64,000 bases of DNA, from contig CAZION010000016.1 of assembly GCA_964540865.1 (NCBI GenBank), positions 2,914-66,913 on the forward strand. The letters are read 5' to 3'. Numbering within the stretch: position 1 is the first letter of the stretch; every line of letters begins with the position of its first letter. Source of the stretch: an uncultured Victivallis sp. Lineage in GTDB: Bacteria > Verrucomicrobiota > Lentisphaeria > Victivallales > GWF2-50-93. Positions 1 to 64,000 of the stretch are shown piece by piece. The translations under genes were made by a program, and so were the position numbers. The notes under the pieces were generated by a model. That model had not been told where the DNA came from and made no database searches. It saw only the letters and a program-made list of their open reading frames with translations.

Positions 1-860
1 ACGAACATTCCATACTTCTTAAGTCCTTTGAGGATCGACTGCACATGCGAAGAGAATTTTGAAATGTCGAAATCGGCACGCAGCCGGAACCGCTCGCCCA
101 TGCGTGGCAGATTCGGCTCTGTCTTCTTGCTGGCGAAATGGGTGGCGGGATAGATGTATGCCCGGCGTGAATTTCTCACGGTGAAGCGCATCGCATGTTC
201 CACCATGCCTTTTTCAACCTCGTCGAAGCGGATGATCGCCGGAAAGATTGGAAGACCAGCTGCATCCGACGATGTCCATCCGTCTGGCCGCAGCTTGTTT
301 GACGCCAGGTCGAATGAAGCGGAACAGGAACATTCCCAGCCTGCGTCAGTCTTCCGTCCCTGCCATAACTCGTAAAGCTTGCGGTTCACAGGATCGACAA
401 CGATGACATGCCTGTCGGCATCCTCCACCGCCTTCTGCGCGGATTCAAGCGTTCGCCCGTCCAGAGGCCAGCTCTCGATCGGTGCGTTGTCCGGAATCGG
501 AAACGGCCCCTTGTCGGATTCGTCCGGGTATGCCTTGATTTTAAAATCAACTTTCTTCTGGTTTGCCGGCACCAGGATGAACGACATGTCCAGATTATAG
601 GATATATTCTTGTCGGCGCCGACGTTTGCGATGATCGCTCTGGAGTTCTTGAGCACGGGAAGCCTGGAGATATCCTCGTTCCATGGGTTGTCCGCAGGAA
701 AGACTTGCAGGGCCGCGAGGATCTTGTCTGCCTCCGGGGTGTTGAACATTACAGGTTTTACAATTTCCGGCATCTCGGGTTTATTGGCTGCAAAAGAGAT
801 GGTTGAGATGGCAAGTATGGCAAACAGTAAAAGACAGGCTGACAATTTTGGGCTGTGCAT
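1..860 (-). CDS. secreted hypothetical protein (3' end runs off the window start)
   Basis: Absent from the ORF track because no stop lies inside the window. My reverse-complement translation from ATG 858-860 (RBS GGAGGAG = complement of 867-873) gives MHSPKLSACLLLFAILAISTISFAANKPEMPEIV...FPADNPWNEDISRLPVLKNSRAIIANVGADKNISYNLDMSFILVPANQKKVDFK..., plus ...KGLKKYGMFV at positions 3-60. I checked ~781-860, 541-780 and 1-60 and found no stops. It has an N-terminal signal peptide. The four overlapping + strand ORFs here look like antisense artefacts. Confidence 0.7.
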   Translation of the reverse strand, partial: MHSPKLSACLLLFAILAISTISFAANKPEMPEIVKPVMFNTPEADKILAALQVFPADNPWNEDISRLPVLKNSRAIIANVGADKNISYNLDMSFILVPANQKKVDFKIKAYPDESDKGPFPIPDNAPIESWPLDGRTLESAQKAVEDADRHVIVVDPVNRKLYELWQGRKTDAGWECSCSASFDLASNKLRPDGWTSSDAAGLPIFPAIIRFDEVEKGMVEHAMRFTVRNSRRAYIYPATHFASKKTEPNLPRMGERFRLRADFDISKFSSHVQSILKGLKKYGMF

Positions 861-917
861 CTTAGGCTCCTCCTTGACTTAATCACTATGCACTGATTGC
901 AAAACTCTCGTTTTGCG

Positions 918-994
918 AGAAGTCAGGAGACAGAAGTCAGAATTAAACTTGAGCTCAAATCCAAATTTATTCTGACTACTGAACTCTGACTACT
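918..994. repeat. intergenic hairpin element A (word-duplicated arms, TTGAGCTCAA core)
   Basis: The left arm holds the 9-mer AGAAGTCAG twice (918-926, 932-940). The right arm holds TCTGACTACT twice (971-980, 985-994), and each pairs 8/9 with the left words. The loop contains the perfect palindrome TTGAGCTCAA (949-958). A small hairpin TCTCG/CGAGA (906-920) lies next to it. Confidence 0.7.
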
Positions 995-1112
995 TTTGAA
1001 ATTGGCTCACTATATAATGAAAGATAGTCTGAAGAACAGGAATTATCAAGAACCTTTTATACTCCACCCGCGCAGCTAGGCTGGGAACATTTCCGGTGGC
1101 ATACATCCTCCA

Positions 1113-1436
1113 TCATCTGACTCCAGGGCACGGTTCTCCAGGATTATTCCATTCATGCGGGTAGGTTCGGCACTGCAAAGGACGGTGTTCGTATATTCTG
1201 CATCCGGATGGTGAAGCAATATGGAACGGGCAGCTGCCGTCTTCATTCTCAGTCAGGGAAACACCGTCATCGTCGCCGGGCATAGTCATATTTTCATAAA
1301 ATTCGGATAAATCCATCCCTATTGAACAAGCTATGTCCTCCGCTTCCTTTTCGGATATATTGACATATCCATGCCATCTGCAGCACTGGCCGCAGCGGAG
1401 GCAGGTGAAGTCAGATTTATTTTGGGAAGGGATCAT
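1113..1436 (-). CDS. YkgJ-family cysteine-cluster protein (UPF0153)
   Basis: The 107 aa ORF has CLRCGQCCRWHGY near the N-terminus, then CPF...GCRIYEHRPLQCRTYP. This is the typical CxxCGxCC and C-x-IY-x-RP-x-x-CR-x-YP pattern. Confidence 0.75.
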   Translation of the reverse strand: MIPSQNKSDFTCLRCGQCCRWHGYVNISEKEAEDIACSIGMDLSEFYENMTMPGDDDGVSLTENEDGSCPFHIASPSGCRIYEHRPLQCRTYPHEWNNPGEPCPGVR

Positions 1437-1485
1437 AGTGAACCGAAAGATGTTACCTGGAGGCTTCCGCCTTAATATTTTCGCC

Positions 1486-2646
1486 TTATTGGCTCGTTCC
1501 GTTGCTTGTATGCCCGATAAACTTTATCGCACTGAGAATGATTTCCTCATCCAGTTCGTTGACTTCTATCTTCCTGCCGAGTCCGTTTGGAAGCGTGACA
1601 TGGAGTTCACCGCCGAGATGCTCTCGGAATTCCCGGATGCCGGAAAGTATTTCAGGGCGACCGTTTTTTCCCTTCTTCAATAGAAGATCCGACCATAGAA
1701 GGAAGCCGATTTTTTTCAAAGAAACTGTAAGCGAGTTAAAGTCTTTTTTCTGAAGAAGCCCTTTTTCGACCGCGTAGAAAGAGTCAAGCACAAGCCCGAT
1801 TGCGACAGCCTCGCCATGACGGATTTTGCCACCGCTCATCATTTCGAGTTTGTGGGCGGACCAATGCCCGAAATCTAGGGGGCGCGCGCTCCCGAACTCA
1901 AACGGGTCTCCGCCTTTCTCAATGTGCCTGACATGGAGTTCTGCACAGCGATTCACCATTTTTCCCATCGCTGTCTTATCTCTTGCCTTGAATCTATCGG
2001 CGCGCCTGCAAAGCCAGTGGAAGAATTTCGCATCCTTTATCATAGCCACCTTGAATGCTTCGGCAACACCTGAAATCCAATCCCTCTGTTCAAGAGTGTC
2101 TAGAAAATTGAAATCATTGATTACAGCGAACGGCGGGGTGAAAGTGCCGATGAAGTTTTTCATGCCATACATGTTGATCCCGTTTTTGACACCTACACCT
2201 GAATCGTTCTGAGCGAGTACGGTAGTTGGGATCCGGATCTGCCGGATTCCCCGGTGTACTATTGAAGAGGCAAAACCAACGGTGTCAAGAAACGCCCCTC
2301 CACCTATAATACATATAAAGGACTGCCGACAGAGATGGCTGCCCGCCAGAATTCCGCACAGTTTTTCGACTAGTTTGAAGTTTTTCCCAGCTTCGCCTCC
2401 GGATATTACGACCGGAGTTGAAACCAGGGAGATGTTTTTTTCCGCTCCGAAGTAGTCAGAGATCTCATCTAAAATCTCAGGATAAAGGGAGGCTATGCTC
2501 TTTTCCAGAAAAACCAATACTTCATGCCGGCGCTTCCTCTCCCGGGAAATTATGATGTTTTTCAATACATGATTGCCTTGAGAGAAAACAGCCCTGGTGA
2601 AATGTACTTCATAGGCGTATCTGACATTTATTTTGGCTGCAAGCAT
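1486..2646 (-). CDS. 3-dehydroquinate synthase family protein (sugar-phosphate cyclase superfamily, exact activity unclear)
   Basis: The 386 aa ORF has GGGAFLDTVGFASSIVHRGIRQIRIPTTVLAQNDSGVGVKNGIN, matching the DHQS NAD/metal-binding core (GGGxxxDxxGF...PTT..AQxDSxxGxKxGxN). It also has HGEAVAIG. RBS AAGGGA lies upstream. Confidence 0.7.
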   Translation of the reverse strand: MLAAKINVRYAYEVHFTRAVFSQGNHVLKNIIISRERKRRHEVLVFLEKSIASLYPEILDEISDYFGAEKNISLVSTPVVISGGEAGKNFKLVEKLCGILAGSHLCRQSFICIIGGGAFLDTVGFASSIVHRGIRQIRIPTTVLAQNDSGVGVKNGINMYGMKNFIGTFTPPFAVINDFNFLDTLEQRDWISGVAEAFKVAMIKDAKFFHWLCRRADRFKARDKTAMGKMVNRCAELHVRHIEKGGDPFEFGSARPLDFGHWSAHKLEMMSGGKIRHGEAVAIGLVLDSFYAVEKGLLQKKDFNSLTVSLKKIGFLLWSDLLLKKGKNGRPEILSGIREFREHLGGELHVTLPNGLGRKIEVNELDEEIILSAIKFIGHTSNGTSQ

Positions 2647-2784
2647 ATTTTCGATCCCTTTTAATATATTTTTTATTCAGCAGGGCGGAATAAAAATATT
2701 TGCAAAGAATATAATTCATGTTAGATTTTTTTCCCGTTCCAATACTGCAACTCAAAAGAACAAAAGCAAAGGCAAAGAAGCGAA

Positions 2785-3195
2785 ATGACAAAATTATCCA
2801 TAAAGATATTATGCCCGCTATTATTGATATTGACGGCTGTAATCCTGATATCCGGTTGTTTCAGAAAAGACAACAACAGCCGGACAATTGCAGAGCTGGT
2901 TGAACATTTGAACAAAAGCGGCCTGACTATAGAATCGGCAACCCCCACCCTTCCTGAAATGATACTCGCCCAGGACGGGATATTCGTCAGGATAAGCGGC
3001 AAAGATGTCCAACTTTTCAAATATGACACCAGGATAAAGAAACAGCAGGAAAAACTCGACAAGATCGCCAGCAACGGGAAAATCACGATCCTCAGCGTTG
3101 ATTTCCCGGCAATGACCAACGGCTCGTTCATAATGCTCAATTACAAGGGGAACCCCGACGAAGCCAAGATAGTGGAGGCCTTCGATAGTTTCTGA
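2785..3195 (+). CDS. lipoprotein, unknown function
   Basis: The 136 aa ORF has a signal peptide ending in the lipobox LISGC (MTKLSIKILCPLLLILTAVILISGC). The overlapping - strand ORFs 2721..3140 and 2821..3012 were rejected. Confidence 0.6.
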   Translation: MTKLSIKILCPLLLILTAVILISGCFRKDNNSRTIAELVEHLNKSGLTIESATPTLPEMILAQDGIFVRISGKDVQLFKYDTRIKKQQEKLDKIASNGKITILSVDFPAMTNGSFIMLNYKGNPDEAKIVEAFDSF

Positions 3196-3295
3196 ATACT
3201 TTTAAATTATCTTTGTATTTTAACAAACCGGATTTAGTTTACGCAGTTTGTTTTTTCCGTAAAATTAACCATTAAAATAAAGAAAGAAGGAAACT

Positions 3296-6028
3296 ATGGC
3301 AAAGAAGAAATTTGTTTATTTTTTCGGCAAGGGAAAGTCCGAAGGAAAAGCTGACATGAAGGCGCTGCTCGGTGGAAAAGGTGCGAATCTCGCAGAAATG
3401 GCAAGGATGGGCCTTCCAGTACCAGCCGGCTTCACAATCACAACCGAATGCTGTGTCGACTACTTCAAACTCGGAATGAAATATCCCGTCGAACTCAAGG
3501 CGGAAGTCAATGCCGCCCTTGCAAGGACGGAAAAAGAGATGGGGATGAAGTTCGGCGACGCCAACAACCCGCTCCTCGTGTCATGCCGTTCCGGCGCACG
3601 CAATTCGATGCCGGGAATGATGGAGACCGTGCTCAACGTCGGCCTCTGCTCGAAAACAATCCCAGGCCTTGTGAAAAAGACCAATAACGAACGCTTTGTC
3701 TACGACGCATACCGCCGCCTTATCATGATGTACTCCGATGTAGTCATGGAAAAGTCCGAAGGAATCGAAGTCGCCGAAGGCAAAGGCATCCGCAAACAGC
3801 TTGACGGAATCCTCGACGAACTCAAACACAAGAAGGGCTACAAATCCGACACCGACCTTCCCGTCGAAGACCTTAAAATCATCTGTGAAGCGTTCAAGAA
3901 GCGCGTCAAGGACGTCCTCAAGAAACCTTTCCCTGATGACGCCATGGAACAGCTCTGGGGCGGAGTCGGCGCAGTTTTCAAAAGCTGGAACGGAAAGAAA
4001 GCCGTTTCATACCGCAGGATCGAAGGCATTCCTGACGAATGGGGTACCGCAGTAAACGTACAGTCGATGGTGTTCGGAAACATGGGTGACACCTCGGCAA
4101 CAGGCGTTGCATTCACAAGGAATCCGGCCACGGGCGACAATCACTTCTACGGTGAATGGCTCGTAAACGCACAGGGTGAAGACGTAGTCGCAGGAACAAG
4201 GACGCCAAACCCCTTGAACGACGACACAAAGAACGAGCAGAACAAACAGCTCGTATCACTCCAGAAGGCCATGCCGAAGACCTACAAGGAACTCTACGAT
4301 ATCCGCTGCAGACTTGAAAAGCATTACAAGGATATGCTCGATATCGAATTCACAATCCAGGAAAGCGTCCTCTACATGCTCCAGTGCCGCGTCGGAAAAC
4401 GCACGGGAACAGCCGCCCTCAATATGGCGATGGACATGCTCAAAGAGAAAATGATCACTGAGAAAGATGCTGTAACACGCGTTTCTCCGGATCAGCTCGA
4501 TGAACTCCTCCACCCGATCGTGGATCCAAAGGCCGAAGCGAAAGTCAAGCCCCTTGTCAAAGGACTCCCTGCCGGACCCGGCGGAGCCTGCGGCGAAATC
4601 GTCTTCACATCTGAAGACGCCGTTGAAAAGGCGAAAAAAGGCGTAAAGACAATCCTCGTCCGCGAAGAGACGAATCCTGAGGACGTGGAAGGCATGCGCG
4701 CCGCACAGGGCATCCTCACCGCCCGCGGCGGTATGACAAGTCATGCCGCACTCGTTTGCCGCGGCTGGGGAAAATGCTGTATCGTAGGCGCATCCGACAT
4801 CGACGTGAATGTCCATGCAAAAACAATGAAAATCGGCAACCAGTCATTCAAGGCCGGCGACATCATCACCATGAACGGAACAAAGGGATACGCATATTCC
4901 GGCGCTCTGGACATGATGGAAGCTACCGAAAATCCGAGATTCAAAAAGTTCATGGCTATTGTTGACAAATTCCGTGAAATGGGAGTCAGGACCAATGCCG
5001 ACACACCTGAAGATGCCGCGATTGCGTATAATTACGGCGCAGAAGGCATCGGACTGTTCCGTACCGAGCACATGTTCTACGGCGTTGGCAGCGAGAAACC
5101 ACTCTTCTTCCTCCGCAAGATGATTCTCAGCAACACCCTTGAAGAGCGCAAAAAAGCACTCAACGAACTTTATCCTTTTGTAAAGAAGGATATCAAGGCG
5201 ACACTTGCTGCGATGAAAGGGCTGCCGGTCACATTCCGTCTCCTCGATCCGCCACTCCACGAGTTCGTGCCACAAGGCGCGGAAAAACAGAACGAACTGG
5301 CTATAGCCCTCGGAATCACACGCGATGCAATCCAGAAGCGTGGCGACAGCCTTCACGAATCCAACCCCATGATGGGACACCGCGGTGTCCGTCTCGGTGT
5401 CAGCTATCCTGAAGTGAGCGAAATGCAGATCCGTGCAATCTTCGAATCCGCACTCGAGCTGAAGAAGGAAAAGGGAATCGCATGCAAACCTGAAATCATG
5501 GTTCCGGTGACATGCGACGTCAAGGAACTCAAACACCAGCGCGTGATTGTCGACAGGGTCGCCGCTGAAGTCTGCAAGAAATTCAATGTCAAGAAAATTG
5601 AATTCCTCTACGGGACAATGATCGAGATCCCGCGCGCCGCGATTCTCGCCGCAAAAATGGCGGAAGATGCGGACTTCTTCTCGTTCGGGACAAACGACCT
5701 GACACAGATGACATTCGGATTCAGCCGCGACGATATCGGCGGATTCATGAATGACTATCTTGACCAGAAGATACTTGATGTGGATCCCTTCCAGACAATT
5801 GACCAGGACGGCGTCGGCTTCCTGATCAAACACGCAGTTGTGGAAGGTCGCAAGACGAAATCGAAACTCAAGATCGGAATCTGCGGTGAACAGGGTGGAG
5901 AACCCAAGTCAGTCGCATTCTGCTACAAGCATGGACTGGACTACGTTTCATGCAGTCCGTTCCGCGTTCCGATTGCAAGACTGGCCGCCGCACAGGCAGC
6001 CATCAAGGCAAAAGCCGCAAAGAAATAA
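3296..6028 (+). CDS. ppdK: pyruvate, phosphate dikinase
   Basis: The 910 aa ORF has KALLGGKGANLAEMARMGLPVPAGFTITTE, the phosphohistidine loop TARGGMTSHAALVCRGWGKCCIVG, and the PEP-utilizing C-terminal segments GLFRTEHMF and SFGTNDLTQM. RBS GAAGGAAA lies upstream. Confidence 0.97.
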   Translation: MAKKKFVYFFGKGKSEGKADMKALLGGKGANLAEMARMGLPVPAGFTITTECCVDYFKLGMKYPVELKAEVNAALARTEKEMGMKFGDANNPLLVSCRSGARNSMPGMMETVLNVGLCSKTIPGLVKKTNNERFVYDAYRRLIMMYSDVVMEKSEGIEVAEGKGIRKQLDGILDELKHKKGYKSDTDLPVEDLKIICEAFKKRVKDVLKKPFPDDAMEQLWGGVGAVFKSWNGKKAVSYRRIEGIPDEWGTAVNVQSMVFGNMGDTSATGVAFTRNPATGDNHFYGEWLVNAQGEDVVAGTRTPNPLNDDTKNEQNKQLVSLQKAMPKTYKELYDIRCRLEKHYKDMLDIEFTIQESVLYMLQCRVGKRTGTAALNMAMDMLKEKMITEKDAVTRVSPDQLDELLHPIVDPKAEAKVKPLVKGLPAGPGGACGEIVFTSEDAVEKAKKGVKTILVREETNPEDVEGMRAAQGILTARGGMTSHAALVCRGWGKCCIVGASDIDVNVHAKTMKIGNQSFKAGDIITMNGTKGYAYSGALDMMEATENPRFKKFMAIVDKFREMGVRTNADTPEDAAIAYNYGAEGIGLFRTEHMFYGVGSEKPLFFLRKMILSNTLEERKKALNELYPFVKKDIKATLAAMKGLPVTFRLLDPPLHEFVPQGAEKQNELAIALGITRDAIQKRGDSLHESNPMMGHRGVRLGVSYPEVSEMQIRAIFESALELKKEKGIACKPEIMVPVTCDVKELKHQRVIVDRVAAEVCKKFNVKKIEFLYGTMIEIPRAAILAAKMAEDADFFSFGTNDLTQMTFGFSRDDIGGFMNDYLDQKILDVDPFQTIDQDGVGFLIKHAVVEGRKTKSKLKIGICGEQGGEPKSVAFCYKHGLDYVSCSPFRVPIARLAAAQAAIKAKAAKK

Positions 6029-6051
6029 TCTTTGCGAAATAAAAAAATCCA

Positions 6052-6082
6052 GGGGCGCAGTAAAATGCGCCCCTTTTTTTTT
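6052..6082 (+). terminator. rho-independent terminator after ppdK
   Basis: GGGGCGCA (6052-6059), loop GTAAAA, TGCGCCCC (6066-6073), then a T9 run. An A7 run upstream could make it bidirectional. Confidence 0.85.
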
Positions 6083-6249
6083 ACAAGGTAGGCCGGGCAT
6101 TCCTGCCTGTTCATTTAATTGCTTGAAAGCCCTCCCTCCCTCGGTTTTGCAGTATTTATTGTGAATTACACATAAACACGTTCGGAAAAAGACGCCAATT
6201 GAAGTTTAATTATCGGGAATTACATTATTCTAAAATTCTGGAGGTTCCA

Positions 6250-6474
6250 ATGACAGTCTTATTGCAGGAAGTGGAAGACAAGGCATTTAGCCTCTCCTTG
6301 CCGGAAAGAGGGCAGCTAATTCACGATTTGATTATCAATATAGACGGGGAGAATCAATTTTCCGGCGATTTCGAGATGGAGATTCAGAAAAGAATCAAGA
6401 AGATAAAGTCTGGCAAAGCAGTCGGAATACCTGCCGAGGATGTATTTTCCAGGATAGAGGCAAAATACAGATGA
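6250..6474 (+). CDS. addiction-module antitoxin (Unstab_antitox / TIGR02574-like)
   Basis: The track ORF starts at TTG 6199. I prefer ATG 6250, which sits behind GGAGG. The product MTVLLQEVEDKAFSLSLPERGQLIHDLI...IQKRIKKIKSGKAVGIPAEDVFSRIE matches the pattern of this antitoxin family. Its stop overlaps the toxin start (ATGA). Confidence 0.7.
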   Translation: MTVLLQEVEDKAFSLSLPERGQLIHDLIINIDGENQFSGDFEMEIQKRIKKIKSGKAVGIPAEDVFSRIEAKYR

Positions 6475-6794
6475 CAAAGGTGCGCTTTCTGGAAGAGGCG
6501 GATCTTGAACTCTCAAAAGCTGTCGATTACTATGAACAAATATATTCCGGGCTGGGGCTAGATTTTGAACGGGAAGTAAAAGAAAATATATTTAAAATTG
6601 CGGAAAACCCCGGGAGATGGTCATTAACGGATGATGGAACAAGAAGATTCTCAACGAAAAGATTCCCATACCGAATAGTTTATCTCCTTCATGAAGATGT
6701 CATTTGGATTGTCGCTGTTGCTCACCATAGAAGATTCCCTGAATACTGGAAAGAAAGATTAAAATCCGAACTAACAGATTCACACTGCCCGTAA
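6471..6794 (+). CDS. type II toxin, RelE/ParE family
   Basis: The 107 aa ORF has FLEEADLELSKAVDYYE...FPYRIVYLLHEDVIWIVAVAHHRR, the typical ParE/RelE plasmid-stabilisation fold signature. It overlaps the upstream antitoxin by 4 nt. Confidence 0.8.
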   Translation: MTKVRFLEEADLELSKAVDYYEQIYSGLGLDFEREVKENIFKIAENPGRWSLTDDGTRRFSTKRFPYRIVYLLHEDVIWIVAVAHHRRFPEYWKERLKSELTDSHCP

Positions 6795-6834
6795 ATAATC
6801 GCAGGGCGATTTGATTCATGGCGTTGGACTAAAA

Positions 6835-7212
6835 ATGACAGAAATACTCATAACCTTAATTGTTATTGGAGCACTGACAGTGATTATGCTGTTAGTCAGG
6901 TGGCTCATTCGACTTCCCGTCATACCAGATCCATGGGATAAAGAAATTGATAAACAGGAATTGGATGATAGTTCGACTCCTATTTGCTTGAACTGTACAA
7001 AACCTGTCGAAAATCCCAATCAGCATTATTGCCCTCATTGTGGAAATGTAACAGGTGAATACACAAGATATATCCCATTTGTAGACATCCAGTTTAATTA
7101 CTCTATAGAAATATTCTCGCACAAAGGCACAACGTCGCAAAGGAATAAAGGTAAGAAAAAGTTTTCGGAAAAGAGTCTGAGAAAGAATCCGTTTTCAAAA
7201 GGGTTTGTCTAA
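6835..7212 (+). CDS. small membrane-anchored zinc-ribbon protein
   Basis: It has an N-terminal TM helix (ILITLIVIGALTVIMLLV), then CLNCTKPV...YCPHCGN. The basic low-complexity tail (SQRNKGKKKFSEKSLRKNPF) could indicate truncation. The start is ambiguous (6811 or 6835). Confidence 0.45.
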   Translation: MTEILITLIVIGALTVIMLLVRWLIRLPVIPDPWDKEIDKQELDDSSTPICLNCTKPVENPNQHYCPHCGNVTGEYTRYIPFVDIQFNYSIEIFSHKGTTSQRNKGKKKFSEKSLRKNPFSKGFV

Positions 7213-7376
7213 ACCGAGCAATAAGCAAGGGGAAACTAAGATTGATATCTCTCTTCGTGCCCTTCGCTTCTTCGCGGTGAAAAAGTTCCCGACGCCTTTG
7301 GGCCGGGATCTTCGACTTTGTGACTGTGTGCCTCTGTGAGAGGATAAAGGCTTTAGAATTTCACCCAGTTCGATAA

Positions 7377-8090
7377 TTACTTCAACGCCTTGCGCTGGAG
7401 CTCGAAAAGTTTTTTAATCCCCTTCTCTGCGGCCCTTCTCATTGCATCCAGTTCTTTTTTGGAAAATGTGCTTTCCTCGCCGGTGGCCTGGATTTCAACA
7501 ATGCGCCCATTGTCAGTCATAACAAGATTCATATCTACATCCGCACTTGAATCCTCTTCATAGCAGAGATCCAGGAGGACTTCCCCCTTGAAAATCCCGA
7601 CGCTTACGGCAGCGATGTTGGATTTTACCGGATTCGCTTGAAGTTTTCCGTCTTTGATGAGCTTCTTGATTGCCATCTGGAGGGCGACCATTCCGCCCGT
7701 GATAGAGGCGCAACGCGTTCCGCCGTCGGCATCAATCACTTCGCAATCTATGTAGATTGTACGAGGGCCAAGCTTTTCGAGGTCAACTGCACCCCGGAGG
7801 CTTCTTCCGATGAGACGCTGGATTTCCTGGGTGCGTCCGCTGGGATGACTGGTCTCCCGCCTGCTTCTGTCATGGGTTGAAGCCGGAATCATCTGATACT
7901 CACCTGTTATCCATCCTCCGCTTACTTTCTGAGCCCTCATCCATGAGGGGACTTCCTCCAGGACGCTTGCCGAACAGATGACCCTTGTGTTGCCGAATTC
8001 GATCAAGGCAGAGCCTGCAGGATGCTTTAAAAAACCCGGAGTGATTTTAACAGGTCTGAGCTGCCCGGCTTTTCTTCCATCGATTCTCAT
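7377..8090 (-). CDS. rph: ribonuclease PH
   Basis: The 237 aa ORF has MRIDGRKAGQLRPVKITPGFLKHPAGSALIEFGNTRVICSASV and DCEVIDADGGTRCASITGG, which are canonical RNase PH motifs. Confidence 0.95.
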   Translation of the reverse strand: MRIDGRKAGQLRPVKITPGFLKHPAGSALIEFGNTRVICSASVLEEVPSWMRAQKVSGGWITGEYQMIPASTHDRSRRETSHPSGRTQEIQRLIGRSLRGAVDLEKLGPRTIYIDCEVIDADGGTRCASITGGMVALQMAIKKLIKDGKLQANPVKSNIAAVSVGIFKGEVLLDLCYEEDSSADVDMNLVMTDNGRIVEIQATGEESTFSKKELDAMRRAAEKGIKKLFELQRKALK

Positions 8091-8177
8091 GGTATATTCC
8101 TCTTGGTAAGTTTAAATTTCCATAAAAAATGCTATAATTACAATTTAACCGGAAAACAAAGACTCTTAAAGCTCCCA

Positions 8178-8930
8178 ATGCATAAAACATATTTAATATT
8201 CTGTTATTCTGCTGTTTTAATCTTTTCATGCTCCATTTCGGGTGGCTGCTCAAAAAAAACGGATGTGCCTGAACCGCCTACATCCCATTCAGAGCTTGTC
8301 CTCAACCTGTTTTCAGCACTTAATAAAAAAGATCACAACTCGGCGCTCGGCAAAGTTGAACGCCTGAGGAAACTTGATTCCGGCAATATTTTCCTGGCCA
8401 ACCTGGAATTGAAGGAAAAAAACAATGCGATGATCGCCGAAATTCAGAATCTCCTTAACAACGGCAAGATAGAGGAAGCCATTAATCTGACCAATGACAC
8501 CATTATGAAACGCGGTAAAAATGAAGATTTCGTTTCCATACAGAATGAACTTCAGGTTATAAAACAGTTGAATGACACCATTATCGCACTGAACGATCCA
8601 TCAAGTTCGACACGGCTCGCCAGAAACGCCGCAAAGCTAAAAGCCATAGCATCAAGGTATAAGCCGGCTGAAATTTTCCTGCCATACGCAAACGAGAAAC
8701 TGGCTCTCGCAAAAAAGCTTTTCAGCAGTGAAAAGACAAAGGCAGTTGAAGATCTGGCACTGGAGATAACAGGACTCATGTCTAAAAAAGACCCTAAAGC
8801 AGCTAATGTCATAGCTGTTCTTGCAATAGAAAATCCAGAACATCCTGTAATTATGTGCTATATGGATTATATTAATAGTTTACCAGTCAAGACTCCATTA
8901 AGTATTGAAAAACCTAAATTAAAAAAATAG
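8178..8930 (+). CDS. lipoprotein, helical, unknown function
   Basis: I prefer the internal ATG at 8178. It gives MHKTYLIFCYSAVLIFSCSISGGCSKK (signal peptide plus lipobox). The rest is helix-rich. No recognisable family. Confidence 0.55.
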   Translation: MHKTYLIFCYSAVLIFSCSISGGCSKKTDVPEPPTSHSELVLNLFSALNKKDHNSALGKVERLRKLDSGNIFLANLELKEKNNAMIAEIQNLLNNGKIEEAINLTNDTIMKRGKNEDFVSIQNELQVIKQLNDTIIALNDPSSSTRLARNAAKLKAIASRYKPAEIFLPYANEKLALAKKLFSSEKTKAVEDLALEITGLMSKKDPKAANVIAVLAIENPEHPVIMCYMDYINSLPVKTPLSIEKPKLKK

Positions 8931-8943
8931 AGAAGGTGGGAAG

Positions 8944-10086
8944 ATGATGAAAAAAGAATTATATCTCATGTCGACATTGTTGATCCTGTGCTCCGCTTAC
9001 GTTGGTGCGGCTGATAAAGCTGCTCCAGCACCAGCCACAGCAGTGGCAGTTGCTCCTGCGCCAGCAGCAACACCTGCAGCTGCGCCAGTTGCAAAACCAG
9101 CCGCCAAGGATGCGGAAAAGAATGCAAATGTCGACCCTCTCGCATTCCTCCCGGAAATTGTCGCCAAAATCGGTGATGAGAAAATCACAAAGGCTGACAT
9201 TCTCGTCGAATTCAAGCCTGTAATCGCAATGATGAATGAAAGCGGACAGCTCGATTCGATCCCGGCAGATGTGTGGAAAACAGAAGTCAAGGAGAGACTC
9301 GACGATATGATTGCCACCAAGCTTCTTGTAAAGCTTGCTGAAGCCGATGGATACAAGCCGGATCCCGTTAAGGCTGAAGAGGAATTCAAGAAACTCACCG
9401 CCCAGATCCCTCCAGAACAGCTTGCGGAGACCTTTACAAAACAGGGAATGACTCCAGAGGCCATAAAGGCGAGAATTGCAATGGGACTTGCAATTCAGAA
9501 ATGGATTGAGGAGAAAGTTGCTCCAAACATTAAGGTTTCCGACGAGGATGCAGAAAAGTTCTACCGTGAAAACCAGGAACGCTTCAAGAAACCTGAAACT
9601 GTACGCGCCTCGCACATACTGATAAAAGTTGATGAAATAGATCCGGAGAAGGCGAAGGGAATGACAGATGAACAGAAAAAGAAGGCGTCTGATGACCTGA
9701 AGCAGCAGGCACTAAAAAAAGCCCAAGACATACTTGCCAAACTGAAACAGGGTGAAGATTTTGCGAAACTCGCAACTGAGAACAGCGCATGCCCCAGCAA
9801 GGAAAAAGGTGGAGATCTTGGAGCATTCGAAAAAGGGAAAATGTCCGAGGAATTTGAAAAGGCGGCATTCGCACTCAAACCAGGTGAATTGAGCGATGTG
9901 GTTGAAACCGAATTCGGCTATCACATAATCAAAACCACAGAGAAAAAGGAATCAGAATTCATGCCCTTCCAGGATGTCAAAAGTTTCCTTGTCGAAGGTT
10001 TGAAAAACCAGAAGACTTCTGAAATCATCCAGGACAAGATCGAGACTGAGAAAAAGAACAAGAAAGTTGAAATTTTTGTAAACTGA
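8944..10086 (+). CDS. peptidyl-prolyl cis-trans isomerase, SurA/PrsA-like parvulin
   Basis: The 380 aa ORF has a signal peptide, an Ala/Pro-rich linker, a SurA-like N-terminal domain, and a parvulin core (RASHILIKV...GGDLGAFEKGKMSEEFEKAAFALKPGELSDVVETEFGYHIIK). RBS AAGGTGGG lies upstream. Confidence 0.85.
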   Translation: MMKKELYLMSTLLILCSAYVGAADKAAPAPATAVAVAPAPAATPAAAPVAKPAAKDAEKNANVDPLAFLPEIVAKIGDEKITKADILVEFKPVIAMMNESGQLDSIPADVWKTEVKERLDDMIATKLLVKLAEADGYKPDPVKAEEEFKKLTAQIPPEQLAETFTKQGMTPEAIKARIAMGLAIQKWIEEKVAPNIKVSDEDAEKFYRENQERFKKPETVRASHILIKVDEIDPEKAKGMTDEQKKKASDDLKQQALKKAQDILAKLKQGEDFAKLATENSACPSKEKGGDLGAFEKGKMSEEFEKAAFALKPGELSDVVETEFGYHIIKTTEKKESEFMPFQDVKSFLVEGLKNQKTSEIIQDKIETEKKNKKVEIFVN

Positions 10087-10096
10087 GGAGGCTGAC

Positions 10097-10708
10097 ATGA
10101 AGATATATTTCGCACTTGCAATGTTCGCCATGCTGCTGCTCTCTTCCGGTTGCGGAACGGATCCTGCACGAATTGATGCGTCGGGTAATTCAGGACTCAC
10201 AACCACGGATGAAATCAATTTCAAAGACTGGCAGATGGCAGCTGAAAAATGCGTGAACTCACTTCTTGAATCGGGGACGCTCGTCCGACCGGACGGAAAG
10301 AAGTCCGTCGTTATGGTCAGCACCGTGAAGAACTCCACTACGCAGCATATTGACGTACAGATACTCACGCAGAAGATCACCAGCGCAATCCTGCGTTCAG
10401 GGAAAGCAGTTACAACAACTGCGGTGAGCGGCGCAGGCGCCACGGACAAGTCGACAAAACAGGTCCGAGATCTGCAGGATGACGAGATGTTCAACCAGAA
10501 GACTGTGAAGAAGATGGGGACTGCGATCGCCCCGGATTACAGCCTTGCTGGTGAAATCACCCAGATGAAGACGGCAGAGGGCAGGATGCGTGAATCATAT
10601 TTCTATTTCCATATGACACTCACCGACCTTGAAACCGGTCTGGCCGTATGGGAGAGCCCGGACATCGAAATTGCGAAACAGAGCAAAAAAGCCCTGATGG
10701 GATTTTGA
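10097..10708 (+). CDS. LpoB-like lipoprotein (penicillin-binding protein activator family)
   Basis: It has the lipobox LLSSGCG. The C-terminal region ...IAPDYSLAGEITQMKTAEGRMRESYFYFHMTLTDLETGLAVWE resembles the LpoB/YcfM fold signature. RBS GAGGAGG lies upstream. Confidence 0.55.
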   Translation: MKIYFALAMFAMLLLSSGCGTDPARIDASGNSGLTTTDEINFKDWQMAAEKCVNSLLESGTLVRPDGKKSVVMVSTVKNSTTQHIDVQILTQKITSAILRSGKAVTTTAVSGAGATDKSTKQVRDLQDDEMFNQKTVKKMGTAIAPDYSLAGEITQMKTAEGRMRESYFYFHMTLTDLETGLAVWESPDIEIAKQSKKALMGF

Positions 10709-10742
10709 TAAACCATTAATTGTTTACTATATTTGTTTAAAA

Positions 10743-10769
10743 GGCGGTGCCGGGTCGGTACCGCCTTTT
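10743..10769 (+). terminator. candidate rho-independent terminator
   Basis: GGCGGTGCC (10743-10751) pairs with GGTACCGCC (10757-10765) with one G-U pair. TTTT follows. Confidence 0.6.
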
Positions 10770-10797
10770 CTATAAAACAGTGCTTGGACAAAAACTG

Positions 10798-11355
10798 ATG
10801 AACTCTGAATTTGAAAATTTCCTTGAGCTCGTAAAGAAGCGCAAAAGCTGTCGCGATTACAGCGAAGCTCCTGTCCCGGACGAATCAATCACAAACTGCA
10901 TTGAAGCCGCCCGCCTCGCGCCTTCCGCCTGCAACAAACAGCCGTGGCGCTTCATGATTGTCAAAGACTGCGAACTTCGCAAAAAACTGTGCTCCGAGGG
11001 GCTTCTTCCCGGCCTTCCGATGCCATGGATTAAGAGTGCTCCCGTAATCATTGTCCTATGCGCAGAGACAAACGTGTTGACACACGTTATCGCACCAATT
11101 ATTTCAAAGGTGCAGTATCATCTGATAGACATAGGGATTGCAGGTGAACATTTCGTTCTTGCGGCAGAAGCGCAGGGGCTAGCCACGTGTTGGATCGGTT
11201 GGTTCAACGGGAAGAGAGTTCGGAAAATCCTCAATCTGCCACGCTCCCTCGAAGTCCTATCGCTTATCAGCCTGGGCTACCCCGCAAATTCTTCAGAACC
11301 GAAAAATGAGATGAACCGAATGAAAATTGAAGAGATTTCAAAAACAATATTTTAA
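10798..11355 (+). CDS. nitroreductase family protein
   Basis: I prefer ATG 10798 (MNSEFENFLELVKKRKSCRDYSEAPVPDESITNCIEAARLAPSACNKQPWRFMIV), a classic nitroreductase N-terminal motif. The track ORF start at 10747 lies inside the terminator. Confidence 0.85.
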   Translation: MNSEFENFLELVKKRKSCRDYSEAPVPDESITNCIEAARLAPSACNKQPWRFMIVKDCELRKKLCSEGLLPGLPMPWIKSAPVIIVLCAETNVLTHVIAPIISKVQYHLIDIGIAGEHFVLAAEAQGLATCWIGWFNGKRVRKILNLPRSLEVLSLISLGYPANSSEPKNEMNRMKIEEISKTIF

Positions 11356-11431
11356 CTTGATTTTAAACCCTTCCTTGATTAACTTTGGCACATATATATA
11401 ATAAAATCTACCATCAGACTGAGGCGCCAGC

Positions 11432-12751
11432 ATGTTCGCAAAACGATCTATCCATGGAATGCTGTTGACCCGACTTCTTCTCGTGACCTCCGTAATCTCC
11501 ATATTAGTTGCTGTTTTAATCACCCTCAAGGAAAGCAGTCACGTTTCAAGGATTGCGTTGGACAGGGCTCTAATGCGGATGGGCATCCTGAGGGCGCTTG
11601 CCCTAGAACAGCTCGACGCCCCGAATCTTGGGAATCGTGCAAAACTCCAGGAAATGCTCAATGCGATTGCCTACAAGGGCTTCGACTTAAACACAGGACA
11701 TCACGTGTTCTTCCGCATCCTTGACACTTCCTTCAGCGAAATTGCTAGAACCGGGGATCTAAACCATGACAACATTACCGCTATAGAAAAATATGTTGGT
11801 TCAGAGAATTTCCGTACGAAGCGCAAGGATCTCGAGCCCAAAGTCAATCATACGCACATCGGCAAGGGGAAATACGTCCAAGTCCTGCTTCCAATCTTAA
11901 ATAGCAAAGGTGTTGTCGTGGCCTATGTGGAGGGCTTTTTTGCAACCTCTCGCGAGGAGGAACAGTCGATGTTCATTGATATTCTCCGCGAGATCGGACT
12001 GGCTGTCGGCACGGTCGTTGTTACGGCCCTGATACTCTATCCTTTCATTGTAAGGTTTATGCGGCGATTTACAAATCTCTCATACCGCCTGCTCGATTCC
12101 AACCTTGAGACTCTCCGTGTGCTTGGCAGCGCAATTGCCAAACGCGACAGCGATACGGATATTCACAATTTCCGCGTAACGATATATTCAGTGCGGATTG
12201 CCGAGGCCCTTGGTCTCGATGATCAGACGGTCCGGATCCTCATCAAAGGTGCACTTCTCCACGACATCGGAAAGATCGGCATCCGGGACAGCATCTTGCT
12301 GAAGCCTGGACGATTGGATGAGAATGAATTTGCCGAGATGAAATTGCACGTGAACCATGGCATAGATATTGTAAACCGGTCATCATGGACCATGGAAGCT
12401 TTGCCAGTTGTCGCAAGTCATCACGAGAAATTTGACGGCAATGGATATCCTGCCGGACTAAAGAACAAAGACATTCCAATCCTGGCTAGAATATTTGCAG
12501 TTGCGGATGTTTTCGACGCACTCACATCACGCCGACCTTACAAGGAACCCTTCGGTTTCGATAAAACCATCGGAATTCTCACGGAAGGCAGGGGAAACCA
12601 CTTCGACCCTGAAATTATCGATGTGTTCCTAAAAATCGCCCGCACCCTCTTCGATGCATACGGCAATAAGGATGATGACAAACCACGCAAAGACCTATCC
12701 GAAATCATAGAAAGATACTACAAGGTTGATATTGCCGCATTAATTGATTAA
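11432..12751 (+). CDS. membrane-anchored HD-GYP domain phosphodiesterase (c-di-GMP)
   Basis: The 439 aa ORF has two TM segments flanking a sensor domain, then LHDIGKIGI...HVNHG...SHHEKFDGNGYPAGL...ADVFDALTSRRPYK (HD and GYP motifs). Confidence 0.85.
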   Translation: MFAKRSIHGMLLTRLLLVTSVISILVAVLITLKESSHVSRIALDRALMRMGILRALALEQLDAPNLGNRAKLQEMLNAIAYKGFDLNTGHHVFFRILDTSFSEIARTGDLNHDNITAIEKYVGSENFRTKRKDLEPKVNHTHIGKGKYVQVLLPILNSKGVVVAYVEGFFATSREEEQSMFIDILREIGLAVGTVVVTALILYPFIVRFMRRFTNLSYRLLDSNLETLRVLGSAIAKRDSDTDIHNFRVTIYSVRIAEALGLDDQTVRILIKGALLHDIGKIGIRDSILLKPGRLDENEFAEMKLHVNHGIDIVNRSSWTMEALPVVASHHEKFDGNGYPAGLKNKDIPILARIFAVADVFDALTSRRPYKEPFGFDKTIGILTEGRGNHFDPEIIDVFLKIARTLFDAYGNKDDDKPRKDLSEIIERYYKVDIAALID

Positions 12752-12960
12752 ATTTGCCTGCTGGAAGCCTTTCCGAACAGACTGTTCATTATACTTTTCA
12801 GCCCACCTGCCAACCGCATTGATTTAATTGCTGTTTTTTTTGTATATGTAAGTTTCACATATGATAAACAAATGAACCGTCATCTTGATTATTGCATCTG
12901 GGAAGTGTATCTTGGTACGTCAAAAGTATCCATACCATAACTAAAATTAAGGGGGATGCA

Positions 12961-13200
12961 ATGGGATTCTTCAGCAGTCTTTTCGGCAAGAAAAAAACGG
13001 CAGGGGAACTTCTGGTTCCCTGCGCCAACTTAAAGTGTCGTAAAATCTTTAAAGAATCTGAGGGTACGAACCCAACTGACACTGTCAGTGTATACGGACT
13101 GAATGAGTTCAAATGCCCTTACTGCAAGGAGAAATTCACTCTCAACAGGGAAAAAGTTGTGGCCCATCAGGATAAACTGATAAAAAGAATGAAAAATTAG
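12961..13200 (+). CDS. small zinc-ribbon protein
   Basis: I prefer ATG 12961 behind AAGGGGGA. The product is MGFFSSLFGKKKTAGELLVPCANLKCRKIF...FKCPYCKEKF (CxxxxC...CxxC). No family recognised. Confidence 0.5.
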   Translation: MGFFSSLFGKKKTAGELLVPCANLKCRKIFKESEGTNPTDTVSVYGLNEFKCPYCKEKFTLNREKVVAHQDKLIKRMKN

Positions 13201-13241
13201 CGTTTTCATGGTTAACTTAAAAAAGGTTATTTATTCGTAAA

Positions 13242-14285
13242 ATGGCAGATAACAATACGTTTGGAGTCTTGCTTGATGGAAAATCTGAAGACCTAGCAAA
13301 AAGCTATGAGGATTTCAATGGTCTGCCCGTTGATCAGGACATGAGCGGGAACAGTGATTTCAGGTCGAGCGGAAAACAGAAGACAATAGCAAAGCCAGTT
13401 GAAGTAAGTGCGCCGGGAACTTTTTCCAAGCATAAGATAAGCAGGCTTCTTCTTGAACCATGCAGCAAGGAAGGATGGTGGATCAAAAGGACCGACCTGC
13501 CTGATTCACTGCCGATAAAAGTCTCCAACAGGAATGTCTGGACCACCGGCGACATGGTGAGCAGCATCGTTTTAAGGTCCGGGAACCCACACAACTATAT
13601 CCGTCTTGCAGAACACGTTATCGCCTTGAAAATGGGACTTGACGTCGACAACCTGATGATTTCAATGGATTCCGGAGATCCTCCCCTCTTTGAACAGGGA
13701 AGCATGGAGCTTGTAAGGGCAATCATGGATGCCGGCCGGATTGAGCAGGAAAAAACTGTAAGATATTTCACTGTGAAAGAGACGGTTTCCATATGCGGAC
13801 GCAATGGTGGTTTCATGATCATAGCCCCGCCGGACAAAAACAAGTTCAGCCTTGAAATAGACTGCGCCCGTAATTTCCCCAATGCAATCGGGAAACAGAG
13901 GATCAGGTTCACATTGAACAAGGATACTTTCTGCTTCGGTTCAAACGCCAGAACCAACACGACCACAAAACAGATGCTTTTCTGCATGACGGCAGGAAAA
14001 ATATTTGCGGATATCCGCCACCTCGGCTACAACCGGAGGAATGTGCTGATTGCCGGAAAAAGAAAATACATCAATGAACCGAAATACATGTACAACGGTA
14101 AATCCCTTGAAGCCGCATGGCACAGGGCGAACCTTGACCTTCTTGCCGCAATCTCCCTTATCGAGGAAGGTCGCCTGCTGGGAAAGATCACCGATTACAA
14201 GGGCGGGCACTACATGGATGTTGAAATGGTGAAACTCCTTTACGCAAACAACCTGCTGGTGGAAGTGACTGCGGAAAACACATAA
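13242..14285 (+). CDS. LpxC-like protein (divergent UDP-3-O-acyl-GlcNAc deacetylase family paralog)
   Basis: Aligned by eye to E. coli LpxC. IRLAEHVIALKMGLDVDNLMISMDSGDPPLFEQGSMELVRAIMDAGRIEQ corresponds to [56 protein letters not shown] corresponds to RHKMLD, and KGGH to KSGH. It has a ~45 aa N-terminal extension, and several catalytic-site positions differ. Confidence 0.6.
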   Translation: MADNNTFGVLLDGKSEDLAKSYEDFNGLPVDQDMSGNSDFRSSGKQKTIAKPVEVSAPGTFSKHKISRLLLEPCSKEGWWIKRTDLPDSLPIKVSNRNVWTTGDMVSSIVLRSGNPHNYIRLAEHVIALKMGLDVDNLMISMDSGDPPLFEQGSMELVRAIMDAGRIEQEKTVRYFTVKETVSICGRNGGFMIIAPPDKNKFSLEIDCARNFPNAIGKQRIRFTLNKDTFCFGSNARTNTTTKQMLFCMTAGKIFADIRHLGYNRRNVLIAGKRKYINEPKYMYNGKSLEAAWHRANLDLLAAISLIEEGRLLGKITDYKGGHYMDVEMVKLLYANNLLVEVTAENT

Positions 14286-14515
14286 AAAAATACAATTTCC
14301 TGCGTAATAAATTTAAAATGATAAATTTTTAACATTTCTTTTTGGACAAAACCCCTTTCCAGTTGTAGGGTACGAAAGTCTTTTAGTGAATTACATACTT
14401 CACTGAAACTCTAACAGTTTTCAATCCCTGTTTTTCCATAAGGCCAAACAGGGGTATTCGTGTTTAAAATGAACAGAATGTTTAATAGTACAGACTCAAA
14501 ACAAGGAGAATTCAA

Positions 14516-18028
<3,513 letters not shown>

Positions 18029-18069
18029 TAATTTTTCTCTGCGAGAAAAATTAAACAACATATGGCAAA

Positions 18070-18098
18070 GCGGCGCAATAAAATGCGCCGCTTTTTTT
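18070..18098 (+). terminator. rho-independent terminator after PFOR
   Basis: GCGGCGCA (18070-18077), loop ATAAAA, TGCGCCGC (18084-18091), then T7. The design is nearly the same as the ppdK terminator. Confidence 0.85.
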
Positions 18099-18151
18099 AT
18101 ATGATGCCAGATTATCTACTGAAAACATCTCAGATGAAAAAAGGTGGAAAA

Positions 18152-18607
18152 ATGAAAAAAAGCGAGATCCGCAAAAAGATAAGGGAATTGTTCGAAACAC
18201 AGAAGCTGGGAATCCTTGCCACCCTGGGAAAGTCCTTTCCATATCAGAACATCGTGGCGTTTGCGGCCACTGACGACCTGAAGAATATCATTTTCACCAC
18301 CAAGCGCATGACTTCAAAATACAAGAACCTGAAAAATTCCCCGAAGGTGTCCATGTTCATCGACAACCGTTCAAACAGGGAAAATGATTTTCAAGATGCG
18401 CTCGGCCTGACTGCCATCGGCAATGCAAGGGAACTGCGTGGCCCGCAACGCGAGAAAACAATGTCCAGATTCATAAAACGCCACCCCAGCCTTGAAGAAT
18501 TCATATCCACGCCAAACAGCGCCATTTTCATTTTGAGGGTGCGTGTCTATTTCCTGGTCATGAATTTCCAGGAAGTCATAGAAATCCGGACAGACACATG
18601 GAAATAG
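18152..18607 (+). CDS. pyridoxamine 5'-phosphate oxidase family (FMN-binding split-barrel) protein
   Basis: I prefer ATG 18152 behind AAGGTGG, because the track start at 18062 lies in the terminator. The product MKKSEIRKKIRELFETQKLGILATLGKSFPYQNIVAFAATDDLKNIIFTT shows a PNPOx-like pattern. Confidence 0.6.
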   Translation: MKKSEIRKKIRELFETQKLGILATLGKSFPYQNIVAFAATDDLKNIIFTTKRMTSKYKNLKNSPKVSMFIDNRSNRENDFQDALGLTAIGNARELRGPQREKTMSRFIKRHPSLEEFISTPNSAIFILRVRVYFLVMNFQEVIEIRTDTWK

Positions 18608-18629
18608 GAGAGAGTATTCTTCTCCAGAA

Positions 18630-19820
18630 TCATAAAGCCTCACGATAAACTGCTTTTACACCATCGCGCCCAACGGGTGGACGGCTAGCCAGCGTCCCTG
18701 TGGCGTTGAAGCTGATTCGGGCCACATCTTCAACCATATCGTCTATTTCAGTCTCGGATATGTCGAATGCGGATAATCGGGTCGGGACTTCCAAGCGTCG
18801 GAGAAAGGCTTCAACCCTTCTGATTCCTTCCAGGGCTATTTCTTCAGGATTCCGTCCCTCCTGCTTGATGCCGAAAATGCGTTCGGCAAACTGAACGTAC
18901 CTATCAAGCCTGCGGCGGTATATGAATTTCATCCAGGCCGGCATGATGATGGATAGTGTCGCTCCATGTGTTATGTTGTATCGCGCCGAAAGGACATGCC
19001 CTAGCTGGTGCATGGGTGACCCAGGGGTGACACCAGCCTGAATCCAGCCGTTCCAAGCAAGTACGGAAGCCCACTGAATATTTGCGCGCAAGGCCAGGTC
19101 GGCAGGCTCGCGGACGATCTTCTCGACCAGATCCATGACGGAGGATAACGCCTTCTTGGAGACGGTCCTGCACAGGAGTATCATCTGCACCGTTAAAGTA
19201 GGATTCGATGACGTGGGAGATGGCGTCCACGGCACCGCATACGGTCTGATACTTGGGCAAACCTGTCGTGAGAGACGGATCAATTATGGACACGGCCGGA
19301 TAAAGCACCTCATGGAAGACGTAGGATTTCTCGACCGTCTCATCGTTCGTCACCACGGCACCGCAATTCATCTCGCTGCTAGTCGCGGGCAATGTTGGCA
19401 ACATGATCATGGGAAGCGCCTTCTCCGGAGGGATTGACACTTCAATATCATGGCGACTCTTGATCATCTTCCAGAGATCGTGCGGATACAGCGCGCCGGC
19501 GGCAATAATCTTAGTCGCATCCATCACGCTGCCTCCCCCGACGGCGATCAGCACATCTATGCGATGTTCCTTGCAGAGCTCGACCCCCGCACTTGGCTCA
19601 TCATGGGGTTTGCCGTGATGGCATAGTGAGTTGACACTGCCACTCCTGATTCCGCAAGCAATGTTTTTATACGGGGCAGTAAATCTCCAAAGAAGGTGTT
19701 GTCCCTATATGAAACAAGCAGAGCCCTTTTCCCGAGCTTTGCCGCTTCCGTACCAACCCTGGCGGCTTCACCAGGTCCAAAAATTACACGCACCGGATTG
19801 TAAAATTCAAAACGGTCCAC
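18630..19820 (-). pseudogene. iron-containing alcohol dehydrogenase, interrupted by two frameshifts
   Basis: Three track ORFs (19557..19820, 18904..19554, 18630..19283) together tile one Fe-ADH. The pieces are MDRFEFYNPVRVIFGPGE...ITANP, then VELCKEHRIDVLIAVGGGSVMDATK...AISHVIESYF, then SVMDLVEKIV...HQLGHVLSARYNITHGATLSII. Shift 1 is at the C5/G5 run 19584-19588 and shift 2 is near 19150-19156. The outer pieces share one frame and the middle piece is offset by one. Confidence 0.8.
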
Positions 19821-19936
19821 AGAGATTCTCCCTTTAAGTTTTGTGCTTACTTATTCCTGTTCATTTCATTATAAATCTAGCAAGAAAATCAAAAGTGTAT
19901 TCATTTCACCAGCTGTAAAAACAGGCACATTGAATG

Positions 19937-21985
19937 TCAAAGCTTTTCATCTTCTCTTTCAAAAGCCGGAATGGCCTTTCCGGGAAGGTTAACATCATAA
20001 GACTTCGCTTTGCTGGACAACGCCCCAACGCTGAATACCCAGTAAAGGCTTTCATTCCAGTTCATTTTGCCTCCATCGGTTGAAGGCTCAATTCGTATGT
20101 GTATCCGCTGCTTGCCTTTCGTGTAAGAAGGAGGGATATGAAATTCATCCTCGAGCCATCTGAATGTCGGATTCCGATCTGCATAAAACCAGTCACATTC
20201 CTGTATCCTTTTCCCGTCGACATATACGGAGGCATGCTGACCTGGCAATGCCTGGTCTGAACGCCGACGCAAGATAACGCCCTGATTCCCGGGATCTATC
20301 CTTACGATAAACTGACTTGACCCTACAAGAGTTCGCCCATTGTCTGCAATCATAACATCGTCAAACTCCCCTTCGAGGGCGGATGTCAGGTTCCACACAT
20401 TCGAACCATCGGCAGTGTATTCATGTTTTTTTTCTGATTCCGGACCGCCGACATCGAGGAAATCTGTCAGAATCATGGCGGATTCGGGCTCTCCATAATA
20501 GAAAATCAGTCCAGATCGCGGATCAACACCAGACTCGTCCCCGCCGCCGCCTTCAACAGTCATGCGCAAACTTTTTCGAAACGGGTAGAAATCACCCATC
20601 AATAGTCTGAGCATCGACCATTCCGAATTGCCTTTACCGTCGTAGCTGGAAGTCGGATTGGCCTGTGGCGGAAACTCAAATCCCCAGCCGTAACAGGCCC
20701 AGGATTCCGAGCCATCACTTTCGACCGCAGCCGTTCCGCAGCCATCGACATGTACGCGGACATCACCTTCGCACATCGACTTCTCGGCGGTGATCAAGCC
20801 GGCAACCACATGCCCGCTTCCGCGCAAGGTGGCAACGTGTGAGTCGCGGCCTGATTTTTTCGGGGTAATTGCCTGATAGGCAGATGTGCGGAAATGTCCT
20901 GTCCGAGCTTTTGGATATGCCAAGGCGCTCGCCGGCTTGAACACGACTGTACCCGAGATTTTAAGCGATGAGTCAGGGAGCCCGCGATTCTCCAATTCGA
21001 TTTTCGCAGAACGCCAGAATGGCATCGGCCAATAGCAGTACATCGTCCCATCATTGTCGGCACCCTGCATCAGGGTTTGGATGCGATGATATCCAAACTC
21101 ATTGCCGAAGAAGGCGCCTACGGGGCATTCCACTGCCGGATTACTTTCTCCGTCCCAGGTTATACGAATCCACAGCTGCCCAAGTGTATTCCGGTTGACA
21201 GGATCCAAGTGCAGGCGGATGGCGGCCAGGCTGCCTTCACCTTCATGGGAAAAAACAGACTGCACGGATTTTCCAGGGACTGTTATGGAAAATCCTTTCT
21301 CTTCGTTGCCTTGCCGGGGCTTGGGATCTTCTCCGCAGTGTTTCCAGAGATCGAGCAGCTTTGAGTAGTCCTCTTTACCGGTGATTGTGCGTACGCCTTC
21401 CGCGCTCGGATAACTGTGCCAGATAGCATGTCCCCACCCACCGCCAGTAGTGTGATTGCCCTCGAGTTTGATGGATGACGTGATTTTCAAGGATTTTTCG
21501 AACGGCATTGGGCAGAAGCTGCGCACAATCTGAAAATCGATTTTCTGCAACCGCTGATCTTTTGCGACCTGCGGCAGGAACTTATCTGCCAACGGGGTGA
21601 TGAACGGCGGTTTCAACCCGAATTCAGAATGTCTGATTTCAAAACCCGGTGTCGAACTGCCGTCAAAGTAGAAACGGTACAACGGATCCGAGTGTCCTAC
21701 CGCATGATGTACAACAAAATTCCAGAGGCAGCCCGGGCCTTGCGCCTCCATAATGACCCATTCTTTCGTGCGGCCATCCTCGTAGAGCCACCAATCCCAG
21801 TCGGCATTCTTTCCCAGCTTGTCAATGCTCCCCTCATAATGAACCTGCACATTTGGACGAAGCAACGGCAGCAATTCCACATGCATCATCTGGTCAATGC
21901 CCACCCGTTGAATGCCCTCATCGGCAAATGCGCCAACCATGCCTAATGCAATAATCACCACACCAATCATTCCCAGATAAACCAT
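19937..21985 (-). CDS. secreted DUF2961 / GH172-like protein with extra C-terminal beta-sandwich
   Basis: The 682 aa ORF has an N-terminal signal anchor. GPGCLWNFVVHH, YCYWPMPFWRSAKIELENRG, GHFRTSAY and GDVRVHVDG...SDGSESWACYGWGF match my memory of DUF2961 motifs (GPGxIxHIW, NCYFPMPFxxSARIELEN, GYFHAQW, GEGDEKIYVDG...GTGTEDYF). The ATG is 1 nt after the GRE stop. Confidence 0.6.
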   Translation of the reverse strand: MVYLGMIGVVIIALGMVGAFADEGIQRVGIDQMMHVELLPLLRPNVQVHYEGSIDKLGKNADWDWWLYEDGRTKEWVIMEAQGPGCLWNFVVHHAVGHSDPLYRFYFDGSSTPGFEIRHSEFGLKPPFITPLADKFLPQVAKDQRLQKIDFQIVRSFCPMPFEKSLKITSSIKLEGNHTTGGGWGHAIWHSYPSAEGVRTITGKEDYSKLLDLWKHCGEDPKPRQGNEEKGFSITVPGKSVQSVFSHEGEGSLAAIRLHLDPVNRNTLGQLWIRITWDGESNPAVECPVGAFFGNEFGYHRIQTLMQGADNDGTMYCYWPMPFWRSAKIELENRGLPDSSLKISGTVVFKPASALAYPKARTGHFRTSAYQAITPKKSGRDSHVATLRGSGHVVAGLITAEKSMCEGDVRVHVDGCGTAAVESDGSESWACYGWGFEFPPQANPTSSYDGKGNSEWSMLRLLMGDFYPFRKSLRMTVEGGGGDESGVDPRSGLIFYYGEPESAMILTDFLDVGGPESEKKHEYTADGSNVWNLTSALEGEFDDVMIADNGRTLVGSSQFIVRIDPGNQGVILRRRSDQALPGQHASVYVDGKRIQECDWFYADRNPTFRWLEDEFHIPPSYTKGKQRIHIRIEPSTDGGKMNWNESLYWVFSVGALSSKAKSYDVNLPGKAIPAFEREDEKL

Positions 21986-21986
21986 A

Positions 21987-24230
21987 TTAGACCTTCCTTT
22001 TTCCTGCTTTGTCTGCGCCCAGATTATGCACGCTTCTATTGATTATCATATCCTGCCATTCCTTTGAAAGGGTGGCGAAACGGGCGGACCATCCGGAAAT
22101 GCGCACCGCCAGATTCGGGTACTTCTCAGGACGCGCCTGTGCATCGCGAAGCAATGCCGTATCGACTACATCGATCTGCATGAATATTCCTCCCAGGCTG
22201 ACGAACGCCCTCATCATGGCGACAAGCGCAGCAAGCCCGTGTTCACCCTGAACACTTGACGGCAGCACCTTCAGATCCAATGCGGTGCCACAGGGAAGTC
22301 TCGAAAAATCCACCGAGCAGTGTGATTTGATGACTGCGGTGGGGCCTTTCAGATCCGTACCGGGAGTTACAGAGAAGTTGGGGGCGAGAATGTCGCCCTT
22401 GTGATTACCGGACGCGGTGGCGGCGCGGTTACCTAAATATCCTGTTCCCTCGCGCCCAAATGTGCTGATTCCTGCAGGCCTCATGATGCCAAGACGTTTC
22501 GGAACTTTTGCGACAAGCCCTGTGAAATCATTGAACACCTTCTGCATCATGGTGTCAGCCTCAGCAGAATCATTTCCGAAAAACTCAAACTGCTTTTGAA
22601 CGCGTTTCCTGAGATCTTCGCGTCCGCTCCAGTCGTCGCGCAATATGGCTATGAAATCCCGCAGGGGCATTTCCTCAGCCTCATACACCAGCTTCTTGAT
22701 CACCAGAAGGCTGTTGACTACGTCGGGCAGTCCGCCGGGATGCGGAGACAGCACAGTGTATTTGGGCCCGAGATCGTAGTAGGAGCGGGCCTTTTCAATG
22801 CAGCCATCGACAAGTAGCGATATCAGGGGTGTTGGATGAGTCGATCTGTTGCTTGAGTTCAGAAGGCTGGCGAGTTGGAAGGCCAGACGGTTCTTGAACT
22901 CGGCGTAGAAGGCCTCGAAGCTCGAATACTCCACCGTGTCCTTGTTCACCGGACCGAGACCGAGCGTCTCCTGCAGGATGGCAAGGGCGTCAAAAGGCTG
23001 GTAGCTGAAACATGTCTTTCCAGGTATCAACAGCTCCCAGCAGCCATCGTTGGTGAAATTCCGCGCCTCATCGAGGGGATAGCCGAATTTGACCAGCATG
23101 GGAACGATCCGGTCCTCATTGTAAACGGCGATGATGCCACCGCCAAGACGCTGCACTTCGGCAACACGGCAGAGCAGTTGCTCCTGGGATTTATTTGAAA
23201 GCCTGACTGCGATAGGGAAATCACTGATATGAAGTTCTTCGACAACGTCGAGCACAAGATATGTAACTTCGTTTGTTATGTCAATTCCTTCCTCGTCGAT
23301 TCCGGCAAGGATGATGTTCTGGTAGAACTGTGCATCGCCGCTGCCTTTGCCATCGGCGGTGATCCACTCGCAGCCCTTGATCCAGAAATGGGCAATCAAC
23401 TCCCGGGCCTCATCCATGGTGATGGCTCCTGCGTCCAAATCCCGGCGCAGATGCGGACCGAGCATTTTGTCGATCCGTCCGACCCCGCTCCAATTGCCGC
23501 AAAGCCTCTGGAAATCCCAGAGCATCCAGAGCGCCTGAACCGCTTCGCGGAAGTTCTGCGGCGGATTTTCAGGAACGTTCCGGACTGCGGAGAGTACGTG
23601 TTTATAATTTTTCCGCAGTTCTCCGCTGGACGCCGCCACGAGCCGTTCCAACTCGGTGATGTGCCGGCCATTCCAAGAATTTGCCGCATCAATGCAGACA
23701 AGCATCGAACGCAGAAGGTCCTCACCGTCGGCATCGAGATCATTTCGTCCGAGCCGTTCGACAATCTCGGCACGGATACCCTTGTATCCAATCTTGAGGG
23801 CCTTCTCGAAATCAATGGTTGTGTGGCTCACGGAACTGAGAAGGGATGGGGCCGGAGCAAGAGGGCGTTTGCTGATCCAGTCGCCATCGGGGACGCTGCG
23901 GGCACGGTATGACTGCGAAAGAAGCGGAACCGAGTGAAACGTCGCCTCTTTGAGAGTGGCTGCTCCTGCAAGTTTTTCCCAGGGAAGTATGCGCAGGGGA
24001 GCATTATCCGCGATAAGCCTGACCGCCTCGGCATACTGTTGATTCAATGACGGCATGGAAATGTAAAATTCAGGGGTGATGGCAAACTGCGCGTCAAGCA
24101 TGCCCCTCCCGAACTCGCCAGAAAGATAACTGACGGCAAGCTTGCGCGTAGATTCGGAAAGACGGCATGCCGATTTGACACCGGTGTAATTTCCAGGGAC
24201 TATTTTCTCATCTGCATTTTTGGTTTTCAT
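21987..24230 (-). CDS. glycyl radical enzyme, PFL2/dehydratase-like family, substrate unknown
   Basis: The 747 aa ORF has the C-terminal glycyl-radical fingerprint AVRISGWSARFATLSKEWQDMIINR (Gly codon 22092-22094). The Cys loop is TNDGCWELLIPG (Cys codon 23040-23042), which is the GCxE type. It also has the GRIDKML and GGIIAVYNEDRIV motifs. RBS AAGGAAG lies upstream. Confidence 0.85.
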   Translation of the reverse strand: MKTKNADEKIVPGNYTGVKSACRLSESTRKLAVSYLSGEFGRGMLDAQFAITPEFYISMPSLNQQYAEAVRLIADNAPLRILPWEKLAGAATLKEATFHSVPLLSQSYRARSVPDGDWISKRPLAPAPSLLSSVSHTTIDFEKALKIGYKGIRAEIVERLGRNDLDADGEDLLRSMLVCIDAANSWNGRHITELERLVAASSGELRKNYKHVLSAVRNVPENPPQNFREAVQALWMLWDFQRLCGNWSGVGRIDKMLGPHLRRDLDAGAITMDEARELIAHFWIKGCEWITADGKGSGDAQFYQNIILAGIDEEGIDITNEVTYLVLDVVEELHISDFPIAVRLSNKSQEQLLCRVAEVQRLGGGIIAVYNEDRIVPMLVKFGYPLDEARNFTNDGCWELLIPGKTCFSYQPFDALAILQETLGLGPVNKDTVEYSSFEAFYAEFKNRLAFQLASLLNSSNRSTHPTPLISLLVDGCIEKARSYYDLGPKYTVLSPHPGGLPDVVNSLLVIKKLVYEAEEMPLRDFIAILRDDWSGREDLRKRVQKQFEFFGNDSAEADTMMQKVFNDFTGLVAKVPKRLGIMRPAGISTFGREGTGYLGNRAATASGNHKGDILAPNFSVTPGTDLKGPTAVIKSHCSVDFSRLPCGTALDLKVLPSSVQGEHGLAALVAMMRAFVSLGGIFMQIDVVDTALLRDAQARPEKYPNLAVRISGWSARFATLSKEWQDMIINRSVHNLGADKAGKRKV

Positions 24231-24356
24231 GGTTTCTTCCTTTGTTGGAACGTCGTCATACTTATTCTTATCCTCATTACCGGTATGATGGCGGTATTCC
24301 TTTTAATGATACATGACTAATAATAGTATCATCTTATTGAATTCACCATGAACAGC

Positions 24357-24385
24357 ACTACTATATCCATATATACAACTACTAT
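24357..24385. promoter_or_regulatory. candidate AraC operator / divergent promoter region
   Basis: In the AT-rich 200 bp between the GRE and araC-type genes, the direct repeat ACTACTAT occurs at 24357-24364 and 24378-24385 (21 bp period). The inverted repeat ATGATAC/GTATCAT occurs at 24306-24312 and 24326-24332. Confidence 0.3.
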
Positions 24386-24430
24386 TATCTTTTCTTGCGG
24401 CATTTAGGAGATTACACAAGAAAAGATTAA

Positions 24431-25294
24431 TTGAAGAAAAAGGACATGAACAAACTCCTGGAGATAATTCCACCGGATGCGGTTTCTGCGGATTTCATCG
24501 ACGCCTCTCATGGGGAAGGCACATGGAACGGACGGATACACATCAAGACCGTCCCTTACTGCATCGCCGTGATTCCGGTTGTCGGCAGATATGAAGTCGT
24601 TACTCCGGATGCATCTGTAGATATTTATTCGGGAGAGGCGTTGCTTACGCCTTCGAATCTCCCGTTAAAATTCATACATAACGGTGATCCGAAAAGAAAA
24701 TTCATGATGAAGATGAAGTGGGTTCACTTCCATTTCAGCGTTTTCGGCGCGATTGATTTCACCTCCATGCTCGATATGCCTTTGAAACTTGAGATTCCTG
24801 CAGCCACAAAATTTGGGGAAGTGATTGATGAACTGCTAAGCCTGCAGGAGTCTGAGTCCGGTATTGCAGGCCTAGCCAGGCGCGGTGAACTCAGCTTCAA
24901 ACTTCTCAATCTTGTCTGCTCTGTGTCGAAGCCCAAGGAGGATGCCCTTGTTTTTCTCGAAAGCTCGCAGCGGTTGAAATCGGTTCTCGTCTATATGAAG
25001 AGGAATCTGCAATTGAAAACCGATGTTGCAAAACTTGCGAAACTCGCAAACCTTTCACCGTCGCGCTTCCATACGGTGTTCAGGGATATCACAGGATCCG
25101 GCCCTATGGAGTACCATAAGAAATTGCGCTTGAACGCCGCATTCAGACTTGTCATGACTACCGATGACAAATTAAAAGCCGTTGCGGAGAAAACCGGATT
25201 CTGCAATGAATTCCATCTCAGCCGCGACTTCAAAAGGAATTACGGCAAAAGCCCTATGGAATACAGGAAGAAGGATTTGAGGAATCTGGTTTGA
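24431..25294 (+). CDS. AraC family transcriptional regulator
   Basis: The 287 aa ORF has a cupin-like N-terminal half and a C-terminal AraC HTH (LAKLANLSPSRFHTVFRDITGSGPMEYHKKLRLNAAFRLV...FCNEFHLSRDFKRNYGKSPMEYR). The start is TTG 24431 or ATG 24446. Confidence 0.85.
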   Translation: MKKKDMNKLLEIIPPDAVSADFIDASHGEGTWNGRIHIKTVPYCIAVIPVVGRYEVVTPDASVDIYSGEALLTPSNLPLKFIHNGDPKRKFMMKMKWVHFHFSVFGAIDFTSMLDMPLKLEIPAATKFGEVIDELLSLQESESGIAGLARRGELSFKLLNLVCSVSKPKEDALVFLESSQRLKSVLVYMKRNLQLKTDVAKLAKLANLSPSRFHTVFRDITGSGPMEYHKKLRLNAAFRLVMTTDDKLKAVAEKTGFCNEFHLSRDFKRNYGKSPMEYRKKDLRNLV

Positions 25295-25334
25295 TAGTGT
25301 CCGCCCCGAATGCTTCCAACTCAAATGTCCCCCC

Positions 25335-25886
25335 CTATTTTTGAACATCTGAATTCCCCGGCTGTTTCAGGAAAACGAGCAGCACCCCGGCCACAATCAG
25401 GAAACTCCAATAGGAAATAAATATGGAAGGGTGCATGAATGATATGCCGTCAACGGTGAAGTCAGACAGCGGATACAGGAATGGCGTCGGAAAGTACGCT
25501 TTTGAATGAGTGGGGATATCGCAAAGCACATGCCAGAGCCAGGCGCAGGCGGAAATCCCAAGCCAGCGGTTAACGAGCAACAGGAGCAGGATCATCATCG
25601 TCACAATGATTAAACTGTGAGACATGTTATAGGCGGTGAATACCCAGTCGGGGATACTCTCCAGAGGCGGCTTACCCCTGCCCCCGTTGAATATGTGCTT
25701 GAAGACTACATAACTGAAAGACATCAGATCGGGAAGCACTCCGAAAAGCACCGCGGACGGAAGCGTCCAATCAAAACCATGGGGCTTTGCATCCTCATTA
25801 TTCCTCCCCAGCAGCAATCCAGCGTATCCTGAACGGCTGAAGAACAGCGCCCCAGCAACCCCGTGCGCAAATGTATCCATATCCAT
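25335..25886 (-). CDS. membrane-bound metal-dependent hydrolase-like protein (DUF457/YdjM-like)
   Basis: The 183 aa polytopic membrane protein starts MDMDTFAHGVAGALFF and has conserved His residues in TM segments (SHSLIIVTM, WHVLCDIPTH). Confidence 0.45.
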   Translation of the reverse strand: MDMDTFAHGVAGALFFSRSGYAGLLLGRNNEDAKPHGFDWTLPSAVLFGVLPDLMSFSYVVFKHIFNGGRGKPPLESIPDWVFTAYNMSHSLIIVTMMILLLLLVNRWLGISACAWLWHVLCDIPTHSKAYFPTPFLYPLSDFTVDGISFMHPSIFISYWSFLIVAGVLLVFLKQPGNSDVQK

Positions 25887-26022
25887 TCCCTGTTTTTTAA
25901 TGAGAAAAAAAAGAACCCCGGTCTACGTTGGCGCCGCCCAAAGATTTTACGTCTCATGCTGACAATACTTCAACTCATTGACATAAACAATTTGTGTTTG
26001 GTGTTTCCGCAGAAGTAACTCT

Positions 26023-26214
26023 GGTCTATCTGACCCGGGATTCGCAGGGCAGATAGACCCGTGCTACTCTTAACTCAGCGCCATTCTAGTCAACCGTTAA
26101 GCTGGATTTTCATCGTATTACCCCTACCAGCTTAACTGGGAGAAAAAGATTGTTGGGCTAAGATCCACGGTGTTAGCAACCCAATCTTTGCTTCCCGTGG
26201 GATAAACCCACGGG
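26023..26214. other. array of strong stem-loops in a 470 bp intergenic region (candidate structured RNA or leader)
   Basis: H1 is GGTCTATCTG (26023-32) with CAGATAGACC (26050-59). H2 is GTTAAGCTGG (26096-26105) with CCAGCTTAAC (26127-36). H3 is an imperfect helix, 26138-57 with 26180-96, enclosing GCTAA/TTAGC. H4 is CCCGTGGG (26194-26201) with CCCACGGG (26207-14). CCACGG at 26165-70 could pair alternatively with H4. Confidence 0.4.
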
Positions 26215-26354
26215 GGACTGCTTATTGCTCTTCCCCCATTCGCCTTGATTTAAATAAAGATATCCCAGATTAACGGTTACGACACTCGAATCTTATCTTC
26301 AGGGAACATCTGCTTCATTCTGGCAAAAAGCGACAATAATTATATATTCCATCT

Positions 26355-28211
26355 ATGTCTTCAATTCAATACAATTATGATGTTGTCGTAATCGGTGGCG
26401 GCCATGCCGGCTGTGAAGCCGCACTTGCGGCTGCGCGGCTCGGAGCACGGACACTTCTCCTCACAATAAACATGGACCATATCGCCCAGATGAGCTGTAA
26501 TCCCGCAGTCGGAGGAATCGCGAAAGGACAGGTTGTCCGCGAAATTGACGCCCTCGGCGGTGGAATGGGGAAGATAACTGATGCGGCATCCATCCAATTC
26601 AGGATGCTGAACTGCGGAAAAGGACCCGCCGTATGGTCACCGCGGTCCCAATGCGACAAGGTCTGCTATCAGAAGGCCATGAAATTCGAACTGGAAAAAG
26701 CGGAAAACCTCATAATCCACCAGGCCGAAGCAAGCGGCTTTCTGACAGATGGCGACAAAATCTGCGGGGTTACAACAACATTCAATGAAACATTCAAATG
26801 CAAGAGCGCAGTTGTAGCTTCGGGAACTTTCCTTTCCGGAAAACTCCACTATGGCCTTCTTAATTATCCCGGAGGCCGCGCCGGAGATCCTCCGTCATGC
26901 AGCCTCTCCGAATCCCTGAGAGTACAACTCGGCATAAGGCTCGGCCGTTTAAAAACCGGCACACCGCCGCGGGTTCTTGCGAAAACAGTCAACTTTGAAA
27001 AAATGATTGTACAGGAAAGCGATTCCCCGGACGAATATTTCAGTTATTTTCCGGAAGACCAGGCATTCCCCCGGGCTCTCAAAAGGGCTATGCCATGCTA
27101 CCTTGTGAAAAGCACTTTTGAGACTTCGGAAATAATCAAAAACAACCTCCACAAATCCCCTCTTTACCAGGGAGTGATATCAGGTATAGGAACAAGATAC
27201 TGCCCTTCATTCGAGGACAAGGTCATACGCTTCCCGCATCACGAAACCCACCTGCTCTACCTCGAACCGGAAGGGGAGTTCACCGAGGAATACTATATCA
27301 ACGGAATATCAACAAGCCTCCCTCCGGAAGTGCAGGTGCAGATGCTCCATTCCATCCCCGGCCTCGAAAACGCCGTAATCTCAAGATATGCCTACGCCAT
27401 TGAATATGATTACGTCCATCCCGACCAGATGTCACGCAGCCTCGCAGTGAAAAAATGGCCCAACCTATTTCTGGCAGGACAGATCAACGGGACAAGCGGG
27501 TACGAGGAGGCGGCTGGACAGGGGCTTGTCGCAGGCATGAATTCTGCGAGGTTCGCAGGAGGTTTGGAATCGGTGGAGCTCGGCAGGGACAGTAGCTACA
27601 TCGGCGTAATGATTGATGATCTTGTGACAAAGGAGATTGTCGAGCCGTACCGCCTCTTCACAAGCCGCGCCGAATACAGGCTCATGCTAAGGCAGGACAA
27701 TGCCGATATCCGTCTCTGCCCCCTCGCCCACAGCATAGGGCTGCTACCGTCTGCGAAGTTCGCAAAATTCACTGCGTATTTCAACCGGCTCAAGGAAATT
27801 GAACAGAAGTACCGCACAGAAAAACATGAGAATCAGACACTCCACGGCCTTTTGAAAGCGTTTGGAGGAGTTGTCCCGCCAAAAATAGATTTCCCGCTGC
27901 CCTACCTCGATCTGTCATCCCAAGAGGACAGAAGAATCCTCAGGCAACTCATAATTTCATCCCATTACGAGGGTTATATTGAAAGAGAACTGAGGTCGGT
28001 GAAAAATCTCCAGAAGCTCGAACTCTGGAAGATTCCGAAGGATTTCAACTATGACGCCATAACCGGTCTGCGAAACGAGTCAAGGATGAAGCTCACGAAA
28101 ATCCTTCCCGGCACTCTCTCACAGGCTTCAAGGATTGACGGAGTTACTCCTGCAGAAATAAGCCTCCTGCAGGTGCACCTGAAAAGGATCTTTCAGCCAG
28201 CCCACAAATGA
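26355..28211 (+). CDS. mnmG: tRNA uridine 5-carboxymethylaminomethyl modification enzyme MnmG (GidA)
   Basis: The 618 aa ORF has YDVVVIGGGHAGCEAALAAARLGARTLLLT, MSCNPAVGGIAKGQVVREIDALGG, GTRYCPSFEDKV and FLAGQINGTSGYEEAAGQG. Confidence 0.96.
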   Translation: MSSIQYNYDVVVIGGGHAGCEAALAAARLGARTLLLTINMDHIAQMSCNPAVGGIAKGQVVREIDALGGGMGKITDAASIQFRMLNCGKGPAVWSPRSQCDKVCYQKAMKFELEKAENLIIHQAEASGFLTDGDKICGVTTTFNETFKCKSAVVASGTFLSGKLHYGLLNYPGGRAGDPPSCSLSESLRVQLGIRLGRLKTGTPPRVLAKTVNFEKMIVQESDSPDEYFSYFPEDQAFPRALKRAMPCYLVKSTFETSEIIKNNLHKSPLYQGVISGIGTRYCPSFEDKVIRFPHHETHLLYLEPEGEFTEEYYINGISTSLPPEVQVQMLHSIPGLENAVISRYAYAIEYDYVHPDQMSRSLAVKKWPNLFLAGQINGTSGYEEAAGQGLVAGMNSARFAGGLESVELGRDSSYIGVMIDDLVTKEIVEPYRLFTSRAEYRLMLRQDNADIRLCPLAHSIGLLPSAKFAKFTAYFNRLKEIEQKYRTEKHENQTLHGLLKAFGGVVPPKIDFPLPYLDLSSQEDRRILRQLIISSHYEGYIERELRSVKNLQKLELWKIPKDFNYDAITGLRNESRMKLTKILPGTLSQASRIDGVTPAEISLLQVHLKRIFQPAHK

Positions 28212-28238
28212 CTAACCGCGAAGACACCAAGAGGTGAG

Positions 28239-28282
28239 AGATGAAGTGCAAATATCGCAAATTTCATTTCATCTTTTATTTT
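28239..28282 (+). terminator. candidate terminator after mnmG
   Basis: AGATGAAGTG (28239-48) pairs with CATTTCATCT (28265-74) with one G-U pair. TTTTATTTT follows. Confidence 0.5.
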
Positions 28283-28525
28283 GAATTACCAAAATACATT
28301 CGCTATTTTACAAAAGACAGGAATTCCACATATTAACAGTTGGTTTATGAAATATGAATAAAATGATTAAACGAACAATACTTACTGTAATTTATTTGCC
28401 GTCCGGCGGATGCTCTTGAGCATTACGTGGCAACTCCTGAAAGAGGACGGCATCCGGGCATATGAATGATGGAAAACTAAATGTGATTAACTTGATATCG
28501 TGTGTATAGGTGTGTATAATCTGCA

Positions 28526-28721
28526 ATGAACAGCAGGGATATAATAAAAATGCTGAAGGATGACGGATGGTGTCTTGCAAGAACGCGGGGGGAGCCATCA
28601 TCAGTTCAAACATTCGGTTAAAACAGGACTTGTCACTGTTCCTCATCCTGAAAAAGATATCCCAAAAGGAACTCTTAACAGTATCTTAAAGCAGTCCGGA
28701 CTGAAAGGAAAATTTAAATGA
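28526..28721 (+). pseudogene. hicA: hicA toxin, frameshifted in a G6 homopolymer
   Basis: From ATG 28526 the reading is MNSRDIIKMLKDDGWCLARTRG, and the frame then breaks at GGGGGG 28587-28592. With G5 the reading continues SHHQFKHSVKTGLVTVPHPEKDIPKGTLNSILKQSGLKGKFK*, which is the canonical HicA, and ends in an ATGA overlap with hicB. The gene is not listed in the ORF track. Confidence 0.8.
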
Positions 28722-29146
28722 ACACAAAATATGTTGCCGTAGTCCACAAGGACAGAAACTCTGAATACGGAGTTTCCTTTCCTGATTTTCCGGGATGCAT
28801 AAGTGCCGGAAAGAATCTTGATGAAGTTTATGAGATGGCACAGGAGGCGCTCCAGTTCCATGTTGACGGAATGGTTGAAGAAGGATTAGAGATTCCAGAT
28901 GCCATGCCTATGGAGAAAATAAAAAAGGCCAACAGGGATGCCGAAGCCTTCATATTGCTCCCGGTTCTCATTCCCAGAAGTATGGCGGAAAGGATAAACA
29001 TAACAGTGCCACAATATGTCCTTTCAAAAATAGATGGCTATGCAAGATCGCACAATGAAACAAGATCCGGACTTTTTTCAAAGGCCGCTCTATCGTATGT
29101 GAAGGAAAAACGCGCCACTTACGGCGGAAAGCCGTCAGGGAAATAA
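28718..29146 (+). CDS. hicB: HicB family antitoxin with C-terminal RHH-like DNA-binding tail
   Basis: The 142 aa ORF has YVAVVHKDRNSEYGVSFPDFPGCISAGKNLDEVYEMAQEALQFHVDGMVEEGLEIP, a typical HicB N-terminal domain. The tail INITVPQYVLSKIDGYARSHNETRSGLFSKAA looks like a ribbon-helix-helix. Confidence 0.85.
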   Translation: MNTKYVAVVHKDRNSEYGVSFPDFPGCISAGKNLDEVYEMAQEALQFHVDGMVEEGLEIPDAMPMEKIKKANRDAEAFILLPVLIPRSMAERINITVPQYVLSKIDGYARSHNETRSGLFSKAALSYVKEKRATYGGKPSGK

Positions 29147-29206
29147 AATTCACCATAACTTAACCGCCTTGCCGAGACTTGTATGTTGTCAGGCTCTTTG
29201 GCCTGA

Positions 29207-29314
29207 TTTTGTACCGTGGCACAGGTGTGCCACTTTGGATTCCGATGGAAACGGATAGATGACTTGAAAGTCTAAATGTTAAGCAAAGCGGCACAGGTGT
29301 GCCGCAGTACAAAG
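29207..29314. promoter_or_regulatory. twin 18-bp perfect palindromes (candidate operator pair or paired hairpins)
   Basis: GTGGCACAGGTGTGCCAC lies at 29216-29233 and GCGGCACAGGTGTGCCGC at 29288-29305. The flanks TTTTGTACC... and ...AGTACAAAG are also mutually inverted. The pair sits immediately upstream of the CNNM transporter gene. Confidence 0.55.
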
Positions 29315-29354
29315 ATTGTTGCGCAATCACGAAAACTTGGGATTACTCAAACTC

Positions 29355-30641
29355 ATGGAAATAATCGTAATATTCATGCTGATATTCATCAACGGGTTGT
29401 TCGCCCTTATGGAGATTGCATTTGTATCCTCCAAAAGGGAAATCCTTGAAAACTTCCAGGCGCATGGCAGCAGGAACGCAGCCAAAGTCCTGAAAATGAT
29501 GAACGAGCCGGATACGTTCCTGTCCTCCATACAGGTGGGAATCACTCTGGTAGGCATAATATCGGGAGCCTTCGGCGGCGTAATTCTTGCGGATGACCTA
29601 TGCGTTATACTGAAGAAGGAGCATATCTTCGAAGCCTATGCCTATCAAATATCAATTGTCTTCATAGTGTCAGCCGTCACCTACGTATCAATCATTTTCG
29701 GGGAGCTGGTCCCGAAAAGTATCGGGCTAAGGAATCCGGAAAAGACAATAATCCTGCTCTTTCCAGTAATCAATGTTTTCTCCCATGTTGCATATCCCGT
29801 GGTCGCCCTTCTCAGTTTTTCAACAAGATTGATATTGAAGATTGCAGGCTTGGGATTAACAGGGATTGACCAGATTACTGACCCGGTAAAAACGATTCTT
29901 GGAATTGCAAAGTCAGCCGCGATTAAAAACAAGATACACAAGCAGCAGGCCAACATCATCACCAACACCATAAACATCAAAGATGCAATGATTTCAGGGC
30001 TAATGGTCAAAAAGGAGGAAATAAAATATCTTTCCGCCGACATGTCGCTCAACCAGGCTCTCGTAGAGGCACATATACATCATCATACCAGATACCCGAT
30101 TGTGGAAGAAGACGACATTAACCAGATCATCGGATATGTGAATTTCAAAGACATAATGAACGCCATCAGGATGAGTCCTGCAAAACCGACGGTGAGGAAC
30201 ATCTGCAGAAAGGTGCTTTCCGTATCCGAGAATGACAAGGTGCTGGACGTACTTCAAAAGCTCATAAAAAGCTGCCAGCATATCGCAGTTGTCAAATCCG
30301 GTTCCGGCACTACTTCCGGACTTATATCACTGGAAAACCTGCTAGAGACAATTGTCGGAGACATCAGGGATGAATTTGACATCCTTCCGGAATTCATTTA
30401 TGGGCTGACAGAAGAAAGGTGGCTGGCCGGAGGCGGGGTTCCCCTTGAAAAAGTCAGCAGCACTGTAGGAATCTCCCTCCCTGATTCTGACAAGCCGCTG
30501 TGCCAATGGCTGATGGACATATCGGACGGCAATATCCATGTTGAGAACAGGATTGAATATGGCGAACTGATTTTCCACATAAGGAAGATGAGCCGTTCCA
30601 AGGTGTATGAAGTGATAATTGAAAAGACTAAACCGGATTAA
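29355..30641 (+). CDS. hemolysin/CNNM-family transporter (DUF21 - CBS pair - CorC_HlyC)
   Basis: I prefer ATG 29355 (MEIIVIFMLIFINGLFALMEIAFVSS, the DUF21 start). It has FGELVPKSIG, then a CBS pair region and a CorC-like C-terminus. The track start at TTG 29316 overlaps the palindrome. Confidence 0.8.
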   Translation: MEIIVIFMLIFINGLFALMEIAFVSSKREILENFQAHGSRNAAKVLKMMNEPDTFLSSIQVGITLVGIISGAFGGVILADDLCVILKKEHIFEAYAYQISIVFIVSAVTYVSIIFGELVPKSIGLRNPEKTIILLFPVINVFSHVAYPVVALLSFSTRLILKIAGLGLTGIDQITDPVKTILGIAKSAAIKNKIHKQQANIITNTINIKDAMISGLMVKKEEIKYLSADMSLNQALVEAHIHHHTRYPIVEEDDINQIIGYVNFKDIMNAIRMSPAKPTVRNICRKVLSVSENDKVLDVLQKLIKSCQHIAVVKSGSGTTSGLISLENLLETIVGDIRDEFDILPEFIYGLTEERWLAGGGVPLEKVSSTVGISLPDSDKPLCQWLMDISDGNIHVENRIEYGELIFHIRKMSRSKVYEVIIEKTKPD

Positions 30642-30659
30642 GGAGTGAGATTTACCAAT

Positions 30660-32060
30660 ATGAGGATCCCGTCAAGGATACACTTTGTAGGCGTCGGCGG
30701 AATCGGGATGAGCGGACTTGCGCAGATGCTTAAATGGCTCGGCTGCGATGTCAGCGGAAGCGACCGCGACATGGACAAACCTGAAAACTCGCGAATAATA
30801 GACTCATTGAGAAACTGCGGCATAAGGCTTTTCCCGCAGGACGGTTCCTTCATCTCAGAAGGCAAGACCGATGCAATGATTTATTCTACGGCGATAGAAA
30901 ATGACAATCCCGACTTCAAGGCCGGAGCCGACATACCGAAAATCCACAGGGCGGCAGCGCTCTCATCCGCCATAATATCCATGAAAGACGTGACATCCGT
31001 AGCCGTCACCGGAACCTGCGGAAAAACAACGGTCACATCATGGCTCGCAGAGACATTGGTTAAGATGGGACACGATCCGGCAATGCTGTCCGGCGGACTT
31101 GTGAACAATTTCTCATCTGCGAAGTTCGCAGGCAACTTCCGTCCTGGTAAAGGCAGATTTTTCATTTATGAAGCGGATGAAAGCGACAAGAGCCTTCTTG
31201 CCTTCAATCCAGACTATTCCCTTATATTGAACATAGGAAATGATCACTACCCGATAAATGAACTCACAGAGGTCTTCAGAAAATTCATCGGCAGCACTTC
31301 AAAAGGGGCGATACTTGAGGAATCCGTAGCGGAATATGTAGGCACCTTGGACGGCAGCAAGATAAAATATTTGGTATTTGGCTCAGGGGAGAAATGCGGA
31401 TGGCGACTCCTTTCATACAAGACCGAAAACAAGATTCCTATGGCGATGATAGAAAATAAATCCAGCGACAAAAGAATAAATCTTGCCCTGCCTTCACCCG
31501 GCCTGCATATGGCGATGAATGCCGTTTCCGTATTGGCAACACTCGACATACTCGGATTGTACAGCCCTGACTGCCACAAATATATTTCATCATTCGGCGG
31601 AGTCTGGAGGCGTTTCAACATCAAGGGCAACCTGCCTTCCGGCGCTCTCATTATTGACGATTACGCGCATAATCCCGAAAAGATAGGTTCATGCATCAGG
31701 ACGGCAAAAGAAATAACTGCAGGCAGGATTTTCGCGGTTTTCCAGCCGCACGGATTCGGCCCCTTGAAATTCATGAAGGATAATCTTTTCAAGGAGCTTG
31801 AAAAGATTATATCCAAAGAGGATAAATTCATATTGCTTCCTGTTTTCTATGCTGGTGGGACGACTTCGTTCAGTCCGACATCAGAGGAGGTTGTTTCTGA
31901 ATTCGATTCCAGGGGGGGAAACAATTTCATGTTCTTCAAAACCCGTGATCATCTGGAAAAATATCTGAAAGCAGAAACATGCGCAAATGACACGGTTGTA
32001 ATTCTGGGGGCGAGAGACAATTCACTTTCCACTTGGACGGAGGAAATTGCAAGTTCATGA
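30660..32060 (+). CDS. murC: UDP-N-acetylmuramate--L-alanine ligase
   Basis: The ORF has IHFVGVGGIGMSGLAQMLKWLGCDVSGSD, VTGTCGKTTVTSW, YEADESDKS, IIDDYAHNPEKI and FQPHGF, the Mur ligase motifs in MurC-like order. The start is ATG 30660 (track GTG 30645). Confidence 0.8.
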   Translation: MRIPSRIHFVGVGGIGMSGLAQMLKWLGCDVSGSDRDMDKPENSRIIDSLRNCGIRLFPQDGSFISEGKTDAMIYSTAIENDNPDFKAGADIPKIHRAAALSSAIISMKDVTSVAVTGTCGKTTVTSWLAETLVKMGHDPAMLSGGLVNNFSSAKFAGNFRPGKGRFFIYEADESDKSLLAFNPDYSLILNIGNDHYPINELTEVFRKFIGSTSKGAILEESVAEYVGTLDGSKIKYLVFGSGEKCGWRLLSYKTENKIPMAMIENKSSDKRINLALPSPGLHMAMNAVSVLATLDILGLYSPDCHKYISSFGGVWRRFNIKGNLPSGALIIDDYAHNPEKIGSCIRTAKEITAGRIFAVFQPHGFGPLKFMKDNLFKELEKIISKEDKFILLPVFYAGGTTSFSPTSEEVVSEFDSRGGNNFMFFKTRDHLEKYLKAETCANDTVVILGARDNSLSTWTEEIASS

Positions 32061-32064
32061 GTTG

Positions 32065-32165
32065 AATATCCAATATCCAACACGGAATATCCAATCTCTA
32101 AGTTAAGATTTTCTTGAATTCAATTCCGATGGGAACTGGAAATTGAGTGTTGGATCTTGGGTGTT
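32065..32165. repeat. intergenic hairpin element B (TTGAATTCAA core)
   Basis: 32065-32083 (AATATCCAATATCCAACAC) pairs with 32147-32165 (GTGTTGGATCTTGGGTGTT) as a 19-bp helix with 1 mismatch and 2 G-U pairs. The 63-nt interior holds the perfect palindrome TTGAATTCAA (32114-32123). A third AATATCCAA lies at 32086-94. Nearby, the direct 12-mer TTCCGAACTCTC occurs twice (32214-25, 32229-40). Confidence 0.7.
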
Positions 32166-32258
32166 CAAAATTTGACCATACGGTTAAATTAGACAAGTCT
32201 CTAACTTCCGCATTTCCGAACTCTCAAATTCCGAACTCTCCACACTGCAACTCGGCCA

Positions 32259-33539
32259 CTACTTCCGCTCCAGGGCCTTACGCCCAATATCTCTTCTGAA
32301 AAAGCAGTCGCACCAGAATATATTGACAACTGCTTCATATGCATTTGCAATTGCGGTTTTAATGTCTTTTCCTTTTGCGGTAACACCGAGGACACGGCCA
32401 CCGGAATTGACTATTTTACCATCAACCTTTGATGTACCTGCATGGAAGACAACAGCACCGTTTTCCTCCGCATCCTCAAAGCCGTTTATCTCATAGCCTT
32501 TCTTATATGAATCCGGATATCCTCCAGAAGCCATGACAACACAGACCGCGGGTTCCTCCGTCCACTCAAGGGATACAGAAGCCAAGTCACCTTCAGCTGT
32601 CTTCAGCATAACATCGGCAAGATCTGACTTCAGGCGCATAAGAACAACCTGAGTCTCCGGGTCGCCAAACCTAACATTGAACTCGAGCACTTTAGGACCA
32701 TCAGAGGTAAACATAACACCCGCATAAATAATTCCACGGTAATAAAGTTTTTCCGCCTGTATCCCCTTCAGGAACCTCTGTAGTATTTTTTCGTCAATTT
32801 CTTTAAGAAGTGCGTCTGTGACAACAGGCGCAGGGGAATAAGCGCCCATACCGCCGGTGTTTAGACCTGTATCCCCATCGCCCACCCGCTTGTGGTCCTG
32901 CGAGGTTGCCAATGGAATTATTGTATTGCCGTCAGTAAGCGCAAGAATCGACGCCTCTTCTCCCACAAGAAGTTCCTCAACAAGAACTTTCTTTCCAGCT
33001 TCCCCGAAAGCTCCATTGAAACAGAGCTTCACAGCCTCAATTGCGTCCTTTTCATTATACGCAAGGATAACGCCTTTTCCTGCGGCGAGGCCATCGGCTT
33101 TTATAACGATTCCCGGGATATGGGACTCAAAAATAAATTTTAAATAATCAATTGCTTCCCCCTGTCCAGTAAATACCCGCGATGAAGATGTGGGGATTTT
33201 GTGCTTAGTCATGAACATCTTTGAATATGACTTGCTTCCCTCAAGCCTCGCGGAAGCCTTGCCCGGCCCAAATATCGTAAGATTCTGTTTCTTGAAAACA
33301 TCTACGATTCCATCGCAGAGTGGAGCCTCAGGGCCCACTACTGTCAAGTCTATACTGTTTGTTTTTGCGAAATCTGCAAGCTTGCCTATTTCGTTGATGT
33401 TTATATCCACACATTCTGCGACATTCGCAATACCGGCGTTTCCCGGAGCACAGTAGATTCTCCTGACGAGCTTGCTCTGGGCGAGCTTCCAGCAAATGGC
33501 ATGTTCACGACCTCCGCTCCCGACAACAAGTATGTTCAT
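32259..33539 (-). CDS. purD: phosphoribosylamine--glycine ligase
   Basis: The 426 aa ORF has MNILVVGSGGREHAICWKLAQS, GPEAPL, ADGLAAGKGV, SQDHKRVGDGDTGLNTGGMGAYSP and VLEFNVRFGDPE. Confidence 0.96.
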   Translation of the reverse strand: MNILVVGSGGREHAICWKLAQSKLVRRIYCAPGNAGIANVAECVDININEIGKLADFAKTNSIDLTVVGPEAPLCDGIVDVFKKQNLTIFGPGKASARLEGSKSYSKMFMTKHKIPTSSSRVFTGQGEAIDYLKFIFESHIPGIVIKADGLAAGKGVILAYNEKDAIEAVKLCFNGAFGEAGKKVLVEELLVGEEASILALTDGNTIIPLATSQDHKRVGDGDTGLNTGGMGAYSPAPVVTDALLKEIDEKILQRFLKGIQAEKLYYRGIIYAGVMFTSDGPKVLEFNVRFGDPETQVVLMRLKSDLADVMLKTAEGDLASVSLEWTEEPAVCVVMASGGYPDSYKKGYEINGFEDAEENGAVVFHAGTSKVDGKIVNSGGRVLGVTAKGKDIKTAIANAYEAVVNIFWCDCFFRRDIGRKALERK

Positions 33540-33667
33540 AGTATTCTCCCCTGATTTTTTAATGTTCTTCAGAATTGAGTTTCAGGTTTTAAGCAAGAGA
33601 CTGTTTTCTTTTGGTACTCTACCCCAAATCAAGCCTGTTTTCCAGTCAGTTGCCCCATCAAAAGTAC

Positions 33668-34147
33668 TTACTCGCCAATCCTCCCCGCTACAACCTTGCA
33701 GATTACTGAGGAGGAAAAGCCCCTGGACGCGAGATATCTGAACATTTTCTGTTTCCTCTTGTTCAAATCCTTTTCCCTTTCAAAAAACAGATGCCGCTTT
33801 TTCAAAGCCTCGGCGGCACGCTTGGCCTCATCATCCGCTGAAAATCCGCGTCCCAGCACTTCGTTGGAAATTTCGGGCGGAACTCCGCGCTTCCTCATCG
33901 CCAGCCGGATACGTGTTAGCCCGAGGCCTTTGGCCGTCAATTCATTGAAATATAATTCAGCGAAATTAGCATCATCCAGGAATTTCCGTTCTTCAAGGAA
34001 TAAGACAACTTCATCGATTACAGCCTTTGGGAATTCGCGTCTGGTCAATTTCGACTTTAATTCTGAAACTGTATGCTGTCTTCTCGAAAGCAGCCGGCCG
34101 GCGCTTTTTATAGCTTCGTCAAAAGATTTTTCCTTTTCTGCTTTCAT
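33668..34147 (-). CDS. recX: regulatory protein RecX
   Basis: I prefer ATG 34145-34147, which forms an ATGA overlap with the upstream stop. The product MKAEKEKSFDEAIKSAGRLLSRRQHTVSELKSKLTRREFPKAVIDEVVLFLEERKFLDDANFAELYFN...GLTRIRLAMRKRGVP shows the RecX three-repeat pattern. Confidence 0.75.
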   Translation of the reverse strand: MKAEKEKSFDEAIKSAGRLLSRRQHTVSELKSKLTRREFPKAVIDEVVLFLEERKFLDDANFAELYFNELTAKGLGLTRIRLAMRKRGVPPEISNEVLGRGFSADDEAKRAAEALKKRHLFFEREKDLNKRKQKMFRYLASRGFSSSVICKVVAGRIGE

Positions 34148-36282
34148 GATTTCCTGTATTCCTTTTTGAATTTTCCGGATATTTTCTTGAATTCGGATAT
34201 TTCTTCCAGGGAAGGCTCTCTCTGCCTGAACCTGATGTCCATATACCTTCCCGAAAGTTCCGCGAATTTCGCAAGCATGCTGTCGGAAAGGGGGAAGCTC
34301 CGGAGCCACTCGTTTATTGTCAGATGCGTGTGCCTCGAGAGATTGCGTCTCCGTCTTATGAATTTTTCAAGGCTTCTGAATTCATTCCGAAGTGCATGTG
34401 TGTTTGCATCAAGGCCAAGACGTTTCATTGATTTCTTATTCCTTCTGCGCAGGGCATGGAATACTCCAAGACCTGCGAGAAGAAGCATTCCCGGACCACG
34501 GAACGGATTCCAGATAAAATCTATAAACGCAAAATATCCCGCAGACACAATATCAATGACCGCTTTTGCAAAATTACCCCTCCTCAGATCCGACAGCACG
34601 GCCTGAAAATTTTCCTTTATCCTATCTGACCAACTTTCCCAAAAACCCATCTGGGCAGAGCTGTTAGGAATACCAAAAGGGGGCGTAGGCTCTACTAGGA
34701 TCCATTTACCATCCTGCCTCGAATATGCTTCAACCCAGGCATGCGCACTGCCGAGCCTGGAAACATAATATCTCCTTGAAGGATGCGGTTCATCGCAGAG
34801 GAAACCAGTCACATATCTTGCCGGTATCCCATACTGACGGAGAAGGAGAATCATAGAGCTTGCAAAAAGTTCACAATGACCGCTCCTGGTGTTTTTAATG
34901 AAATTCAGAACAGGATCCATTTCAGTTTCCCTGATATCCAGGCTGTATTTGAAATTGGTCATGAAATAATTTACAAGCCTGTCTATGGCCTCCCTGTCGT
35001 TTTCCGGGGTTTCGGGTAGAACTGCGGCAAGTATTTCAGACAGGTCTCTTGAAATATCGTGGGGCACTTGGAGATGAATTGGATCATCAGCCTGCACGGG
35101 TTCAGGGAACGCGCTGTCTTCGGACTGTCTTGGAAGAAAAACCGTATAGCCCCCATCTTTCTGCCAGTCTTCCGGGATCAGTATGCCTTCCTGAGAGAAA
35201 TTGAGTTTGTCAGCCACCAGGTCGAAACGATTTCCGATTCCGGGCACCAGGAGCACATCGCTGGAAAACCTTTTTGCCGGATATATGCTGATCTTATTAT
35301 CCGAAGGGTTTTCGCCTCCCTTATAATAGAAACTTTTTATTGCAATAACGCCTTCATAGGCGGTGAAGGACATTTTCTGGAATGAAGTTTCAGGATTTGT
35401 CCATTTCCCGTTCCTGTATCTGGTATATACCCTTCCCCTTAAATATCCGGGGGGAAATTCAGATTCGGCGCGAAGGACTATTACATCCCTGTTTCTTTTG
35501 ATTTCAGGGCTTAACACCCTGTTCAAGTTGACTTCTTTAGAGAAAACAACATAATGGGAGTTAGCATAACGCTTCATTCCAGCCCGGAGAAAAACATTTT
35601 CAAGTTTCCTGAATTCGCCCTCATGCGCCTTGAAAAAATCATAACCGGCAATGCCCAGGAACACTGTGAAAACAAGTGCGGCGAGGAGAACCATGCGCTT
35701 TTCCCATTTTCCCGCTTTTCCGATCCGGAAAATCTTTCTCGGCTGAAGTGCAGTAAGTATGAATATAAGTTCCAAAACTACAGTCAGGGAGAATATCAAG
35801 CTGAAGTTCTTCGTATGCGCTTTAAAGAAAAGCAACCCTTCGCCATGCTGGGAATTCAGTGTCACATCGCTACTTAGAAGTACAACGAAAATTGAAAATG
35901 CGGCAGTAACTCCCACGCTATAGGGATTGAGTTCGAAAAATGTAATCATTACGGCGACATAAAGAAGGAAAGGTGCGCTTATATTCGTTGAAAATATGTC
36001 TCCTATAAGAATGAATCTGTTTTTATCGACCGGAAAAGCAAGATCCAAGATAACTGCAAGCACGATTGACAGGACTATACTGTAGATTATCGTACGATCG
36101 TTGTAGACCACTGATTTTTCCATGAACATTGAAAGGGAGAGACCTGCAAGGCAAATCAGGAACACATGCGGAAGGTTGAGAGTTGCCGACAGCAGAAAAG
36201 CCGCAGGAAGAATTATTCCGGACGCAATCAGTACAAAGCCCCTGTCCTTCTTCAGATTTGCCTGTTGAAAATTTTCGTTCAT
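34144..36282 (-). CDS. transglutaminase-like membrane protein (TgpA-like)
   Basis: The 712 aa ORF has a polytopic N-terminus, then the TGase core SGHCELFASSMILLLRQYGIPARYVTGF...GSAHAWVEAY...DGKWILVEPTP (Cys-His-Asp triad context), and a C-terminal TM. Confidence 0.85.
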   Translation of the reverse strand: MNENFQQANLKKDRGFVLIASGIILPAAFLLSATLNLPHVFLICLAGLSLSMFMEKSVVYNDRTIIYSIVLSIVLAVILDLAFPVDKNRFILIGDIFSTNISAPFLLYVAVMITFFELNPYSVGVTAAFSIFVVLLSSDVTLNSQHGEGLLFFKAHTKNFSLIFSLTVVLELIFILTALQPRKIFRIGKAGKWEKRMVLLAALVFTVFLGIAGYDFFKAHEGEFRKLENVFLRAGMKRYANSHYVVFSKEVNLNRVLSPEIKRNRDVIVLRAESEFPPGYLRGRVYTRYRNGKWTNPETSFQKMSFTAYEGVIAIKSFYYKGGENPSDNKISIYPAKRFSSDVLLVPGIGNRFDLVADKLNFSQEGILIPEDWQKDGGYTVFLPRQSEDSAFPEPVQADDPIHLQVPHDISRDLSEILAAVLPETPENDREAIDRLVNYFMTNFKYSLDIRETEMDPVLNFIKNTRSGHCELFASSMILLLRQYGIPARYVTGFLCDEPHPSRRYYVSRLGSAHAWVEAYSRQDGKWILVEPTPPFGIPNSSAQMGFWESWSDRIKENFQAVLSDLRRGNFAKAVIDIVSAGYFAFIDFIWNPFRGPGMLLLAGLGVFHALRRRNKKSMKRLGLDANTHALRNEFRSLEKFIRRRRNLSRHTHLTINEWLRSFPLSDSMLAKFAELSGRYMDIRFRQREPSLEEISEFKKISGKFKKEYRKS

Positions 36283-37619
36283 ATGCTTTTAACGCTCCCT
36301 GAAAGAACGCTTTTCAAATTTAGATAAACCGCATCCGGCGGGCCCTGCGGAATCTCCTTCTCATATATTATAACGATCTTGACCGCAGTCCCTGATTCGG
36401 CAAGTAGCCTTACCATGTCCTCCCTTGTCTTATCCCACTTGAGGAGAATCACAATCGCGCTCCCTATATCTGATATTTCATTTAATATTTCCTGTTTCAG
36501 CTCAAAAAAACATTCGACATGGCACGGATCTATGCATGCAAGAATATCGAGGATATTTTCAAACTGGGCAAGGCTTCTCCCGGTTTTGAGGTGGTATATT
36601 TCAGGACCTGCCGCGAAGAGGTCTACAACAAAATCGCCTTTTAGGAGATTTTCGGCGACAGCAGCTGAAAGGGAAAGGGCCGCTTCGAGATCATAGTTTG
36701 AACGCTCCTTCATTGAAAGCATTCTTCTCAGGCCTCCCAGTTTTTTTACTGATGTGTCGACAATAAGCGCCATTCTGGAAATATATTCATCCTGGAACTC
36801 GCGGACAATGATCTCACCGGTTCGCGCAGTGCTTGGCCAGTGAATATGACGGGGATTGTCACCCGTCCGGAATTCGCGGCATCCCAGGAATTCCATCGAC
36901 TCTCCCACCTTGGAGATTTTCGGAAGCGCATTCCTCTGATATCTCTGTCCAACCGGCAGGCTTACGGAATTGAGGGTGGTGTAATCAGGGTAGAACAGAA
37001 GGCGCTGAGGTTCAGTTCCGCGTGAAATCCAGCGGAATACTCCGAAGGGAAAAGTTGAATCTGCAAGTGGAATAGGCAGATTGTATAAGCCTCTTTTTTC
37101 CGATATCAGATAGGAACTGAGAGCAACTTCCGTTTTGGATGGAATATATTCAGCTGTAATCTGCCCATCATAATGCTTCAGAGAGGAACCAGGCAGATAG
37201 CTGTCAACGCTGACGTTCCAAACTGGTATCGGACGGAGGTTCTTGATATGGTAATCTATCCTTACCGGACTTCCGGCCCTTGCCCTCACCGGGATGTCCC
37301 TGCTGATTTTGAGGCGTGGCCTCAGTACAAATCCGACGATGAAATCACCTGCGAATATCGCAATCAGGGAAAAGGCGAGTAACCTTATGGGATTCTGCAT
37401 TAGAGTGAAACTGTAAGATATTATAAGGAAACTTATCGCTATTATGATCCGGCCGGCAACAGTGAAGAAACTCGTATAATAGGCGTAAATCCATGCTACA
37501 ATCATCAAGGTCGGTGAGCGATAAGTCGAGTTCCTGACATATGCAGGCAGTTCAATCCAGTCAGGCCCTTCGTAAAAACGCCTTCTGAGATCTTTGAAAA
37601 ATGTTTTAACCCGCCTCAT
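36279..37619 (-). CDS. DUF58 domain-containing protein
   Basis: The 446 aa ORF has N-terminal TMs, then EFLGCREFRTGDNPRHIHWPSTARTGEIIVREFQDE (DUF58 signature). It overlaps the transglutaminase gene by 4 nt. Confidence 0.85.
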   Translation of the reverse strand: MRRVKTFFKDLRRRFYEGPDWIELPAYVRNSTYRSPTLMIVAWIYAYYTSFFTVAGRIIIAISFLIISYSFTLMQNPIRLLAFSLIAIFAGDFIVGFVLRPRLKISRDIPVRARAGSPVRIDYHIKNLRPIPVWNVSVDSYLPGSSLKHYDGQITAEYIPSKTEVALSSYLISEKRGLYNLPIPLADSTFPFGVFRWISRGTEPQRLLFYPDYTTLNSVSLPVGQRYQRNALPKISKVGESMEFLGCREFRTGDNPRHIHWPSTARTGEIIVREFQDEYISRMALIVDTSVKKLGGLRRMLSMKERSNYDLEAALSLSAAVAENLLKGDFVVDLFAAGPEIYHLKTGRSLAQFENILDILACIDPCHVECFFELKQEILNEISDIGSAIVILLKWDKTREDMVRLLAESGTAVKIVIIYEKEIPQGPPDAVYLNLKSVLSGSVKSI

Positions 37620-37660
37620 TGCACCATCACCCCAGACTTGTCAAAAAATAAACACTTAGC

Positions 37661-37722
37661 GTCCAAGTGTCCAAGTTAAGTGGGATTAAAACTCAAAACC
37701 CAAGGCACTTGGTCACTGGGAC
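37661..37722. repeat. intergenic hairpin element D (probable terminator on the - strand)
   Basis: GTCCAAGT occurs twice in tandem (37661-76) and pairs with ACTTGGTC and ACTGGGAC (37707-22), each 7/8. The loop TAAGTGGGATTAAAACTCAAAACCCAAGGC resembles the element A loop. On the - strand the hairpin is followed by TTTATTTTTT (complement of 37642-51). Confidence 0.65.
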
Positions 37723-37771
37723 ACTTTCCCCCTACCGTTCGGAGATAAAATACGCGGTGAAATTGCAATTC

Positions 37772-38080
37772 CTACAGGGAAATGATTTTCTGGCCTTCTT
37801 TCAAGAGGGCGCGGAGACCGGATTCATCAATATTTTCCAGACGCTGTAGTTTCCTGCTCGACCTGCTTTTTTCATCCAGGTTCATCTCATGGGTGTTGGT
37901 GAATTTCACAATATAGGATATGGCCCCTTTTTTAGCCTCATTGAAAGTCAGCCATGAACTGTCTTCTTCTGACAGATGTATAATGATTGAATGTATATAT
38001 TCACCGGAGGTGTGCTGTCTGGCCACTCCGGGATTGTGAGCATCCCTTGCAACTTGAACTATAATTTTGTAGTAAGTCAT
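37772..38080 (-). CDS. hypothetical protein (102 aa)
   Basis: RBS GGGAGG lies upstream of ATG 38080. No motif recognised (MTYYKIIVQVARDAHNPGVARQHTSGEYIHSIIIHL...). Confidence 0.5.
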   Translation of the reverse strand: MTYYKIIVQVARDAHNPGVARQHTSGEYIHSIIIHLSEEDSSWLTFNEAKKGAISYIVKFTNTHEMNLDEKSRSSRKLQRLENIDESGLRALLKEGQKIISL

Positions 38081-38375
38081 TAAAAAAGCCTCCCGATCTA
38101 AATTTAATCTTATATGAATTTGTATTTCTGGCTCGCTGGCATCCTGCCGGCATCTTTCATCTTTTCACTCTTGCTTAGACAAGCATTATGCCACCAAGAT
38201 GGTGGCGTTCCTTAAAAATCCCGGCAAAGCCGATTAAACTCCGAGCATTAACCTAACTTTCCAGGCGGGCAAAGGCAAGATTCCCCTCAAATTTTCTTAT
38301 CATATCAGCTTTTGAAATTCCGGGGGCAAGCTCATTGAGACACTTGGACAGTTCTCCATCAGGCAATGGAAATTT

Positions 38376-39941
38376 CTAGAACTGGAACAGGATTGACTTG
38401 AGGTGGTTTTCCACGGTTCTTCCAACATGGACAATGGTGACTTCGCCAACCCGAAATGGTTCCGCCTTACTGTTCTTCTCAATCAGCTCAATAAGTTCCG
38501 TAGGCAAGAGGCTGTTCAGCTTCAATTCAAAAGGCAGTTTATTTCCATGCGCAATGGAACAGATATTCTGTTTCCTGTCGACAAGAACGAATCCAATATT
38601 TGTATCTTTAAACGCATCCTCAACATACTCCTGGATATCATCTATCTCATGCTGGAGATCGCTTGCCTTCTGCTCAAGCCTCCTGGTCTCTCTGGCATAT
38701 ACATTGTTCAGATAGTCCAAAAGCTTCTTCTTGTCATCAGTCTTAAGTTCCTTGAATTCGGAGTCAAGCTCTCGCTCGATCCGTTCAGCGAGAGGATGGA
38801 ATGCCTTGCTCATCTGCCTCTTCGGCTTCTTGGAGACAACACTCTGCTCTAAGTGTGCGATAAGCTCCTCCTCATGCAATCCCTTTTCCTTGACAATCTC
38901 CTTGATCCTGGTGAGAATGCGCTGGTCTGCACTGGACCCTGTGGCAACCTCCCTCATCATCTGCTCAGCCGCCTTCAGGGATTTTTCATGGCTCAGATAT
39001 TCACCTATAACCTTATCCGCCTTTGATTTTTCGGTGTAGGAAGAAACAACATCGGTGATCTTTTTTATGAAACGTACGGAAGCGCCGGACGAAAGGTTCT
39101 TGGATTTCCTCTTTAGTTCATGCTCAAGGGATATCATCGCGCCGCTTATAGTTTCATGTTCGTCGGCGAGGGATGGATCTTTTTTAGTCATCGCATCAGA
39201 TACCATACGGATATTGTATATCAGAGCCTCAACCATCGAGTCTTTGTCGTATTGCCCCTCTGTTCCAAGATGTTCAATAACCTTGATGATCTGGGCAGCC
39301 ATTTTTTCAGGATCATTTTTAATCTCGGAAAGGAGCTCCTTCTGATCCTCTGATTTCTCCATCATCTTGTTCAGGAAATACCTGAGAACCTCGGTCTTTG
39401 AATCCATCTCGGTACTTGTTTTACCCGAATAGATTTCAGATTTATTCACAATCTTCTCATCTTCGCTGATAACTCTGTAAACAGAGGTATTGAAGGTAAT
39501 GTGTTGGAGATTTTTTTCCTTTATTATCGCATCCACCCCACCTGCATCAGCTATCGCCTGGGGATCCTTGCAGAAAAAAATAAAGAAGGATACAAACTCG
39601 TCGTACGTCAGGCCCTTCCTGAACCTGATACTGTGAATATGAAGATTCTCGAAATGTTTAGAGAATTTTGAGACTGCGGGATTCCTCTCTTCGACAGGCA
39701 TGCCGAAGAAGAGAAGCTTTCCTTCAGCCAGGGATATGTTGACATCACCAAACTTTTCAAATACCGGCTGCAGTTCCTTCCATGCCTCCTGCATCTGTTT
39801 GATTGTCACAGGATGCGTTGGTGGATAGTATGCAAGCTGGGAATAGGTAAGACAAAGATTTTTCACAAATAGGACAGCATCGGCAACCGATGCGTTCAAG
39901 CCGTTGGACTGAATCTGAACATTTTTCCCGTCTTCAGCCAT
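38376..39941 (-). CDS. hypothetical protein (521 aa), globular N-domain, K/E-rich coiled-coil centre, small C-domain
   Basis: Long ORF with a coding-like composition. The N-terminus has YYPPTHPVTIKQMQEAW...GKLLFFGMPVEE...IHSIRFRKGLTYDEF, the centre is a K/E-rich helical region, and the C-terminus has FVLVDRKQNICSIAHGN. No family assignment. Confidence 0.6.
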   Translation of the reverse strand: MAEDGKNVQIQSNGLNASVADAVLFVKNLCLTYSQLAYYPPTHPVTIKQMQEAWKELQPVFEKFGDVNISLAEGKLLFFGMPVEERNPAVSKFSKHFENLHIHSIRFRKGLTYDEFVSFFIFFCKDPQAIADAGGVDAIIKEKNLQHITFNTSVYRVISEDEKIVNKSEIYSGKTSTEMDSKTEVLRYFLNKMMEKSEDQKELLSEIKNDPEKMAAQIIKVIEHLGTEGQYDKDSMVEALIYNIRMVSDAMTKKDPSLADEHETISGAMISLEHELKRKSKNLSSGASVRFIKKITDVVSSYTEKSKADKVIGEYLSHEKSLKAAEQMMREVATGSSADQRILTRIKEIVKEKGLHEEELIAHLEQSVVSKKPKRQMSKAFHPLAERIERELDSEFKELKTDDKKKLLDYLNNVYARETRRLEQKASDLQHEIDDIQEYVEDAFKDTNIGFVLVDRKQNICSIAHGNKLPFELKLNSLLPTELIELIEKNSKAEPFRVGEVTIVHVGRTVENHLKSILFQF

Positions 39942-40143
39942 GTAAACCTCGGGATTTACTCTGATTTAACATTCCTCTGGTCATAATTTACCCGGCCACC
40001 CTGCTTTTTTCAAGCCCAACAGGATCGGCTGATTCCGAGTTTACAGAGCTTCAAAACAGGCGTTTTTTAACCCGGACTTCTTTTAAGCCAATTGTTTTTT
40101 TGTAACGGAGCAGTACTTTTCATATCTTACAAAAGGAAGCTTT

Positions 40144-40767
40144 ATGCAAATGTTGAATTTCATCAAAAAAAAGAGAATACTTTTATCGCGTATTATTGTT
40201 GTCCTGATCACTGCGATTTTTTTATTCAGCGATCATTCGTGGCAGGACAAACCCTATCATTTCCTGATTTTTCAGTCTTTGGGAGGTCTTCTGGTAGGCA
40301 TTTGCATTCTTGGGCGTCTCTGGGCTGCATTGTACATTGCAGGCAATAAGACAAAAAACCTTATCTGCGAAGGCCCTTATTCAATGGTTCGCAATCCCTT
40401 GTATTTCTTCAGTTTTTTCGGTGCCATAGGGCTGGGACTGGCTACGGAAAACCTCCTAATCATCGGACTAATTGTAATCCTTTTCGTTATCTATTACCCT
40501 TTTGTGATCATTGGAGAAGAGAAAAAACTGATAGACGTACACGGGGAGGAGTTTTTGAACTATATGAAGCAAGTGCCGAGATTTATTCCGAATCCGTTCA
40601 AGCTTAAAGAACCTGAATTCTACAATGTAAACGTCAAAAAATATAAAATCGCATTCATTGATGCCATGGGCTTTTTCTCCGTATACATCTGTATCCAGAT
40701 CGTAAATATACTTCACGCAGGGAAAGTGCTTCCCGTATTCTGCTCAATCCCAAAATGCTTCTTCTGA
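40144..40767 (+). CDS. isoprenylcysteine carboxyl methyltransferase (ICMT/PEMT) family membrane protein
   Basis: The 207 aa multi-TM ORF has LICEGPYSMVRNPLYFFSFFGAIGLGL (GPYxxVRNPxY motif) and EEKKLIDVHGEEFLNY. Confidence 0.8.
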   Translation: MQMLNFIKKKRILLSRIIVVLITAIFLFSDHSWQDKPYHFLIFQSLGGLLVGICILGRLWAALYIAGNKTKNLICEGPYSMVRNPLYFFSFFGAIGLGLATENLLIIGLIVILFVIYYPFVIIGEEKKLIDVHGEEFLNYMKQVPRFIPNPFKLKEPEFYNVNVKKYKIAFIDAMGFFSVYICIQIVNILHAGKVLPVFCSIPKCFF

Positions 40768-40839
40768 TTTTATATTTCCCGTTTGGCGGGAAATATAAAA
40801 TAAATTCCACTTGGCAGCGGAACTGGATGATATGAAGAC

Positions 40840-40871
40840 AAAAAAAAGGCGGGAATTTCTTCCCGCTTTTC
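40840..40871 (-). terminator. rho-independent terminator after gap (potentially bidirectional)
   Basis: GCGGGAA (40849-55), loop TTTC, TTCCCGC (40860-66). It is flanked by A8 on one side and TTTTC on the other. On the - strand the hairpin is followed by CTTTTTTTT. Confidence 0.85.
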
Positions 40872-40894
40872 TTATTTAAAACTGTCAGTCTAAA

Positions 40895-41971
<1,077 letters not shown>

Positions 41972-42073
41972 TTAACTTGTAATTACATTGAGTTCTCTTA
42001 AAAATACCAAAAGCCTAATTATATACGTATCGATTTAAAATTCAAAGGCTTCTTGGTAAAAAATCAGCTTGAA

Positions 42074-43201
42074 TTAATTTACAAAGATTTCAACCTTCTT
42101 ATCCTTCTTCTCAGCCTCAATCTTTTCCTGGACTATCTGGGATGTTTTCTGTTTCTTCAACCCTTCGACAAGAAAAGCTTTGACATCCTTGAAAGGCGTA
42201 GTTCCGGCATCAATTTTTTCAGTGGCCTTGATTATGTGGTATCCGAATTCCGTTTCAACAACATCACTCATTTCACCGGGCTTGAGCGAGAATGCAGCTT
42301 TTTCGAATACCGGTGTCATCTTCCCTCTTTCAAATGCTCCAAGGTCTCCGCCTTTCTCTTTACTGGGGCATGCGCTGTTCTCAGCTGCGAGTTTCGCAAA
42401 GTCACCGCCCTGTTTCAGCTTGGCAAGTATGTCCTGGGATTTTTTAAGGGCCTGTTGTTTCAGGTCATCAGACGCTTTCTTTTTCTGTTCGTCGGACATT
42501 GCTTTGGCCTTCTCAGGGTCTAATTCATCGACTTTTATAAGTATGTGTGAGGCGCGGATGGTTTCAGGTTTCTTGAAACGTTCGAGATTTTCATTGTAGA
42601 ACTTCTCAGCATCCTCGTCGGAGACTTTTATATTTATTGCAACTTTCTCCTCAATCCATTTCTGAATTGCAAGACCAATTGCGATTCTACCCTTTATTGC
42701 TTCGGCGGTCATTCCCTGTTTAGCAAGTGTTTCCGCAAGCTGTTCTGGTGGAAGCTGTGCAGTAATTTTCTTAAATTCCTCTTCAGCCTTGACTGGATCG
42801 GGCTTGTAACCTTCGGCTTCCGCAAGTTTCAGCAACAGTTTTGTAGCTATCATGTCGTTAACTCTCTTCTTGACTTCTGTCTTCCAGACTTCCGGGGGGA
42901 TTGTGCCGAGCTGTCCATTTTCTTTCATCATTGCAATAACAGGCTTGAATTCAGCCATAATTTCAGTCTTTGTGATTTTTTCATCCCCGATTTTTGCAAC
43001 AAGATCAGGTACGAATGCTAGAGGATCAGCATTTGCATCCTTTGCAATGTCTCCGGCAGCTGGCTTTGCCGGCACATTAATAAATGGCTGCGGTTTTGTA
43101 GCTGGCGGTGCAGGCGGTGCAGTTTTCTCTTCTGCATTTACACAGTTGTATGAGGAGCAGAGGACTAATAACGCAAACATCATGCTTAATTCTTTTTTCA
43201 T
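42074..43201 (-). CDS. peptidyl-prolyl isomerase, SurA/PrsA-like parvulin (paralog of 8944..10086)
   Basis: The 375 aa ORF is collinear with the 8944..10086 product and highly similar to it (for example ...DPLAFVPDLVAKIGDEKITKTEIMAEFKPVIAMMKENGQL... and GGDLGAFERGKMTPVFEKAAFSLKPGEMSDVVETEFGYHIIK). RBS AAGGTAGGG lies upstream. Confidence 0.85.
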   Translation of the reverse strand: MKKELSMMFALLVLCSSYNCVNAEEKTAPPAPPATKPQPFINVPAKPAAGDIAKDANADPLAFVPDLVAKIGDEKITKTEIMAEFKPVIAMMKENGQLGTIPPEVWKTEVKKRVNDMIATKLLLKLAEAEGYKPDPVKAEEEFKKITAQLPPEQLAETLAKQGMTAEAIKGRIAIGLAIQKWIEEKVAINIKVSDEDAEKFYNENLERFKKPETIRASHILIKVDELDPEKAKAMSDEQKKKASDDLKQQALKKSQDILAKLKQGGDFAKLAAENSACPSKEKGGDLGAFERGKMTPVFEKAAFSLKPGEMSDVVETEFGYHIIKATEKIDAGTTPFKDVKAFLVEGLKKQKTSQIVQEKIEAEKKDKKVEIFVN

Positions 43202-43297
43202 TATTCCCTACCTTTGTTTTAGAAATTTTAATCTTCTTAAAAATGCATTTAGACAATATAGACAGATTATAAACGGTTTTGTTCCATCAAGCCTGAA

Positions 43298-45259
43298 TCA
43301 GCTTTCTGTCAGGGTCAGTTCTTCGCCCATGCGAACCAGCCGCGCACTGTTGAACAGAACCATTGTCGTGCTAACGGTGTGGAGGACAGCTGCTATGATT
43401 GGAGGGAGCATCCCGAATACGGAAAGACTTATTCCACCGACAATGAATATGAAACCTATAAGCAGATTCTGGTTAATTATTTTACCCGACTGCCTTGAGA
43501 GCTCTATCAGTAGAGGAATCCTGCGCAGGTCATTTGTCATAAGGGCAATTGATGCACTGTTTATTGCAATGTCGCTTCCGATTGCGCCCATCGCGATTCC
43601 AAGGTCGCCTGCGGCAAGTGCTGGAGCATCGTTTATCCCATCCCCAACAACTGCAACTGTGTAACTTTGTTTTACTTCTTTTACATATTCTACCTTGTCA
43701 TCAGGCAGGCATTCTGACCTGACATTTTCAATTCCAAGCTCAGTGGCCACAAGATCCGCCACTGATTTGCGATCTCCAGTAACCATTGCACAATGTTTAA
43801 CACCGACTTCCCTGAGGGATTTTATGGTTTCTGCAACTCCTTTCCTCACAGTGTCTCTGAATCCAATCCAACCAAGTGCTTTTCCGTTAATGGCTACATA
43901 AACAATACTCATGGCCCCGCCAGCAGTTTCATCTGGAGATTCAAGGGATGAAAGGTCTACGTTCTGAGACTTAAGCCATTCCGCCCTTCCTATTATCGCT
44001 TTTTTGCCATCCAGGACAGCTTCCACCCCTTTCCCATGAACCTCTCCAAATTTGTCTGCTTCTGTCAGAGGCAGGTTGGCGTCCTTTGCAAGTTTCTGAA
44101 GGGCAATTGCAGTCGGATGATTACTATGACTTTCAAGTGATGCCGCAACCTGTAAAAGGTCAGCAGGTTCAATTCCCGAGGCCGGAGCCAACCTAACGAC
44201 AGAAAGGGTTCCCTCAGTCAGGGTTCCTGTTTTATCAAATATTACCGCCCTAACCTTGGAGGCAAGTTCCAGATAGGATACATTTTTTATAAGAATACCA
44301 AGACGGGCCGCAGCTGCAAGGGCTGCGATGACTGCGGAAGGAGCTCCAAGAACAAGGGCGCATGGGCATGAAGCTACAAGAACAGAAATGACATTTCTCA
44401 TGTCACCGCCGGAGAACCACCATGTGAGCCCTGCAATCATCAGTATGGTCGGAGTATAATAACCGGCATAACGGTCAATCACCCTTACAATAGGCGGCTT
44501 GCTTGTTTCAGCAGCAAGAATCATTTCCTTAACTTTTCCAAGAGTCGTATCCTTCCCGACCTTTGTAACTTTGATGTCAATAACTCCTGTAAGGTTCTGT
44601 GTTCCTGCAAAAACATCATCGTCTATTTCCTTGTCTATCGGGAGGGATTCTCCAGTAATGGATGCCTGATTGACTGTGCTTGATCCCTTTGCAATTCCTC
44701 CGTCAACTGGAAAATTCTCACCGGGGCGGATGCGGATAACATCACCTATTGAGAGAGAGAGGACATCAACGTCAACTTCCTGTCCTTCTATTATCTTCCT
44801 GGCGGACCTGGGTGTAAGTTTGATTAGCTCCTCGATCGAACGCTGAGCGCCGCTAGCCGTTCTCGATTCAATGATGATTGCGATTAGTAGGAAGAAGGAA
44901 ATTATTCCTGCTGTCCTGAAATCACCCCCTGCGAGTGCGGCCAGAACTGCAAGTGCAACAAGCTCGTTCATGTAGACCTTGCCTTTTGCAAGGTCTTTGA
45001 ATGCGACGATAAAAATAGGAAGTGCTAAAATGACAGCTCCAAAAATGGCGCTGAGCTCAGCTGTAAAAACCTGATCCGGCTGAATCCATATCAATAAATA
45101 TGAATTAAGTGTGAAAAAACCGCCGACAAGGGCTACGCTGAGACGCCCCAAACTGCGATTATGCCCAGATCCGCCCGCTTCGTGATCATGATGATGATCA
45201 CAGCCGCATATCTCGCTGTGGGCGTCAAAAACCTTTTTCTCGGAGGTTAAGTCAGGCAT
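43298..45259 (-). CDS. heavy-metal translocating P1B-type ATPase (metal specificity unclear)
   Basis: The 653 aa ORF has a His/Cys-rich N-terminus (CGCDHHHDHEAGGSGHN), the TM6 motif SCPCALVLG, DKTGTLT, MVTGD and VGDGINDAPALA. The TM7/8 residues match neither the CopA (YN, MSxST) nor the ZntA (K, DxG) signatures as I remember them. Confidence 0.85.
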   Translation of the reverse strand: MPDLTSEKKVFDAHSEICGCDHHHDHEAGGSGHNRSLGRLSVALVGGFFTLNSYLLIWIQPDQVFTAELSAIFGAVILALPIFIVAFKDLAKGKVYMNELVALAVLAALAGGDFRTAGIISFFLLIAIIIESRTASGAQRSIEELIKLTPRSARKIIEGQEVDVDVLSLSIGDVIRIRPGENFPVDGGIAKGSSTVNQASITGESLPIDKEIDDDVFAGTQNLTGVIDIKVTKVGKDTTLGKVKEMILAAETSKPPIVRVIDRYAGYYTPTILMIAGLTWWFSGGDMRNVISVLVASCPCALVLGAPSAVIAALAAAARLGILIKNVSYLELASKVRAVIFDKTGTLTEGTLSVVRLAPASGIEPADLLQVAASLESHSNHPTAIALQKLAKDANLPLTEADKFGEVHGKGVEAVLDGKKAIIGRAEWLKSQNVDLSSLESPDETAGGAMSIVYVAINGKALGWIGFRDTVRKGVAETIKSLREVGVKHCAMVTGDRKSVADLVATELGIENVRSECLPDDKVEYVKEVKQSYTVAVVGDGINDAPALAAGDLGIAMGAIGSDIAINSASIALMTNDLRRIPLLIELSRQSGKIINQNLLIGFIFIVGGISLSVFGMLPPIIAAVLHTVSTTMVLFNSARLVRMGEELTLTES

Positions 45260-45265
45260 ATTTTA

Positions 45266-46408
45266 TTATTCCTTCTGCTTCTTTTCATTTTTCTGATACT
45301 TGGGTTCAGGATTGAGCATTATTCTGACTTCATGGCTGCCATCCGCACTTTCAGGAAGGATATATTTTTCCTTGACATTCTCAAGAAGATTTGAAATAGT
45401 GTCTGAATAAAGCGAGATGAGGACGGTCTTCGGATTCTTTTTATATTCTTCGAGAATCTTTTTGAAGTAAGTCTGCTCAGCCTCGATATTGGCGACAATC
45501 TCAATCCTGTAAACTTTAGCATCCGCCACTATTCTTGAAGCATCTGACTCCGCCTCCCCCTCGACCGTCACCGCATATGCACGGGCGTTCTGTTTTTCGG
45601 TTGCGCTTTGCTGTTCAGCCTCAATAACTTCCTGAAATGCAGGCACGGTGTTTAACGGTGCAGTTTTACTCTTAAGGTTGACATTTTCAACTTTCACACC
45701 GATATCCCATCTATCGATTGATTTCTCCAAAGCTTTTTTCACGTAGTCCATGTAGTCAAAGGATTTCTTGTAGAGAGCTGAGTCCACCTGTTGGGCTGCT
45801 GTTATTTTTATAACTTCATCTTCTAGAAGCGACTGGATAAGAGTCCTTGGACCGCGTGTTCCGATAATTTTACCGGTTTCAGAATTAACAAGCATTTCAT
45901 CCGGCCGCACAGGCTCCGGAGGGCAAGCGCATTTCAGGAAATATTTCAAAGGATCCGTAATCGTGTATATCAGTTCCCATTCCGTGTGAATAATATTTGC
46001 ATCCCCGGTTAGAAGATAGCCGTCTTTACCTGGGACAAGAGTGTTAGCGCCGGCCGGAGCTTCATTTTTTATAGCTTTCACATCGGCTTTATGCCAGTAG
46101 GTTGATAACGTGATCGTCTGTTTGCTCACAGGAATTCTGATAATCTTGCTAACTGGATAGGGGAATGTCCAATGCCAACCTTCCTTATACAGAGGGCCGA
46201 CTTTTCCAAAATGTTCGACAATTATGTTTTCCTGCGGATTAACGGTAAAATACCCCCCGAAGGTGAAATACCAGATTAACATGAACGCTATAATGCATGA
46301 TAGGATCACAAAAGAGATATGAAGCCCTTTTGTCAGCGCATTGATTCCAGCGCTGAAATGACTGTTGTCTTCATTCCCGACATGGTTGTGTTTATCAGAT
46401 TCCGGCAT
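45266..46408 (-). CDS. SPFH/band-7 domain membrane protein (HflK-like)
   Basis: The 380 aa ORF has one N-terminal TM, then NIIVEHFGKVGPLYKEGWHWTFPYPVSKIIRIPV, and later an EAEQQSATEKQNARAYAVTVEGEAE coiled coil typical of the SPFH C-terminus. Confidence 0.65.
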   Translation of the reverse strand: MPESDKHNHVGNEDNSHFSAGINALTKGLHISFVILSCIIAFMLIWYFTFGGYFTVNPQENIIVEHFGKVGPLYKEGWHWTFPYPVSKIIRIPVSKQTITLSTYWHKADVKAIKNEAPAGANTLVPGKDGYLLTGDANIIHTEWELIYTITDPLKYFLKCACPPEPVRPDEMLVNSETGKIIGTRGPRTLIQSLLEDEVIKITAAQQVDSALYKKSFDYMDYVKKALEKSIDRWDIGVKVENVNLKSKTAPLNTVPAFQEVIEAEQQSATEKQNARAYAVTVEGEAESDASRIVADAKVYRIEIVANIEAEQTYFKKILEEYKKNPKTVLISLYSDTISNLLENVKEKYILPESADGSHEVRIMLNPEPKYQKNEKKQKE

Positions 46409-46428
46409 AATTCAAATTACCTGAGATA

Positions 46429-47376
46429 TTATTTTTTCTTTTCTTTATTTTCTTCAGCTTTAAGGTTCTGGTCAAGCTTAAGCAAATCGAAGGGCGCATA
46501 ATTCGTGTTTAAAATAAGAGTTGTTTTGCTCGGGAGTATCTTGCGCATGGATTCGAGTTTCCTCAGGAATGCCGCAAGTTCAGGCTCTTCCTTGAATACC
46601 GCGTAATATGAGGCGGCCTTGGCATCACCCTCGGCTTTAATCCGTTTCGCCTGGGCTTCGGCTTCGGCAAGTTTCAGTTTCCGTGTGTTGTCGGCTTGGT
46701 TCCTCATAGTCTGCGCTTCTTTTTTCCCGTCTGCGCGATACTGTTCGGCGACAACATTACGTTCAGCTTTCATGCGGTTGAAAACATTCTCAGTATTCTT
46801 TTCAGGAAGCCCTAACGTTTTTATCCCAACATACTCGACCTCTATCCCATATTGGCCGAGAACTATCGGAGCAATGGTTTTCTTCATTTCCTGTTCTATT
46901 TCATCAAGTTTCATCTTTGAAGGATCCGTACTTACAAGTTCATCAAACTTATATTTACCAAATACTCCTGTTTTTACAGTTCTCATCTGGCTGTTCAGCT
47001 TATCCTCCGCCTGCGGAATTCCACCCAGGCTTCTGAAAAGCTTCTGAGGATCCGACACTTTGTAAACTACAAATATTTCAGCGATTACAGGCTGTCCGTC
47101 AGCAGTATTTGTCTCCTCTATCTTTCCAGTGTTGCCGTCAAAGCAGTGATACCTGTTGTCAAATCTGTGGATTTGCTGTACTGGATATGGCCAGCAGAAG
47201 TGAAGCCCTGCATCCTTAACTCCGGAAATTTTACCGAAAGTAGTGACAACCACTGTTTCTGTGGATTTAACCTGGAATGTAAAGATCGCCAGGAGGAATA
47301 TTACTGACACGATAAGGCCGAGAAGAAGTGTAGGCCAGTGTTTGAACATCATATTTGAATCCTTTGTTTCAGCCAT
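46429..47376 (-). CDS. SPFH/band-7 protein, HflC-like
   Basis: I prefer ATG 47376 behind GGAGGGA. It has a TM, then TETVVVTTFGKISGVKDAGLHFCWPYPVQQIHRFD...YGIEVEYVGIKTLGLPE...RMKAERNVVAEQYRADGKKEA (HflC pattern). Confidence 0.7.
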   Translation of the reverse strand: MAETKDSNMMFKHWPTLLLGLIVSVIFLLAIFTFQVKSTETVVVTTFGKISGVKDAGLHFCWPYPVQQIHRFDNRYHCFDGNTGKIEETNTADGQPVIAEIFVVYKVSDPQKLFRSLGGIPQAEDKLNSQMRTVKTGVFGKYKFDELVSTDPSKMKLDEIEQEMKKTIAPIVLGQYGIEVEYVGIKTLGLPEKNTENVFNRMKAERNVVAEQYRADGKKEAQTMRNQADNTRKLKLAEAEAQAKRIKAEGDAKAASYYAVFKEEPELAAFLRKLESMRKILPSKTTLILNTNYAPFDLLKLDQNLKAEENKEKKK

Positions 47377-47398
47377 TATAAATTCCCTCCGAATTACA

Positions 47399-49315
47399 TT
47401 ATTTCTGTTGTTCGCCAGTTTCGCCAAGACCTGCGTCTATAAGATCAAGACGCGCCTTCTCTTCAAAGTTAAATATATATACGTTTTTCGTGTCAGAATC
47501 TCCTATCACGATCTTCCGTATCTCATTGCAGTCCTTTTCAAAGAAATCCAAGTATGTCCTCAGCTTGTACATTTCGGGCATTATCCTGTAGGCTTCAAGC
47601 TGCTTTTTAAACCGCATCATTTCAGCTTCCGAAAGCTTGATGGAATTATCCCTTGATGTTTCAGCATCAGCTATGATTTTGGAAGCTTCAGCCTCGGCGT
47701 AGGGTAGAATTTTATTTTCATAGGCCTTTGCATTCAGTATCATCGCTTCTTTTTCCTGTCTAGCGCTGGCCACTTCCTCAAATGCAGGGGCAACCTTGTC
47801 AACAGGAGGATGTACGTCATGGAGGTTCAAGGAAACTATTTCAATCCCCAGTTTCAACTTATCGGCAGATTCCTGTATGCGTGAGGTCAGTAGAGACACC
47901 GCCTTGCCTCTTCCAGTCGACATTAGTTTCAGAATGTCAACGCTTGCCAGGTACTTGCTGATTTCCCTTTCAGAAACGGATTTCAGGAAAGTAGGGATGT
48001 CACAATTTCGGAATGCGAAATCAAGCACCTGGTTTTCCTTAGCCCTGTACTGAATGGTGAAAGTTGCCGACATATAGGATACAGGGTTTTCCTTATCTGT
48101 AGATTTCTTTTCAGCGGCAACAATAAACTTCTTTTCAGTTCCATAATGTTCGACTGTCCAAAGGACAACCTCGGGAGTTTTAACTTCCCCTTTTTCATTT
48201 GTAAGCTCAGCTCCTACCGTGATTTCAACAATTTTTTTCACAGGAACCCTGGTCATTTTCCCGAAGGGCCACGGTAGTTTCGGATATATTCCCTCGCTGA
48301 GAGGTTTTGCATCGATAATCCTTCCAAAATTCTCACGTATTCCAGCTTCCCCAGGCCCCACCTCGGATATGCATGTAAAAAGCCAGAAGGCAATAAGCCA
48401 CAGCAATACAAGAGGTATTATCGACTTCTCAAAGAACAGATAAATCCACGTCTTTGAAACTTTAAATCCAAACTGATAGTCAAGGGTGTCCGCCACATTC
48501 CTGATGAATCCTCCTGGCTCAGTAAAAAGTGAAAGTATGCGGCTTTCAAAAACAGGTCTTTCCTCGGCTGAAGTTCTCGGTCTGTAGAATTCGACGATGA
48601 AATTTAAAAGAAGTTCAATTCCAAGTATCATAGTTATTGCAAAAATGATCTTATTTATGGCAATGTCCCAGAGAGGTTTGTCGAACCTGTGCATGAAAAT
48701 TGCAAGAGTTGCCATCATTCCAAGAAGAGATGATAAGATTAGCCAGCCTCCAAGGGGCCTGAGCCAGCGGAAATTCTTCTCTCTTGACTGGCCGACGCAG
48801 AATATACCTGCGAAAATGCTTATGATTGCAAGCAATGCTGAAATAAATGCCGCCTGTGAAGGTTTTATTGGAACTTGCATGTCAACTCTTGCAGCCCAGA
48901 CTATTTTGAAAGATAATAGGATAACGCCAATTAATATGAAATTAAGGACGGCTATTACATATGGAGAAAATCTCTTGTAATTGCCAAGTGTTCTTGATGC
49001 CGAGAAAAGTACATCTTCCCCTGTTTCAAGCGCTTTTTTCTCCTTACGTTTCTCAAGTAATTTTTTATCTTCCTCCTCCTGAGCGGATTTTGCGCTCAGA
49101 AAACCCAGGACACAGGTGTTTACAGCTAGGATTAAGGAAATCAGATAAGGTATTATTAGAAGGGAAAAAGAATCAGACCCCATCCAAGGGGAAATGATTC
49201 CAATCCACAGTATGGAAATTCCAGAAAGTAAACAGTATATGCCGATTATCAGTGAAATGGTTTCCAGCTGCCTGGATTCGTCAATCTTCAACTGGATTTC
49301 TTTTTCCATCTTCAT
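47399..49315 (-). CDS. polytopic membrane protein with C-terminal SPFH/HflK-like domain
   Basis: The 638 aa ORF has ~8 predicted TM helices in the first ~330 aa, then GEAGIRENFGRIIDAKPLSEGIYPKLPWPFGKMTRVPV...LGIEIVSLNLHDVHPPVDKVAPAFEEVASARQEKE (SPFH). Confidence 0.65.
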   Translation of the reverse strand: MKMEKEIQLKIDESRQLETISLIIGIYCLLSGISILWIGIISPWMGSDSFSLLIIPYLISLILAVNTCVLGFLSAKSAQEEEDKKLLEKRKEKKALETGEDVLFSASRTLGNYKRFSPYVIAVLNFILIGVILLSFKIVWAARVDMQVPIKPSQAAFISALLAIISIFAGIFCVGQSREKNFRWLRPLGGWLILSSLLGMMATLAIFMHRFDKPLWDIAINKIIFAITMILGIELLLNFIVEFYRPRTSAEERPVFESRILSLFTEPGGFIRNVADTLDYQFGFKVSKTWIYLFFEKSIIPLVLLWLIAFWLFTCISEVGPGEAGIRENFGRIIDAKPLSEGIYPKLPWPFGKMTRVPVKKIVEITVGAELTNEKGEVKTPEVVLWTVEHYGTEKKFIVAAEKKSTDKENPVSYMSATFTIQYRAKENQVLDFAFRNCDIPTFLKSVSEREISKYLASVDILKLMSTGRGKAVSLLTSRIQESADKLKLGIEIVSLNLHDVHPPVDKVAPAFEEVASARQEKEAMILNAKAYENKILPYAEAEASKIIADAETSRDNSIKLSEAEMMRFKKQLEAYRIMPEMYKLRTYLDFFEKDCNEIRKIVIGDSDTKNVYIFNFEEKARLDLIDAGLGETGEQQK

Positions 49316-49578
49316 TTTATAAACAGCATTTCTGTTAAGAGCCCTATTCCTAAATTAAGGTGATAGGGTTCATTTATGGATTAGCCGAAAGAACAAATAA
49401 AACGCTTTCAAAACCACGAATATAGTGTGTAAGATTCATAATTCAAACAAATGAAACTGGTTTGTTTTTAGAAAAAAGCTGTCCATAATTTTGCAAAACA
49501 AGGTGATTTGCAAATAGATGTTTGCCAAAATATATTGGTTTTATAGTGCAATAGTTGAATTTCTGAGGTTCTGTATTC

Positions 49579-50598
49579 ATGTGGAATATCTTTGGCACAA
49601 ATAAAAAAGACGGCGAATCTTCGGTACTCGTTGACGTAAAACCCAGTATTGAATTGCTGAACGGAAACTGCTTTGAGTGCGGCTCCTGTTATACCGTCCT
49701 TAGCCTGATGAACTTTACCCCGCTGTCAATGGAGAAATGCACACAGTGTGAAGCTCCAATATTTATTCCTTACAATATCAAGGACTTCTGGCTTTACCGC
49801 CCTCTTGGCGGGGGTGGAATGGGCAGTGTTTACAAGGCGGTTCATTACAAATATCCTAATATGGAGTTTGCCGTTAAAATATTACCTAGGAACAATAGGG
49901 CTGATCAATGGTTAATTGAGGCTCTACTAAAAGAGGCGAGCATTGGTAAGACATTTGGCAGGCATCCCCATCTCACATCCGTTGCCGACTATGGTTGTTA
50001 CGGAAACGAATATTTCTGTGCCATGGAGTTTTGTGAAGGCAGAAGGCTGGATCAGATTATTGAGTCAGCAGATACGATTCCTCAGAAATATGTGCTTCTC
50101 TGGGCCCTTCAGATTCTTTCAGCCGAACAGAGAATCCACGATTGCGGCTACCTCTACAGGGATCTAAAACCCCAAAACCTATTAATTGACAAAGAGGGAA
50201 ACGCCCATATAATAGATTATGGTATTTGCGTAAAAATTGAAGAAGCTACAAATAAAGATGTAAAAACCGTGTCCGGCTCCCCACTATATATGCCTCCTGA
50301 AAGAATTTGCGGCATGCCCGAAAACATGAGCAGCGAGATCTACAGCCTAGGAATGGTTATGTTTCATGCTCTTGCCAGAAAAACCTACTATACTGCAACC
50401 GGAGCATTCGAAGTTGCAAAAAAGCATGTGTCCAGTCTTAGAATAGCCAATGTCGTAAACCGAATGCCTGGCAATGTAAGTCCGAAAATCGCTAATATAC
50501 TAGATAAAATGCTTGCCAGGATACCAGCAGAACGCTATCAGACATACAAGGAAACCGCCATGGCAATCAAAGATGTATATAATTCCCTGAGAAGCTAG
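49579..50598 (+). CDS. serine/threonine protein kinase with N-terminal zinc ribbon
   Basis: The 339 aa ORF has CFECGSCY...CTQCEAP, then LGGGGMGSVYKAVH, FAVKIL, YRDLKPQNLLID, DYG and SPLYMPPE (Hanks-type subdomains). Confidence 0.85.
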   Translation: MWNIFGTNKKDGESSVLVDVKPSIELLNGNCFECGSCYTVLSLMNFTPLSMEKCTQCEAPIFIPYNIKDFWLYRPLGGGGMGSVYKAVHYKYPNMEFAVKILPRNNRADQWLIEALLKEASIGKTFGRHPHLTSVADYGCYGNEYFCAMEFCEGRRLDQIIESADTIPQKYVLLWALQILSAEQRIHDCGYLYRDLKPQNLLIDKEGNAHIIDYGICVKIEEATNKDVKTVSGSPLYMPPERICGMPENMSSEIYSLGMVMFHALARKTYYTATGAFEVAKKHVSSLRIANVVNRMPGNVSPKIANILDKMLARIPAERYQTYKETAMAIKDVYNSLRS

Positions 50599-50624
50599 AG
50601 CAATCCGGGAATTGCTGATTTTTA
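50599..50624. terminator. weak candidate bidirectional hairpin between convergent kinase and ribD genes
   Basis: AGCAAT (50599-604), loop CCGGGA, ATTGCT (50611-16), then GATTTTTA. The stem is only 6 bp. Confidence 0.3.
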
Positions 50625-51644
50625 GATAGGATATCCGCTGATGCAGAGATCCTCACCGATTTTCTTCACACATATGTTTTGGATATTTAAAGCTTCCGAG
50701 AGGCTGGAAGGATTTTCTCCTCCTACAACAGGACGACTATTACTTCCCCCTAGTATTTTGGGCGCAATATGGAATTCTATTTTATTTGCTAGCTTATCTT
50801 TTAGTAGGGATGCCGCAAGTTCACCTCCACCCTCGACAAGCAAAGAAACTACGCCTTCTCTTCCAAGCCGTTTCAATTCCCTAATCCACCCCTGTCTGGA
50901 AGAAACGCTTATTATTTCTGGTTTTTCGCCTTTGCACAGCAGATTCAAAGCGTCTTTTTCTGTGAGCTTTCTGGAAACAATCAGCCTGCGTGGCTGTTTT
51001 ATTTTGCGAAATTCACGAACGGTAAGAGATGGCCTGTCTGTTCTTGCGGTTTCACCTCCGACCATTATCGCATCCGCCCATTGCCTCAGCTTCTGAACCC
51101 TGCGCCTTGCTGCAGAACCGGTAATCCATTTTGATTTCCCGTCTTGCGTTGCAATCTTCCCGTCAAGGGTCATCGCCATTTTTAAAAGCACAAAAGGCCT
51201 TCCCTTTGTTATCCAGTGAAAGAATGCTTCGTTAAGTTCAACGCATTCCTTCTCTCTTATCCCGACAGTCACATCAATTCCGGCTTTTTTAAGTACATCC
51301 ACCCCTTTTCCCGAGTGTTTGGGATTTGGATCAAGGCATCCGACAACGACCCTTTTTATGCCTGCCGATATTATCGCATCCGTGCAGGGGGGGGTTCTTC
51401 CAAAAGTGCAGCATGGTTCCAGCGTAACAAAAAGCGTGGCCCCATCAATCTCCCCCTTTGAGGAATTTATCGCATTGATTTCAGCGTGGGGACATCCTGC
51501 TTTTCTGTGATATCCTTTGCCTATGACCTTATCGTTTTTCACAAGGACTGCTCCAACCATCGGGTTGGGTGAGGTCTGCCCCCAAGCTCGTTTCGCCAGG
51601 GAAACAGCAAGGGACAAGTATTTGGAATCAGAATTAAATTTCAT
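50622..51644 (-). CDS. ribD: bifunctional riboflavin biosynthesis deaminase/reductase RibD
   Basis: The 340 aa ORF has NPMVGAVLVKNDKVIGKGYHRKAGCPHAEINAI, TLEPCCTFGRTPPCTDAI, and a reductase half with LLKMAMTLDGKIA...VEGGGELAASLL. Confidence 0.93.
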   Translation of the reverse strand: MKFNSDSKYLSLAVSLAKRAWGQTSPNPMVGAVLVKNDKVIGKGYHRKAGCPHAEINAINSSKGEIDGATLFVTLEPCCTFGRTPPCTDAIISAGIKRVVVGCLDPNPKHSGKGVDVLKKAGIDVTVGIREKECVELNEAFFHWITKGRPFVLLKMAMTLDGKIATQDGKSKWITGSAARRRVQKLRQWADAIMVGGETARTDRPSLTVREFRKIKQPRRLIVSRKLTEKDALNLLCKGEKPEIISVSSRQGWIRELKRLGREGVVSLLVEGGGELAASLLKDKLANKIEFHIAPKILGGSNSRPVVGGENPSSLSEALNIQNICVKKIGEDLCISGYPI

Positions 51645-51667
51645 AATATCAAGCAGTCCTGAATTTT

Positions 51668-53029
51668 TTATTTTTTCCTCGGATCAAATGAATAAAGACC
51701 AGTGGTTATAGTCCAGGCGTCATCCATCGGCATCTTTTTGTTTTCATGTTCTTTGCCCCATGAGTCGGAGTATATGATCTCATTCTTCTCCTTGTTATAA
51801 CCGGAAATTACGCGCATATGCCCCCCCGCCACCTGCGGAAGCCCCTTCTCCTTCACCACCCCGAGTATCACGCTCCATATGAGCGGGATGCCCAGGTCAA
51901 CGTGTTTCATGATATCACCCTGAAAATTTTTAAATCCGCTTTTATCTTTTTCGCATCTTGCCTTCTTCAGCAGTTCTGGATCCATGTCATTGTAAATTCC
52001 GCCGACATCGATGCTGTTTCCATATGTTATCTGTTTTTTGCCGGCTTTCTTTGCAAATTTGTTGTACTCATTCACCATCCCTATGAACGATTGAATCTTG
52101 ATTTCCTCGTGAGTTCTCACCAACACACCAAACTTAGACTGGACTTTTTTCAGCATATCTAACATTTCCTCAGAGCTGGTTCCTTTTGTGGCAGAAGAGT
52201 TTGAAAGCTGAGCAAGCATGTTCTGATCGACGTCCGTTCCATAATATTTTAGAATACGTTCAGCAGTCGCAACGGCACAGTAACCCTTGGCCCCCTGGTC
52301 AACCATGGGAATATTTTCAATATAAACAAATCCGTCCGCATCCTTCTTCACATTCTGTTTGATGTCTATTGCTGAAGCTGTATCAGCTTTTCTCGGATAG
52401 GACGCTATTCTCCTCGGATCGTTTTTCGGATCGTATTTACCTATTATGATCTTAATGTATTCCGCCCTGAATTTTATTGTCCTGTCTTTCGCCCTGGGAG
52501 CTTCAAGATCCTGTGTCTTGATGCGCTCACTTGCACTCCACCTTAGTTCAATGGCAAGGTTATTGTTCTTAACCCAGACCTTCTTTTCAAGATACATTCC
52601 CGTCTTAAGTCTTTCTTTTGGTATGGTAACCCCCTTGTCCAGGCTCCATCCGTCCAACTTGCCAATCATTTCATCAACTGTCGCCTGAAAAGTTTTTTCA
52701 TCGCTTATATCCCCGGAATCGCCACGATTATAGGTTAAAATTTCAATCTGGCCTACTTTACCCTCTTCAAACCTGATAATTGTCTCCCATGATTTCATGC
52801 CGAGGAATGTCATACCCGGACTATTGCTGTACCCTGGGTATCTGACTTCGTTTTTCTTATCAGAGAGCCATTTGAAATACATTTCATTGCTTCCATCAAG
52901 AAACTTATCGGATGAGATGTCCCAAAGTTTTTCATCATCGATAAAGGTTTCAAGTTTGGAAAAATCGGCAGAGAATGCGTTAAGACAAAACGTAAGTATG
53001 GCTAAAGCCGGGATAAATAGCTTGTTCAT
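51668..53029 (-). CDS. secreted protein with C-terminal papain-fold (C39-like) cysteine peptidase-like domain
   Basis: It has a signal peptide (MNKLFIPALAILTFCLNAFSA). The C-terminal half has GAKGYCAVATAERILKYYG (candidate catalytic Cys) and GGHMRVISGYNKEKNEIIYSDSWG (candidate His). I prefer ATG 53029 over 53035 because of GGAGA spacing. Confidence 0.4.
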   Translation of the reverse strand: MNKLFIPALAILTFCLNAFSADFSKLETFIDDEKLWDISSDKFLDGSNEMYFKWLSDKKNEVRYPGYSNSPGMTFLGMKSWETIIRFEEGKVGQIEILTYNRGDSGDISDEKTFQATVDEMIGKLDGWSLDKGVTIPKERLKTGMYLEKKVWVKNNNLAIELRWSASERIKTQDLEAPRAKDRTIKFRAEYIKIIIGKYDPKNDPRRIASYPRKADTASAIDIKQNVKKDADGFVYIENIPMVDQGAKGYCAVATAERILKYYGTDVDQNMLAQLSNSSATKGTSSEEMLDMLKKVQSKFGVLVRTHEEIKIQSFIGMVNEYNKFAKKAGKKQITYGNSIDVGGIYNDMDPELLKKARCEKDKSGFKNFQGDIMKHVDLGIPLIWSVILGVVKEKGLPQVAGGHMRVISGYNKEKNEIIYSDSWGKEHENKKMPMDDAWTITTGLYSFDPRKK

Positions 53030-53050
53030 TTCCATTCTCCAGCGGATTAT

Positions 53051-53200
53051 TGGATTGCTGGATTAATGGATTGTTGTAAATCAAAGAGTTATGCAAAAAA
53101 TCACCATATGGGAAAAATCCGAAATGCCTATTCTGAAATTTTCTTAAAATCCAGTATCTATGGTTTTTCTTGAACTCAAACCCAATAATCCAGCAATCCA
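53051..53200. repeat. intergenic hairpin element C (TTGAACTCAA core)
   Basis: A perfect 15-bp inverted repeat, TGGATTGCTGGATTA (53051-65) with TAATCCAGCAATCCA (53186-200). The left arm is a run of TGGATT words. The core TTTTTCTTGAACTCAAACCC (53170-79 palindrome-like) lies next to the right arm. Confidence 0.7.
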
Positions 53201-53473
53201 TTAGTCCGTCATCCTGTGGGATGACTGTGAAATCTTTATATTTCATGCCAGGTGAAGGTAGTCAGACGACCGGGTAAAATCAAGATGGAATTTTGAAATT
53301 TGTAGAATTAACGCAATTGCAATCTTCACATTACGCTCTCGGAAAAGAAACTGCTCCAGGCAGAACTGCATGAATTCTCCCAAATACTTGCCACTTACGA
53401 GATTGCTCGGAAAAAGTCTGCATAACTTTCAGCCTCATATTTTGCCAATCTTGGGATATTGATCCGGCAGAAT

Positions 53474-54790
53474 TCAATCCGTATGATACCGGCAGTCGGT
53501 CAGTGTAAGCCATTTCCAGGTTGGAAGTGTAGGGATCTCATAACAATCATGGGTGATGATTTTTTCCTGGTTATACGTGAGGATCATCCCGTGTTTCAAG
53601 TCGAATTCTTTCATCGCCTCGGCAAGCCCTGAGAGTTCACGCTTCTCGTTTTTCTGATTCAACTCCCAGCATACCTGAATGGCCTTGTCGGGTTTTGTTC
53701 CCGATTTCAGGATGAAATCGCATTCTCCTCTGCCTTTGAAGAAAAACAATTGGTTTCCTCTGCGTAAAAGTTCCTGAGCCACTATATTCTCAAGCAGCTT
53801 CCCTCTGTTTTCGGAAAAAGGGGAGCCTAGAAATGAGAAACCGGTATCAATAAGATAAATCTTGCACGGATTCATAGTTCGGACCCTGACGGAATATGAG
53901 AATTTTTCCGACTTGAGAATGAAAAAGGCGCCCTCGAGGAATTTGAGATAATTGGCTAGAGTTCGTTTGCTGCCGTGCAGACCTGCTGACTTCAGCTGTT
54001 TCTCGAATTTAGACACGGAAAATTGTTCGGAGTAATTCTCAAGTATGCTTCTCATGATTCTGTCGAGAATGTGTTCGGCCTTTATCCCATGTCTTTCAAT
54101 GACATCCCGGTGGAATATTGTGTCGTAGTAATTCTGGAGAAGTTTTCTTTTGTCGCCCTGATTGATCTTTGACGCGACTTCAGGATACCCACCATATTGC
54201 AGATAATCGTCGAATGCGGCGAGGACTTCGCCTTTGCGGGCGGTATGCAGTGTGACTTCATCGAATGGGACATTCCTGAATGAGAGGAATTCCATAAATG
54301 AAAACGGGAACATGATCTCATCGGTGTAGCGTCCTCGCAGTTCAGTTGCAATTTCCCTTGAAAGAAGGGAAGAGTTGCTTCCGGAAACTATTATTTTGAA
54401 TTTCCTCCTGTTGTGCAGGGATCTGAGCATTCTGCTCCAGTCCCGGATGTTCTGGACTTCGTCGAAAAACAGATATTGAGGAGTTTTCCCAGTAAGTTTG
54501 TTGAAAGAGACAAAAAGATTGTCAATGTCTTCGGCGACGAAATCCTTGAGTCTGAAATCTTCAAAATCAACAAAGAGGATGTCATCTCTTTTCGCCAGGC
54601 CGGAATCAAGGAGTTCTTTGATAAGCTGGAGCATGAAATATGTTTTTCCGGCTCTGCGCGGACCTACAATGGCGAGAACAGATGTCAGCTCCCCGCATTT
54701 GACAATGGGTTTTAGCCGTGGCGTCAGTGATGGTATTGGTGTGTCGGTAAGCCATTCCGCTATTATATTCTGCAAGATTTCAATTTTCAT
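53474..54790 (-). CDS. AAA-family ATPase with DUF4143 C-terminal domain
   Basis: It has the Walker A motif VGPRRAGKTYFM and Walker B LFFDEVQ, and a C-terminal region typical of DUF4143 (CDFILK...). The start is ATG 54790 (MKIEILQNII) or 54808. Confidence 0.8.
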   Translation of the reverse strand: MKIEILQNIIAEWLTDTPIPSLTPRLKPIVKCGELTSVLAIVGPRRAGKTYFMLQLIKELLDSGLAKRDDILFVDFEDFRLKDFVAEDIDNLFVSFNKLTGKTPQYLFFDEVQNIRDWSRMLRSLHNRRKFKIIVSGSNSSLLSREIATELRGRYTDEIMFPFSFMEFLSFRNVPFDEVTLHTARKGEVLAAFDDYLQYGGYPEVASKINQGDKRKLLQNYYDTIFHRDVIERHGIKAEHILDRIMRSILENYSEQFSVSKFEKQLKSAGLHGSKRTLANYLKFLEGAFFILKSEKFSYSVRVRTMNPCKIYLIDTGFSFLGSPFSENRGKLLENIVAQELLRRGNQLFFFKGRGECDFILKSGTKPDKAIQVCWELNQKNEKRELSGLAEAMKEFDLKHGMILTYNQEKIITHDCYEIPTLPTWKWLTLTDCRYHTD

Positions 54791-54954
54791 AAGGGCACAT
54801 TCTCGCAAACTGTTTACTTGAAGTAAACATTATTATAGCATAGTGTTTACCGATGTCAAATACCGGATATCCGAATAAGCGCTGAAGTTTATTTGGATTG
54901 GAAGCTCATCAACCGCTTTCGGATTTGTCTTTTCCGATAGTATTTCCTGAACAA

Positions 54955-55049
54955 TAAAGAATCTCCTGACGGGCATCCTATCCCCGCTGCAAGCAACGGG
55001 GTATTACGGACGCCCTCCCTCGCCTCACGGCGGGCCGGAGATTCTTTAT
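54955..55049. other. compact GC-rich multi-stem element in AT-rich divergent intergenic region
   Basis: The outer 13-bp stem is ATAAAGAATCTCC (54955-67) with GGAGATTCTTTAT (55037-49). It encloses GGGCATCC/GGACGCCC, the hairpin CCCCG-CTGCAAGCAA-CGGGG, and a CGCC-TCAC-GGCG hairpin. Confidence 0.45.
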
Positions 55050-55169
55050 AACAAAAGAAAATCAAAGCCGCCCCAAGGGTCTGGGAATTTGACCCATTAA
55101 GATGAAAAATCCATAATTTTTTATTGTTTAGAGCTTGACAAAGATCTATTATTATCTAATATTATCGTC

Positions 55170-56273
55170 ATGAAAGCAATAAGTAACAATTTTGAAGATT
55201 TCAGGGTTCAATCGAAAGATTCTTCTTTTACCCAGATAGAACGGCATGTTCTGGAGATGATAAAGAACAGAACGTTGTCGCCGGGTGAAAAGCTTCCACC
55301 GACAAGCAAATTGACAAAACAATGGAGAGTCAGTCCTTACTCAATCCACCAGGCGTTCAAAAGCCTGATGGAAAAAGGTTATTTGACCCGCAAGACCCGT
55401 GGAGGCACCTTCGTCACCGACAAAGCTTCAACGGTAACGAGCAATATTGGATTTTATTACTTCCATGAGCGCAAGCTATTGACATTGTCAGCCGTTGAGG
55501 CCATGCACAAGATTCTTTCGTTAAGCAATTTTGATGTAAAGCTGATCCCATTTGACAGGGATTTTTTTACTGAGATAGATCTTCTGGCTGACGCACGTCG
55601 ACGTGATCTCAAGGGTATAATTATTACCGTACTGAACACGCCCGAGTGTTTGAATGCGATGAAAAAATTGGAGGAATCCGACCTACCTCATCTGCGCTTT
55701 GTCAACCGCGATTTTGACGATCAGCTCAATTCGCCACTGCTGATAGAGAATGACGAAAAGGCTATGGAGGAAATGATCCGCACGCTGCTCGAGAAGGGGC
55801 ATGAGGCTATTGGCTATGTTGGGAGCCCGTCAGCTCTGGGCAGGGAGGCTGTTTATCAAAAAACCGTGGCGTGCACCCGGCGTTATAAGCCGTCATGGCG
55901 CCTAACCACGACTGTTTGGCCGCCGATCGGTTCTCCCTTGCCGAACGGAGCGCAAATGATGAGAGACTACTTGGCTGTCAATCCTGATCTAACCGCTGTG
56001 ATAATTGATCATCCATTGGAGGCGAATTTTTTGATTGATGAGGCTGTACTTATGAATCGTCCAGTACCGGATAGACTCAGCGTTATTTGCATGAAAGACT
56101 GGAGCGAACAGGGAGTTGAGATGAAAGCGAGCGCCTTCTGGTCTTCTCCTCTCCTTAGCGGATCCCTGGCCGCTGAATACCTGCTCTCCATGATGAAAGG
56201 GGAAACTGTTCCCAGACGGATTTACGTTGATTTAGAACTTAAAGACAGAGGTACAATTGGAACTGCGAGCTAA
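55170..56273 (+). CDS. GntR-family HTH regulator fused to a periplasmic-binding-protein (LacI-type sugar-binding) domain
   Basis: The 367 aa ORF has an N-terminal winged helix (GEKLPPTSKLTKQWRVSPYSIHQAFKSLMEKGYLTRKTRGGTFV), followed by a PBP1-like alpha/beta repeat region. Confidence 0.75.
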   Translation: MKAISNNFEDFRVQSKDSSFTQIERHVLEMIKNRTLSPGEKLPPTSKLTKQWRVSPYSIHQAFKSLMEKGYLTRKTRGGTFVTDKASTVTSNIGFYYFHERKLLTLSAVEAMHKILSLSNFDVKLIPFDRDFFTEIDLLADARRRDLKGIIITVLNTPECLNAMKKLEESDLPHLRFVNRDFDDQLNSPLLIENDEKAMEEMIRTLLEKGHEAIGYVGSPSALGREAVYQKTVACTRRYKPSWRLTTTVWPPIGSPLPNGAQMMRDYLAVNPDLTAVIIDHPLEANFLIDEAVLMNRPVPDRLSVICMKDWSEQGVEMKASAFWSSPLLSGSLAAEYLLSMMKGETVPRRIYVDLELKDRGTIGTAS

Positions 56274-56311
56274 AGATGATTTTAGATAACAAATAAACAA
56301 GGAGGCGATTT

Positions 56312-57013
56312 ATGAATACGAGATTTAAAAGATGGTGTAAAACTGGACTGTCTCCTGTACCAGTCGAGATCTGGCGTTGGAAAACTGCAGCACTAAGCAA
56401 GTCATTCACACTGATTGAGCTGTTGGTGGTTATAGCCATTATCGCGATTTTGGCTTCCATGCTGTTACCGGCACTGAGTAGGGCCCGTGGTGTTGCAAAG
56501 AAGATTGTTTGTGTAAGCAATCTAAGGCAATTTTATCTGGGCTTTAGCTCGTACCAAGACGCTTTTAACAGGGATCTGGTCACACAGTCGATAACCAATG
56601 AGAAAAATACTGGTTCCGTTTATTGGAATTATTATAGCAGTTGGGTGGTGCAGGAGATTTGTCCGGGCATGAGCGCTCAAAAATGGATAGACGGAACATC
56701 CATCAATACATGTCCGGCGGAAAACCGTGACTGGTATATACCATATTGCTATGGGAACAATTATGCGCTTGATCATATTAAGAAGGTCAACAAGGTGCCA
56801 AGGCCGGAAAATGTAATGTATCTAATAGATTACAATAGAAGCGCTGGCCCTGGTCTAGACCCAACTAGTGATAGCTCCATCAATCCAAGCAACTCCGCCT
56901 GCCGAGTCGCCTACCGGCATAATGGCTTTGCCAATATCATGTCAGTGGCGGGCAACACCCTTGACACCAAACGATTTCCTCTGGTAACAGATGCTCAACC
57001 GTGGATTCCTTAA
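56312..57013 (+). CDS. prepilin-type N-terminal cleavage/methylation domain protein, H-X9-DG (DUF1559-like) family
   Basis: The 233 aa ORF has [28 protein letters not shown] after a 31 aa leader. The C-terminal segment [15 protein letters not shown] resembles the H-X9-DG motif. The strong RBS AAGGAGG lies 7 nt upstream. Confidence 0.85.
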
Positions 57014-57104
57014 GTTTTAGAAGTGAACTTTTAACCTTTAAATGGGTTTTTAAAGAAAATATAGGTTGGAATTCAAAATTACTTAAATAGCAAAAAGGAG
57101 AATT

Positions 57105-60100
57105 ATGTTAATGAAATTATTGATTGCTATGATGTTTATTCTGGGAATGGCATGTCACGCATTCGACGGAAATATTCGAATTGACATTGACGCAATGAGA
57201 AATGATATACCGCTGGAGAAAGCCAATGCCAGCCCCGGCTTGAAATGGTTTTATACGCATGCATGGCCCAACTACTTGAACTTGGAAAAACACAATAACC
57301 TAGTTTTTGAGGGAACGGCACCCCTTTCCGAGGAATGGCAGAAATTCGAGTTCGAGTTCACTCCTGGGAAAAGCGAAGAACTAAAGCTTTATGCTCGTGG
57401 CGTATATACCCTGGATGACTCGAAAACTGCTTGGGTCGCTTACACTGGTTTCAAAGAGAGCGGAACGGAACTCAGCAATGGAGATTTTTCTCAAATTAAA
57501 AACGGCGTTCCCGAAGGCTGGCTGATCAACCCGGGTCTGTTCGATACTTCCGCCAAACCACCTTTGATCTACGGCGCTTTTGGTGCTTTCGGCGTGAAAA
57601 CACTCAAGGTTACGGCCGACAAGCGAGTGAGAATATCCTTCATGGCCCGTAAAGGAAAAGAAACAGACTGGAATGAGCTTCCGGTGAGATTCGATAACAA
57701 AGCAATTGAAACTTCTTTGGTTAAACTGGTTAAATTCAAGCTTGATAAAATCGAATTCTTAAAAACTAATTCAATTTCAAATCTTCATAAGCCCGATGCA
57801 AACTATGAATCTGACTTAAAACGTTTGGGGTTAATTTCGTGCAAAATTGGAGATATTAATGATAAAATAATTTCCTGCGTCCCACTAAAAGCTGGCGCAG
57901 TAATGTTGCCCTTCAAGCAGGATTTAAGCATATACGACACTGTAAAAGTTACCATAACACCGTTATCCGGGAGTTTCAAAGCTGCTGATTTTGGGGTCGC
58001 AATCAATCAGGACAAGCAGTATTATCCGGGGAAATTGGAAAATATTTCTGAAATAATTATAAACAAACCCGTCGAATTGCTGTTCGATATTTCTCAGACG
58101 GCAAGAAACAATCCCCAGTATTTTCGTTTTTATTTCAGCAGGACTGGAGATAAAATCGATGAGGAAGAAAAAGATCCATCATGCTTTTGGTTCTTCAGTG
58201 ATATATTGACATTTCCTCCACTGTTCGACAAGGGATTGACGGCAAAGAATATCACGGAGAAGTCCCCGGACAAGAACTTCAAGTTTGGCCGGCCGACACC
58301 GGAACCGCGTTTCGTTGGGAATCCTACACCTTCCGGAAAGGGAAACGTAACTAAAAAGTCCGTTCCGGTGGAACTGCTCGAGGATTACGGCGTGGACCGG
58401 ACGGCCTCGGTTCGATTCGGTTTTCCGCTTCCTGAAGGTGGCCTGTGTGATATAAAAAAGATGCAGGTACTTAATCCTGAGGGAAAGCCGGTCCCTTTCC
58501 AGACTGCAGGCACCGCCTTCTGGCCTGACAAATCGCTGAAATGGGTGCTTTTGCAATTTGATGCACCATTAAAGGCAAATGAAAAAGCAATTTACCAAGT
58601 GGTGTTCGGTGAAAACGTCGACGAAGCTGAAAAGGGTGACACGTTAATCCTGGCGGATAATGGTGATATCATAAGCGTCGATACCGGAAAACTCCAGGCG
58701 ACGATTGACAGAAATAAATTCAACCTGGTCAAGGATGTGAAGATCAAAAGTGGCAGAAAGTGGATAGATGCGGGTGGCTTCGCGGTGAATGGGCTGGAAT
58801 TGCGCGACGAAAATGGACGACTGTTCAGCAGTGCTATGATCGACCCCGAAAGTGTTGAGATCGAAGAGCAGGGGCCGGAACGTATCGTTCTCAGAGTTCG
58901 TGGCAAATATGGCTCCACAGACAAGGATGCCACGAACATGAGCTATGAAGTAAGGCTCTCTTTCGCCCGTGGCTCTGAGAAAGTCGGGATAGCAGTTTCA
59001 ACGACCAACACTAATTTGGAAAATGAGTTTACTGATATCGACAGTCTTTCCTGCGCATTCGTTCCTGCCTCTCCCATTCAGGGGGGTAAGGTTTTGCTGG
59101 ATGCCCAGAACTTGCAGACCATGCGGCAAGGCCCCTGCCAAACCGAGGAAATTGTCCTGAATCCGAATTCTCAGACTCGGCTGTTCCAGGAGGATGAACA
59201 GATCCTATCAGGCGCAAAAGGACATGAGAACTCCAGATTGACTGGAGCTGTCGAAGTGGACACAGCGACAGGGCCGGTTCGTGCTGTTTTGAAAGACTGC
59301 TGGCAACGCTGGCCCAAAGCCTTCTCGGTCAACAAGAAGGAACTGGTTTTCGAGCTGTTGCCAAAACAGCCGTCACGCAACTTTTACCGGAATCTTCCCT
59401 ATTATCTGTTGTTTCCCTTCTGTGAAGGCAAGTATAGGCTGAAATGGGGAGTCAGCTTTACTGAGAATATCGACTTGGATTTTGGAAGTATGAAGTCTTT
59501 GGCCGAGGCGGATGCGGAAACCAATCTGCCTGTAGTAGCAGCGATTCAGAGAGATTGGTACTATCAGACTAAAGTACTGCCTGGGGCGACTCCCGGAGAT
59601 GACCGGCAATTTGATGTCTGGGACGATGCCGTCGCCCGCTGGTTTAATGAGCATATGGAATTTAAAAAGACCCATCATCCCTACGGCTTTTTGAATTACG
59701 GTGACTGGTTTGGCGAACGTGGGGGAACAAACTGGGGCAACAATGAATACGACATCGCCCACGGCCTGTTCATGGATTATATCCGCACGGGCAACCGCGA
59801 CCATTACCGTTGGGCCGTTAGGGCGGCTCAACACGATGCTGATGTCGATACCGTTCATGCCTATCCCGATCCGTACTATGTAGGCGGGGATATCACGCAC
59901 TCGTTCTGTCACAACGCCGGCTGTTTGCTGGGTCGGAAGTTGACGCTGACCCTGTCAAATCCCTACAGCGGAAACGCGCTAGCGTCGAACGGGCATACCT
60001 GGCTGAGAGGCATGGTTGACTCCTGGTTGCTCGCGGGGAATGCCCGGACGCAGGAGTCCGCGCTGACGCTGGGAGAGCATATCGTCTGGAATCCGCCTCT

Positions 60101-60692
60101 TGACACCAAGAACTTCGGTGTCTACCTGCGTGCTCAGGGCTATCCGCTCATCGCTCTCGCCGCCTTGTATGACGTCAACCACGATCCCATGTACAAGGAA
60201 GCCGCCGAAAAAATTGTCGAACTCGTGATAGGTCAGCAGAGCTTTGACAAAGGTGGAGCTTGGTACCACAAGGTATGGGGGGTGGGAGATATGCCCGTTC
60301 AATGCTGTTTGCAGGTTGGTATTCTCACGCAGGGAATGAGCGACTATTATAAGATGACGGGCAATCCAGAGGCAAAGAAATCCATTATTGCCTCCTCCGC
60401 TTGGCTGGCCGAATCTTGGCACGAAAAGGCCAATGGCTGGCCAATGGTTGCCACCTGGGATGGTAAGGCGCAAGGACGCGAACCGGGTTGTAGTGATCAG
60501 AATATGCTCGAAGCACCACCACTGGCGTATGCCGCTTTGCTGGGCGGAAACAGCAAATGGTATGACATAGCAAAAATGACTATGGAACAAGTTCCGACTA
60601 AGGAGATGCCTAGTTATGGTAAGCCCTTTTCTCAGATGATCATGTTTGCTCCGGAGTTGATTAGTGGTATCTATGAATGGCAGCAGAAGTAA
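57105..60692 (+). CDS. large secreted protein, putative glycan-active enzyme (N-terminal CBM-like domain, C-terminal alpha/alpha-barrel-like domain), family unknown
   Basis: The 1195 aa ORF has a signal peptide (MLMKLLIAMMFILGMACHA). It has SNGDFSQIKNGVPEGWLI (CBM4/9-like). The C-terminus has NYGDWFGERGGTNWGNNEYDIAHGLFMDYIRTGNRDHYRWAVRAAQHDADVD, HSFCHNAGC and QCCLQVG. RBS AAGGAG lies upstream. Confidence 0.75.
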   Translation: MLMKLLIAMMFILGMACHAFDGNIRIDIDAMRNDIPLEKANASPGLKWFYTHAWPNYLNLEKHNNLVFEGTAPLSEEWQKFEFEFTPGKSEELKLYARGVYTLDDSKTAWVAYTGFKESGTELSNGDFSQIKNGVPEGWLINPGLFDTSAKPPLIYGAFGAFGVKTLKVTADKRVRISFMARKGKETDWNELPVRFDNKAIETSLVKLVKFKLDKIEFLKTNSISNLHKPDANYESDLKRLGLISCKIGDINDKIISCVPLKAGAVMLPFKQDLSIYDTVKVTITPLSGSFKAADFGVAINQDKQYYPGKLENISEIIINKPVELLFDISQTARNNPQYFRFYFSRTGDKIDEEEKDPSCFWFFSDILTFPPLFDKGLTAKNITEKSPDKNFKFGRPTPEPRFVGNPTPSGKGNVTKKSVPVELLEDYGVDRTASVRFGFPLPEGGLCDIKKMQVLNPEGKPVPFQTAGTAFWPDKSLKWVLLQFDAPLKANEKAIYQVVFGENVDEAEKGDTLILADNGDIISVDTGKLQATIDRNKFNLVKDVKIKSGRKWIDAGGFAVNGLELRDENGRLFSSAMIDPESVEIEEQGPERIVLRVRGKYGSTDKDATNMSYEVRLSFARGSEKVGIAVSTTNTNLENEFTDIDSLSCAFVPASPIQGGKVLLDAQNLQTMRQGPCQTEEIVLNPNSQTRLFQEDEQILSGAKGHENSRLTGAVEVDTATGPVRAVLKDCWQRWPKAFSVNKKELVFELLPKQPSRNFYRNLPYYLLFPFCEGKYRLKWGVSFTENIDLDFGSMKSLAEADAETNLPVVAAIQRDWYYQTKVLPGATPGDDRQFDVWDDAVARWFNEHMEFKKTHHPYGFLNYGDWFGERGGTNWGNNEYDIAHGLFMDYIRTGNRDHYRWAVRAAQHDADVDTVHAYPDPYYVGGDITHSFCHNAGCLLGRKLTLTLSNPYSGNALASNGHTWLRGMVDSWLLAGNARTQESALTLGEHIVWNPPLDTKNFGVYLRAQGYPLIALAALYDVNHDPMYKEAAEKIVELVIGQQSFDKGGAWYHKVWGVGDMPVQCCLQVGILTQGMSDYYKMTGNPEAKKSIIASSAWLAESWHEKANGWPMVATWDGKAQGREPGCSDQNMLEAPPLAYAALLGGNSKWYDIAKMTMEQVPTKEMPSYGKPFSQMIMFAPELISGIYEWQQK

Positions 60693-60737
60693 TATTCCCT
60701 TGACGGGGATTGGCAAAAATAAACAAGGAGGCGATTT

Positions 60738-61445
60738 ATGAATACGAGATTTAAAAGATGGCGTAAAACTGGACTGTCTCCTGTACCAGTCGAAGTATGG
60801 CGTCGGGTAACAACAGCACGGAGCAAATCATTCACACTGATTGAGCTGTTGGTGGTTATAGCCATTATCGCTATTTTAGCTTCCATGCTGTTACCGGCAC
60901 TGAGTAGGGCCCGTGGTGTTGCAAAGAAGATTGTTTGTGTAAGCAATCTAAGGCAATTTTATCTGGGCTTTAGCTCGTACCAAGACGCTTTTAACAGGGA
61001 TCTGGTCACACAGTCGATAACCAATGAGAAAAATACTGGTTCCGTTTATTGGAATTATTATAGCAGTTGGGTGGTGCAGGAGATTTGTCCGGGCATGAGC
61101 GCTCAAAAATGGATAGACGGAACATCCATCAATACATGTCCGGCGGAAAACCGTGACTGGTATATACCATATTGCTATGGGAACAATTATGCGCTTGATC
61201 ATATTAAGAAGGTCAACAAGGTGCCAAGGCCGGAAAATGTAATGTATCTAATAGATTACAATAGAAGCGCTGGACCTGGTCTAGACCCAAGTAATGTTGA
61301 TACCTACATCAACCCAAGCGACCCTCTCTGCCGAGTCGCCTACTACCGGCACAACGGATTTGCCAATATCATGTCAGTGGCGGGCAACACCCTTGACACC
61401 AAACGATTTCCTATGGTAACAGATGCTCAACCGTGGATTCCTTAA
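60738..61445 (+). CDS. prepilin-type N-terminal cleavage/methylation domain protein, H-X9-DG family (tandem paralog)
   Basis: The 235 aa ORF is identical to the 56312..57013 product over the central ~130 codons. It differs in the leader ([25 protein letters not shown]) and in the C-terminal loop ([25 protein letters not shown]). Confidence 0.85.
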
Positions 61446-61529
61446 GTTTTAGAAGTGAACTTTTGAATGGGTTCTTAAAGAAAACATACGGTATAACTCG
61501 AAAATACTTAAGTAGTAAAAAGGAAAATC

Positions 61530-64000
61530 ATGTTAAAGGAATTATTGATTGCTATGATGTTTATTCTGGGAATGGTCTGCCACGCATTCGACGGAAATAT
61601 TCGAATTGATATTGACGCAAGAAGAAATTTTATTCCTCTGAAAAACGTCACGGTCGGCTCCGGGCTGACTTTTACGTATCCGAATGGATGGCCCAATGCT
61701 CCTTTTGACAACAAAGCTAAGTCTGAGGATAATGATCTTATTAGTATGAGGTATCAATACAACCACCTGGTTATCGAAGGGACGGAGCCGCTTAGCGGTG
61801 AATGGCAGAAATTCGAGTTTTCGTTCACACCGGAGAAGACGGAAGAGCTGAAGCTCTATGTCCGCGGGGGCTATGACCGGAATGACGCGAAAACTTCCTG
61901 GGTTGCTTACCGGGATTTTTACGCCACTGGAACGGAACTTGCCAACGGGAATTTCTCAGAGCTTAAAGATGGCGTGCCAGATGGGTGGCTGATCAATGAC
62001 GGGCTTGTCACTTCTTCCGACAAAACACGATTCATCTACGGTTCATTCGCCGCTTTTGGCATAAAGACGCTTCAGGTTAAAGCCGGGGAAAAAGTGACGA
62101 TTTCCTTCATGGCCCATAAGGGTATCAAAACCGACTGGGGCGTAATGCCCGACCAGGACTCCAGGGGTGCTGCTGCTCATAGCAGTCTGAATTTGGAAAT
62201 CAGTGCCTTGGGATTTAAATCATGCGAAGAGGCGAAATTTGACAAAGTCAACAAAATTGTTTCATGCCTCCCGAATAGATCTGGTGGTGTGCTGATTCCA
62301 GTCAATCAGGACTTAAGCAAGTACAGTAAAGTCAAAGTTGTCATAACTCCTTTAGTCGGGAGTTTTAAAAATTCTGATTTTTCAGGATCGATTTTTCAGG
62401 AATCGCAATATTATCCATGCCAACAGATAAAATGTTCTCCCGTTGAAATGAATAAACCTGCTGAAATACTTTTTGATCTTTCAAAGGCGACAAGAAATAA
62501 TACTAAATTTTTCCGTTTGTATTTCAGCAAAACTGAGGGTAAAACCGAAGCCGTCGAATTCAAAATAAATAAAATCGAATTTCTTTATCCCGAAAAGATC
62601 GATTCATCCTGCTACTGGTACTTCAGTGACATATTGGCATTTCCCCATCTTTCGGATAAGGGATTGACAGCCGAGGAAGTCAGAGCGAAATCTCCGGATA
62701 AGAACTTCAAGTTTGGCCGCTCAACTCCGGAGCCGCGTTTTTTCTCCAATCCTGTTCCTGCCGGGAAGGGGGCAATAACCAAGGAATCCGTGTCTGTGGA
62801 GGTACTGGAGGAATACGGAGTGAATCGTACGGCTTCGATCCGTTTCGGCTTTCCGCTGCCGGAAGGAGGCCTGTGTAATATAAAAAAGATACAGGTGCTT
62901 AATCCTGCGGGAAAGCCGGTGTTTTTCCAGTCCGCCGCCACCGCGTTCTGGCCTGACAAATCGCTGAAATGGGTGCTTTTGCAATTTGATGCACCATTAA
63001 AGGCAAATGAAAAGTCCATTTACCAAGTTGTGTTCGGTGAAAACGTCGACGAAGCTGAAAAGGGTGGCACGTTAATCATGGCGGATAATGGTGATATCAT
63101 AACCGTCGATACCGGAAAACTCCAGGCGACGATTGACAGGAAAAAATTCAACCTGGTCAAGAATGTGAAAATAAAAAGTGACGGAAAATGGATGAATGCG
63201 GGTGGCTTCGCGGTGAATGGGCTGGAACTGCGCGACGAAAAAGGACGATTGTTCAGCAGTGCTATGATCGACCCCGAAAGTTTTGAGGTAGAAGAACAGG
63301 GACCGGAACGCATCGTCTTCAAGGTGCGTGGTAAATATGGCACCGCCGATAAGGGTGATACGAATATGAGCTATGAAGTACGGCTCTCTTTCGCCAGGGG
63401 CTCTGAAAAAGTCGGGATTGCAGTTTCAACGACCAACACTAATTTGGAAAATGAGTTTACTGATATCGACAGTCTTTCCTGCGCATTCGTTCCTGCCTCT
63501 CCCATTCAGGGGGGTAAGGTTTTGCTGGATGCCCAGAACTTGCAGACCATGCGGCAAGGCCCCTGCCAAACCGAGGAAATTGTCCTGAATCCGAATTCTC
63601 AGACTCGGCTGTTCCAGGAGGATGAACAGATCCTATCAGGCGCAAAAGGACATGAGAACTCCAGATTGACTGGAGCTGTCGAAGTGGACACAGCGACAGG
63701 GCCGGTTCGTGCTGTTTTAAAGGACTGCTGGCAGCGCTGGCCCAAAGCTTTCACTGTAAACAATAAAGAGTTGCTCTTCGAATTGCTGCCCAAGCAGCCG
63801 TCACGCAACTTTTACCGGAATCTTCCCTATTATTTGTTATTTCCCTTCTGCGAAGGCAAGTATCGGCTGAAATGGGGAGTCAGCTTCACGGAGAATATCG
63901 ACTTGGATTTTGGGAGCACGAAGTCTCTGGCCGAGGCTGATGCTGAAGTCAATATGCCAGTTGTGGCGATTGTGTCCCGTGACTGGTATTACCGGACAAA
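61530..64000 (+). CDS. large secreted protein, paralog of 57105..60692 (3' end beyond the window)
   Basis: Absent from the ORF track because no stop lies in the window. ATG 61530 gives MLKELLIAMMFILGMVCHAFDGNIRIDIDA..., collinear with copy 1. The N-terminal ~350 codons are strongly diverged. Later regions are 85-100% identical at the nucleotide level. Confidence 0.8.
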   Translation, partial: MLKELLIAMMFILGMVCHAFDGNIRIDIDARRNFIPLKNVTVGSGLTFTYPNGWPNAPFDNKAKSEDNDLISMRYQYNHLVIEGTEPLSGEWQKFEFSFTPEKTEELKLYVRGGYDRNDAKTSWVAYRDFYATGTELANGNFSELKDGVPDGWLINDGLVTSSDKTRFIYGSFAAFGIKTLQVKAGEKVTISFMAHKGIKTDWGVMPDQDSRGAAAHSSLNLEISALGFKSCEEAKFDKVNKIVSCLPNRSGGVLIPVNQDLSKYSKVKVVITPLVGSFKNSDFSGSIFQESQYYPCQQIKCSPVEMNKPAEILFDLSKATRNNTKFFRLYFSKTEGKTEAVEFKINKIEFLYPEKIDSSCYWYFSDILAFPHLSDKGLTAEEVRAKSPDKNFKFGRSTPEPRFFSNPVPAGKGAITKESVSVEVLEEYGVNRTASIRFGFPLPEGGLCNIKKIQVLNPAGKPVFFQSAATAFWPDKSLKWVLLQFDAPLKANEKSIYQVVFGENVDEAEKGGTLIMADNGDIITVDTGKLQATIDRKKFNLVKNVKIKSDGKWMNAGGFAVNGLELRDEKGRLFSSAMIDPESFEVEEQGPERIVFKVRGKYGTADKGDTNMSYEVRLSFARGSEKVGIAVSTTNTNLENEFTDIDSLSCAFVPASPIQGGKVLLDAQNLQTMRQGPCQTEEIVLNPNSQTRLFQEDEQILSGAKGHENSRLTGAVEVDTATGPVRAVLKDCWQRWPKAFTVNNKELLFELLPKQPSRNFYRNLPYYLLFPFCEGKYRLKWGVSFTENIDLDFGSTKSLAEADAEVNMPVVAIVSRDWYYRT

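Follow-up and report, generated by a model that had tools for sequence, protein, structure and literature searches.

Four hairpin sites in a Victivallales genome

The DNA analysed here is a 64-kb stretch (the window in what follows; G+C ~46%) from a Victivallales bacterium (Lentisphaerota), a little-studied group of gut and sediment bacteria. The PurD protein encoded beside one of the elements described below finds its best matches, at 95-86% identity, in Victivallales MAGs; a cyanobacterial origin, entertained as a candidate, was given up when the organism turned out to be Victivallales. Four sites in gene spacers of the window, A to D, are the subject of this report. Element A is flanked by a CxxCxxCC-domain gene and a gene of unknown function, with a gene also adjoining for an AroB that is 100% identical to a protein encoded on an NCBI contig; B lies at the convergent ends of murC and purD; C is flanked by an AAA_14/DUF4143 ATPase gene and a C39-like peptidase gene; and D neighbours a 102-aa gene and a DUF58 gene. 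An earlier note had placed each site just 3' of a gene end, which is right for one neighbour at every site, while A, C and D are also just 5' of the next gene.

A repeat finder confirms at each site the architecture that the earlier note had proposed, namely a long, imperfect inverted repeat with arms composed of short tandem words. The arms of A (918-946 and 966-994; 29 nt, 76% complementary) hold two copies of AGAAGTCAG on the left and two of TCTGACTACT on the right; those of B (32062-32093 and 32137-32168) are 32 nt long and 81% complementary; those of C (53043-53072 and 53179-53208; 30 nt, 87% complementary) are built of 8-nt GGATTNNT units; and those of D (37658-37687 and 37696-37725) are 30 nt long and 73% complementary. 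In a window-wide scan for inverted repeats, the three longest pairs are those of C, B and A. Folding of A, B, C and D is far more stable than that of shuffled sequence on both strands (z from -3.6 to -5.9). Stem lengths vary widely and so do the loops of A, B and C, at 19, 43 and 106 nt.

The sequence TTGARYTCAA occurs at exactly three sites in the window, one apiece in A, B and C. Three matches were reached in 5 of 100 shuffled sequences; because the only three sites coincide with the three longest inverted repeats, the association of this core with hairpins goes far beyond chance. The perfect 10-bp palindrome reported for A and B is real on reading the sequence. A shared interior motif had been claimed for all four sites, and this holds for A, B and C; D has only CTCAAAACC. 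The true boundaries are wider than first drawn, at 890-1008 for A and 53030-53229 for C. The elements thus delimited measure 119 bp (A), ~105 bp (B) and 200 bp (C, with a family mode of 209 bp), and all are non-coding: the list of open reading frames has one short mechanical frame across C (52980..53246, 88 aa), and A and B contain none.

One further structured region of the window may be mentioned here. Upstream of a GIDA/mnmG-like gene (26355-28211), positions 25990-26240 hold long hairpins at 26014-26068 and 26138-26196, followed by a GC stem. The region gives no Rfam match at E <= 1 and contains neither a tRNA nor a tmRNA; another repeat, or a structured RNA of an undescribed kind, may account for it.

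Element C and the family with 9-bp target-site duplications

Element C (53030-53229) is an old copy of a family of MITEs, 75-96% identical to more than 40 copies elsewhere. Its left arm (53043-53072) repeats GGATTNNT and its right arm (53179-53208) repeats ANNAATCC; its core, on the plus strand at 53165-53183, reads TTTTCTTGAACTCAAACCC and varies least of all internal blocks in the family. The right terminal tip is intact (GTCATCCTGTGGGATGACTGTG, 53208-53229) and corresponds, in inverted form, to the left tip of the family, CACTGCCGTCCCATGG. The left tip of the window copy has degenerated, and it overlaps both the GGAG ribosome-binding site and the start of the gene at 51668-53035; no target-site duplication is recognisable around this copy. 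As regards that gene, which encodes the C39-like peptidase, the likely start is an ATG at 53029, followed by a signal-peptide-like N-terminus, and its GGAG is overlapped or supplied by the left tip of C (53030-53045).

The >40 copies come from other Victivallales genomes and metagenomes, with a family length of ~209 bp. A scan of a genome collection with the 19-nt core yielded 11 C-type copies in 10 genome loci, at non-orthologous sites and 75-96% identical to the whole of C, and a metagenome scan with a C-specific 22-mer added 36 further loci, 21 of the hits lying on 2.34 Mb of contigs from a single metagenome. The idea that arms are specific to each copy therefore gives way to one of arms specific to each family: the C arms are found in those >40 other copies, and the A and B arms also occur at other loci.

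Terminal inverted repeats are conserved throughout the C family (CACTGCCGTCCCATGG… / …GGGATGACTCTG). When copies are anchored on the core the ends are sharp, with CACTGCCGTCCCATGGAT on the left and CCGTCATCCTGTGGGATGAC(T/A)(C/G)TG on the right, mutually inverted; the right tip also takes the written forms GGGATGAC(T/A)(C/G)TG and CAGAGTCATCCCACAGG. Perfect 9-bp target-site duplications flank 11 of the 26 full copies, with 8 of 9 positions matching in one more and 7 of 9 in two. The duplicated targets are AT-rich (for example ATTTGATTA, AAGCAATTC, AAATAGAAC, AATATAATA and CTTTCCATA). Truncated, deleted and chimeric copies also belong to the family.

In an alignment of 24 copies, TCTTGAAYTCAAACCCAAT is invariant or nearly so and an interior of ~105 nt varies by subfamily. 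The word arrays, conserved in every copy, pass without a break into the tips. The ends of the family are long, at ~55-60 nt. At the inner edge of the left array a shorter, degenerate counterpart of the core can be made out by eye (GGGTATCAAAGA, against the reverse complement GGGTTTGAGTTCAAGA); since the core itself abuts the right array, it behaves in this family like the innermost segment of a right end that is long and complex. The arms of one subfamily (ii) are peculiar in that each right-arm unit is the reverse complement of a left-arm unit, yet the units keep the same left-to-right order, which a true inverted repeat would reverse; matched in that order they differ by 1.23 mismatches per unit, versus 1.65 in strict hairpin register.

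C-type copies occupy convergent, divergent (promoter-region) and co-directional spacers, including positions beside gene starts. Among 37 copies, orientation relative to the flanking genes shows a modest bias (10:3 in co-directional contexts). The first 13 copies had pointed strongly to a strict polarity, in which transcription of the element always runs antisense to the core; this was dropped when the larger sample gave that 10:3 ratio.

Prokaryotic MITEs have been defined as elements of <500 bp that are non-coding, with terminal inverted repeats, decaying duplications, AT-rich intergenic targets and a stable fold (PMC10969869, section 2.1). Because C and its relatives are small and non-coding and show all of the other features of this definition (PMC10969869), the C family is a textbook MITE.

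Element A and a second abundant group

Element A (890-1008, 119 bp) is a MITE of a second abundant group, whose ends are unlike those of C. Its clean right tip, ACTTTTGAAATTGGCTC (992-1008), matches the GAGSYAATTTCAAAA tips (tip-1) of dozens of Victivallales inverted-repeat elements, and its left tip, GCACTGATTGCAAAACT (890-906), is a degenerate inverted copy of tip-1. Between them lie the left arm (918-946, with its two AGAAGTCAG words), the core CTTGAGCTCAAATCC (948-962, plus strand), which encloses the 10-bp palindrome, and the right arm (966-994, with two TCTGACTACT words). The whole is bracketed by identical 5-bp copies of ACTAT at 885-889 and 1009-1013, for which the probability of a chance match is at the ~1% level given the freedom in placing the boundary. 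Duplications of 4-5 bp flank tip-1 elements elsewhere (AGATT at L128, TTAC at L119 and ACGGT/ACAGT at L125, L numbers designating the loci used for comparison).

Clean members of the tip-1 group, with GC-rich interiors, lie at L119 7245-7356 and L128 2452-2563. Closer to A are copies at the non-orthologous sites L118 11279-11398 and L125 from ~6918, which carry AGTCAG-type words and a core-like block; some other tip-1 elements have wholly different interiors without the core. No empty A site was recovered in relatives, where the synteny around aroB and the CxxCxxCC gene differs.

The tip-1 group also appears at L125 9773-10842, where two inverted 126-bp tip-1 MITE copies (93% identical) flank a putative toxin-antitoxin pair made up of a 142-aa ORF, presumably PIN-like, and a 72-aa ORF. 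The arrangement may be a MITE-bounded mobile cassette.

Element B in the murC-purD spacer

Element B (32063-32167) has inverted ends TGAATATCCAATATCC... / ...GGGTGTTCA and arms at 32062-32093 and 32137-32168; its core, TTTTCTTGAATTCAATTCC, lies on the plus strand at 32109-32127 and is identical to the C core at 18 of 19 positions. Inverted ends of the B type (TGAATATCCAATATCCAACACGGAATATCCAA / ...GGATATTCA) recur at L095, L119, L120 and L152, and their dispersal extends to five other loci in total, so that B represents a third dispersed family with inverted ends of its own. Interiors in this family range from ~40 to >400 nt. A B-type form of ~215 bp shares ATTTTCTTAAAA...TTGAACTCAA with the interior of C, and B and C therefore have more in common than the core. 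Four complete B-type copies were inspected for a target-site duplication, and none has one.

The purD-murC spacer is 28 nt long in the closest relative (95% PurD identity), which lacks B, versus 198 nt in the window, and spacer lengths in the purD/murC neighbourhood vary strongly among close relatives in general (3 vs 107 nt as well as 198 vs 28 nt). Compared with L118 8600-8745 and the end of L116, the window lacks at 32040-32060 a short hairpin rich in GC, GGMTTTCCAGCCCGTTT, that these relatives have between or after murC and purD, and it has B in that place. The C-terminus of MurC is native at the B site. A tip-1-like sequence at the left of B (GAGGAAATTGCAAGT) was considered as a left tip and rejected, being native murC coding sequence conserved in the relative without B.

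Word repeats of other kinds occur in the window and at other loci. Beside B, at 32190-32258, a 12-nt word (TTCCGAACTCTC) occurs twice with AAA between and no inverted partner, and further spacer word repeats lie in the window at, for example, 41910-41943, 55144-55166 and 7314-7339. Downstream of purD in L118 (6215-6860), three word-arm hairpins (words CTTTGTCG, GGTGTCA and AACATCC) alternate with a conserved linker of ~50 nt, AAAGTTGCGGC..CCGCCTAATTCAAGGTATAGGAATTTCAAAGT. L127 holds, at 6155-6442, four tandem repeats of ~96 nt, each with TTCGCCGAGACGGCGAA; L086, L144 and L014 contain a similar unit.

Element D

Element D (37658-37726, minus strand) is a word-arm hairpin with GTCCAAGT words and without tips, and its membership in the element family is doubtful. 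It shares only CTCAAAACC with the core, a 9-mer class found seven times in the window versus 3.3 expected, and has neither terminal tips nor a target-site duplication. Its arms are kept at the orthologous site in L118 and L119 (86-88% PurD identity), where the interior differs and TTTYGAG alone is retained; a search of related loci found no copies beyond that orthologous site. On the minus strand, which is the transcribed one, a T-run follows the stem, and a terminator scan gives two terminator-like matches. Most probably D is an old hairpin or terminator that has become fixed, possibly a relic, and it alone among the four may qualify as an intrinsic (Rho-independent) terminator.

A core shared between families

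The cores of B and C agree at 18 of the 19 positions of TTTTCTTGAAYTCAAWNCC; what A has in common is the palindrome together with the ...AATCC tail. The core of C (TTGAACTCAA) is invariant, though it is no palindrome. Relative to the stems, the core is placed differently in A, B and C. A scan of the genome collection with the 19-nt core returned 115 loci, 10 of them in Lentisphaerae/Victivallales; the other 105 are single chance hits scattered across other taxa with AT-rich genomes. Core hits outside Lentisphaerae lack a spanning inverted repeat (mean score 7.75, sd 1.2, maximum 13), whereas the score is 19-22.5 in three of eight Lentisphaerae copies and stands at 17 for B and 18 for C in the window. 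The value of the scan lay in its 10 Lentisphaerae loci, which stood out from the chance background. A reading of the core as a sigma-70 promoter, with TTGAAC as the -35 box, was abandoned, no consistent -10 box being found by eye or by scan.

The same core accompanies different tips and different duplication lengths (9 bp, ~5 bp and none seen), which suggests exchange or nesting between elements, deep ancestry with fast-evolving ends, or a shared functional need. The block common to the families, TTTTCTTGARYTCAAWNCC, sits internally just inside the right arm. Such a block could have been inherited by, or exchanged between, related elements, or it could be a cis site for transposition, bound by an accessory transposase or a host factor.

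A rival explanation holds that the word-arm hairpin with its core is a module in its own right, a small mobile unit that is nested, or carried as cargo, in MITE backbones of unrelated kinds (with 5-bp-duplication tips, 9-bp-duplication tips or B-type ends), much as very small dispersed repeats are nested in the heptamer arrays and minitransposons of cyanobacteria. The location of the core just inside the right arm, despite differing termini and duplication lengths, is what such a module would leave behind, and the tip-1 elements with other interiors and no core, the tip-1/C-type hybrids at L122 and L130, and the clear nesting of other tiny GC-rich palindromes at several positions all fit as well. 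We nonetheless regard it as unlikely: no free-standing unit of core plus arms with a duplication of its own was seen, the word arrays of the C family are continuous with the tips in every copy, as true ends would be, and the hybrids can be explained by ordinary nesting and deletion. A broader formulation, that core and word-arm hairpin are either a transferable module that has spread into three or more minitransposon backbones of different mechanism (5-bp duplications, 9-bp duplications and B-type ends) or are retained because they serve the element or its host, for example as an RNA hairpin or a site for a host factor, is likewise unlikely.

The GC-rich palindromes deserve description on their own account. 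They are found nested in the arms of different MITE families or beside the core and comprise TCCGCCRCGGCGGA (14 nt), TTCGCC-N3-GGCGAA (15 nt) and CTGTCTGCGTGTACGCACAGGCAG (24 nt); the last directly follows the core in one A-type and one B-type copy. Sites of these modules include L118 6670, L119 2686, L095 2195, L125 6936, L144 6088, L137 3669 and L158 7107; L115 3153, L120 963, L122 236, L149 1605, L151 2215, L152 819 and L154 12272; and also L026 ~2596 and L125 6995. They look like an extra layer of ultra-small insertions.

Mobile DNA and the question of RNA

Taken together, A, B and C are probably short non-coding mobile DNA (MITEs) with ends bound by a transposase supplied in trans. By analogy with the mechanism of DDE transposons, the ends would be inverted because one such transposase must bind both. 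It would cut an AT-rich intergenic target in a staggered fashion, and gap repair would then duplicate 9 bp in the case of C or ~5 bp in the case of A. The arms would be arrays of 7-9-nt words within sub-terminal end sequences, the number of words shifting by slippage; different families having different words, an impression of covarying arms results. Once transcribed, the elements would fold into very stable hairpins, and a secondary action on mRNA 3' ends is possible. At the murC-purD spacer, B would have replaced the GC-rich hairpin of relatives.

The search for a parent covered ~430 kb of Victivallales loci as well as viral contigs, and found no autonomous insertion sequence or transposase with matching ends. 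A composite at L086, in which two C copies flank genes for a GDSL lipase and a DUF1559 protein, contains no transposase. Three other candidate parents were set aside: L124 is a solo tip, L136 a chance match, and the viral L156 a match in a coding region. A long-range search for inverted repeats brought up only the MITE-flanked toxin-antitoxin pair. Several points count against the mobile-DNA reading besides the missing parent. No target-site duplication was seen in any of four complete B-type copies; the window copy of C has a degenerate left tip and no duplication; and the left tip of A is degenerate, with a 5-bp duplication that chance could produce at the ~1% level. Simple descent from one parent does not predict one core in families with different tips and duplication lengths, and the orientation bias and the stability of the transcribed strand leave room for a role at the RNA level.

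How much room can be judged from the case for cis-acting RNA hairpins under structural selection (3'-UTR stabilisers, non-canonical terminators or processing sites), with dispersal as a secondary matter. The folds are very stable, slightly more so on the transcribed strand for A, C and D, and the G-U pairs of B favour one strand. Each of the four window copies directly follows a gene, the co-directional C-type copies have their 10:3 bias, B takes the place of the relatives' GC hairpin between convergent genes, and D has its T-run after the stem. Against this, the terminator scan found no canonical U-tract terminator in A, B or C on either strand, and none of A, B, C and D matches an Rfam family, whether at the gathering threshold or at E <= 1. 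Copies of the C type also stand in divergent promoter regions and beside gene starts, and the tips and target-site duplications are signatures of DNA transposition that an RNA function leaves unexplained.

Within the C family there is essentially no covariation: RNAalifold on 24 copies gives a covariation term of -0.39 kcal/mol, with double changes in 2 of 24 pairs, and its sole covarying arm pair joins the outermost left unit to the innermost right unit. In subfamily ii, as noted above, pairing the arm units in the same order leaves fewer mismatches than the strict hairpin register does. The arms seem to covary because transposon ends are inverted copies of each other, and not through selection on an RNA fold. 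We therefore consider RNA hairpins as the primary identity of these elements quite improbable, and treat an RNA-level role as a possible exaptation and not as their nature.

Of the two readings that the earlier note had offered, that of an RNA family with a protein- or dimer-binding loop is not supported, in view of the missing Rfam match, the differing geometry and the small covariation term. The other, a DNA element that generates its own flanking repeats, was right about mobile DNA; the words, though, are the element's own inverted ends, and what the flank receives is the target-site duplication.

A reading of the palindrome TTGA-N2-TCAA in the core as the operator of a dimeric DNA-binding regulator, with the hairpins incidental, is most improbable: perfect 10-bp palindromes in A and B and the standing of the core as the most invariant internal block of the C family would suit it, yet the C core is invariant without being palindromic, the sites lie downstream of unrelated housekeeping genes with no promoter-like context, and copy number and duplications point to mobility.

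Relation to known repeats

Two other kinds of known element can be set aside. REP and REPIN are GC-rich imperfect palindromes of 20-40 nt, usually headed by GTAG or CGTC, arranged in doublets and associated with a RAYT gene. They do not describe the present elements, which are 105-209 bp long and AT-rich, with word arrays, tips and duplications, and no GTAG or CGTC heads occur in the sequences read. Integron attC sites were rejected in view of the housekeeping flanking genes, the lack of R'/R'' core sites at the ends of the sequences read, and the presence of tips and duplications.

The nearest published analogues are prokaryotic MITEs at large and the BrickBuilt MITE. The likeness to MITEs in general (Correia/NEMIS, Chunjie, QMITE2 and MITEAba12; PMC10969869) extends to size, inverted repeats and duplications that decay with age, and further to AT-rich targets, tens of copies per genome, truncated copies and size variants, stable stem-loop transcripts, and clustering and nesting (PMC10969869). 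The elements here differ in their long ends (~55-60 nt in C) with 7-9-nt word arrays of variable unit number, and in that three families with different tips share one internal core and their parent insertion sequence was not found. Tandem short units, an always intergenic location and multiple copies also characterise the BrickBuilt MITE of Porphyromonas gingivalis (PMC4596501); in that MITE a 23-nt minisatellite forms a direct array inside the element, flanked by leader and tail subunits (PMC4596501), whereas here two inverted arrays form the arms.

BOX/RUP/SPRITE and ERIC repeats are likewise modular and hairpin-forming, often lie just downstream of genes, cluster, insert into one another, and may affect mRNA stability or termination. 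BOX elements have the order boxA-(boxB)n-boxC, in contrast to the inverted word arrays around a shared core seen here, and sequence similarity is not expected.

The small dispersed repeats (SDR) of cyanobacteria are 21-27 nt long, follow defined consensus sequences and lie nested within heptamer arrays or HIP1. In Nostoc, Elhai and colleagues reportedly described in 2008 such repeats nested in tandem heptamer repeats and minitransposons. They resemble the present elements in having a conserved block between short-word repeats, and the 14-15-nt GC palindromes found here behave similarly. The comparison is a lead, made across phyla, and differs in that the conserved block here is tied to tips and target duplications.

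A literature search found no description of published repeats or MITEs of Lentisphaerae/Victivallales. The earlier note had counted a match to a known REP or MITE family against its own proposal, and in spirit this is what came about: the elements fit the definition of a MITE, while no published description of the families themselves was found. We thus appear to be dealing with a known kind of mobile DNA, in apparently undescribed families of unusual modular build.

Implications for Victivallales genomes

Conspicuous intergenic hairpins in Victivallales are explained here as mobile DNA, and should not be annotated as regulatory RNAs or terminators. The consensus ends and duplication lengths provide markers with which to look for the parent transposases and for strain-level insertion polymorphism in MAGs. 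Insertions of this kind touch expression signals, C overlapping a ribosome-binding site and B replacing the shared murC/purD hairpin. The occurrence of one core across different ends poses a small but real puzzle for the origin and recombination of minitransposons. If the module reading is true, it would, together with the nested 14-15-nt GC palindromes, point to an SDR-like layer of ultra-small mobile DNA outside cyanobacteria.

Follow-up and report, generated by a model that had tools for sequence, protein, structure and literature searches.

The 64,000-nucleotide stretch of DNA analysed here (the window), from a Victivallales-like host genome, encodes an intact member of the oxygen-sensitive glycyl-radical enzymes (GREs) that is under purifying selection and that, judged from sequence, belongs to a large, strongly conserved "GCWE" clade outside every characterised one. 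The explanation we favour, with a confidence slightly above even, is that of an AraC-controlled eliminase or isomerase of the CxE type, activated in trans, for which the adjoining GH172 and Fe-alcohol dehydrogenase (Fe-ADH) genes would be easily decaying accessories. The locus comprises the following features.

18630..19820, minus strand: YqhD-like Fe-ADH pseudogene with two frameshifts (tblastn with the intact L073 orthologue)
19557..19820, 18904..19554 and 18630..19283, minus strand: three ORFs, fragments of the Fe-ADH (Pfam Fe-ADH and ADH_Fe_C)
19937..21985, minus strand: GH172/DUF2961-family protein, 682 aa (Pfam PF11175), residues 1-21 hydrophobic, core a double jelly-roll, further β domains at both the N- and the C-terminus
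21987..24230, minus strand: GRE, 747 aa (Pfam PFL-like and Gly_radical)
22077..22103, minus strand: glycyl radical loop RISGWSARF, residues 710-718, with G713 (translation)
23034..23051, minus strand: Cys loop NDGCWE, residues 394-399, with C397 and E399 (translation)
24346..24385, no strand assigned: tandem 19-nt direct repeats with 21-nt spacing, putative AraC operator (repeat search of the GRE/AraC intergenic region)
24431..25294, plus strand: AraC-family regulator, divergent from the GRE (Pfam HTH_18 1.6e-19, HTH_AraC 1.3e-16)

Every feature described in the first-pass annotation was recovered in its place by ORF checks, Pfam and translation, and its GRE ORF was reproduced exactly. A single nucleotide separates the GRE stop codon (TAA) from the GH172 start codon (ATG), and the AGGAAGG ribosome-binding site of the GH172 gene sits within the GRE 3' end. 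This junction, the gap of 116 nt between the GH172 stop and the ADH start, and the divergent orientation of the AraC gene, as seen from its strand and helix-turn-helix matches, all agree with what had been claimed.

The GRE and DUF2961 family assignments both held in Pfam searches. The GRE matched PFL-like PF02901 at 7e-92 and Gly_radical PF01228 at 3e-20, and its AF2 model (pLDDT 82, pTM 0.86) matched solved GREs in Foldseek with E-values of 1e-41 to 1e-28, which places it in the PFL-like barrel fold of the GRE superfamily. The glycyl-radical fingerprint reported earlier is intact, and translation bore out the Cys loop of the GCxE type found in eliminases and dehydratases. In a 33-member family alignment, NDGCWE, QRLCGNWS and RISGWSARF were all invariant, as were V709, R710, G713, W714, S715, A716, R717 and F718, and all of the 150-plus family-invariant residues are kept in the window GRE. 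C397, invariant in the clade, is by alignment the counterpart of glycerol dehydratase Cys433, a number counted along that alignment. The equally invariant C397-W398-E399 corresponds to the CxE motif that defines the 1,2-eliminase and isomerase classes of GREs (PMC13450708), and by this motif the enzyme is assignable to the CxE type. Its dN/dS is 0.09-0.12 against relatives; the comparison with L171, whose GRE/GH172 junction likewise lacks an activase, gave 0.09.

The NDGCWE/QRLCGNWS pattern retrieved 275 matching stretches from a one-genome-per-species collection, and the best 80 of these were all MAGs. The hosts of the clade are anaerobic PVC, Armatimonadota, Bacteroidota and other uncultured bacteria. 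That the GRE lies outside characterised clades, as first proposed, was borne out by NCBIfam scores: the models of HypD, CutC, HpsG/HpfG, PflD-like enzymes (PRK09983), the indoleacetate and 4-HPA decarboxylases and PflB gave 70-283 bits, far below their equivalog cutoffs of 994-1150. Its best PDB match reached 259 bits, where the protein scores 1710 against itself, and identity to the solved GREs listed by the fold search was 19-25%.

The best matches, by sequence as well as in Foldseek, were 1,2-propanediol dehydratase (R. inulinivorans, 5I2A/5I2G) and glycerol dehydratase (C. butyricum DhaB1, 1R8W/1R9D), which share with the GRE the ten-stranded barrel fold, an RVxG-type Gly loop and the GCxE Cys loop. 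This likeness speaks for a reading that we nevertheless consider unlikely, in which the enzyme is a divergent dehydratase of small diols or polyols (1,2-propanediol, glycerol, ethylene glycol) within a general fermentative module behind deoxy-sugar and glycerol metabolism, with the Fe-ADH reducing the aldehyde as in dhaB1-dhaB2-dhaT. The diol-binding residues of glycerol dehydratase, which we take to be His164, Ser282, Asp447 and Tyr640 (numbering counted from the alignment), were compared in pairwise HMM alignments, in which identity is about 25%. In the HMMER alignment only the histidine of the four is kept (His136), Ser282 is replaced by Gly249 and Tyr640 by Phe591, and the equivalent of Asp447 is absent or Gln; Tyr339, a further residue, is kept as Tyr303. 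Against TIGR01774 (PFL2-3, glycerol/1,2-propanediol dehydratase) the GRE scored 316.5 bits, below the subfamily cutoff of 678.2, and its identity to both dehydratases (24-25%) was no higher than to CutC, HypD and HpsG. It further differs from them in the residue that separates Cys from Glu, which is Trp where they have Val, in being ~50-90 residues shorter and in its divergent N-terminal 130 residues. The locus has an AraC regulator, and neither microcompartment shell genes nor aldehyde dehydrogenase genes lie nearby.

Gene context speaks in part for the small-diol reading. An Fe-ADH accompanies the GRE in some clade loci: in L073 it is YqhD-like, intact and directly after the GRE, and the window has its broken copy. 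Relatives carry an activase of the two-ferredoxin-cluster type. Genes for a true GlpK (763 bits vs a cutoff of 498) and a G3P-dehydrogenase-like protein stand ahead of the GRE and its activase in L053, and the upstream genes of L073 and L012 include one that is rhamnosidase-like, or one that is fucose-isomerase-like together with a kinase gene. The neighbours of clade GREs are otherwise highly variable (GH32, GH36, GH78-like, GH97, GH116, GH123, sulfatases, glpK/G3P dehydrogenase), and no Pfam family occurred more than twice among 64 putative operon partners; this, too, suits a common downstream metabolite. Only two partners recur in the clade, namely a divergent AraC gene with a conserved tandem operator and a downstream activase.

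A second comparison concerns YbiW and PflD, GRE isomerases that open the rings of 1,5-anhydroglucitol-6-phosphate and 1,5-anhydromannitol-6-phosphate (PMC13450708). As CxE enzymes acting on sugar-derived cyclic ethers they set a precedent for the chemistry first suggested for this locus, and their fold matches the GRE at E ~1e-35. They are only 21-23% identical to it, the PRK09983 model, with its cutoff of 1109, gave 253 bits, and the window cassette contains neither a PTS nor a kinase nor an FSA aldolase.

For the favoured eliminase or isomerase, the chemistry would follow that of CxE-type GREs. An activase would install a radical on Gly713, from which it would move to Cys397, and the latter would take a hydrogen from a hydroxyl-bearing carbon of the substrate. 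Glu399 would deprotonate the hydroxyl of that carbon, and His136, the equivalent of glycerol dehydratase His164, may protonate the leaving group; next, the adjacent carbon would lose its C-O (or C-N or C-S) bond, and a carbonyl product would result. Since glycosidases and sulfatases of many unrelated kinds flank the GRE in different genomes, the most likely substrate is a hydroxylated metabolite of a common kind that arises downstream of glycan breakdown. The GH172 and the aldehyde-reductase-type Fe-ADH would be accessory genes, carried along as passengers in one Victivallales sub-lineage.

The activase noted earlier as missing was not found: the 64 kb hold no ORF of at least 100 aa with CxxxCxxC, and tblastn with a family activase was empty (E<1e-8). 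Its absence does not, as the first-pass annotation had supposed, set this locus apart. An activase lies directly downstream of the GRE in just 17 of the 65 family loci with downstream sequence (about 26%, leaving ~74% without an adjacent one), and an "orphan" GRE is therefore normal for the clade. The loci with an adjacent activase include the close relatives L006 and L173, and the clade-locus activase belongs to TIGR02494 (329 bits vs a cutoff of 174). On the related metagenome contigs L139/L140, a stand-alone activase is located far from any GRE. The activase of the window GRE is thus probably encoded elsewhere in the genome and acts in trans, a proposal that rests on the 64 kb of the genome that are visible.

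It is very doubtful that the cassette is instead a decaying remnant, with a GRE inert without its activase and a locus being lost. Its missing activase would fit such a remnant; however, about 70% of family loci have no activase within 5-10 kb, so this absence is not evidence of loss. The Fe-ADH is indeed broken, as had been recognised. Relative to the intact L073 orthologue it carries a 4-nt deletion near 19587 and a 2-nt deletion near 19141, which together put residues 80-228 in another frame and then back, so that the gene lacks an intact reading frame. With the L073 protein as query, tblastn returned three window segments in frames -1/-3/-1 at 64-82% identity, and the best NCBIfam match was PRK15138. 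In the closest relative (L171/L172), the L171 GH172 is a pseudogene with a nonsense codon, a frameshift and a 468-nt deletion, and in L170 the GH172 start is fused straight to GRE promoter/5'UTR sequence, the GRE being deleted and the GH172 truncated. The ADH pseudogene and this decay in relatives are what a locus in the course of being lost would show, and they count against the favoured explanation. In the window, however, the GRE has retained its family-invariant residues and its low dN/dS, and the GH172 is intact.

The GH172 protein matched DUF2961 (PF11175) at 2e-38, with 132.7 bits against a cutoff of 27, and the top seven Foldseek matches of its AF2 model (pLDDT 88) were all GH172 structures, including 8ic8, 4kq7, 8ah3 and 7v1v. 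It shares the double jelly-roll core with alphaFFase1 (difructose dianhydride I synthase/hydrolase, 7V1V) and ExoMA1 (exo-α-D-arabinofuranosidase, 8IC8), at 18-21% identity across ~300-380 of its 682 residues, and differs from both in its extra β domains. E406 (CEGD) and E427 (SDGSES) align with the catalytic Glu pair of ExoMA1 and, by alignment, correspond to E270 (acid/base) and E291 (nucleophile) of alphaFFase1; both are invariant in 118 homologues. Trp-Gly is present at the position of alphaFFase1 W298-G299, whereas the equivalents of W267 and D292 are Ser. Gly435, at the position of ExoMA1 Asn253 and alphaFFase1 Gly299, hints at ketofuranose tolerance. The 682-aa DUF2961 assignment stood, and the "signal anchor" proposed with it is a 21-residue hydrophobic N-terminus (MVYLGMIGVVIIALGMVGAFA, followed by DEG) that has no basic n-region. 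Many homologues have a similar segment. The localisation of GH172 is inconsistent among loci: its N-terminus is signal-peptide-like in the window, but in L062 the protein forms a fusion with an Fe-S activase, which is cytoplasmic.

The first-pass annotation had suggested that an unusual (anhydro)sugar is set free in the periplasm and then dehydrated or cleaved by radical chemistry inside the cell, and it had named no described pathway pairing a GRE with GH172; none was found in the literature searched. Worked out as one dedicated operon, a secreted GH172 would free an unusual furanose, ketohexose or anhydro-sugar outside the cytoplasm, the GRE would dehydrate or ring-open this sugar within it, and reduction of the resulting carbonyl would fall to the Fe-ADH. 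We regard this proposal as one possible reading, if a rather unlikely one, and not the best supported. The GRE-GH172 adjacency does recur, with the identical 1-nt junction in L171/L172 and, in the distant subclade of L062/L086 (54% identical), as a GRE followed by an activase::GH172 fusion whose GH172 part is 72% identical. It is not a conserved trait of either the GRE or the GH172 family, occurring in 2-3 lineages among ~85 GRE loci. By a rough estimate that assumes ~2 GH172 copies in ~5000 genes, ~0.05 chance adjacencies would be expected in 65 loci, against the two independent lineages observed. The fusion and the presence of GH172 beside the GRE in both subclades argue for a link more specific than that of a passenger.

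Further points in favour of the dedicated operon are the close coupling of the two genes, the GH172 start joined to GRE promoter sequence in L170, the YbiW/PflD precedent, the retained catalytic pair with Gly at the fructofuranose-admitting position, and GH172 relatives that adjoin a D-psicose 3-epimerase, an isomerase and a kinase. Accessory genes are also common to GRE and GH172 loci: GRE-activase in L070 and GRE-ADH in L073 are each followed by a Mala_s_1-like propeller, which in six loci lies next to GH172 or is fused with it, L073 encodes a GH78-like protein that shares 48% identity with its GH172-adjacent counterpart in L151, and the IclR regulators of L070 and L097 are homologous. However, none of 80 GH172-centred loci had a GRE within 10 kb, the GH172 subfamily adjoins a GRE only in the window, L171/L172 and L062/L086, the close relatives L006, L173, L174 and L176 have no GH172, and the window cassette includes neither a transporter nor a kinase; the divergent localisation of GH172 also fits poorly. 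Since GH172 is dead in the closest relative and the GRE there is still conserved, the GRE does not depend on it. The link is thus real but occasional, sporadic yet above chance, and not a fixed new pathway. A broader proposal, which we hold to be quite improbable, would combine the GCWE-clade GRE and its activase (in one lineage fused to GH172) with the GH172 subfamily and the propeller into a hitherto unknown anaerobic radical pathway on furanosidic, ketohexose or anhydro sugars (difructose-anhydride-like, psicose/fructofuranoside) in PVC and related bacteria, with a new sugar-level C-O cleavage by a GRE.

Control by AraC, as the favoured explanation has it, is consistent with the upstream region. 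An AraC homologue lies at most 1.5 kb upstream of the GRE in 20 of the 68 family loci with upstream sequence, and that of the closest relatives is 80-86% identical to the window AraC. In L006, L007, L009 and L018 the block TAYAGTAG..TATATATG..TAYAGTAG..TTCATGG is conserved while the flanking intergenic DNA diverges, and CTATTATTAG, downstream of the repeat block, is conserved in the same four. The tandem repeats therein are a putative AraC operator, to which the regulator would bind.

The best-supported reading of the cassette at 18630-25294 is a CxE glycyl radical enzyme (GRE) unit under AraC control, which would be activated in trans, with accessory genes for a GH172 (DUF2961-family) protein and an iron-containing alcohol dehydrogenase (Fe-ADH). 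The ORF check and Pfam search found every ORF of the first-pass annotation where it had been placed, and the profile search upheld the GRE and DUF2961 assignments:

21987..24230, minus strand: GRE, 747 aa (Pfam PFL-like, 7e-92; Gly_radical, 3e-20)
19937..21985: GH172/DUF2961 protein, 682 aa (Pfam DUF2961, 2e-38)
18630-19820: Fe-ADH pieces, three overlapping ORFs matching the N- and C-terminal halves of Fe-ADH (Pfam)
24431..25294: AraC-type regulator (Pfam)

Translation agreed with the annotation on the Cys loop NDGCWE (GRE residues 394-399), the glycyl loop RISGWSARF (710-718), the GRE/GH172 junction, in which the TAA stop and the GH172 ATG are separated by 1 nt, and the 116-nt gap between GH172 and ADH. 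A short C-terminal extension (…NLGADKAGKRKV; window 21987-22030) is present on the GREs of the window and of the related locus L171 and absent from that of L006 (L-numbers denote other loci or contigs holding relatives of the cassette genes). Within this extension lies AGGAAGG, the ribosome-binding site for GH172.

The CxE motif is common to all GRE 1,2-eliminases and isomerases (PMC13450708). A search of the window GRE against the NCBIfam profiles reached no model's cutoff.

NCBIfam scores of the window GRE and model cutoffs, in bits
PFL2-3 subfamily (TIGR01774): 316, cutoff 678
HypD: 283, cutoff 1100
HpsG: 262, cutoff 1000
PRK09983: 253, cutoff 1109
CutC: 232, cutoff 1050

The best PDB sequence match was propanediol dehydratase, whose 259 bits compare with a self score of 1710. 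The AlphaFold model of the enzyme (pLDDT 82, pTM 0.86) superposed on every solved eliminase and isomerase at 21-25% identity, with the propanediol and glycerol dehydratases slightly ahead of the others. By HMMER alignment, the glycerol dehydratase residues His164 and Tyr339 are kept as H136 and Y303, whereas Ser282 is replaced by Gly249, Asp447 by no residue or Gln, and Tyr640 by Phe591. Because of these fold and profile scores and the residue alignment, the enzyme is a genuine CxE-type GRE, and its predicted substrate pocket is unlike that of every characterised member. A divergent small-diol dehydratase, which would be a specific version of the main reading, is plausible, but the membership tests fail to place the enzyme there.

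The GRE belongs to an uncharacterised clade of CxE GREs, here named GCWE, in which the unusual Trp of the Cys loop is invariant. This bears out the earlier suggestion that the residue lies outside the characterised clades. A protein search listed at least 120 relatives at 57-100% identity; the few of these with a source name were metagenome-assembled genomes (MAGs) of Lentisphaerota, Victivallales, Planctomycetota and Marinimicrobia. The closest relatives point to a Victivallales-like source for the window. An alignment of 33 members contained more than 150 invariant columns, including N394-D-G-C-W-E399, Q241-R-L-C-G245, W247-S248, V709, R710, G713-W-S-A-R-F718 and H136. The patterns NDGCWE[IVL][LI] and QRLCGNWS recovered 275 relatives from a collection with one genome per species. 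The best 80 of the 275 were all MAGs, with hosts in Lentisphaerota, Verrucomicrobiota, Kiritimatiellia, Planctomycetota, Armatimonadota, Prolixibacteraceae, Firestonebacteria, Hydrogenedentota and others. The active-site signature (GCWE, QRLCGNWS, Phe591/Arg593) is unlike that of any characterised GRE, and no description of the clade was found in the literature on GREs with GH172, GREs of the PVC phyla, or GREs from 2024 onward; none of the papers searched pairs a GRE with GH172.

According to a 2026 review of the GRE field, entire clades are still without any experimental function (PMC13450708). The GCWE clade is large, very conserved and widespread in uncultured anaerobic glycan degraders, with its own regulator and putative operator. 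It is a function-discovery target of interest to GRE specialists. Its substrate, once found, would add a radical reaction to the anaerobic turnover of carbohydrates or polyols by communities of freshwater, groundwater and digesters.

Gene neighbourhoods were surveyed in 86 loci holding GCWE-clade members. A divergent AraC gene was located at most 1.5 kb upstream of the GRE in 20 of the 68 non-redundant loci with upstream sequence, an undercount because the query was the window's own AraC. The GRE/AraC intergenic region of the window contains a pair of 19-nt direct repeats with 21-nt spacing (24346-24385), which are kept in four relatives together with a downstream CTATTATTAG block despite diverged flanking intergenic DNA. 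The repeats and the block make a plausible AraC operator and promoter. The conserved unit would comprise AraC, the operator, the GRE and sometimes an activase, the radical-SAM enzyme that installs the glycyl radical, and would encode a CxE eliminase or isomerase.

By score, the clade activase is a genuine member of TIGR02494 (329 bits, cutoff 174). Of 65 loci that extend past the GRE, 17 have the activase as the gene immediately 3' of it, and 12 of the 40 having at least 5 kb on both sides have an activase anywhere in the locus. The window contains no ORF of at least 100 aa with CxxxCxxC, and tblastn with the family activase was empty, in agreement with the absence reported earlier for the 64 kb. 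That absence had been taken as an oddity of the locus; since an adjacent activase is found in a minority of loci, it is instead the norm for the clade and no peculiarity of the window. A stand-alone activase (TIGR02494, 346 bits) occurs in two GH172-bearing contigs (L139:10760-11701 and L140:15047-15988), about 8 kb from the GH172 gene and with no GRE in the surrounding contig; in these organisms, then, the genes for activase and GRE often lie apart. In the window genome, the GRE would be activated in trans. Two tandem AraC/GRE modules are present in L007:2429-8596, so clade paralogues occur within one genome; such paralogues could share one activase.

No Pfam family was common to more than two of 64 putative same-strand operon partners of the GRE, which included GH32, GH36, GH78-like, GH97, GH116, GH123, GH127, PL8, sulfatases and reductases. 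In an Armatimonadota MAG (L053:6747-14627), one strand carries a bona fide glycerol kinase GlpK (763 bits), a G3P-dehydrogenase-like gene, the GRE, its activase and a sulfatase. The GRE probably acts on a common hydroxylated metabolite that arises downstream of many kinds of glycan breakdown.

The association of the GRE with GH172 was compared across loci.

Arrangements of GRE and GH172 genes
Window: GRE, intact GH172, apparent ADH pseudogene
L171/L172 (8 contigs, JGI samples, from lake and groundwater; GRE 84% and AraC 80% identical to the window's; same 1-nt junction): GRE, GH172 pseudogene, small ferredoxin
L062/L086 (GRE just 54% and AraC 37% identical to the window's): GRE, then one 922-958 aa activase::GH172 ORF
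L170 (GH172 about 85% identical to the window's, truncated): GRE promoter/5'UTR sequence abuts the GH172 start

In the closest relative of the cassette (L171:6266-7832 and L172:3870-5436), GH172 is a pseudogene downstream of an intact GRE. Its reading frame is broken by a nonsense codon at 68 and by a frameshift near residue 101, and residues 169-317 are missing through a 468-nt deletion with a PMPF motif on either side; after the pseudogene a ferredoxin of 56 aa takes the place of ADH, which is absent. L062:12146-15022 (identical to L086:3600-6368) is a single ORF with a complete activase, containing CxxxCxxC and two ferredoxin-type clusters, in frame with a GH172 domain 72% identical to that of the window. 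The two parts are joined where the signal peptide of GH172 would be cleaved. L062 and L086 were rejected as independent observations, since both assemblies represent a single population (99.98% DNA identity). In L170:1-75, the 59 nt upstream of GH172 match the GRE promoter/5'UTR (ATGATACTATTATTAGGCATGTATTATTAAA) and run straight into the ribosome-binding site and start of GH172, as would be expected had this lineage lost the entire GRE ORF by a clean deletion.

A dedicated pathway leading from GH172 to the GRE is possible, as two divergent subclades have the genes side by side, in one case with a fusion, and this exceeds chance; the coupling proposed in the first-pass annotation is borne out only in part. 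Against it, the pairing is rare in both families and GH172 is lost where the GRE is retained. Activase or unrelated genes follow the GRE in other close relatives (L006, L173, L174/L175, L176, L007, L018 and L003), none of 80 GH172-centred metagenome loci had a GRE within 10 kb, and neither of two loci examined among the closest GH172 homologues (L087, L088) had one. For the window, pairing with GH172 counts as an occasional addition, not as the defining feature. Derivation of the window from an L062-like GRE-activase-GH172 operon by activase deletion was also considered; however, the GREs share just 54% identity against 72% for the GH172s, and neither the window nor the sequence 3' of the GRE in L174-L176 has a remnant of an activase. 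Under the favoured reading, GH172 and Fe-ADH would be accessory genes of one sub-lineage, readily lost.

Some accessory genes are shared between GRE and GH172 loci. A Mala_s_1-like beta-propeller (PF22701) is an operon partner that follows GRE-activase in L070:13004-13942 and GRE-ADH in L073:7914-8744, and the propeller adjoins or is fused to, in either order, the GH172 subfamily in six loci (L097:6795-9587, L139, L140, L143, L146 and L161). A GH78-like protein upstream of the L073 GRE is 48% identical to one beside the L151 GH172. A stringent cross-comparison gave no link between the isomerase and kinase of L012 and those at GH172 loci. As an oddity, the activase::GH172 fusion merits further attention, and together with the shared genes it offers concrete leads to candidate substrates.

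The broken Fe-ADH was confirmed against the intact orthologue directly 3' of the GRE in L073. Two deletions, of 4 nt near 19587 and 2 nt near 19141, leave residues 80-228 out of frame; identity to the orthologue is 64-82%, with no further defects. An in-frame stop was ruled out as the break, since tblastn indicated a frameshift. From its sequence, the gene looks like a recent pseudogene, though the frameshifts may instead stem from assembly error.

The AF2 model of the GH172 protein (pLDDT 88) is a double jelly-roll with an additional beta domain or domains at either end, and GH172 structures made up all of the top seven Foldseek matches (18-21% identity). In the sequence alignment, E406 (CEGD) and E427 (SDGSES) fall on the two catalytic residues of characterised GH172s and are invariant in 118 homologues. 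Gly435 occupies the position of Asn253 in ExoMA1, which excludes fructofuranose, and of Gly299 in alphaFFase1, which admits it. The N-termini of homologues are mixed: signal-peptide-like in many PVC members, with none in Paenibacillus and Cohnella members. Relatives often adjoin D-psicose 3-epimerase (NF051856, 403 bits, cutoff 300), FucI-like isomerase, XylB-like kinase, MFS transporter and GH2 genes; clusters of the epimerase, isomerase, kinase, GFO/MocA oxidoreductase and GH2 are repeated in four GH172-centred loci (L132, L150, L154 and L160). These neighbours hint at ketohexose chemistry.

Divergence between the window and L171 was estimated for both genes.

Substitution rates, window versus L171
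GRE: dN 0.099, dS 1.07
GH172 residues 1-100: dN 0.31, dS 0.50

The GRE values against L006, L007 and L173 were similar, and the L171 GH172 N-terminal fragment showed relaxed constraint. As the junction lacks an activase in both the window and L171, the GRE has been kept under purifying selection without an adjacent activase. This strong constraint argues against a purely decaying locus. The GH172 dS (about 0.40, window versus L171 or L170) is about 2.5 times below that of GRE and AraC (about 1.0) in the same lineages (window 19937-24230), and may reflect a more recent exchange of the GH172 segment by recombination or transfer.

Promoter and terminator scans of window 18000-26400 gave site numbers no higher than in shuffled sequence, Rfam at the gathering threshold detected no known riboswitch family in the window, and no second GRE or microcompartment genes were present among the window ORFs examined. 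The genes around the cassette (3296-6028, 14516-18028 and 57105-60692) are ordinary anaerobe chromosomal genes, including pyruvate phosphate dikinase and LpxC. A 1170 aa ORF, identified by eye from the sequence, is presumably pyruvate:ferredoxin oxidoreductase. The genes surrounding the cassette also include one for a 1195 aa PcRGLX-like (rhamnogalacturonan-lyase-like) protein.

Follow-up and report, generated by a model that had tools for sequence, protein, structure and literature searches.

How did a regulator, a prepilin-like gene and a large secreted enzyme come to form a twice-repeated cassette whose two copies are letter-identical in some stretches and diverged beyond 40% in others? The stretch of DNA analysed (the window, 64,000 nucleotides) comes from a gut/sediment-type Lentisphaerae bacterium, and the locus is read as chromosomal. 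With a probability of roughly 0.6 for the explanation as a whole, it may be seen as a sugar-regulated operon in which a GntR/LacI-type regulator is followed by two successive cassettes, each a pilin-like gene plus a secreted-enzyme gene, that were duplicated in tandem and have since undergone gene conversion. The locus is mostly ordinary biology, with one under-described gene pairing. Its layout is as follows:

55170..56273, + strand: regulator with a GntR-type HTH and a LacI-type periplasmic-binding-protein fold, 367 aa; ends 38 bp before pilin-like gene 1
56291..60716, + strand: tandem unit 1, 4426 bp, comprising an RBS, pilin-like gene 1, enzyme gene 1 and a 24-bp junction
56312..57013, + strand: pilin-like gene 1, 233 aa; a 31-aa leader, then a 24-residue stretch, with E at +5 and Ser at -1
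57105..60692, + strand: enzyme gene 1, 1195 aa; opens with a Sec-type signal peptide (aa 1-21), followed by the accessory beta-sandwich, a variable region and the PcRGLX-like three-domain core
60717..64000, + strand: tandem unit 2, running off the window end
60738..61445, + strand: pilin-like gene 2, 235 aa; PF07963 at 31.2 bits, PF07596 at 16.5 bits (under cut-off)
61530..64000, + strand: enzyme gene 2, its first 823 codons open to the window end with no stop; 74% identity to copy 1

The original prediction had read the regulator, the pilin-like protein and the secreted enzyme with an alpha/alpha C-terminus correctly, and its ~4.43 kb tandem unit is likewise confirmed: 56291-60716 recurs from 60717, the two being linked by direct repeats (families D1-D5) with a start-to-start spacing of 4425-4432 bp. 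The overall identity of the units is 78%, and the sliding identity profile is mosaic rather than flat, ranging from 100% in tracts to below 60%, with indels, at 57185-58240. The 395- and 299-bp identical tracts that had been proposed are exact to the base; by string comparison each is edged by mismatches on both sides and occurs just twice in the window:

56453..56847 (= 60879-61273), + strand: 395-bp conversion tract of the pilin-like genes, with contig L081 as outgroup
58992..59290 (= 63420-63718), + strand: 299-bp conversion tract of the enzyme genes, covering aa 631-728 in the central beta-sandwich

The mosaic reflects gene conversion between the tandem copies, these two tracts being the latest events. 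When the 118 differences of the ungapped core (1171 nt) were permuted 20000 times, no permutation gave an identical run of at least 299. Among identical codons, the enzyme tract has 0/97 silent differences and the remaining core 72/263 (Fisher p = 1e-11); the pilin tract has 0/123 and the remainder of those genes 10/84 (p = 9e-5). dS reaches ~1.3-1.5 in the N-terminal part of the enzyme but only 0.3 in one portion of its core, and is 0 within the tracts, the enzyme tract being preceded by 0.30 and followed by 1.33; re-homogenisation is layered by age (dS 0.3, 0.15-0.27 and 0). Two contigs from other assemblies, L079 and L081, serve as outgroups for the enzyme and pilin tracts, respectively. 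L081, whose pilin gene is orthologous to pilin-like gene 2, differs from both copies at 26 sites within the 395-bp tract, while in the two flanks its differences from copy 2 number just 4/162 and 1/232; conversion of the pilin tract therefore ran from unit 1 to unit 2. Within the 299-bp tract, 32 sites set L079 apart from both copies; outside it, L079 resembles copy 2 only on the 5' side and switches to copy 1 past the tract. The earlier suggestion of ongoing conversion is thus borne out by both the silent-site statistics and the outgroup contigs. Saturated silent sites (dS ~1.3-1.5), both in the N-terminal part of the enzyme and in a portion of its core, mark the cassettes as an old tandem duplication that repeated conversion has partly re-homogenised.

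Identical tracts, or the tandem layout itself, could also arise as an artefact of metagenome assembly or polishing that merges paralogue or strain reads. The source is indeed a metagenome-type contig, 68.7 kb long, and related contigs are short and break in or near the genes as repeats would (L079 at 3186 nt, L081 at 2142 nt). Nevertheless, the unit junction at 60693-60716, leading from the enzyme 1 stop codon to the RBS of the second pilin-like gene, is unique sequence; both reading frames are unbroken across the tract boundaries; and divergence is graded in three levels rather than all-or-none. Moreover, each module type is found in independent assemblies, and tandem arrays of the enzyme gene also occur in other metagenome-assembled genomes (L072 and L074), making an artefact highly improbable. 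Scarcely credible is extreme purifying selection on an embedded regulatory RNA or antisense ORF: identical 84-aa antisense ORFs do lie in both pilin tracts (56522-56776 and 60948-61202) and a terminator-like hairpin recurs (59066-59088 and 63494-63516), but orthologous contigs differ at 26/395 and 32/299 tract sites, so the sequence is not constrained at that level, and the antisense ORFs are a mechanical consequence of duplication.

The diverged part of the enzyme can be considered against the domain map of copy 1:

57168..57674, + strand: N-terminal accessory beta-sandwich, aa 22-190, family-specific; AF2 pLDDT 84.5
57675..58205, + strand: most diverged, indel-rich segment, aa 191-367; low-confidence model (pLDDT 30-47)
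58206..60689, + strand: conserved PcRGLX-like core, aa 368-1195; AF2 pLDDT about 90
59703..59996, + strand: candidate active-site or metal-site cluster in the toroid (D867, E881, D883, H910, D913, D915, H932, H936, H964)

The first ~350 codons of the large proteins had been called heavily diverged, and the first ~367 indeed share just 189 identical residues over 413 alignment columns, 74 of them gapped; within aa 191-367 identity drops to 14-60% with gaps (dS 1.47, dN/dS 0.29). The further proposal that specificity regions are being diversified does not hold up: dN/dS is 0.21-0.29 across the N-terminal 367 codons, with no sign of diversifying selection, so this divergence is old and unhomogenised rather than demonstrably adaptive. 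The accessory beta-sandwich occurs in relatives as one or two copies and sometimes as a stand-alone ORF (local hmmsearch). The original prediction had called this N-terminus CBM-like; the beta-sandwich is modelled with confidence, but a PDB fold search with it returned no match at E <= 1e-3.

The large protein, which the original prediction could place in no nameable family, can in fact be assigned a predicted three-domain PcRGLX-like fold behind its Sec signal peptide. This comprises a RIFT barrel (Pfam match at aa 421-481), a central beta-sandwich (517-631) and an alpha/alpha toroid (helices at aa 837-1194). PF19501 (34.4 bits) and PF21345 (40.6 bits) exceed their gathering thresholds, whereas the toroid resembles PcRGLX in sequence only marginally: its model PF21346 reaches 15.9 bits, short of the 23.8 cut-off, and a search with just the C-terminal domain gives E = 0.15. 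In the PDB, sequence searches hit PcRGLX alone, at E 5e-9 with the single sequence and 7e-20 with the profile. The first 13 Foldseek matches are without exception PcRGLX chains of PL26 (E about 1e-23 to 3e-25), the best being 5xqo_A (E 2.8e-25, TM 0.62 on target, 15% identity), with a second lyase toroid, 5noa, also among the matches. The enzyme is nonetheless not a demonstrable PL26 member; the PL26 exo-rhamnogalacturonan lyase is its only solved relative. It falls instead in a large subfamily, as yet uncharacterised, whose His/Asp/Glu cluster is invariant: the family numbers 3008 representatives at E <= 1e-3 and 205 genome loci, mostly from Lentisphaerae, Verrucomicrobia, Planctomycetes and Armatimonadota, with a few WS1, Limnochordia and Zipacnadia contigs. 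Among 122 representatives, D867, E881, D883, H910, D915, H932, H936 and H964 are present in 100% and D913 in 93%. The Cys/metal site suspected from the HSFCHNAGC and QCC motifs dissolves on the same comparison, C935 being found in 7% and C940 in 1% of these relatives; in a 17-sequence alignment the majority consensus at QCC lacks Cys and there is no invariant Cys column. The invariant residues are His and Asp/Glu.

For the chemistry, PL26-like beta-elimination is tentatively put a little under even odds (PL26 chemistry is summarised in PMC13501991). Glycoside hydrolysis of a neutral or mixed glycan by the invariant Asp/Glu of an (alpha/alpha)6 toroid, possibly with a His-bound metal and in the manner of other toroid GH families, is a genuine possibility, albeit with the odds leaning against it. 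It draws on the five conserved acidic residues (D867, E881, D883, D913 and D915) and a generic toroid hairpin likeness to GH76, as well as weak PF07944 (GH127) matches in several relatives, one of which (P0010) NCBI names "glycoside hydrolase family 127 protein". The window protein itself, however, has no PF07944 match at E <= 0.01, the GH127 Cys/Zn site is absent from the family (122 relatives), and PL26 lyase chains are the only significant sequence or fold relatives with matching domain order, the lyase toroid 5noa pointing the same way. The gene neighbourhood of related loci includes SGNH/GDSL esterases, an esterase, beta-helix proteins and DUF4434, plus a gene whose N-terminal sequence, together with a weak tblastn match, suggests a Gfo/Idh/MocA-like protein; DUF4434 and this last gene, not being obvious uronate-catabolism genes, speak for hydrolysis. 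Duplication, conversion and the cassette stand unchanged whichever chemistry applies.

The regulator matches GntR (47.3 bits) and Peripla_BP_3 (41 bits), both above cut-off. A consensus scan places promoter-like sites only upstream of it (55089-55163) and detects neither a promoter nor a terminator separating genes within the units; the intergenic gaps measure 38, 91 and 45 bp. The same order of regulator (GntR-HTH plus SBP), pilin and enzyme is seen in three checked loci (L018, L007 and L002) and also in L081, in which a 92%-identical regulator orthologue precedes the pilin gene.

As for the pilin-like gene, the original prediction of an H-X9-DG prepilin stands in part: the protein is prepilin-type, with pilin-like protein 1 matching PF07963 N_methyl (27.4 bits) and TIGR02532 (22.3 bits) above cut-off, but the strict motif gives way to H-x9-AG within a 15-residue C-terminal motif, and TIGR04294 yields no match even at E <= 10. 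Homologues (E ~1e-20, ~85% of length) carry PF07596/DUF1559 and are named H-X9-DG proteins; the gene is a variant of that prepilin family of the PVC group. At the class-III-type N-terminal helix there are weak GspG/GspH model matches, over residues 31-73; the globular domain matches no solved pilin in sequence. Ser rather than the canonical Gly precedes the predicted cleavage site, making prepilin processing uncertain.

The pairing of the two genes is non-random. Of the 66 enzyme-family loci with room upstream of the enzyme gene, 11 have a pilin gene immediately before it on the same strand, against ~0.9 expected from a 1.4% background (binomial p = 2e-9); the gaps in paired loci are -3 to 198 bp. 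In L012, L015, L037 and L049, full-length pilin orthologues (41-46% identity) accompany enzyme orthologues with the same N-terminal domain. Conversely, none of 80 unbiased pilin-sampled loci (55 pilin-like ORFs with at least 1.5 kb downstream) has a PcRGLX-like gene, so the pairing is clade-specific and not a general rule. Within a subclade of Lentisphaeria, the pilin-like gene and the enzyme family are passed on together. Divergence of the two is also correlated (Mantel r = 0.66, 4/5000 permutations), as expected from operon co-inheritance alone.

It might be argued that the pilin-like gene, though a common neighbour, has no functional tie to the enzyme, abundant H-X9-DG genes landing at operon starts and then being co-inherited. 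The upstream pilin is absent from 55 of the 66 testable loci (83%), and in related loci pilin-like genes stand before a beta-helix protein, an SGNH esterase, other pilin genes, or unannotated 450-aa and 1374-aa proteins; further, no paper was found giving such proteins a function, in keeping with the earlier caution that the pseudopilin-enzyme link is not established. This reading is unlikely in the face of the excess over expectation, the tight same-strand spacing and the orthologues travelling together. Likewise, the window's only two prepilin motifs both fall inside the module, and the pilin core is kept identical in both units by gene conversion.

On the preferred reading of a duplicated pilin-enzyme cassette, the regulator would release or activate the operon on binding a sugar product. 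The enzyme, exported by Sec, may then act beyond the cytoplasm, depolymerising in exo fashion a complex glycan that is, as the neighbouring genes hint, probably acetylated and uronic-acid-containing. Because most of the difference between the copies would lie in the accessory N-terminal regions, the substrate context they target probably differs too. In what is the least supported step, the pilin-like protein, anchored by its N-terminal helix, might help to secrete, retain or present the cognate enzyme or its substrate.

Among known systems, the Penicillium chrysogenum exo-rhamnogalacturonan lyase PcRGLX (PL26; PDB 5XQ3/5XQG/5XQJ/5XQO) offers the same three-domain order, a full-length fold match, first two Pfam domains above cut-off in the window enzyme, and the shared motif YGFLNYGD...W.N.E...RTG...R.A...RH...VD, in which D867, E881, H910 and D915 align to identical residues. 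Yet the window enzyme is only 15% identical, with the toroid under the Pfam cut-off, and carries an extra ~350-aa N-terminal region whose domain is without a solved relative; D883 aligns to Ser, N880 and Y882 are unshared, H932, H936 and H964 lie outside all alignments obtained, and the one protein is bacterial (PVC/Armatimonadota) while the other is fungal. The H-X9-DG/DUF1559 prepilins of Planctomycetes, Verrucomicrobia and Lentisphaerae (TIGR04294, PF07596) share the N-terminal methylation/cleavage motif, E at +5, a length of ~230 aa and the C-terminal RHxGxxN...G motif in register, but the Asp of DG is Ala in the window pilin, its subclade has (A/G)GN, and Ser stands at -1. Sec-exported degradative enzymes are a typical cargo class of type II secretion, whose pseudopilins (GspG-K) have the class-III-type N-terminal helix in common with the window pilin; in contrast, canonical pseudopilins are encoded in the gsp operon rather than beside individual cargo genes, and the window holds no type II secretion machinery genes. 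Concerted evolution of tandem paralogues, as seen generally in bacteria, parallels the mosaic identity, sharp tract edges, zero silent divergence in tracts and an outgroup keeping the pre-conversion sequence; nothing here is unusual, 0.3-0.4 kb tracts and graded older layers being typical. Finally, a parallel may be drawn with the polysaccharide utilisation loci of Bacteroidota, which follow the same logic: a sugar-sensing regulator comes first, then a non-catalytic protein of the envelope and secreted enzymes that degrade glycans. The likeness, to which the duplicated and diversified cassette belongs, is one of function alone; the window locus lacks a SusC/SusD pair and uses another regulator type and envelope protein.

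The module occupies 55170-64000 on the forward strand, where the following features are encoded:

55170-56273 (+), GntR/PBP-type regulator, 367 aa
56312-57013 (+), pilin-like protein 1, 233 aa
57105-60692 (+), large enzyme 1, 1195 aa
60738-61445 (+), pilin-like protein 2, 235 aa
61530-64000 (+), enzyme 2 open reading frame, 823 open codons up to the window end

Because the intergenic gaps within this five-gene region are 38, 91 and 45 bp, promoter-like sites are found only 5' of the regulator and no terminator lies between the region's genes, the five genes probably form a single transcription unit. The regulator combines a GntR winged helix (PF00392, 47.3 bits) with a PBP-like effector domain (PF13377, 41 bits), i.e., it is a GntR regulator with a PBP-type effector module, and its sugar-binding domain would control the operon. 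A tblastn search of the other loci with this regulator gave no match at 1e-5; the regulators found there carry a different sensor domain, SBP_bac_1/8.

The remaining window, with a GC content of 46.5%, reads as ordinary chromosomal housekeeping: judging by N-terminal sequences, its genes presumably include those for pyruvate phosphate dikinase, RNase PH, pyruvate:ferredoxin oxidoreductase, MnmG, MurC, PurD and GAPDH. Directly 5' of the regulator, at 51668-54808 on the reverse strand, two proteins are encoded: an AAA_14/DUF4143 ATPase and one of 455 aa that has Peptidase_C39-like domains and, as read from the sequence, a presumably signal-peptide-like N-terminus; a perfect sigma-70-like promoter (12/12) is located at 54859-54832. 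At 19937-24230 (-), a DUF2961 protein (682 aa, 132.7 bits) is encoded directly downstream of a glycyl-radical enzyme (PFL-like plus Gly_radical, 747 aa), with the stop and start codons 2 bp apart; it is unusual to see a putative glycan-active domain next to a radical enzyme. The window also codes for two paralogous SurA-like PPIC-type peptidyl-prolyl isomerases (8944-10086 (+), 380 aa; 42074-43201 (-), 375 aa), which lie 32 kb apart on opposite strands and have similar Ala/Pro-rich N-termini past the signal peptide, and for a eukaryotic-type Ser/Thr protein kinase of 339 aa (49579-50598 (+); Pkinase, 144.9 bits).

The original observation of a tandem duplication with exact shared tracts is borne out by both repeat analysis and string comparison. 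Direct-repeat families with a spacing of 4425-4432 bp tie unit 1 (56291-60716) to unit 2 (60717 onward), the unit starting at the ribosome-binding site, 21 bp before the pilin start codon, and ending at a short unique junction, 24 bp after the stop codon of the enzyme gene. A 395-bp tract of the pilin genes (56453-56847 = 60879-61273) and a 299-bp tract of the enzyme genes (58992-59290 = 63420-63718, aa 631-728) are exact, bounded by mismatches and present at just two places each, and no further paralogue occurs elsewhere within the 64-kb window. The identity profile (100-nt sliding windows) is mosaic rather than flat, dropping from 100% to below 60% with indels at 57185-58240 and amounting to 78% overall. 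The same mosaic appears at silent sites, both in the counts of silent differences and in the region-wise dS.

Silent differences between the copies, counted among codons for the same amino acid in both
Enzyme N-terminus: 87/207
Enzyme core before the tract: 39/183
Enzyme tract: 0/97
Enzyme after the tract: 33/80
Pilin tract: 0/123
Pilin flanks: 10/84

Nei-Gojobori dS by region, copy 1 vs copy 2
Enzyme aa 22-367: 1.3-1.5
Enzyme aa 368-470: 1.0
Enzyme aa 471-630: 0.30
Enzyme aa 631-728: 0
Enzyme aa 729-823: 1.33
Pilin flanks: 0.15-0.27

The enzyme tract is set apart from the rest of the core (Fisher p = 1e-11) and the pilin tract from its flanks (p = 9e-5). Given this region-wise silent divergence, the two units are the product of an old duplication that has since been overwritten in layers of differing age. 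Gene conversion is further indicated by tracts of zero silent divergence that lie inside diverged sequence and at which an orthologous outgroup departs from both copies. One such outgroup contig, L081 (ENA, 2142 nt), has a pilin gene behind a regulator that is 92% identical to the window's. Outside the pilin tract, L081 departs from copy 2 at no more than 4/162 and 1/232 sites, as against 17 and 36 sites from copy 1 over the same flanks, whereas inside the tract, where copies 1 and 2 are identical, 26 of its sites are unlike both. The simplest reading of these alignments is that copy 1 would have overwritten the pilin centre of copy 2 in the window's lineage. A second outgroup contig, L079 (3186 nt), is 97-98% identical to copy 2 across the variable N-terminal part of the enzyme, has 32 private differences within the 299-bp tract, and elsewhere alternates between copy-1-like and copy-2-like segments; from this switching and these private differences, exchange among the paralogues is still ongoing in the population. 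Thus, silent-site tests, dS layers and both outgroups bear out the conversion that had been proposed.

The accompanying idea of diversification in the specificity regions is unsupported. Computed region-wise from the two sequences, dN/dS is 0.21-0.29 for the first 367 codons and 0.05-0.18 for the core. At this regional level the enzyme N-terminus gives no sign of diversifying selection, and the idea is rejected; this part just escapes homogenization. In L081 the copy-2-type pilin comes directly after the regulator, so the number of units may be polymorphic among related populations, as far as this short contig can be read; a crossover in the identical 45 bp at 56291-56335 suggests itself as an example of how unit 1 might be lost. 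In the same comparison (L081 1-2142 against window 54871-57063), ~140 nt 5' of the regulator are absent from L081. Duplication and conversion here make a clean example of the textbook kind, though each is ordinary in itself.

The large enzyme, originally described as belonging to no nameable family, can be placed by sequence and structure. It matches the Pfam RIFT barrel PF19501 (34.4 bits vs cut-off 22.1, aa 421-481) and the central beta-sandwich PF21345 (40.6 bits vs 23.5, with only profile positions 4-120 of 360 aligned), and it stays under the cut-off for the alpha/alpha toroid PF21346 (15.9 bits vs 23.8). The AlphaFold2 model, built with 27 sequences, has a pLDDT of ~90 over aa 368-1195 and is all-beta at aa 418-792, with paired helices at aa 837-1194. 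The sole solved relative by sequence is PcRGLX, the exo-rhamnogalacturonan lyase of Penicillium chrysogenum (E 5e-9 with a single sequence, 7e-20 with a 17-sequence profile), and the first 13 Foldseek matches in the PDB are all PcRGLX chains (best E 2.8e-25, TM 0.62, 15% identity; ~976 columns aligned to 5xqo), followed by domain-level beta-sandwich matches and the lyase toroid 5noa. PcRGLX belongs to PL26 (EC 4.2.2.24), the exo-rhamnogalacturonan lyase family, the function of which is summarized in PMC13501991. Similarity of the catalytic module at the level of this family was not found: identity is 15%, and the C-terminal domain alone gives a phmmer E of 0.15.

Among 122 family representatives of at least 800 aa, D867, E881, D883, H910, D915, H932, H936 and H964 are 100% conserved, R1009 is found in 99% and D913 in 93%. 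In the HMMER alignment D867, E881, H910 and D915 coincide with identical PcRGLX residues, whereas PcRGLX has Ser at the position of D883 and differs at N880 and Y882 too; the alignments to PcRGLX stop short of H932, H936 and H964. The catalytic residues of PL26 were reportedly defined by mutagenesis by Kunishige et al. in 2018. On these comparisons of sequence, fold and residues, the enzyme is filed as a distant, uncharacterized subfamily of the PcRGLX-like superfamily—not as PL26—whose members may be either lyases or hydrolases. This family is broad, numbering 3008 cluster representatives at E <= 1e-3, with 298 of them at E <= 1e-30, all matches spanning aa ~355-1195; 205 genome loci were confirmed and 78 kept, most of them from Lentisphaerae, Verrucomicrobia, Planctomycetes and Armatimonadota, and a few from WS1, Limnochordia and Zipacnadia.

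A Cys/metal site had also been suspected from the motifs HSFCHNAGC and QCC. This is contradicted by conservation: C935 is present in 7% and C940 in 1% of the 122 representatives, the majority consensus of the 17-sequence alignment is without Cys at the QCC position, and no Cys column is invariant. The beta-L-arabinofuranosidases of GH127 (PF07944) use a Cys nucleophile within a Cys3-Glu Zn site; membership in this family is rejected, given the absence of a PF07944 match at E <= 0.01 and the lack of conservation of the Cys/Zn site in the relatives. Similarly, a likeness to GH76 (E ~1.5e-3) reflects only the generic toroid Y-L-x-x-A hairpin repeat, with no catalytic match.

At its N-terminus the enzyme opens with a predicted Sec-type signal peptide, read by eye as cleaved between MLMKLLIAMMFILGMACHA and FDG. 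Residues 22-190 form a confident beta-sandwich (pLDDT 84.5) with no PDB fold match at E <= 1e-3, leaving the original label of CBM-like unsupported; divergence is greatest at aa 191-367, a stretch that is poorly modelled. A local hmmsearch recovers one or two copies of the N-terminal domain at the N-terminus of many family members, while others bear a different N-terminal module. This distribution is like that of accessory binding modules and would fit a putative binding role. The domain is also found as stand-alone ORFs of 209-218 aa (L020 9950-10606, L058 9980-10610, L061 2887-3517), just 5' of full-length enzyme genes that carry it too; such ORFs may be genes that were split or frameshifted, or else free binding modules.

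The pilin-like protein has an N-terminal methylation domain above cut-off (PF07963, 27.4 and 31.2 bits vs 21.2; TIGR02532, 22.3 vs 16.3) and the FTLIE motif, with the hydrophobic helix and the Glu at +5 expected of a prepilin. The predicted cleavage site, between SKS and FTLIE, has Ser rather than Gly at -1, and Gly is found there in 0/22 aligned sequences. Matches to solved pilins cover only the first ~50 residues past the leader. At E <= 1e-3 the protein is matched by 7982 of 8000 scored candidates; of the 120 listed as best, many that match over ~85% of the length bear PF07596/DUF1559, and several are annotated as H-X9-DG. The original assignment to the H-X9-DG pilins stands as far as family homology goes and fails at the level of the diagnostic profiles and motif: TIGR04294 gives no match to the window pilin even at E <= 10, PF07596 reaches 16.5 bits in copy 2 (cut-off 23.3) with no match in copy 1, and the C-terminal motif is H-x9-AG, with Ala in place of Asp in register with the DGH of canonical homologues. 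The (A/G)GN variant is common to seven other homologues in the pilin alignment, in which P0174-P0180 and P0193 have it instead of the eponymous DGH. Because family homology is clear (E 1e-20) despite the AG motif, the window pilin represents a variant subclade of the H-X9-DG/DUF1559 family. Its closest non-identical relative, P0174 (51% identity), is encoded on a contig (genes 139-2968) where it adjoins AbiEii, DUF6922 and bAvd/23S_rRNA_IVP-like genes, i.e., defence or DGR-associated families, with a cut 132-aa ORF ~540 bp downstream. No function for DUF1559/H-X9-DG proteins or Lentisphaerae pseudopilins was found in the searchable literature.

The abundance of pilin-like genes could in principle account for their adjacency to the enzyme, and the frequencies argue against this. 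Only two prepilin motifs occur in the 64-kb window, both inside this module. Of the 78 enzyme-bearing loci retrieved, 66 extend far enough upstream to be judged; 11 of them have a pilin-like ORF immediately before the enzyme gene in the same orientation (gaps -3 to 198 bp), and in 3 more loci such an ORF lies directly downstream. Pilin-like ORFs make up ~1.4% of genes in the flanks, by which ~0.9 cases are expected (binomial p = 2e-9; p = 4e-4 even at a 5% background). In four loci (L012, L015, L037, L049), full-length pilin orthologues of 41-46% identity sit beside enzyme orthologues with the same N-terminal domain. Pilin and enzyme divergence are correlated (Mantel r = 0.66, 4/5000 permutations), which shows that the two are inherited together, not that they interact. 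Among 80 metagenomic pilin-like loci sampled without bias, none held a PcRGLX-like gene; the pairing is therefore confined to a Lentisphaeria subclade and not general to the pilin family. In that sample, 55 pilin-like ORFs have 1.5 kb or more of sequence after them, and ~7 of these precede an ORF of at least 600 aa with a signal-peptide-like N-terminus, as scored by crude regex or by eye.

Several relatives reproduce the larger architecture. In L018, L007 and L002 the cassette follows a regulator whose GntR HTH is joined to an SBP_bac_1/8 sensor domain; L002 (817-10064) encodes on one strand, in order, the GntR+SBP regulator, a pilin, an 806-aa beta-helix protein, two pilins and the PcRGLX-like enzyme. 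A pilin-like gene in L002 hence also directly precedes another secreted enzyme class, the beta-helix protein. Rumen Lentisphaeria MAG contigs hold three tandem enzyme genes (L074, 530-13141) and two (L072, 2271-9795), interleaved with DUF4434 and pilin genes, with canonical H-X9-DG pilin genes in front; the cassette has therefore undergone tandem amplification repeatedly. Other neighbours of the enzyme include SGNH/GDSL esterases, an esterase and beta-helix proteins, and a putative Gfo/Idh/MocA-like gene, so read from its N-terminal sequence and a weak tblastn match, lies downstream of the copy-2-type enzyme in L079, which suggests that such a gene also follows that enzyme in the window's source contig. 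These neighbours point to a complex, probably esterified glycan as the substrate.

Beyond the locus anatomy, the enzyme fold family, the conversion history and the non-random cassette, all of which the data demonstrate, a mechanism can be sketched. The enzymes would be Sec-exported exo-depolymerases that differ chiefly in their accessory regions, and the pilin-like protein, the identical core of which is maintained by conversion across both units, might—with about one chance in four or five—aid secretion, retention or substrate capture. H-X9-DG/DUF1559 prepilin-like proteins are numerous in PVC bacteria, and the present locus, with its relatives, is a case concrete enough to test: one pilin subclade is co-inherited with one enzyme family, with a sugar-sensing regulator in control at several loci. 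Should the pairing prove functional, part of the way in which extracellular glycan degradation is organized in Lentisphaerae would be explained. Moderate interest attaches to the conserved succession of regulator, variant pseudopilin and secreted enzyme, taken with the large uncharacterized subfamily; the latter is a reasonable target for CAZyme discovery, its sole characterized relative being a fungal PL26 lyase at 15% identity. The fullest reading, to which a probability of only about 0.22 is given, is that the variant pseudopilin is the dedicated partner of the adjacent enzyme, either as an adaptor for secreting or tethering this specific cargo or as a subunit that captures substrate, and that the subfamily with D867/E881/D883/H910/D915/H932/H936/H964 is a new metal-dependent CAZyme family distinct from PL26. 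Within that same doubtful reading, the cassettes of regulator, pseudopilin and secreted enzyme would be the Lentisphaerae counterpart of the polysaccharide utilization loci (PULs) of Bacteroidota.
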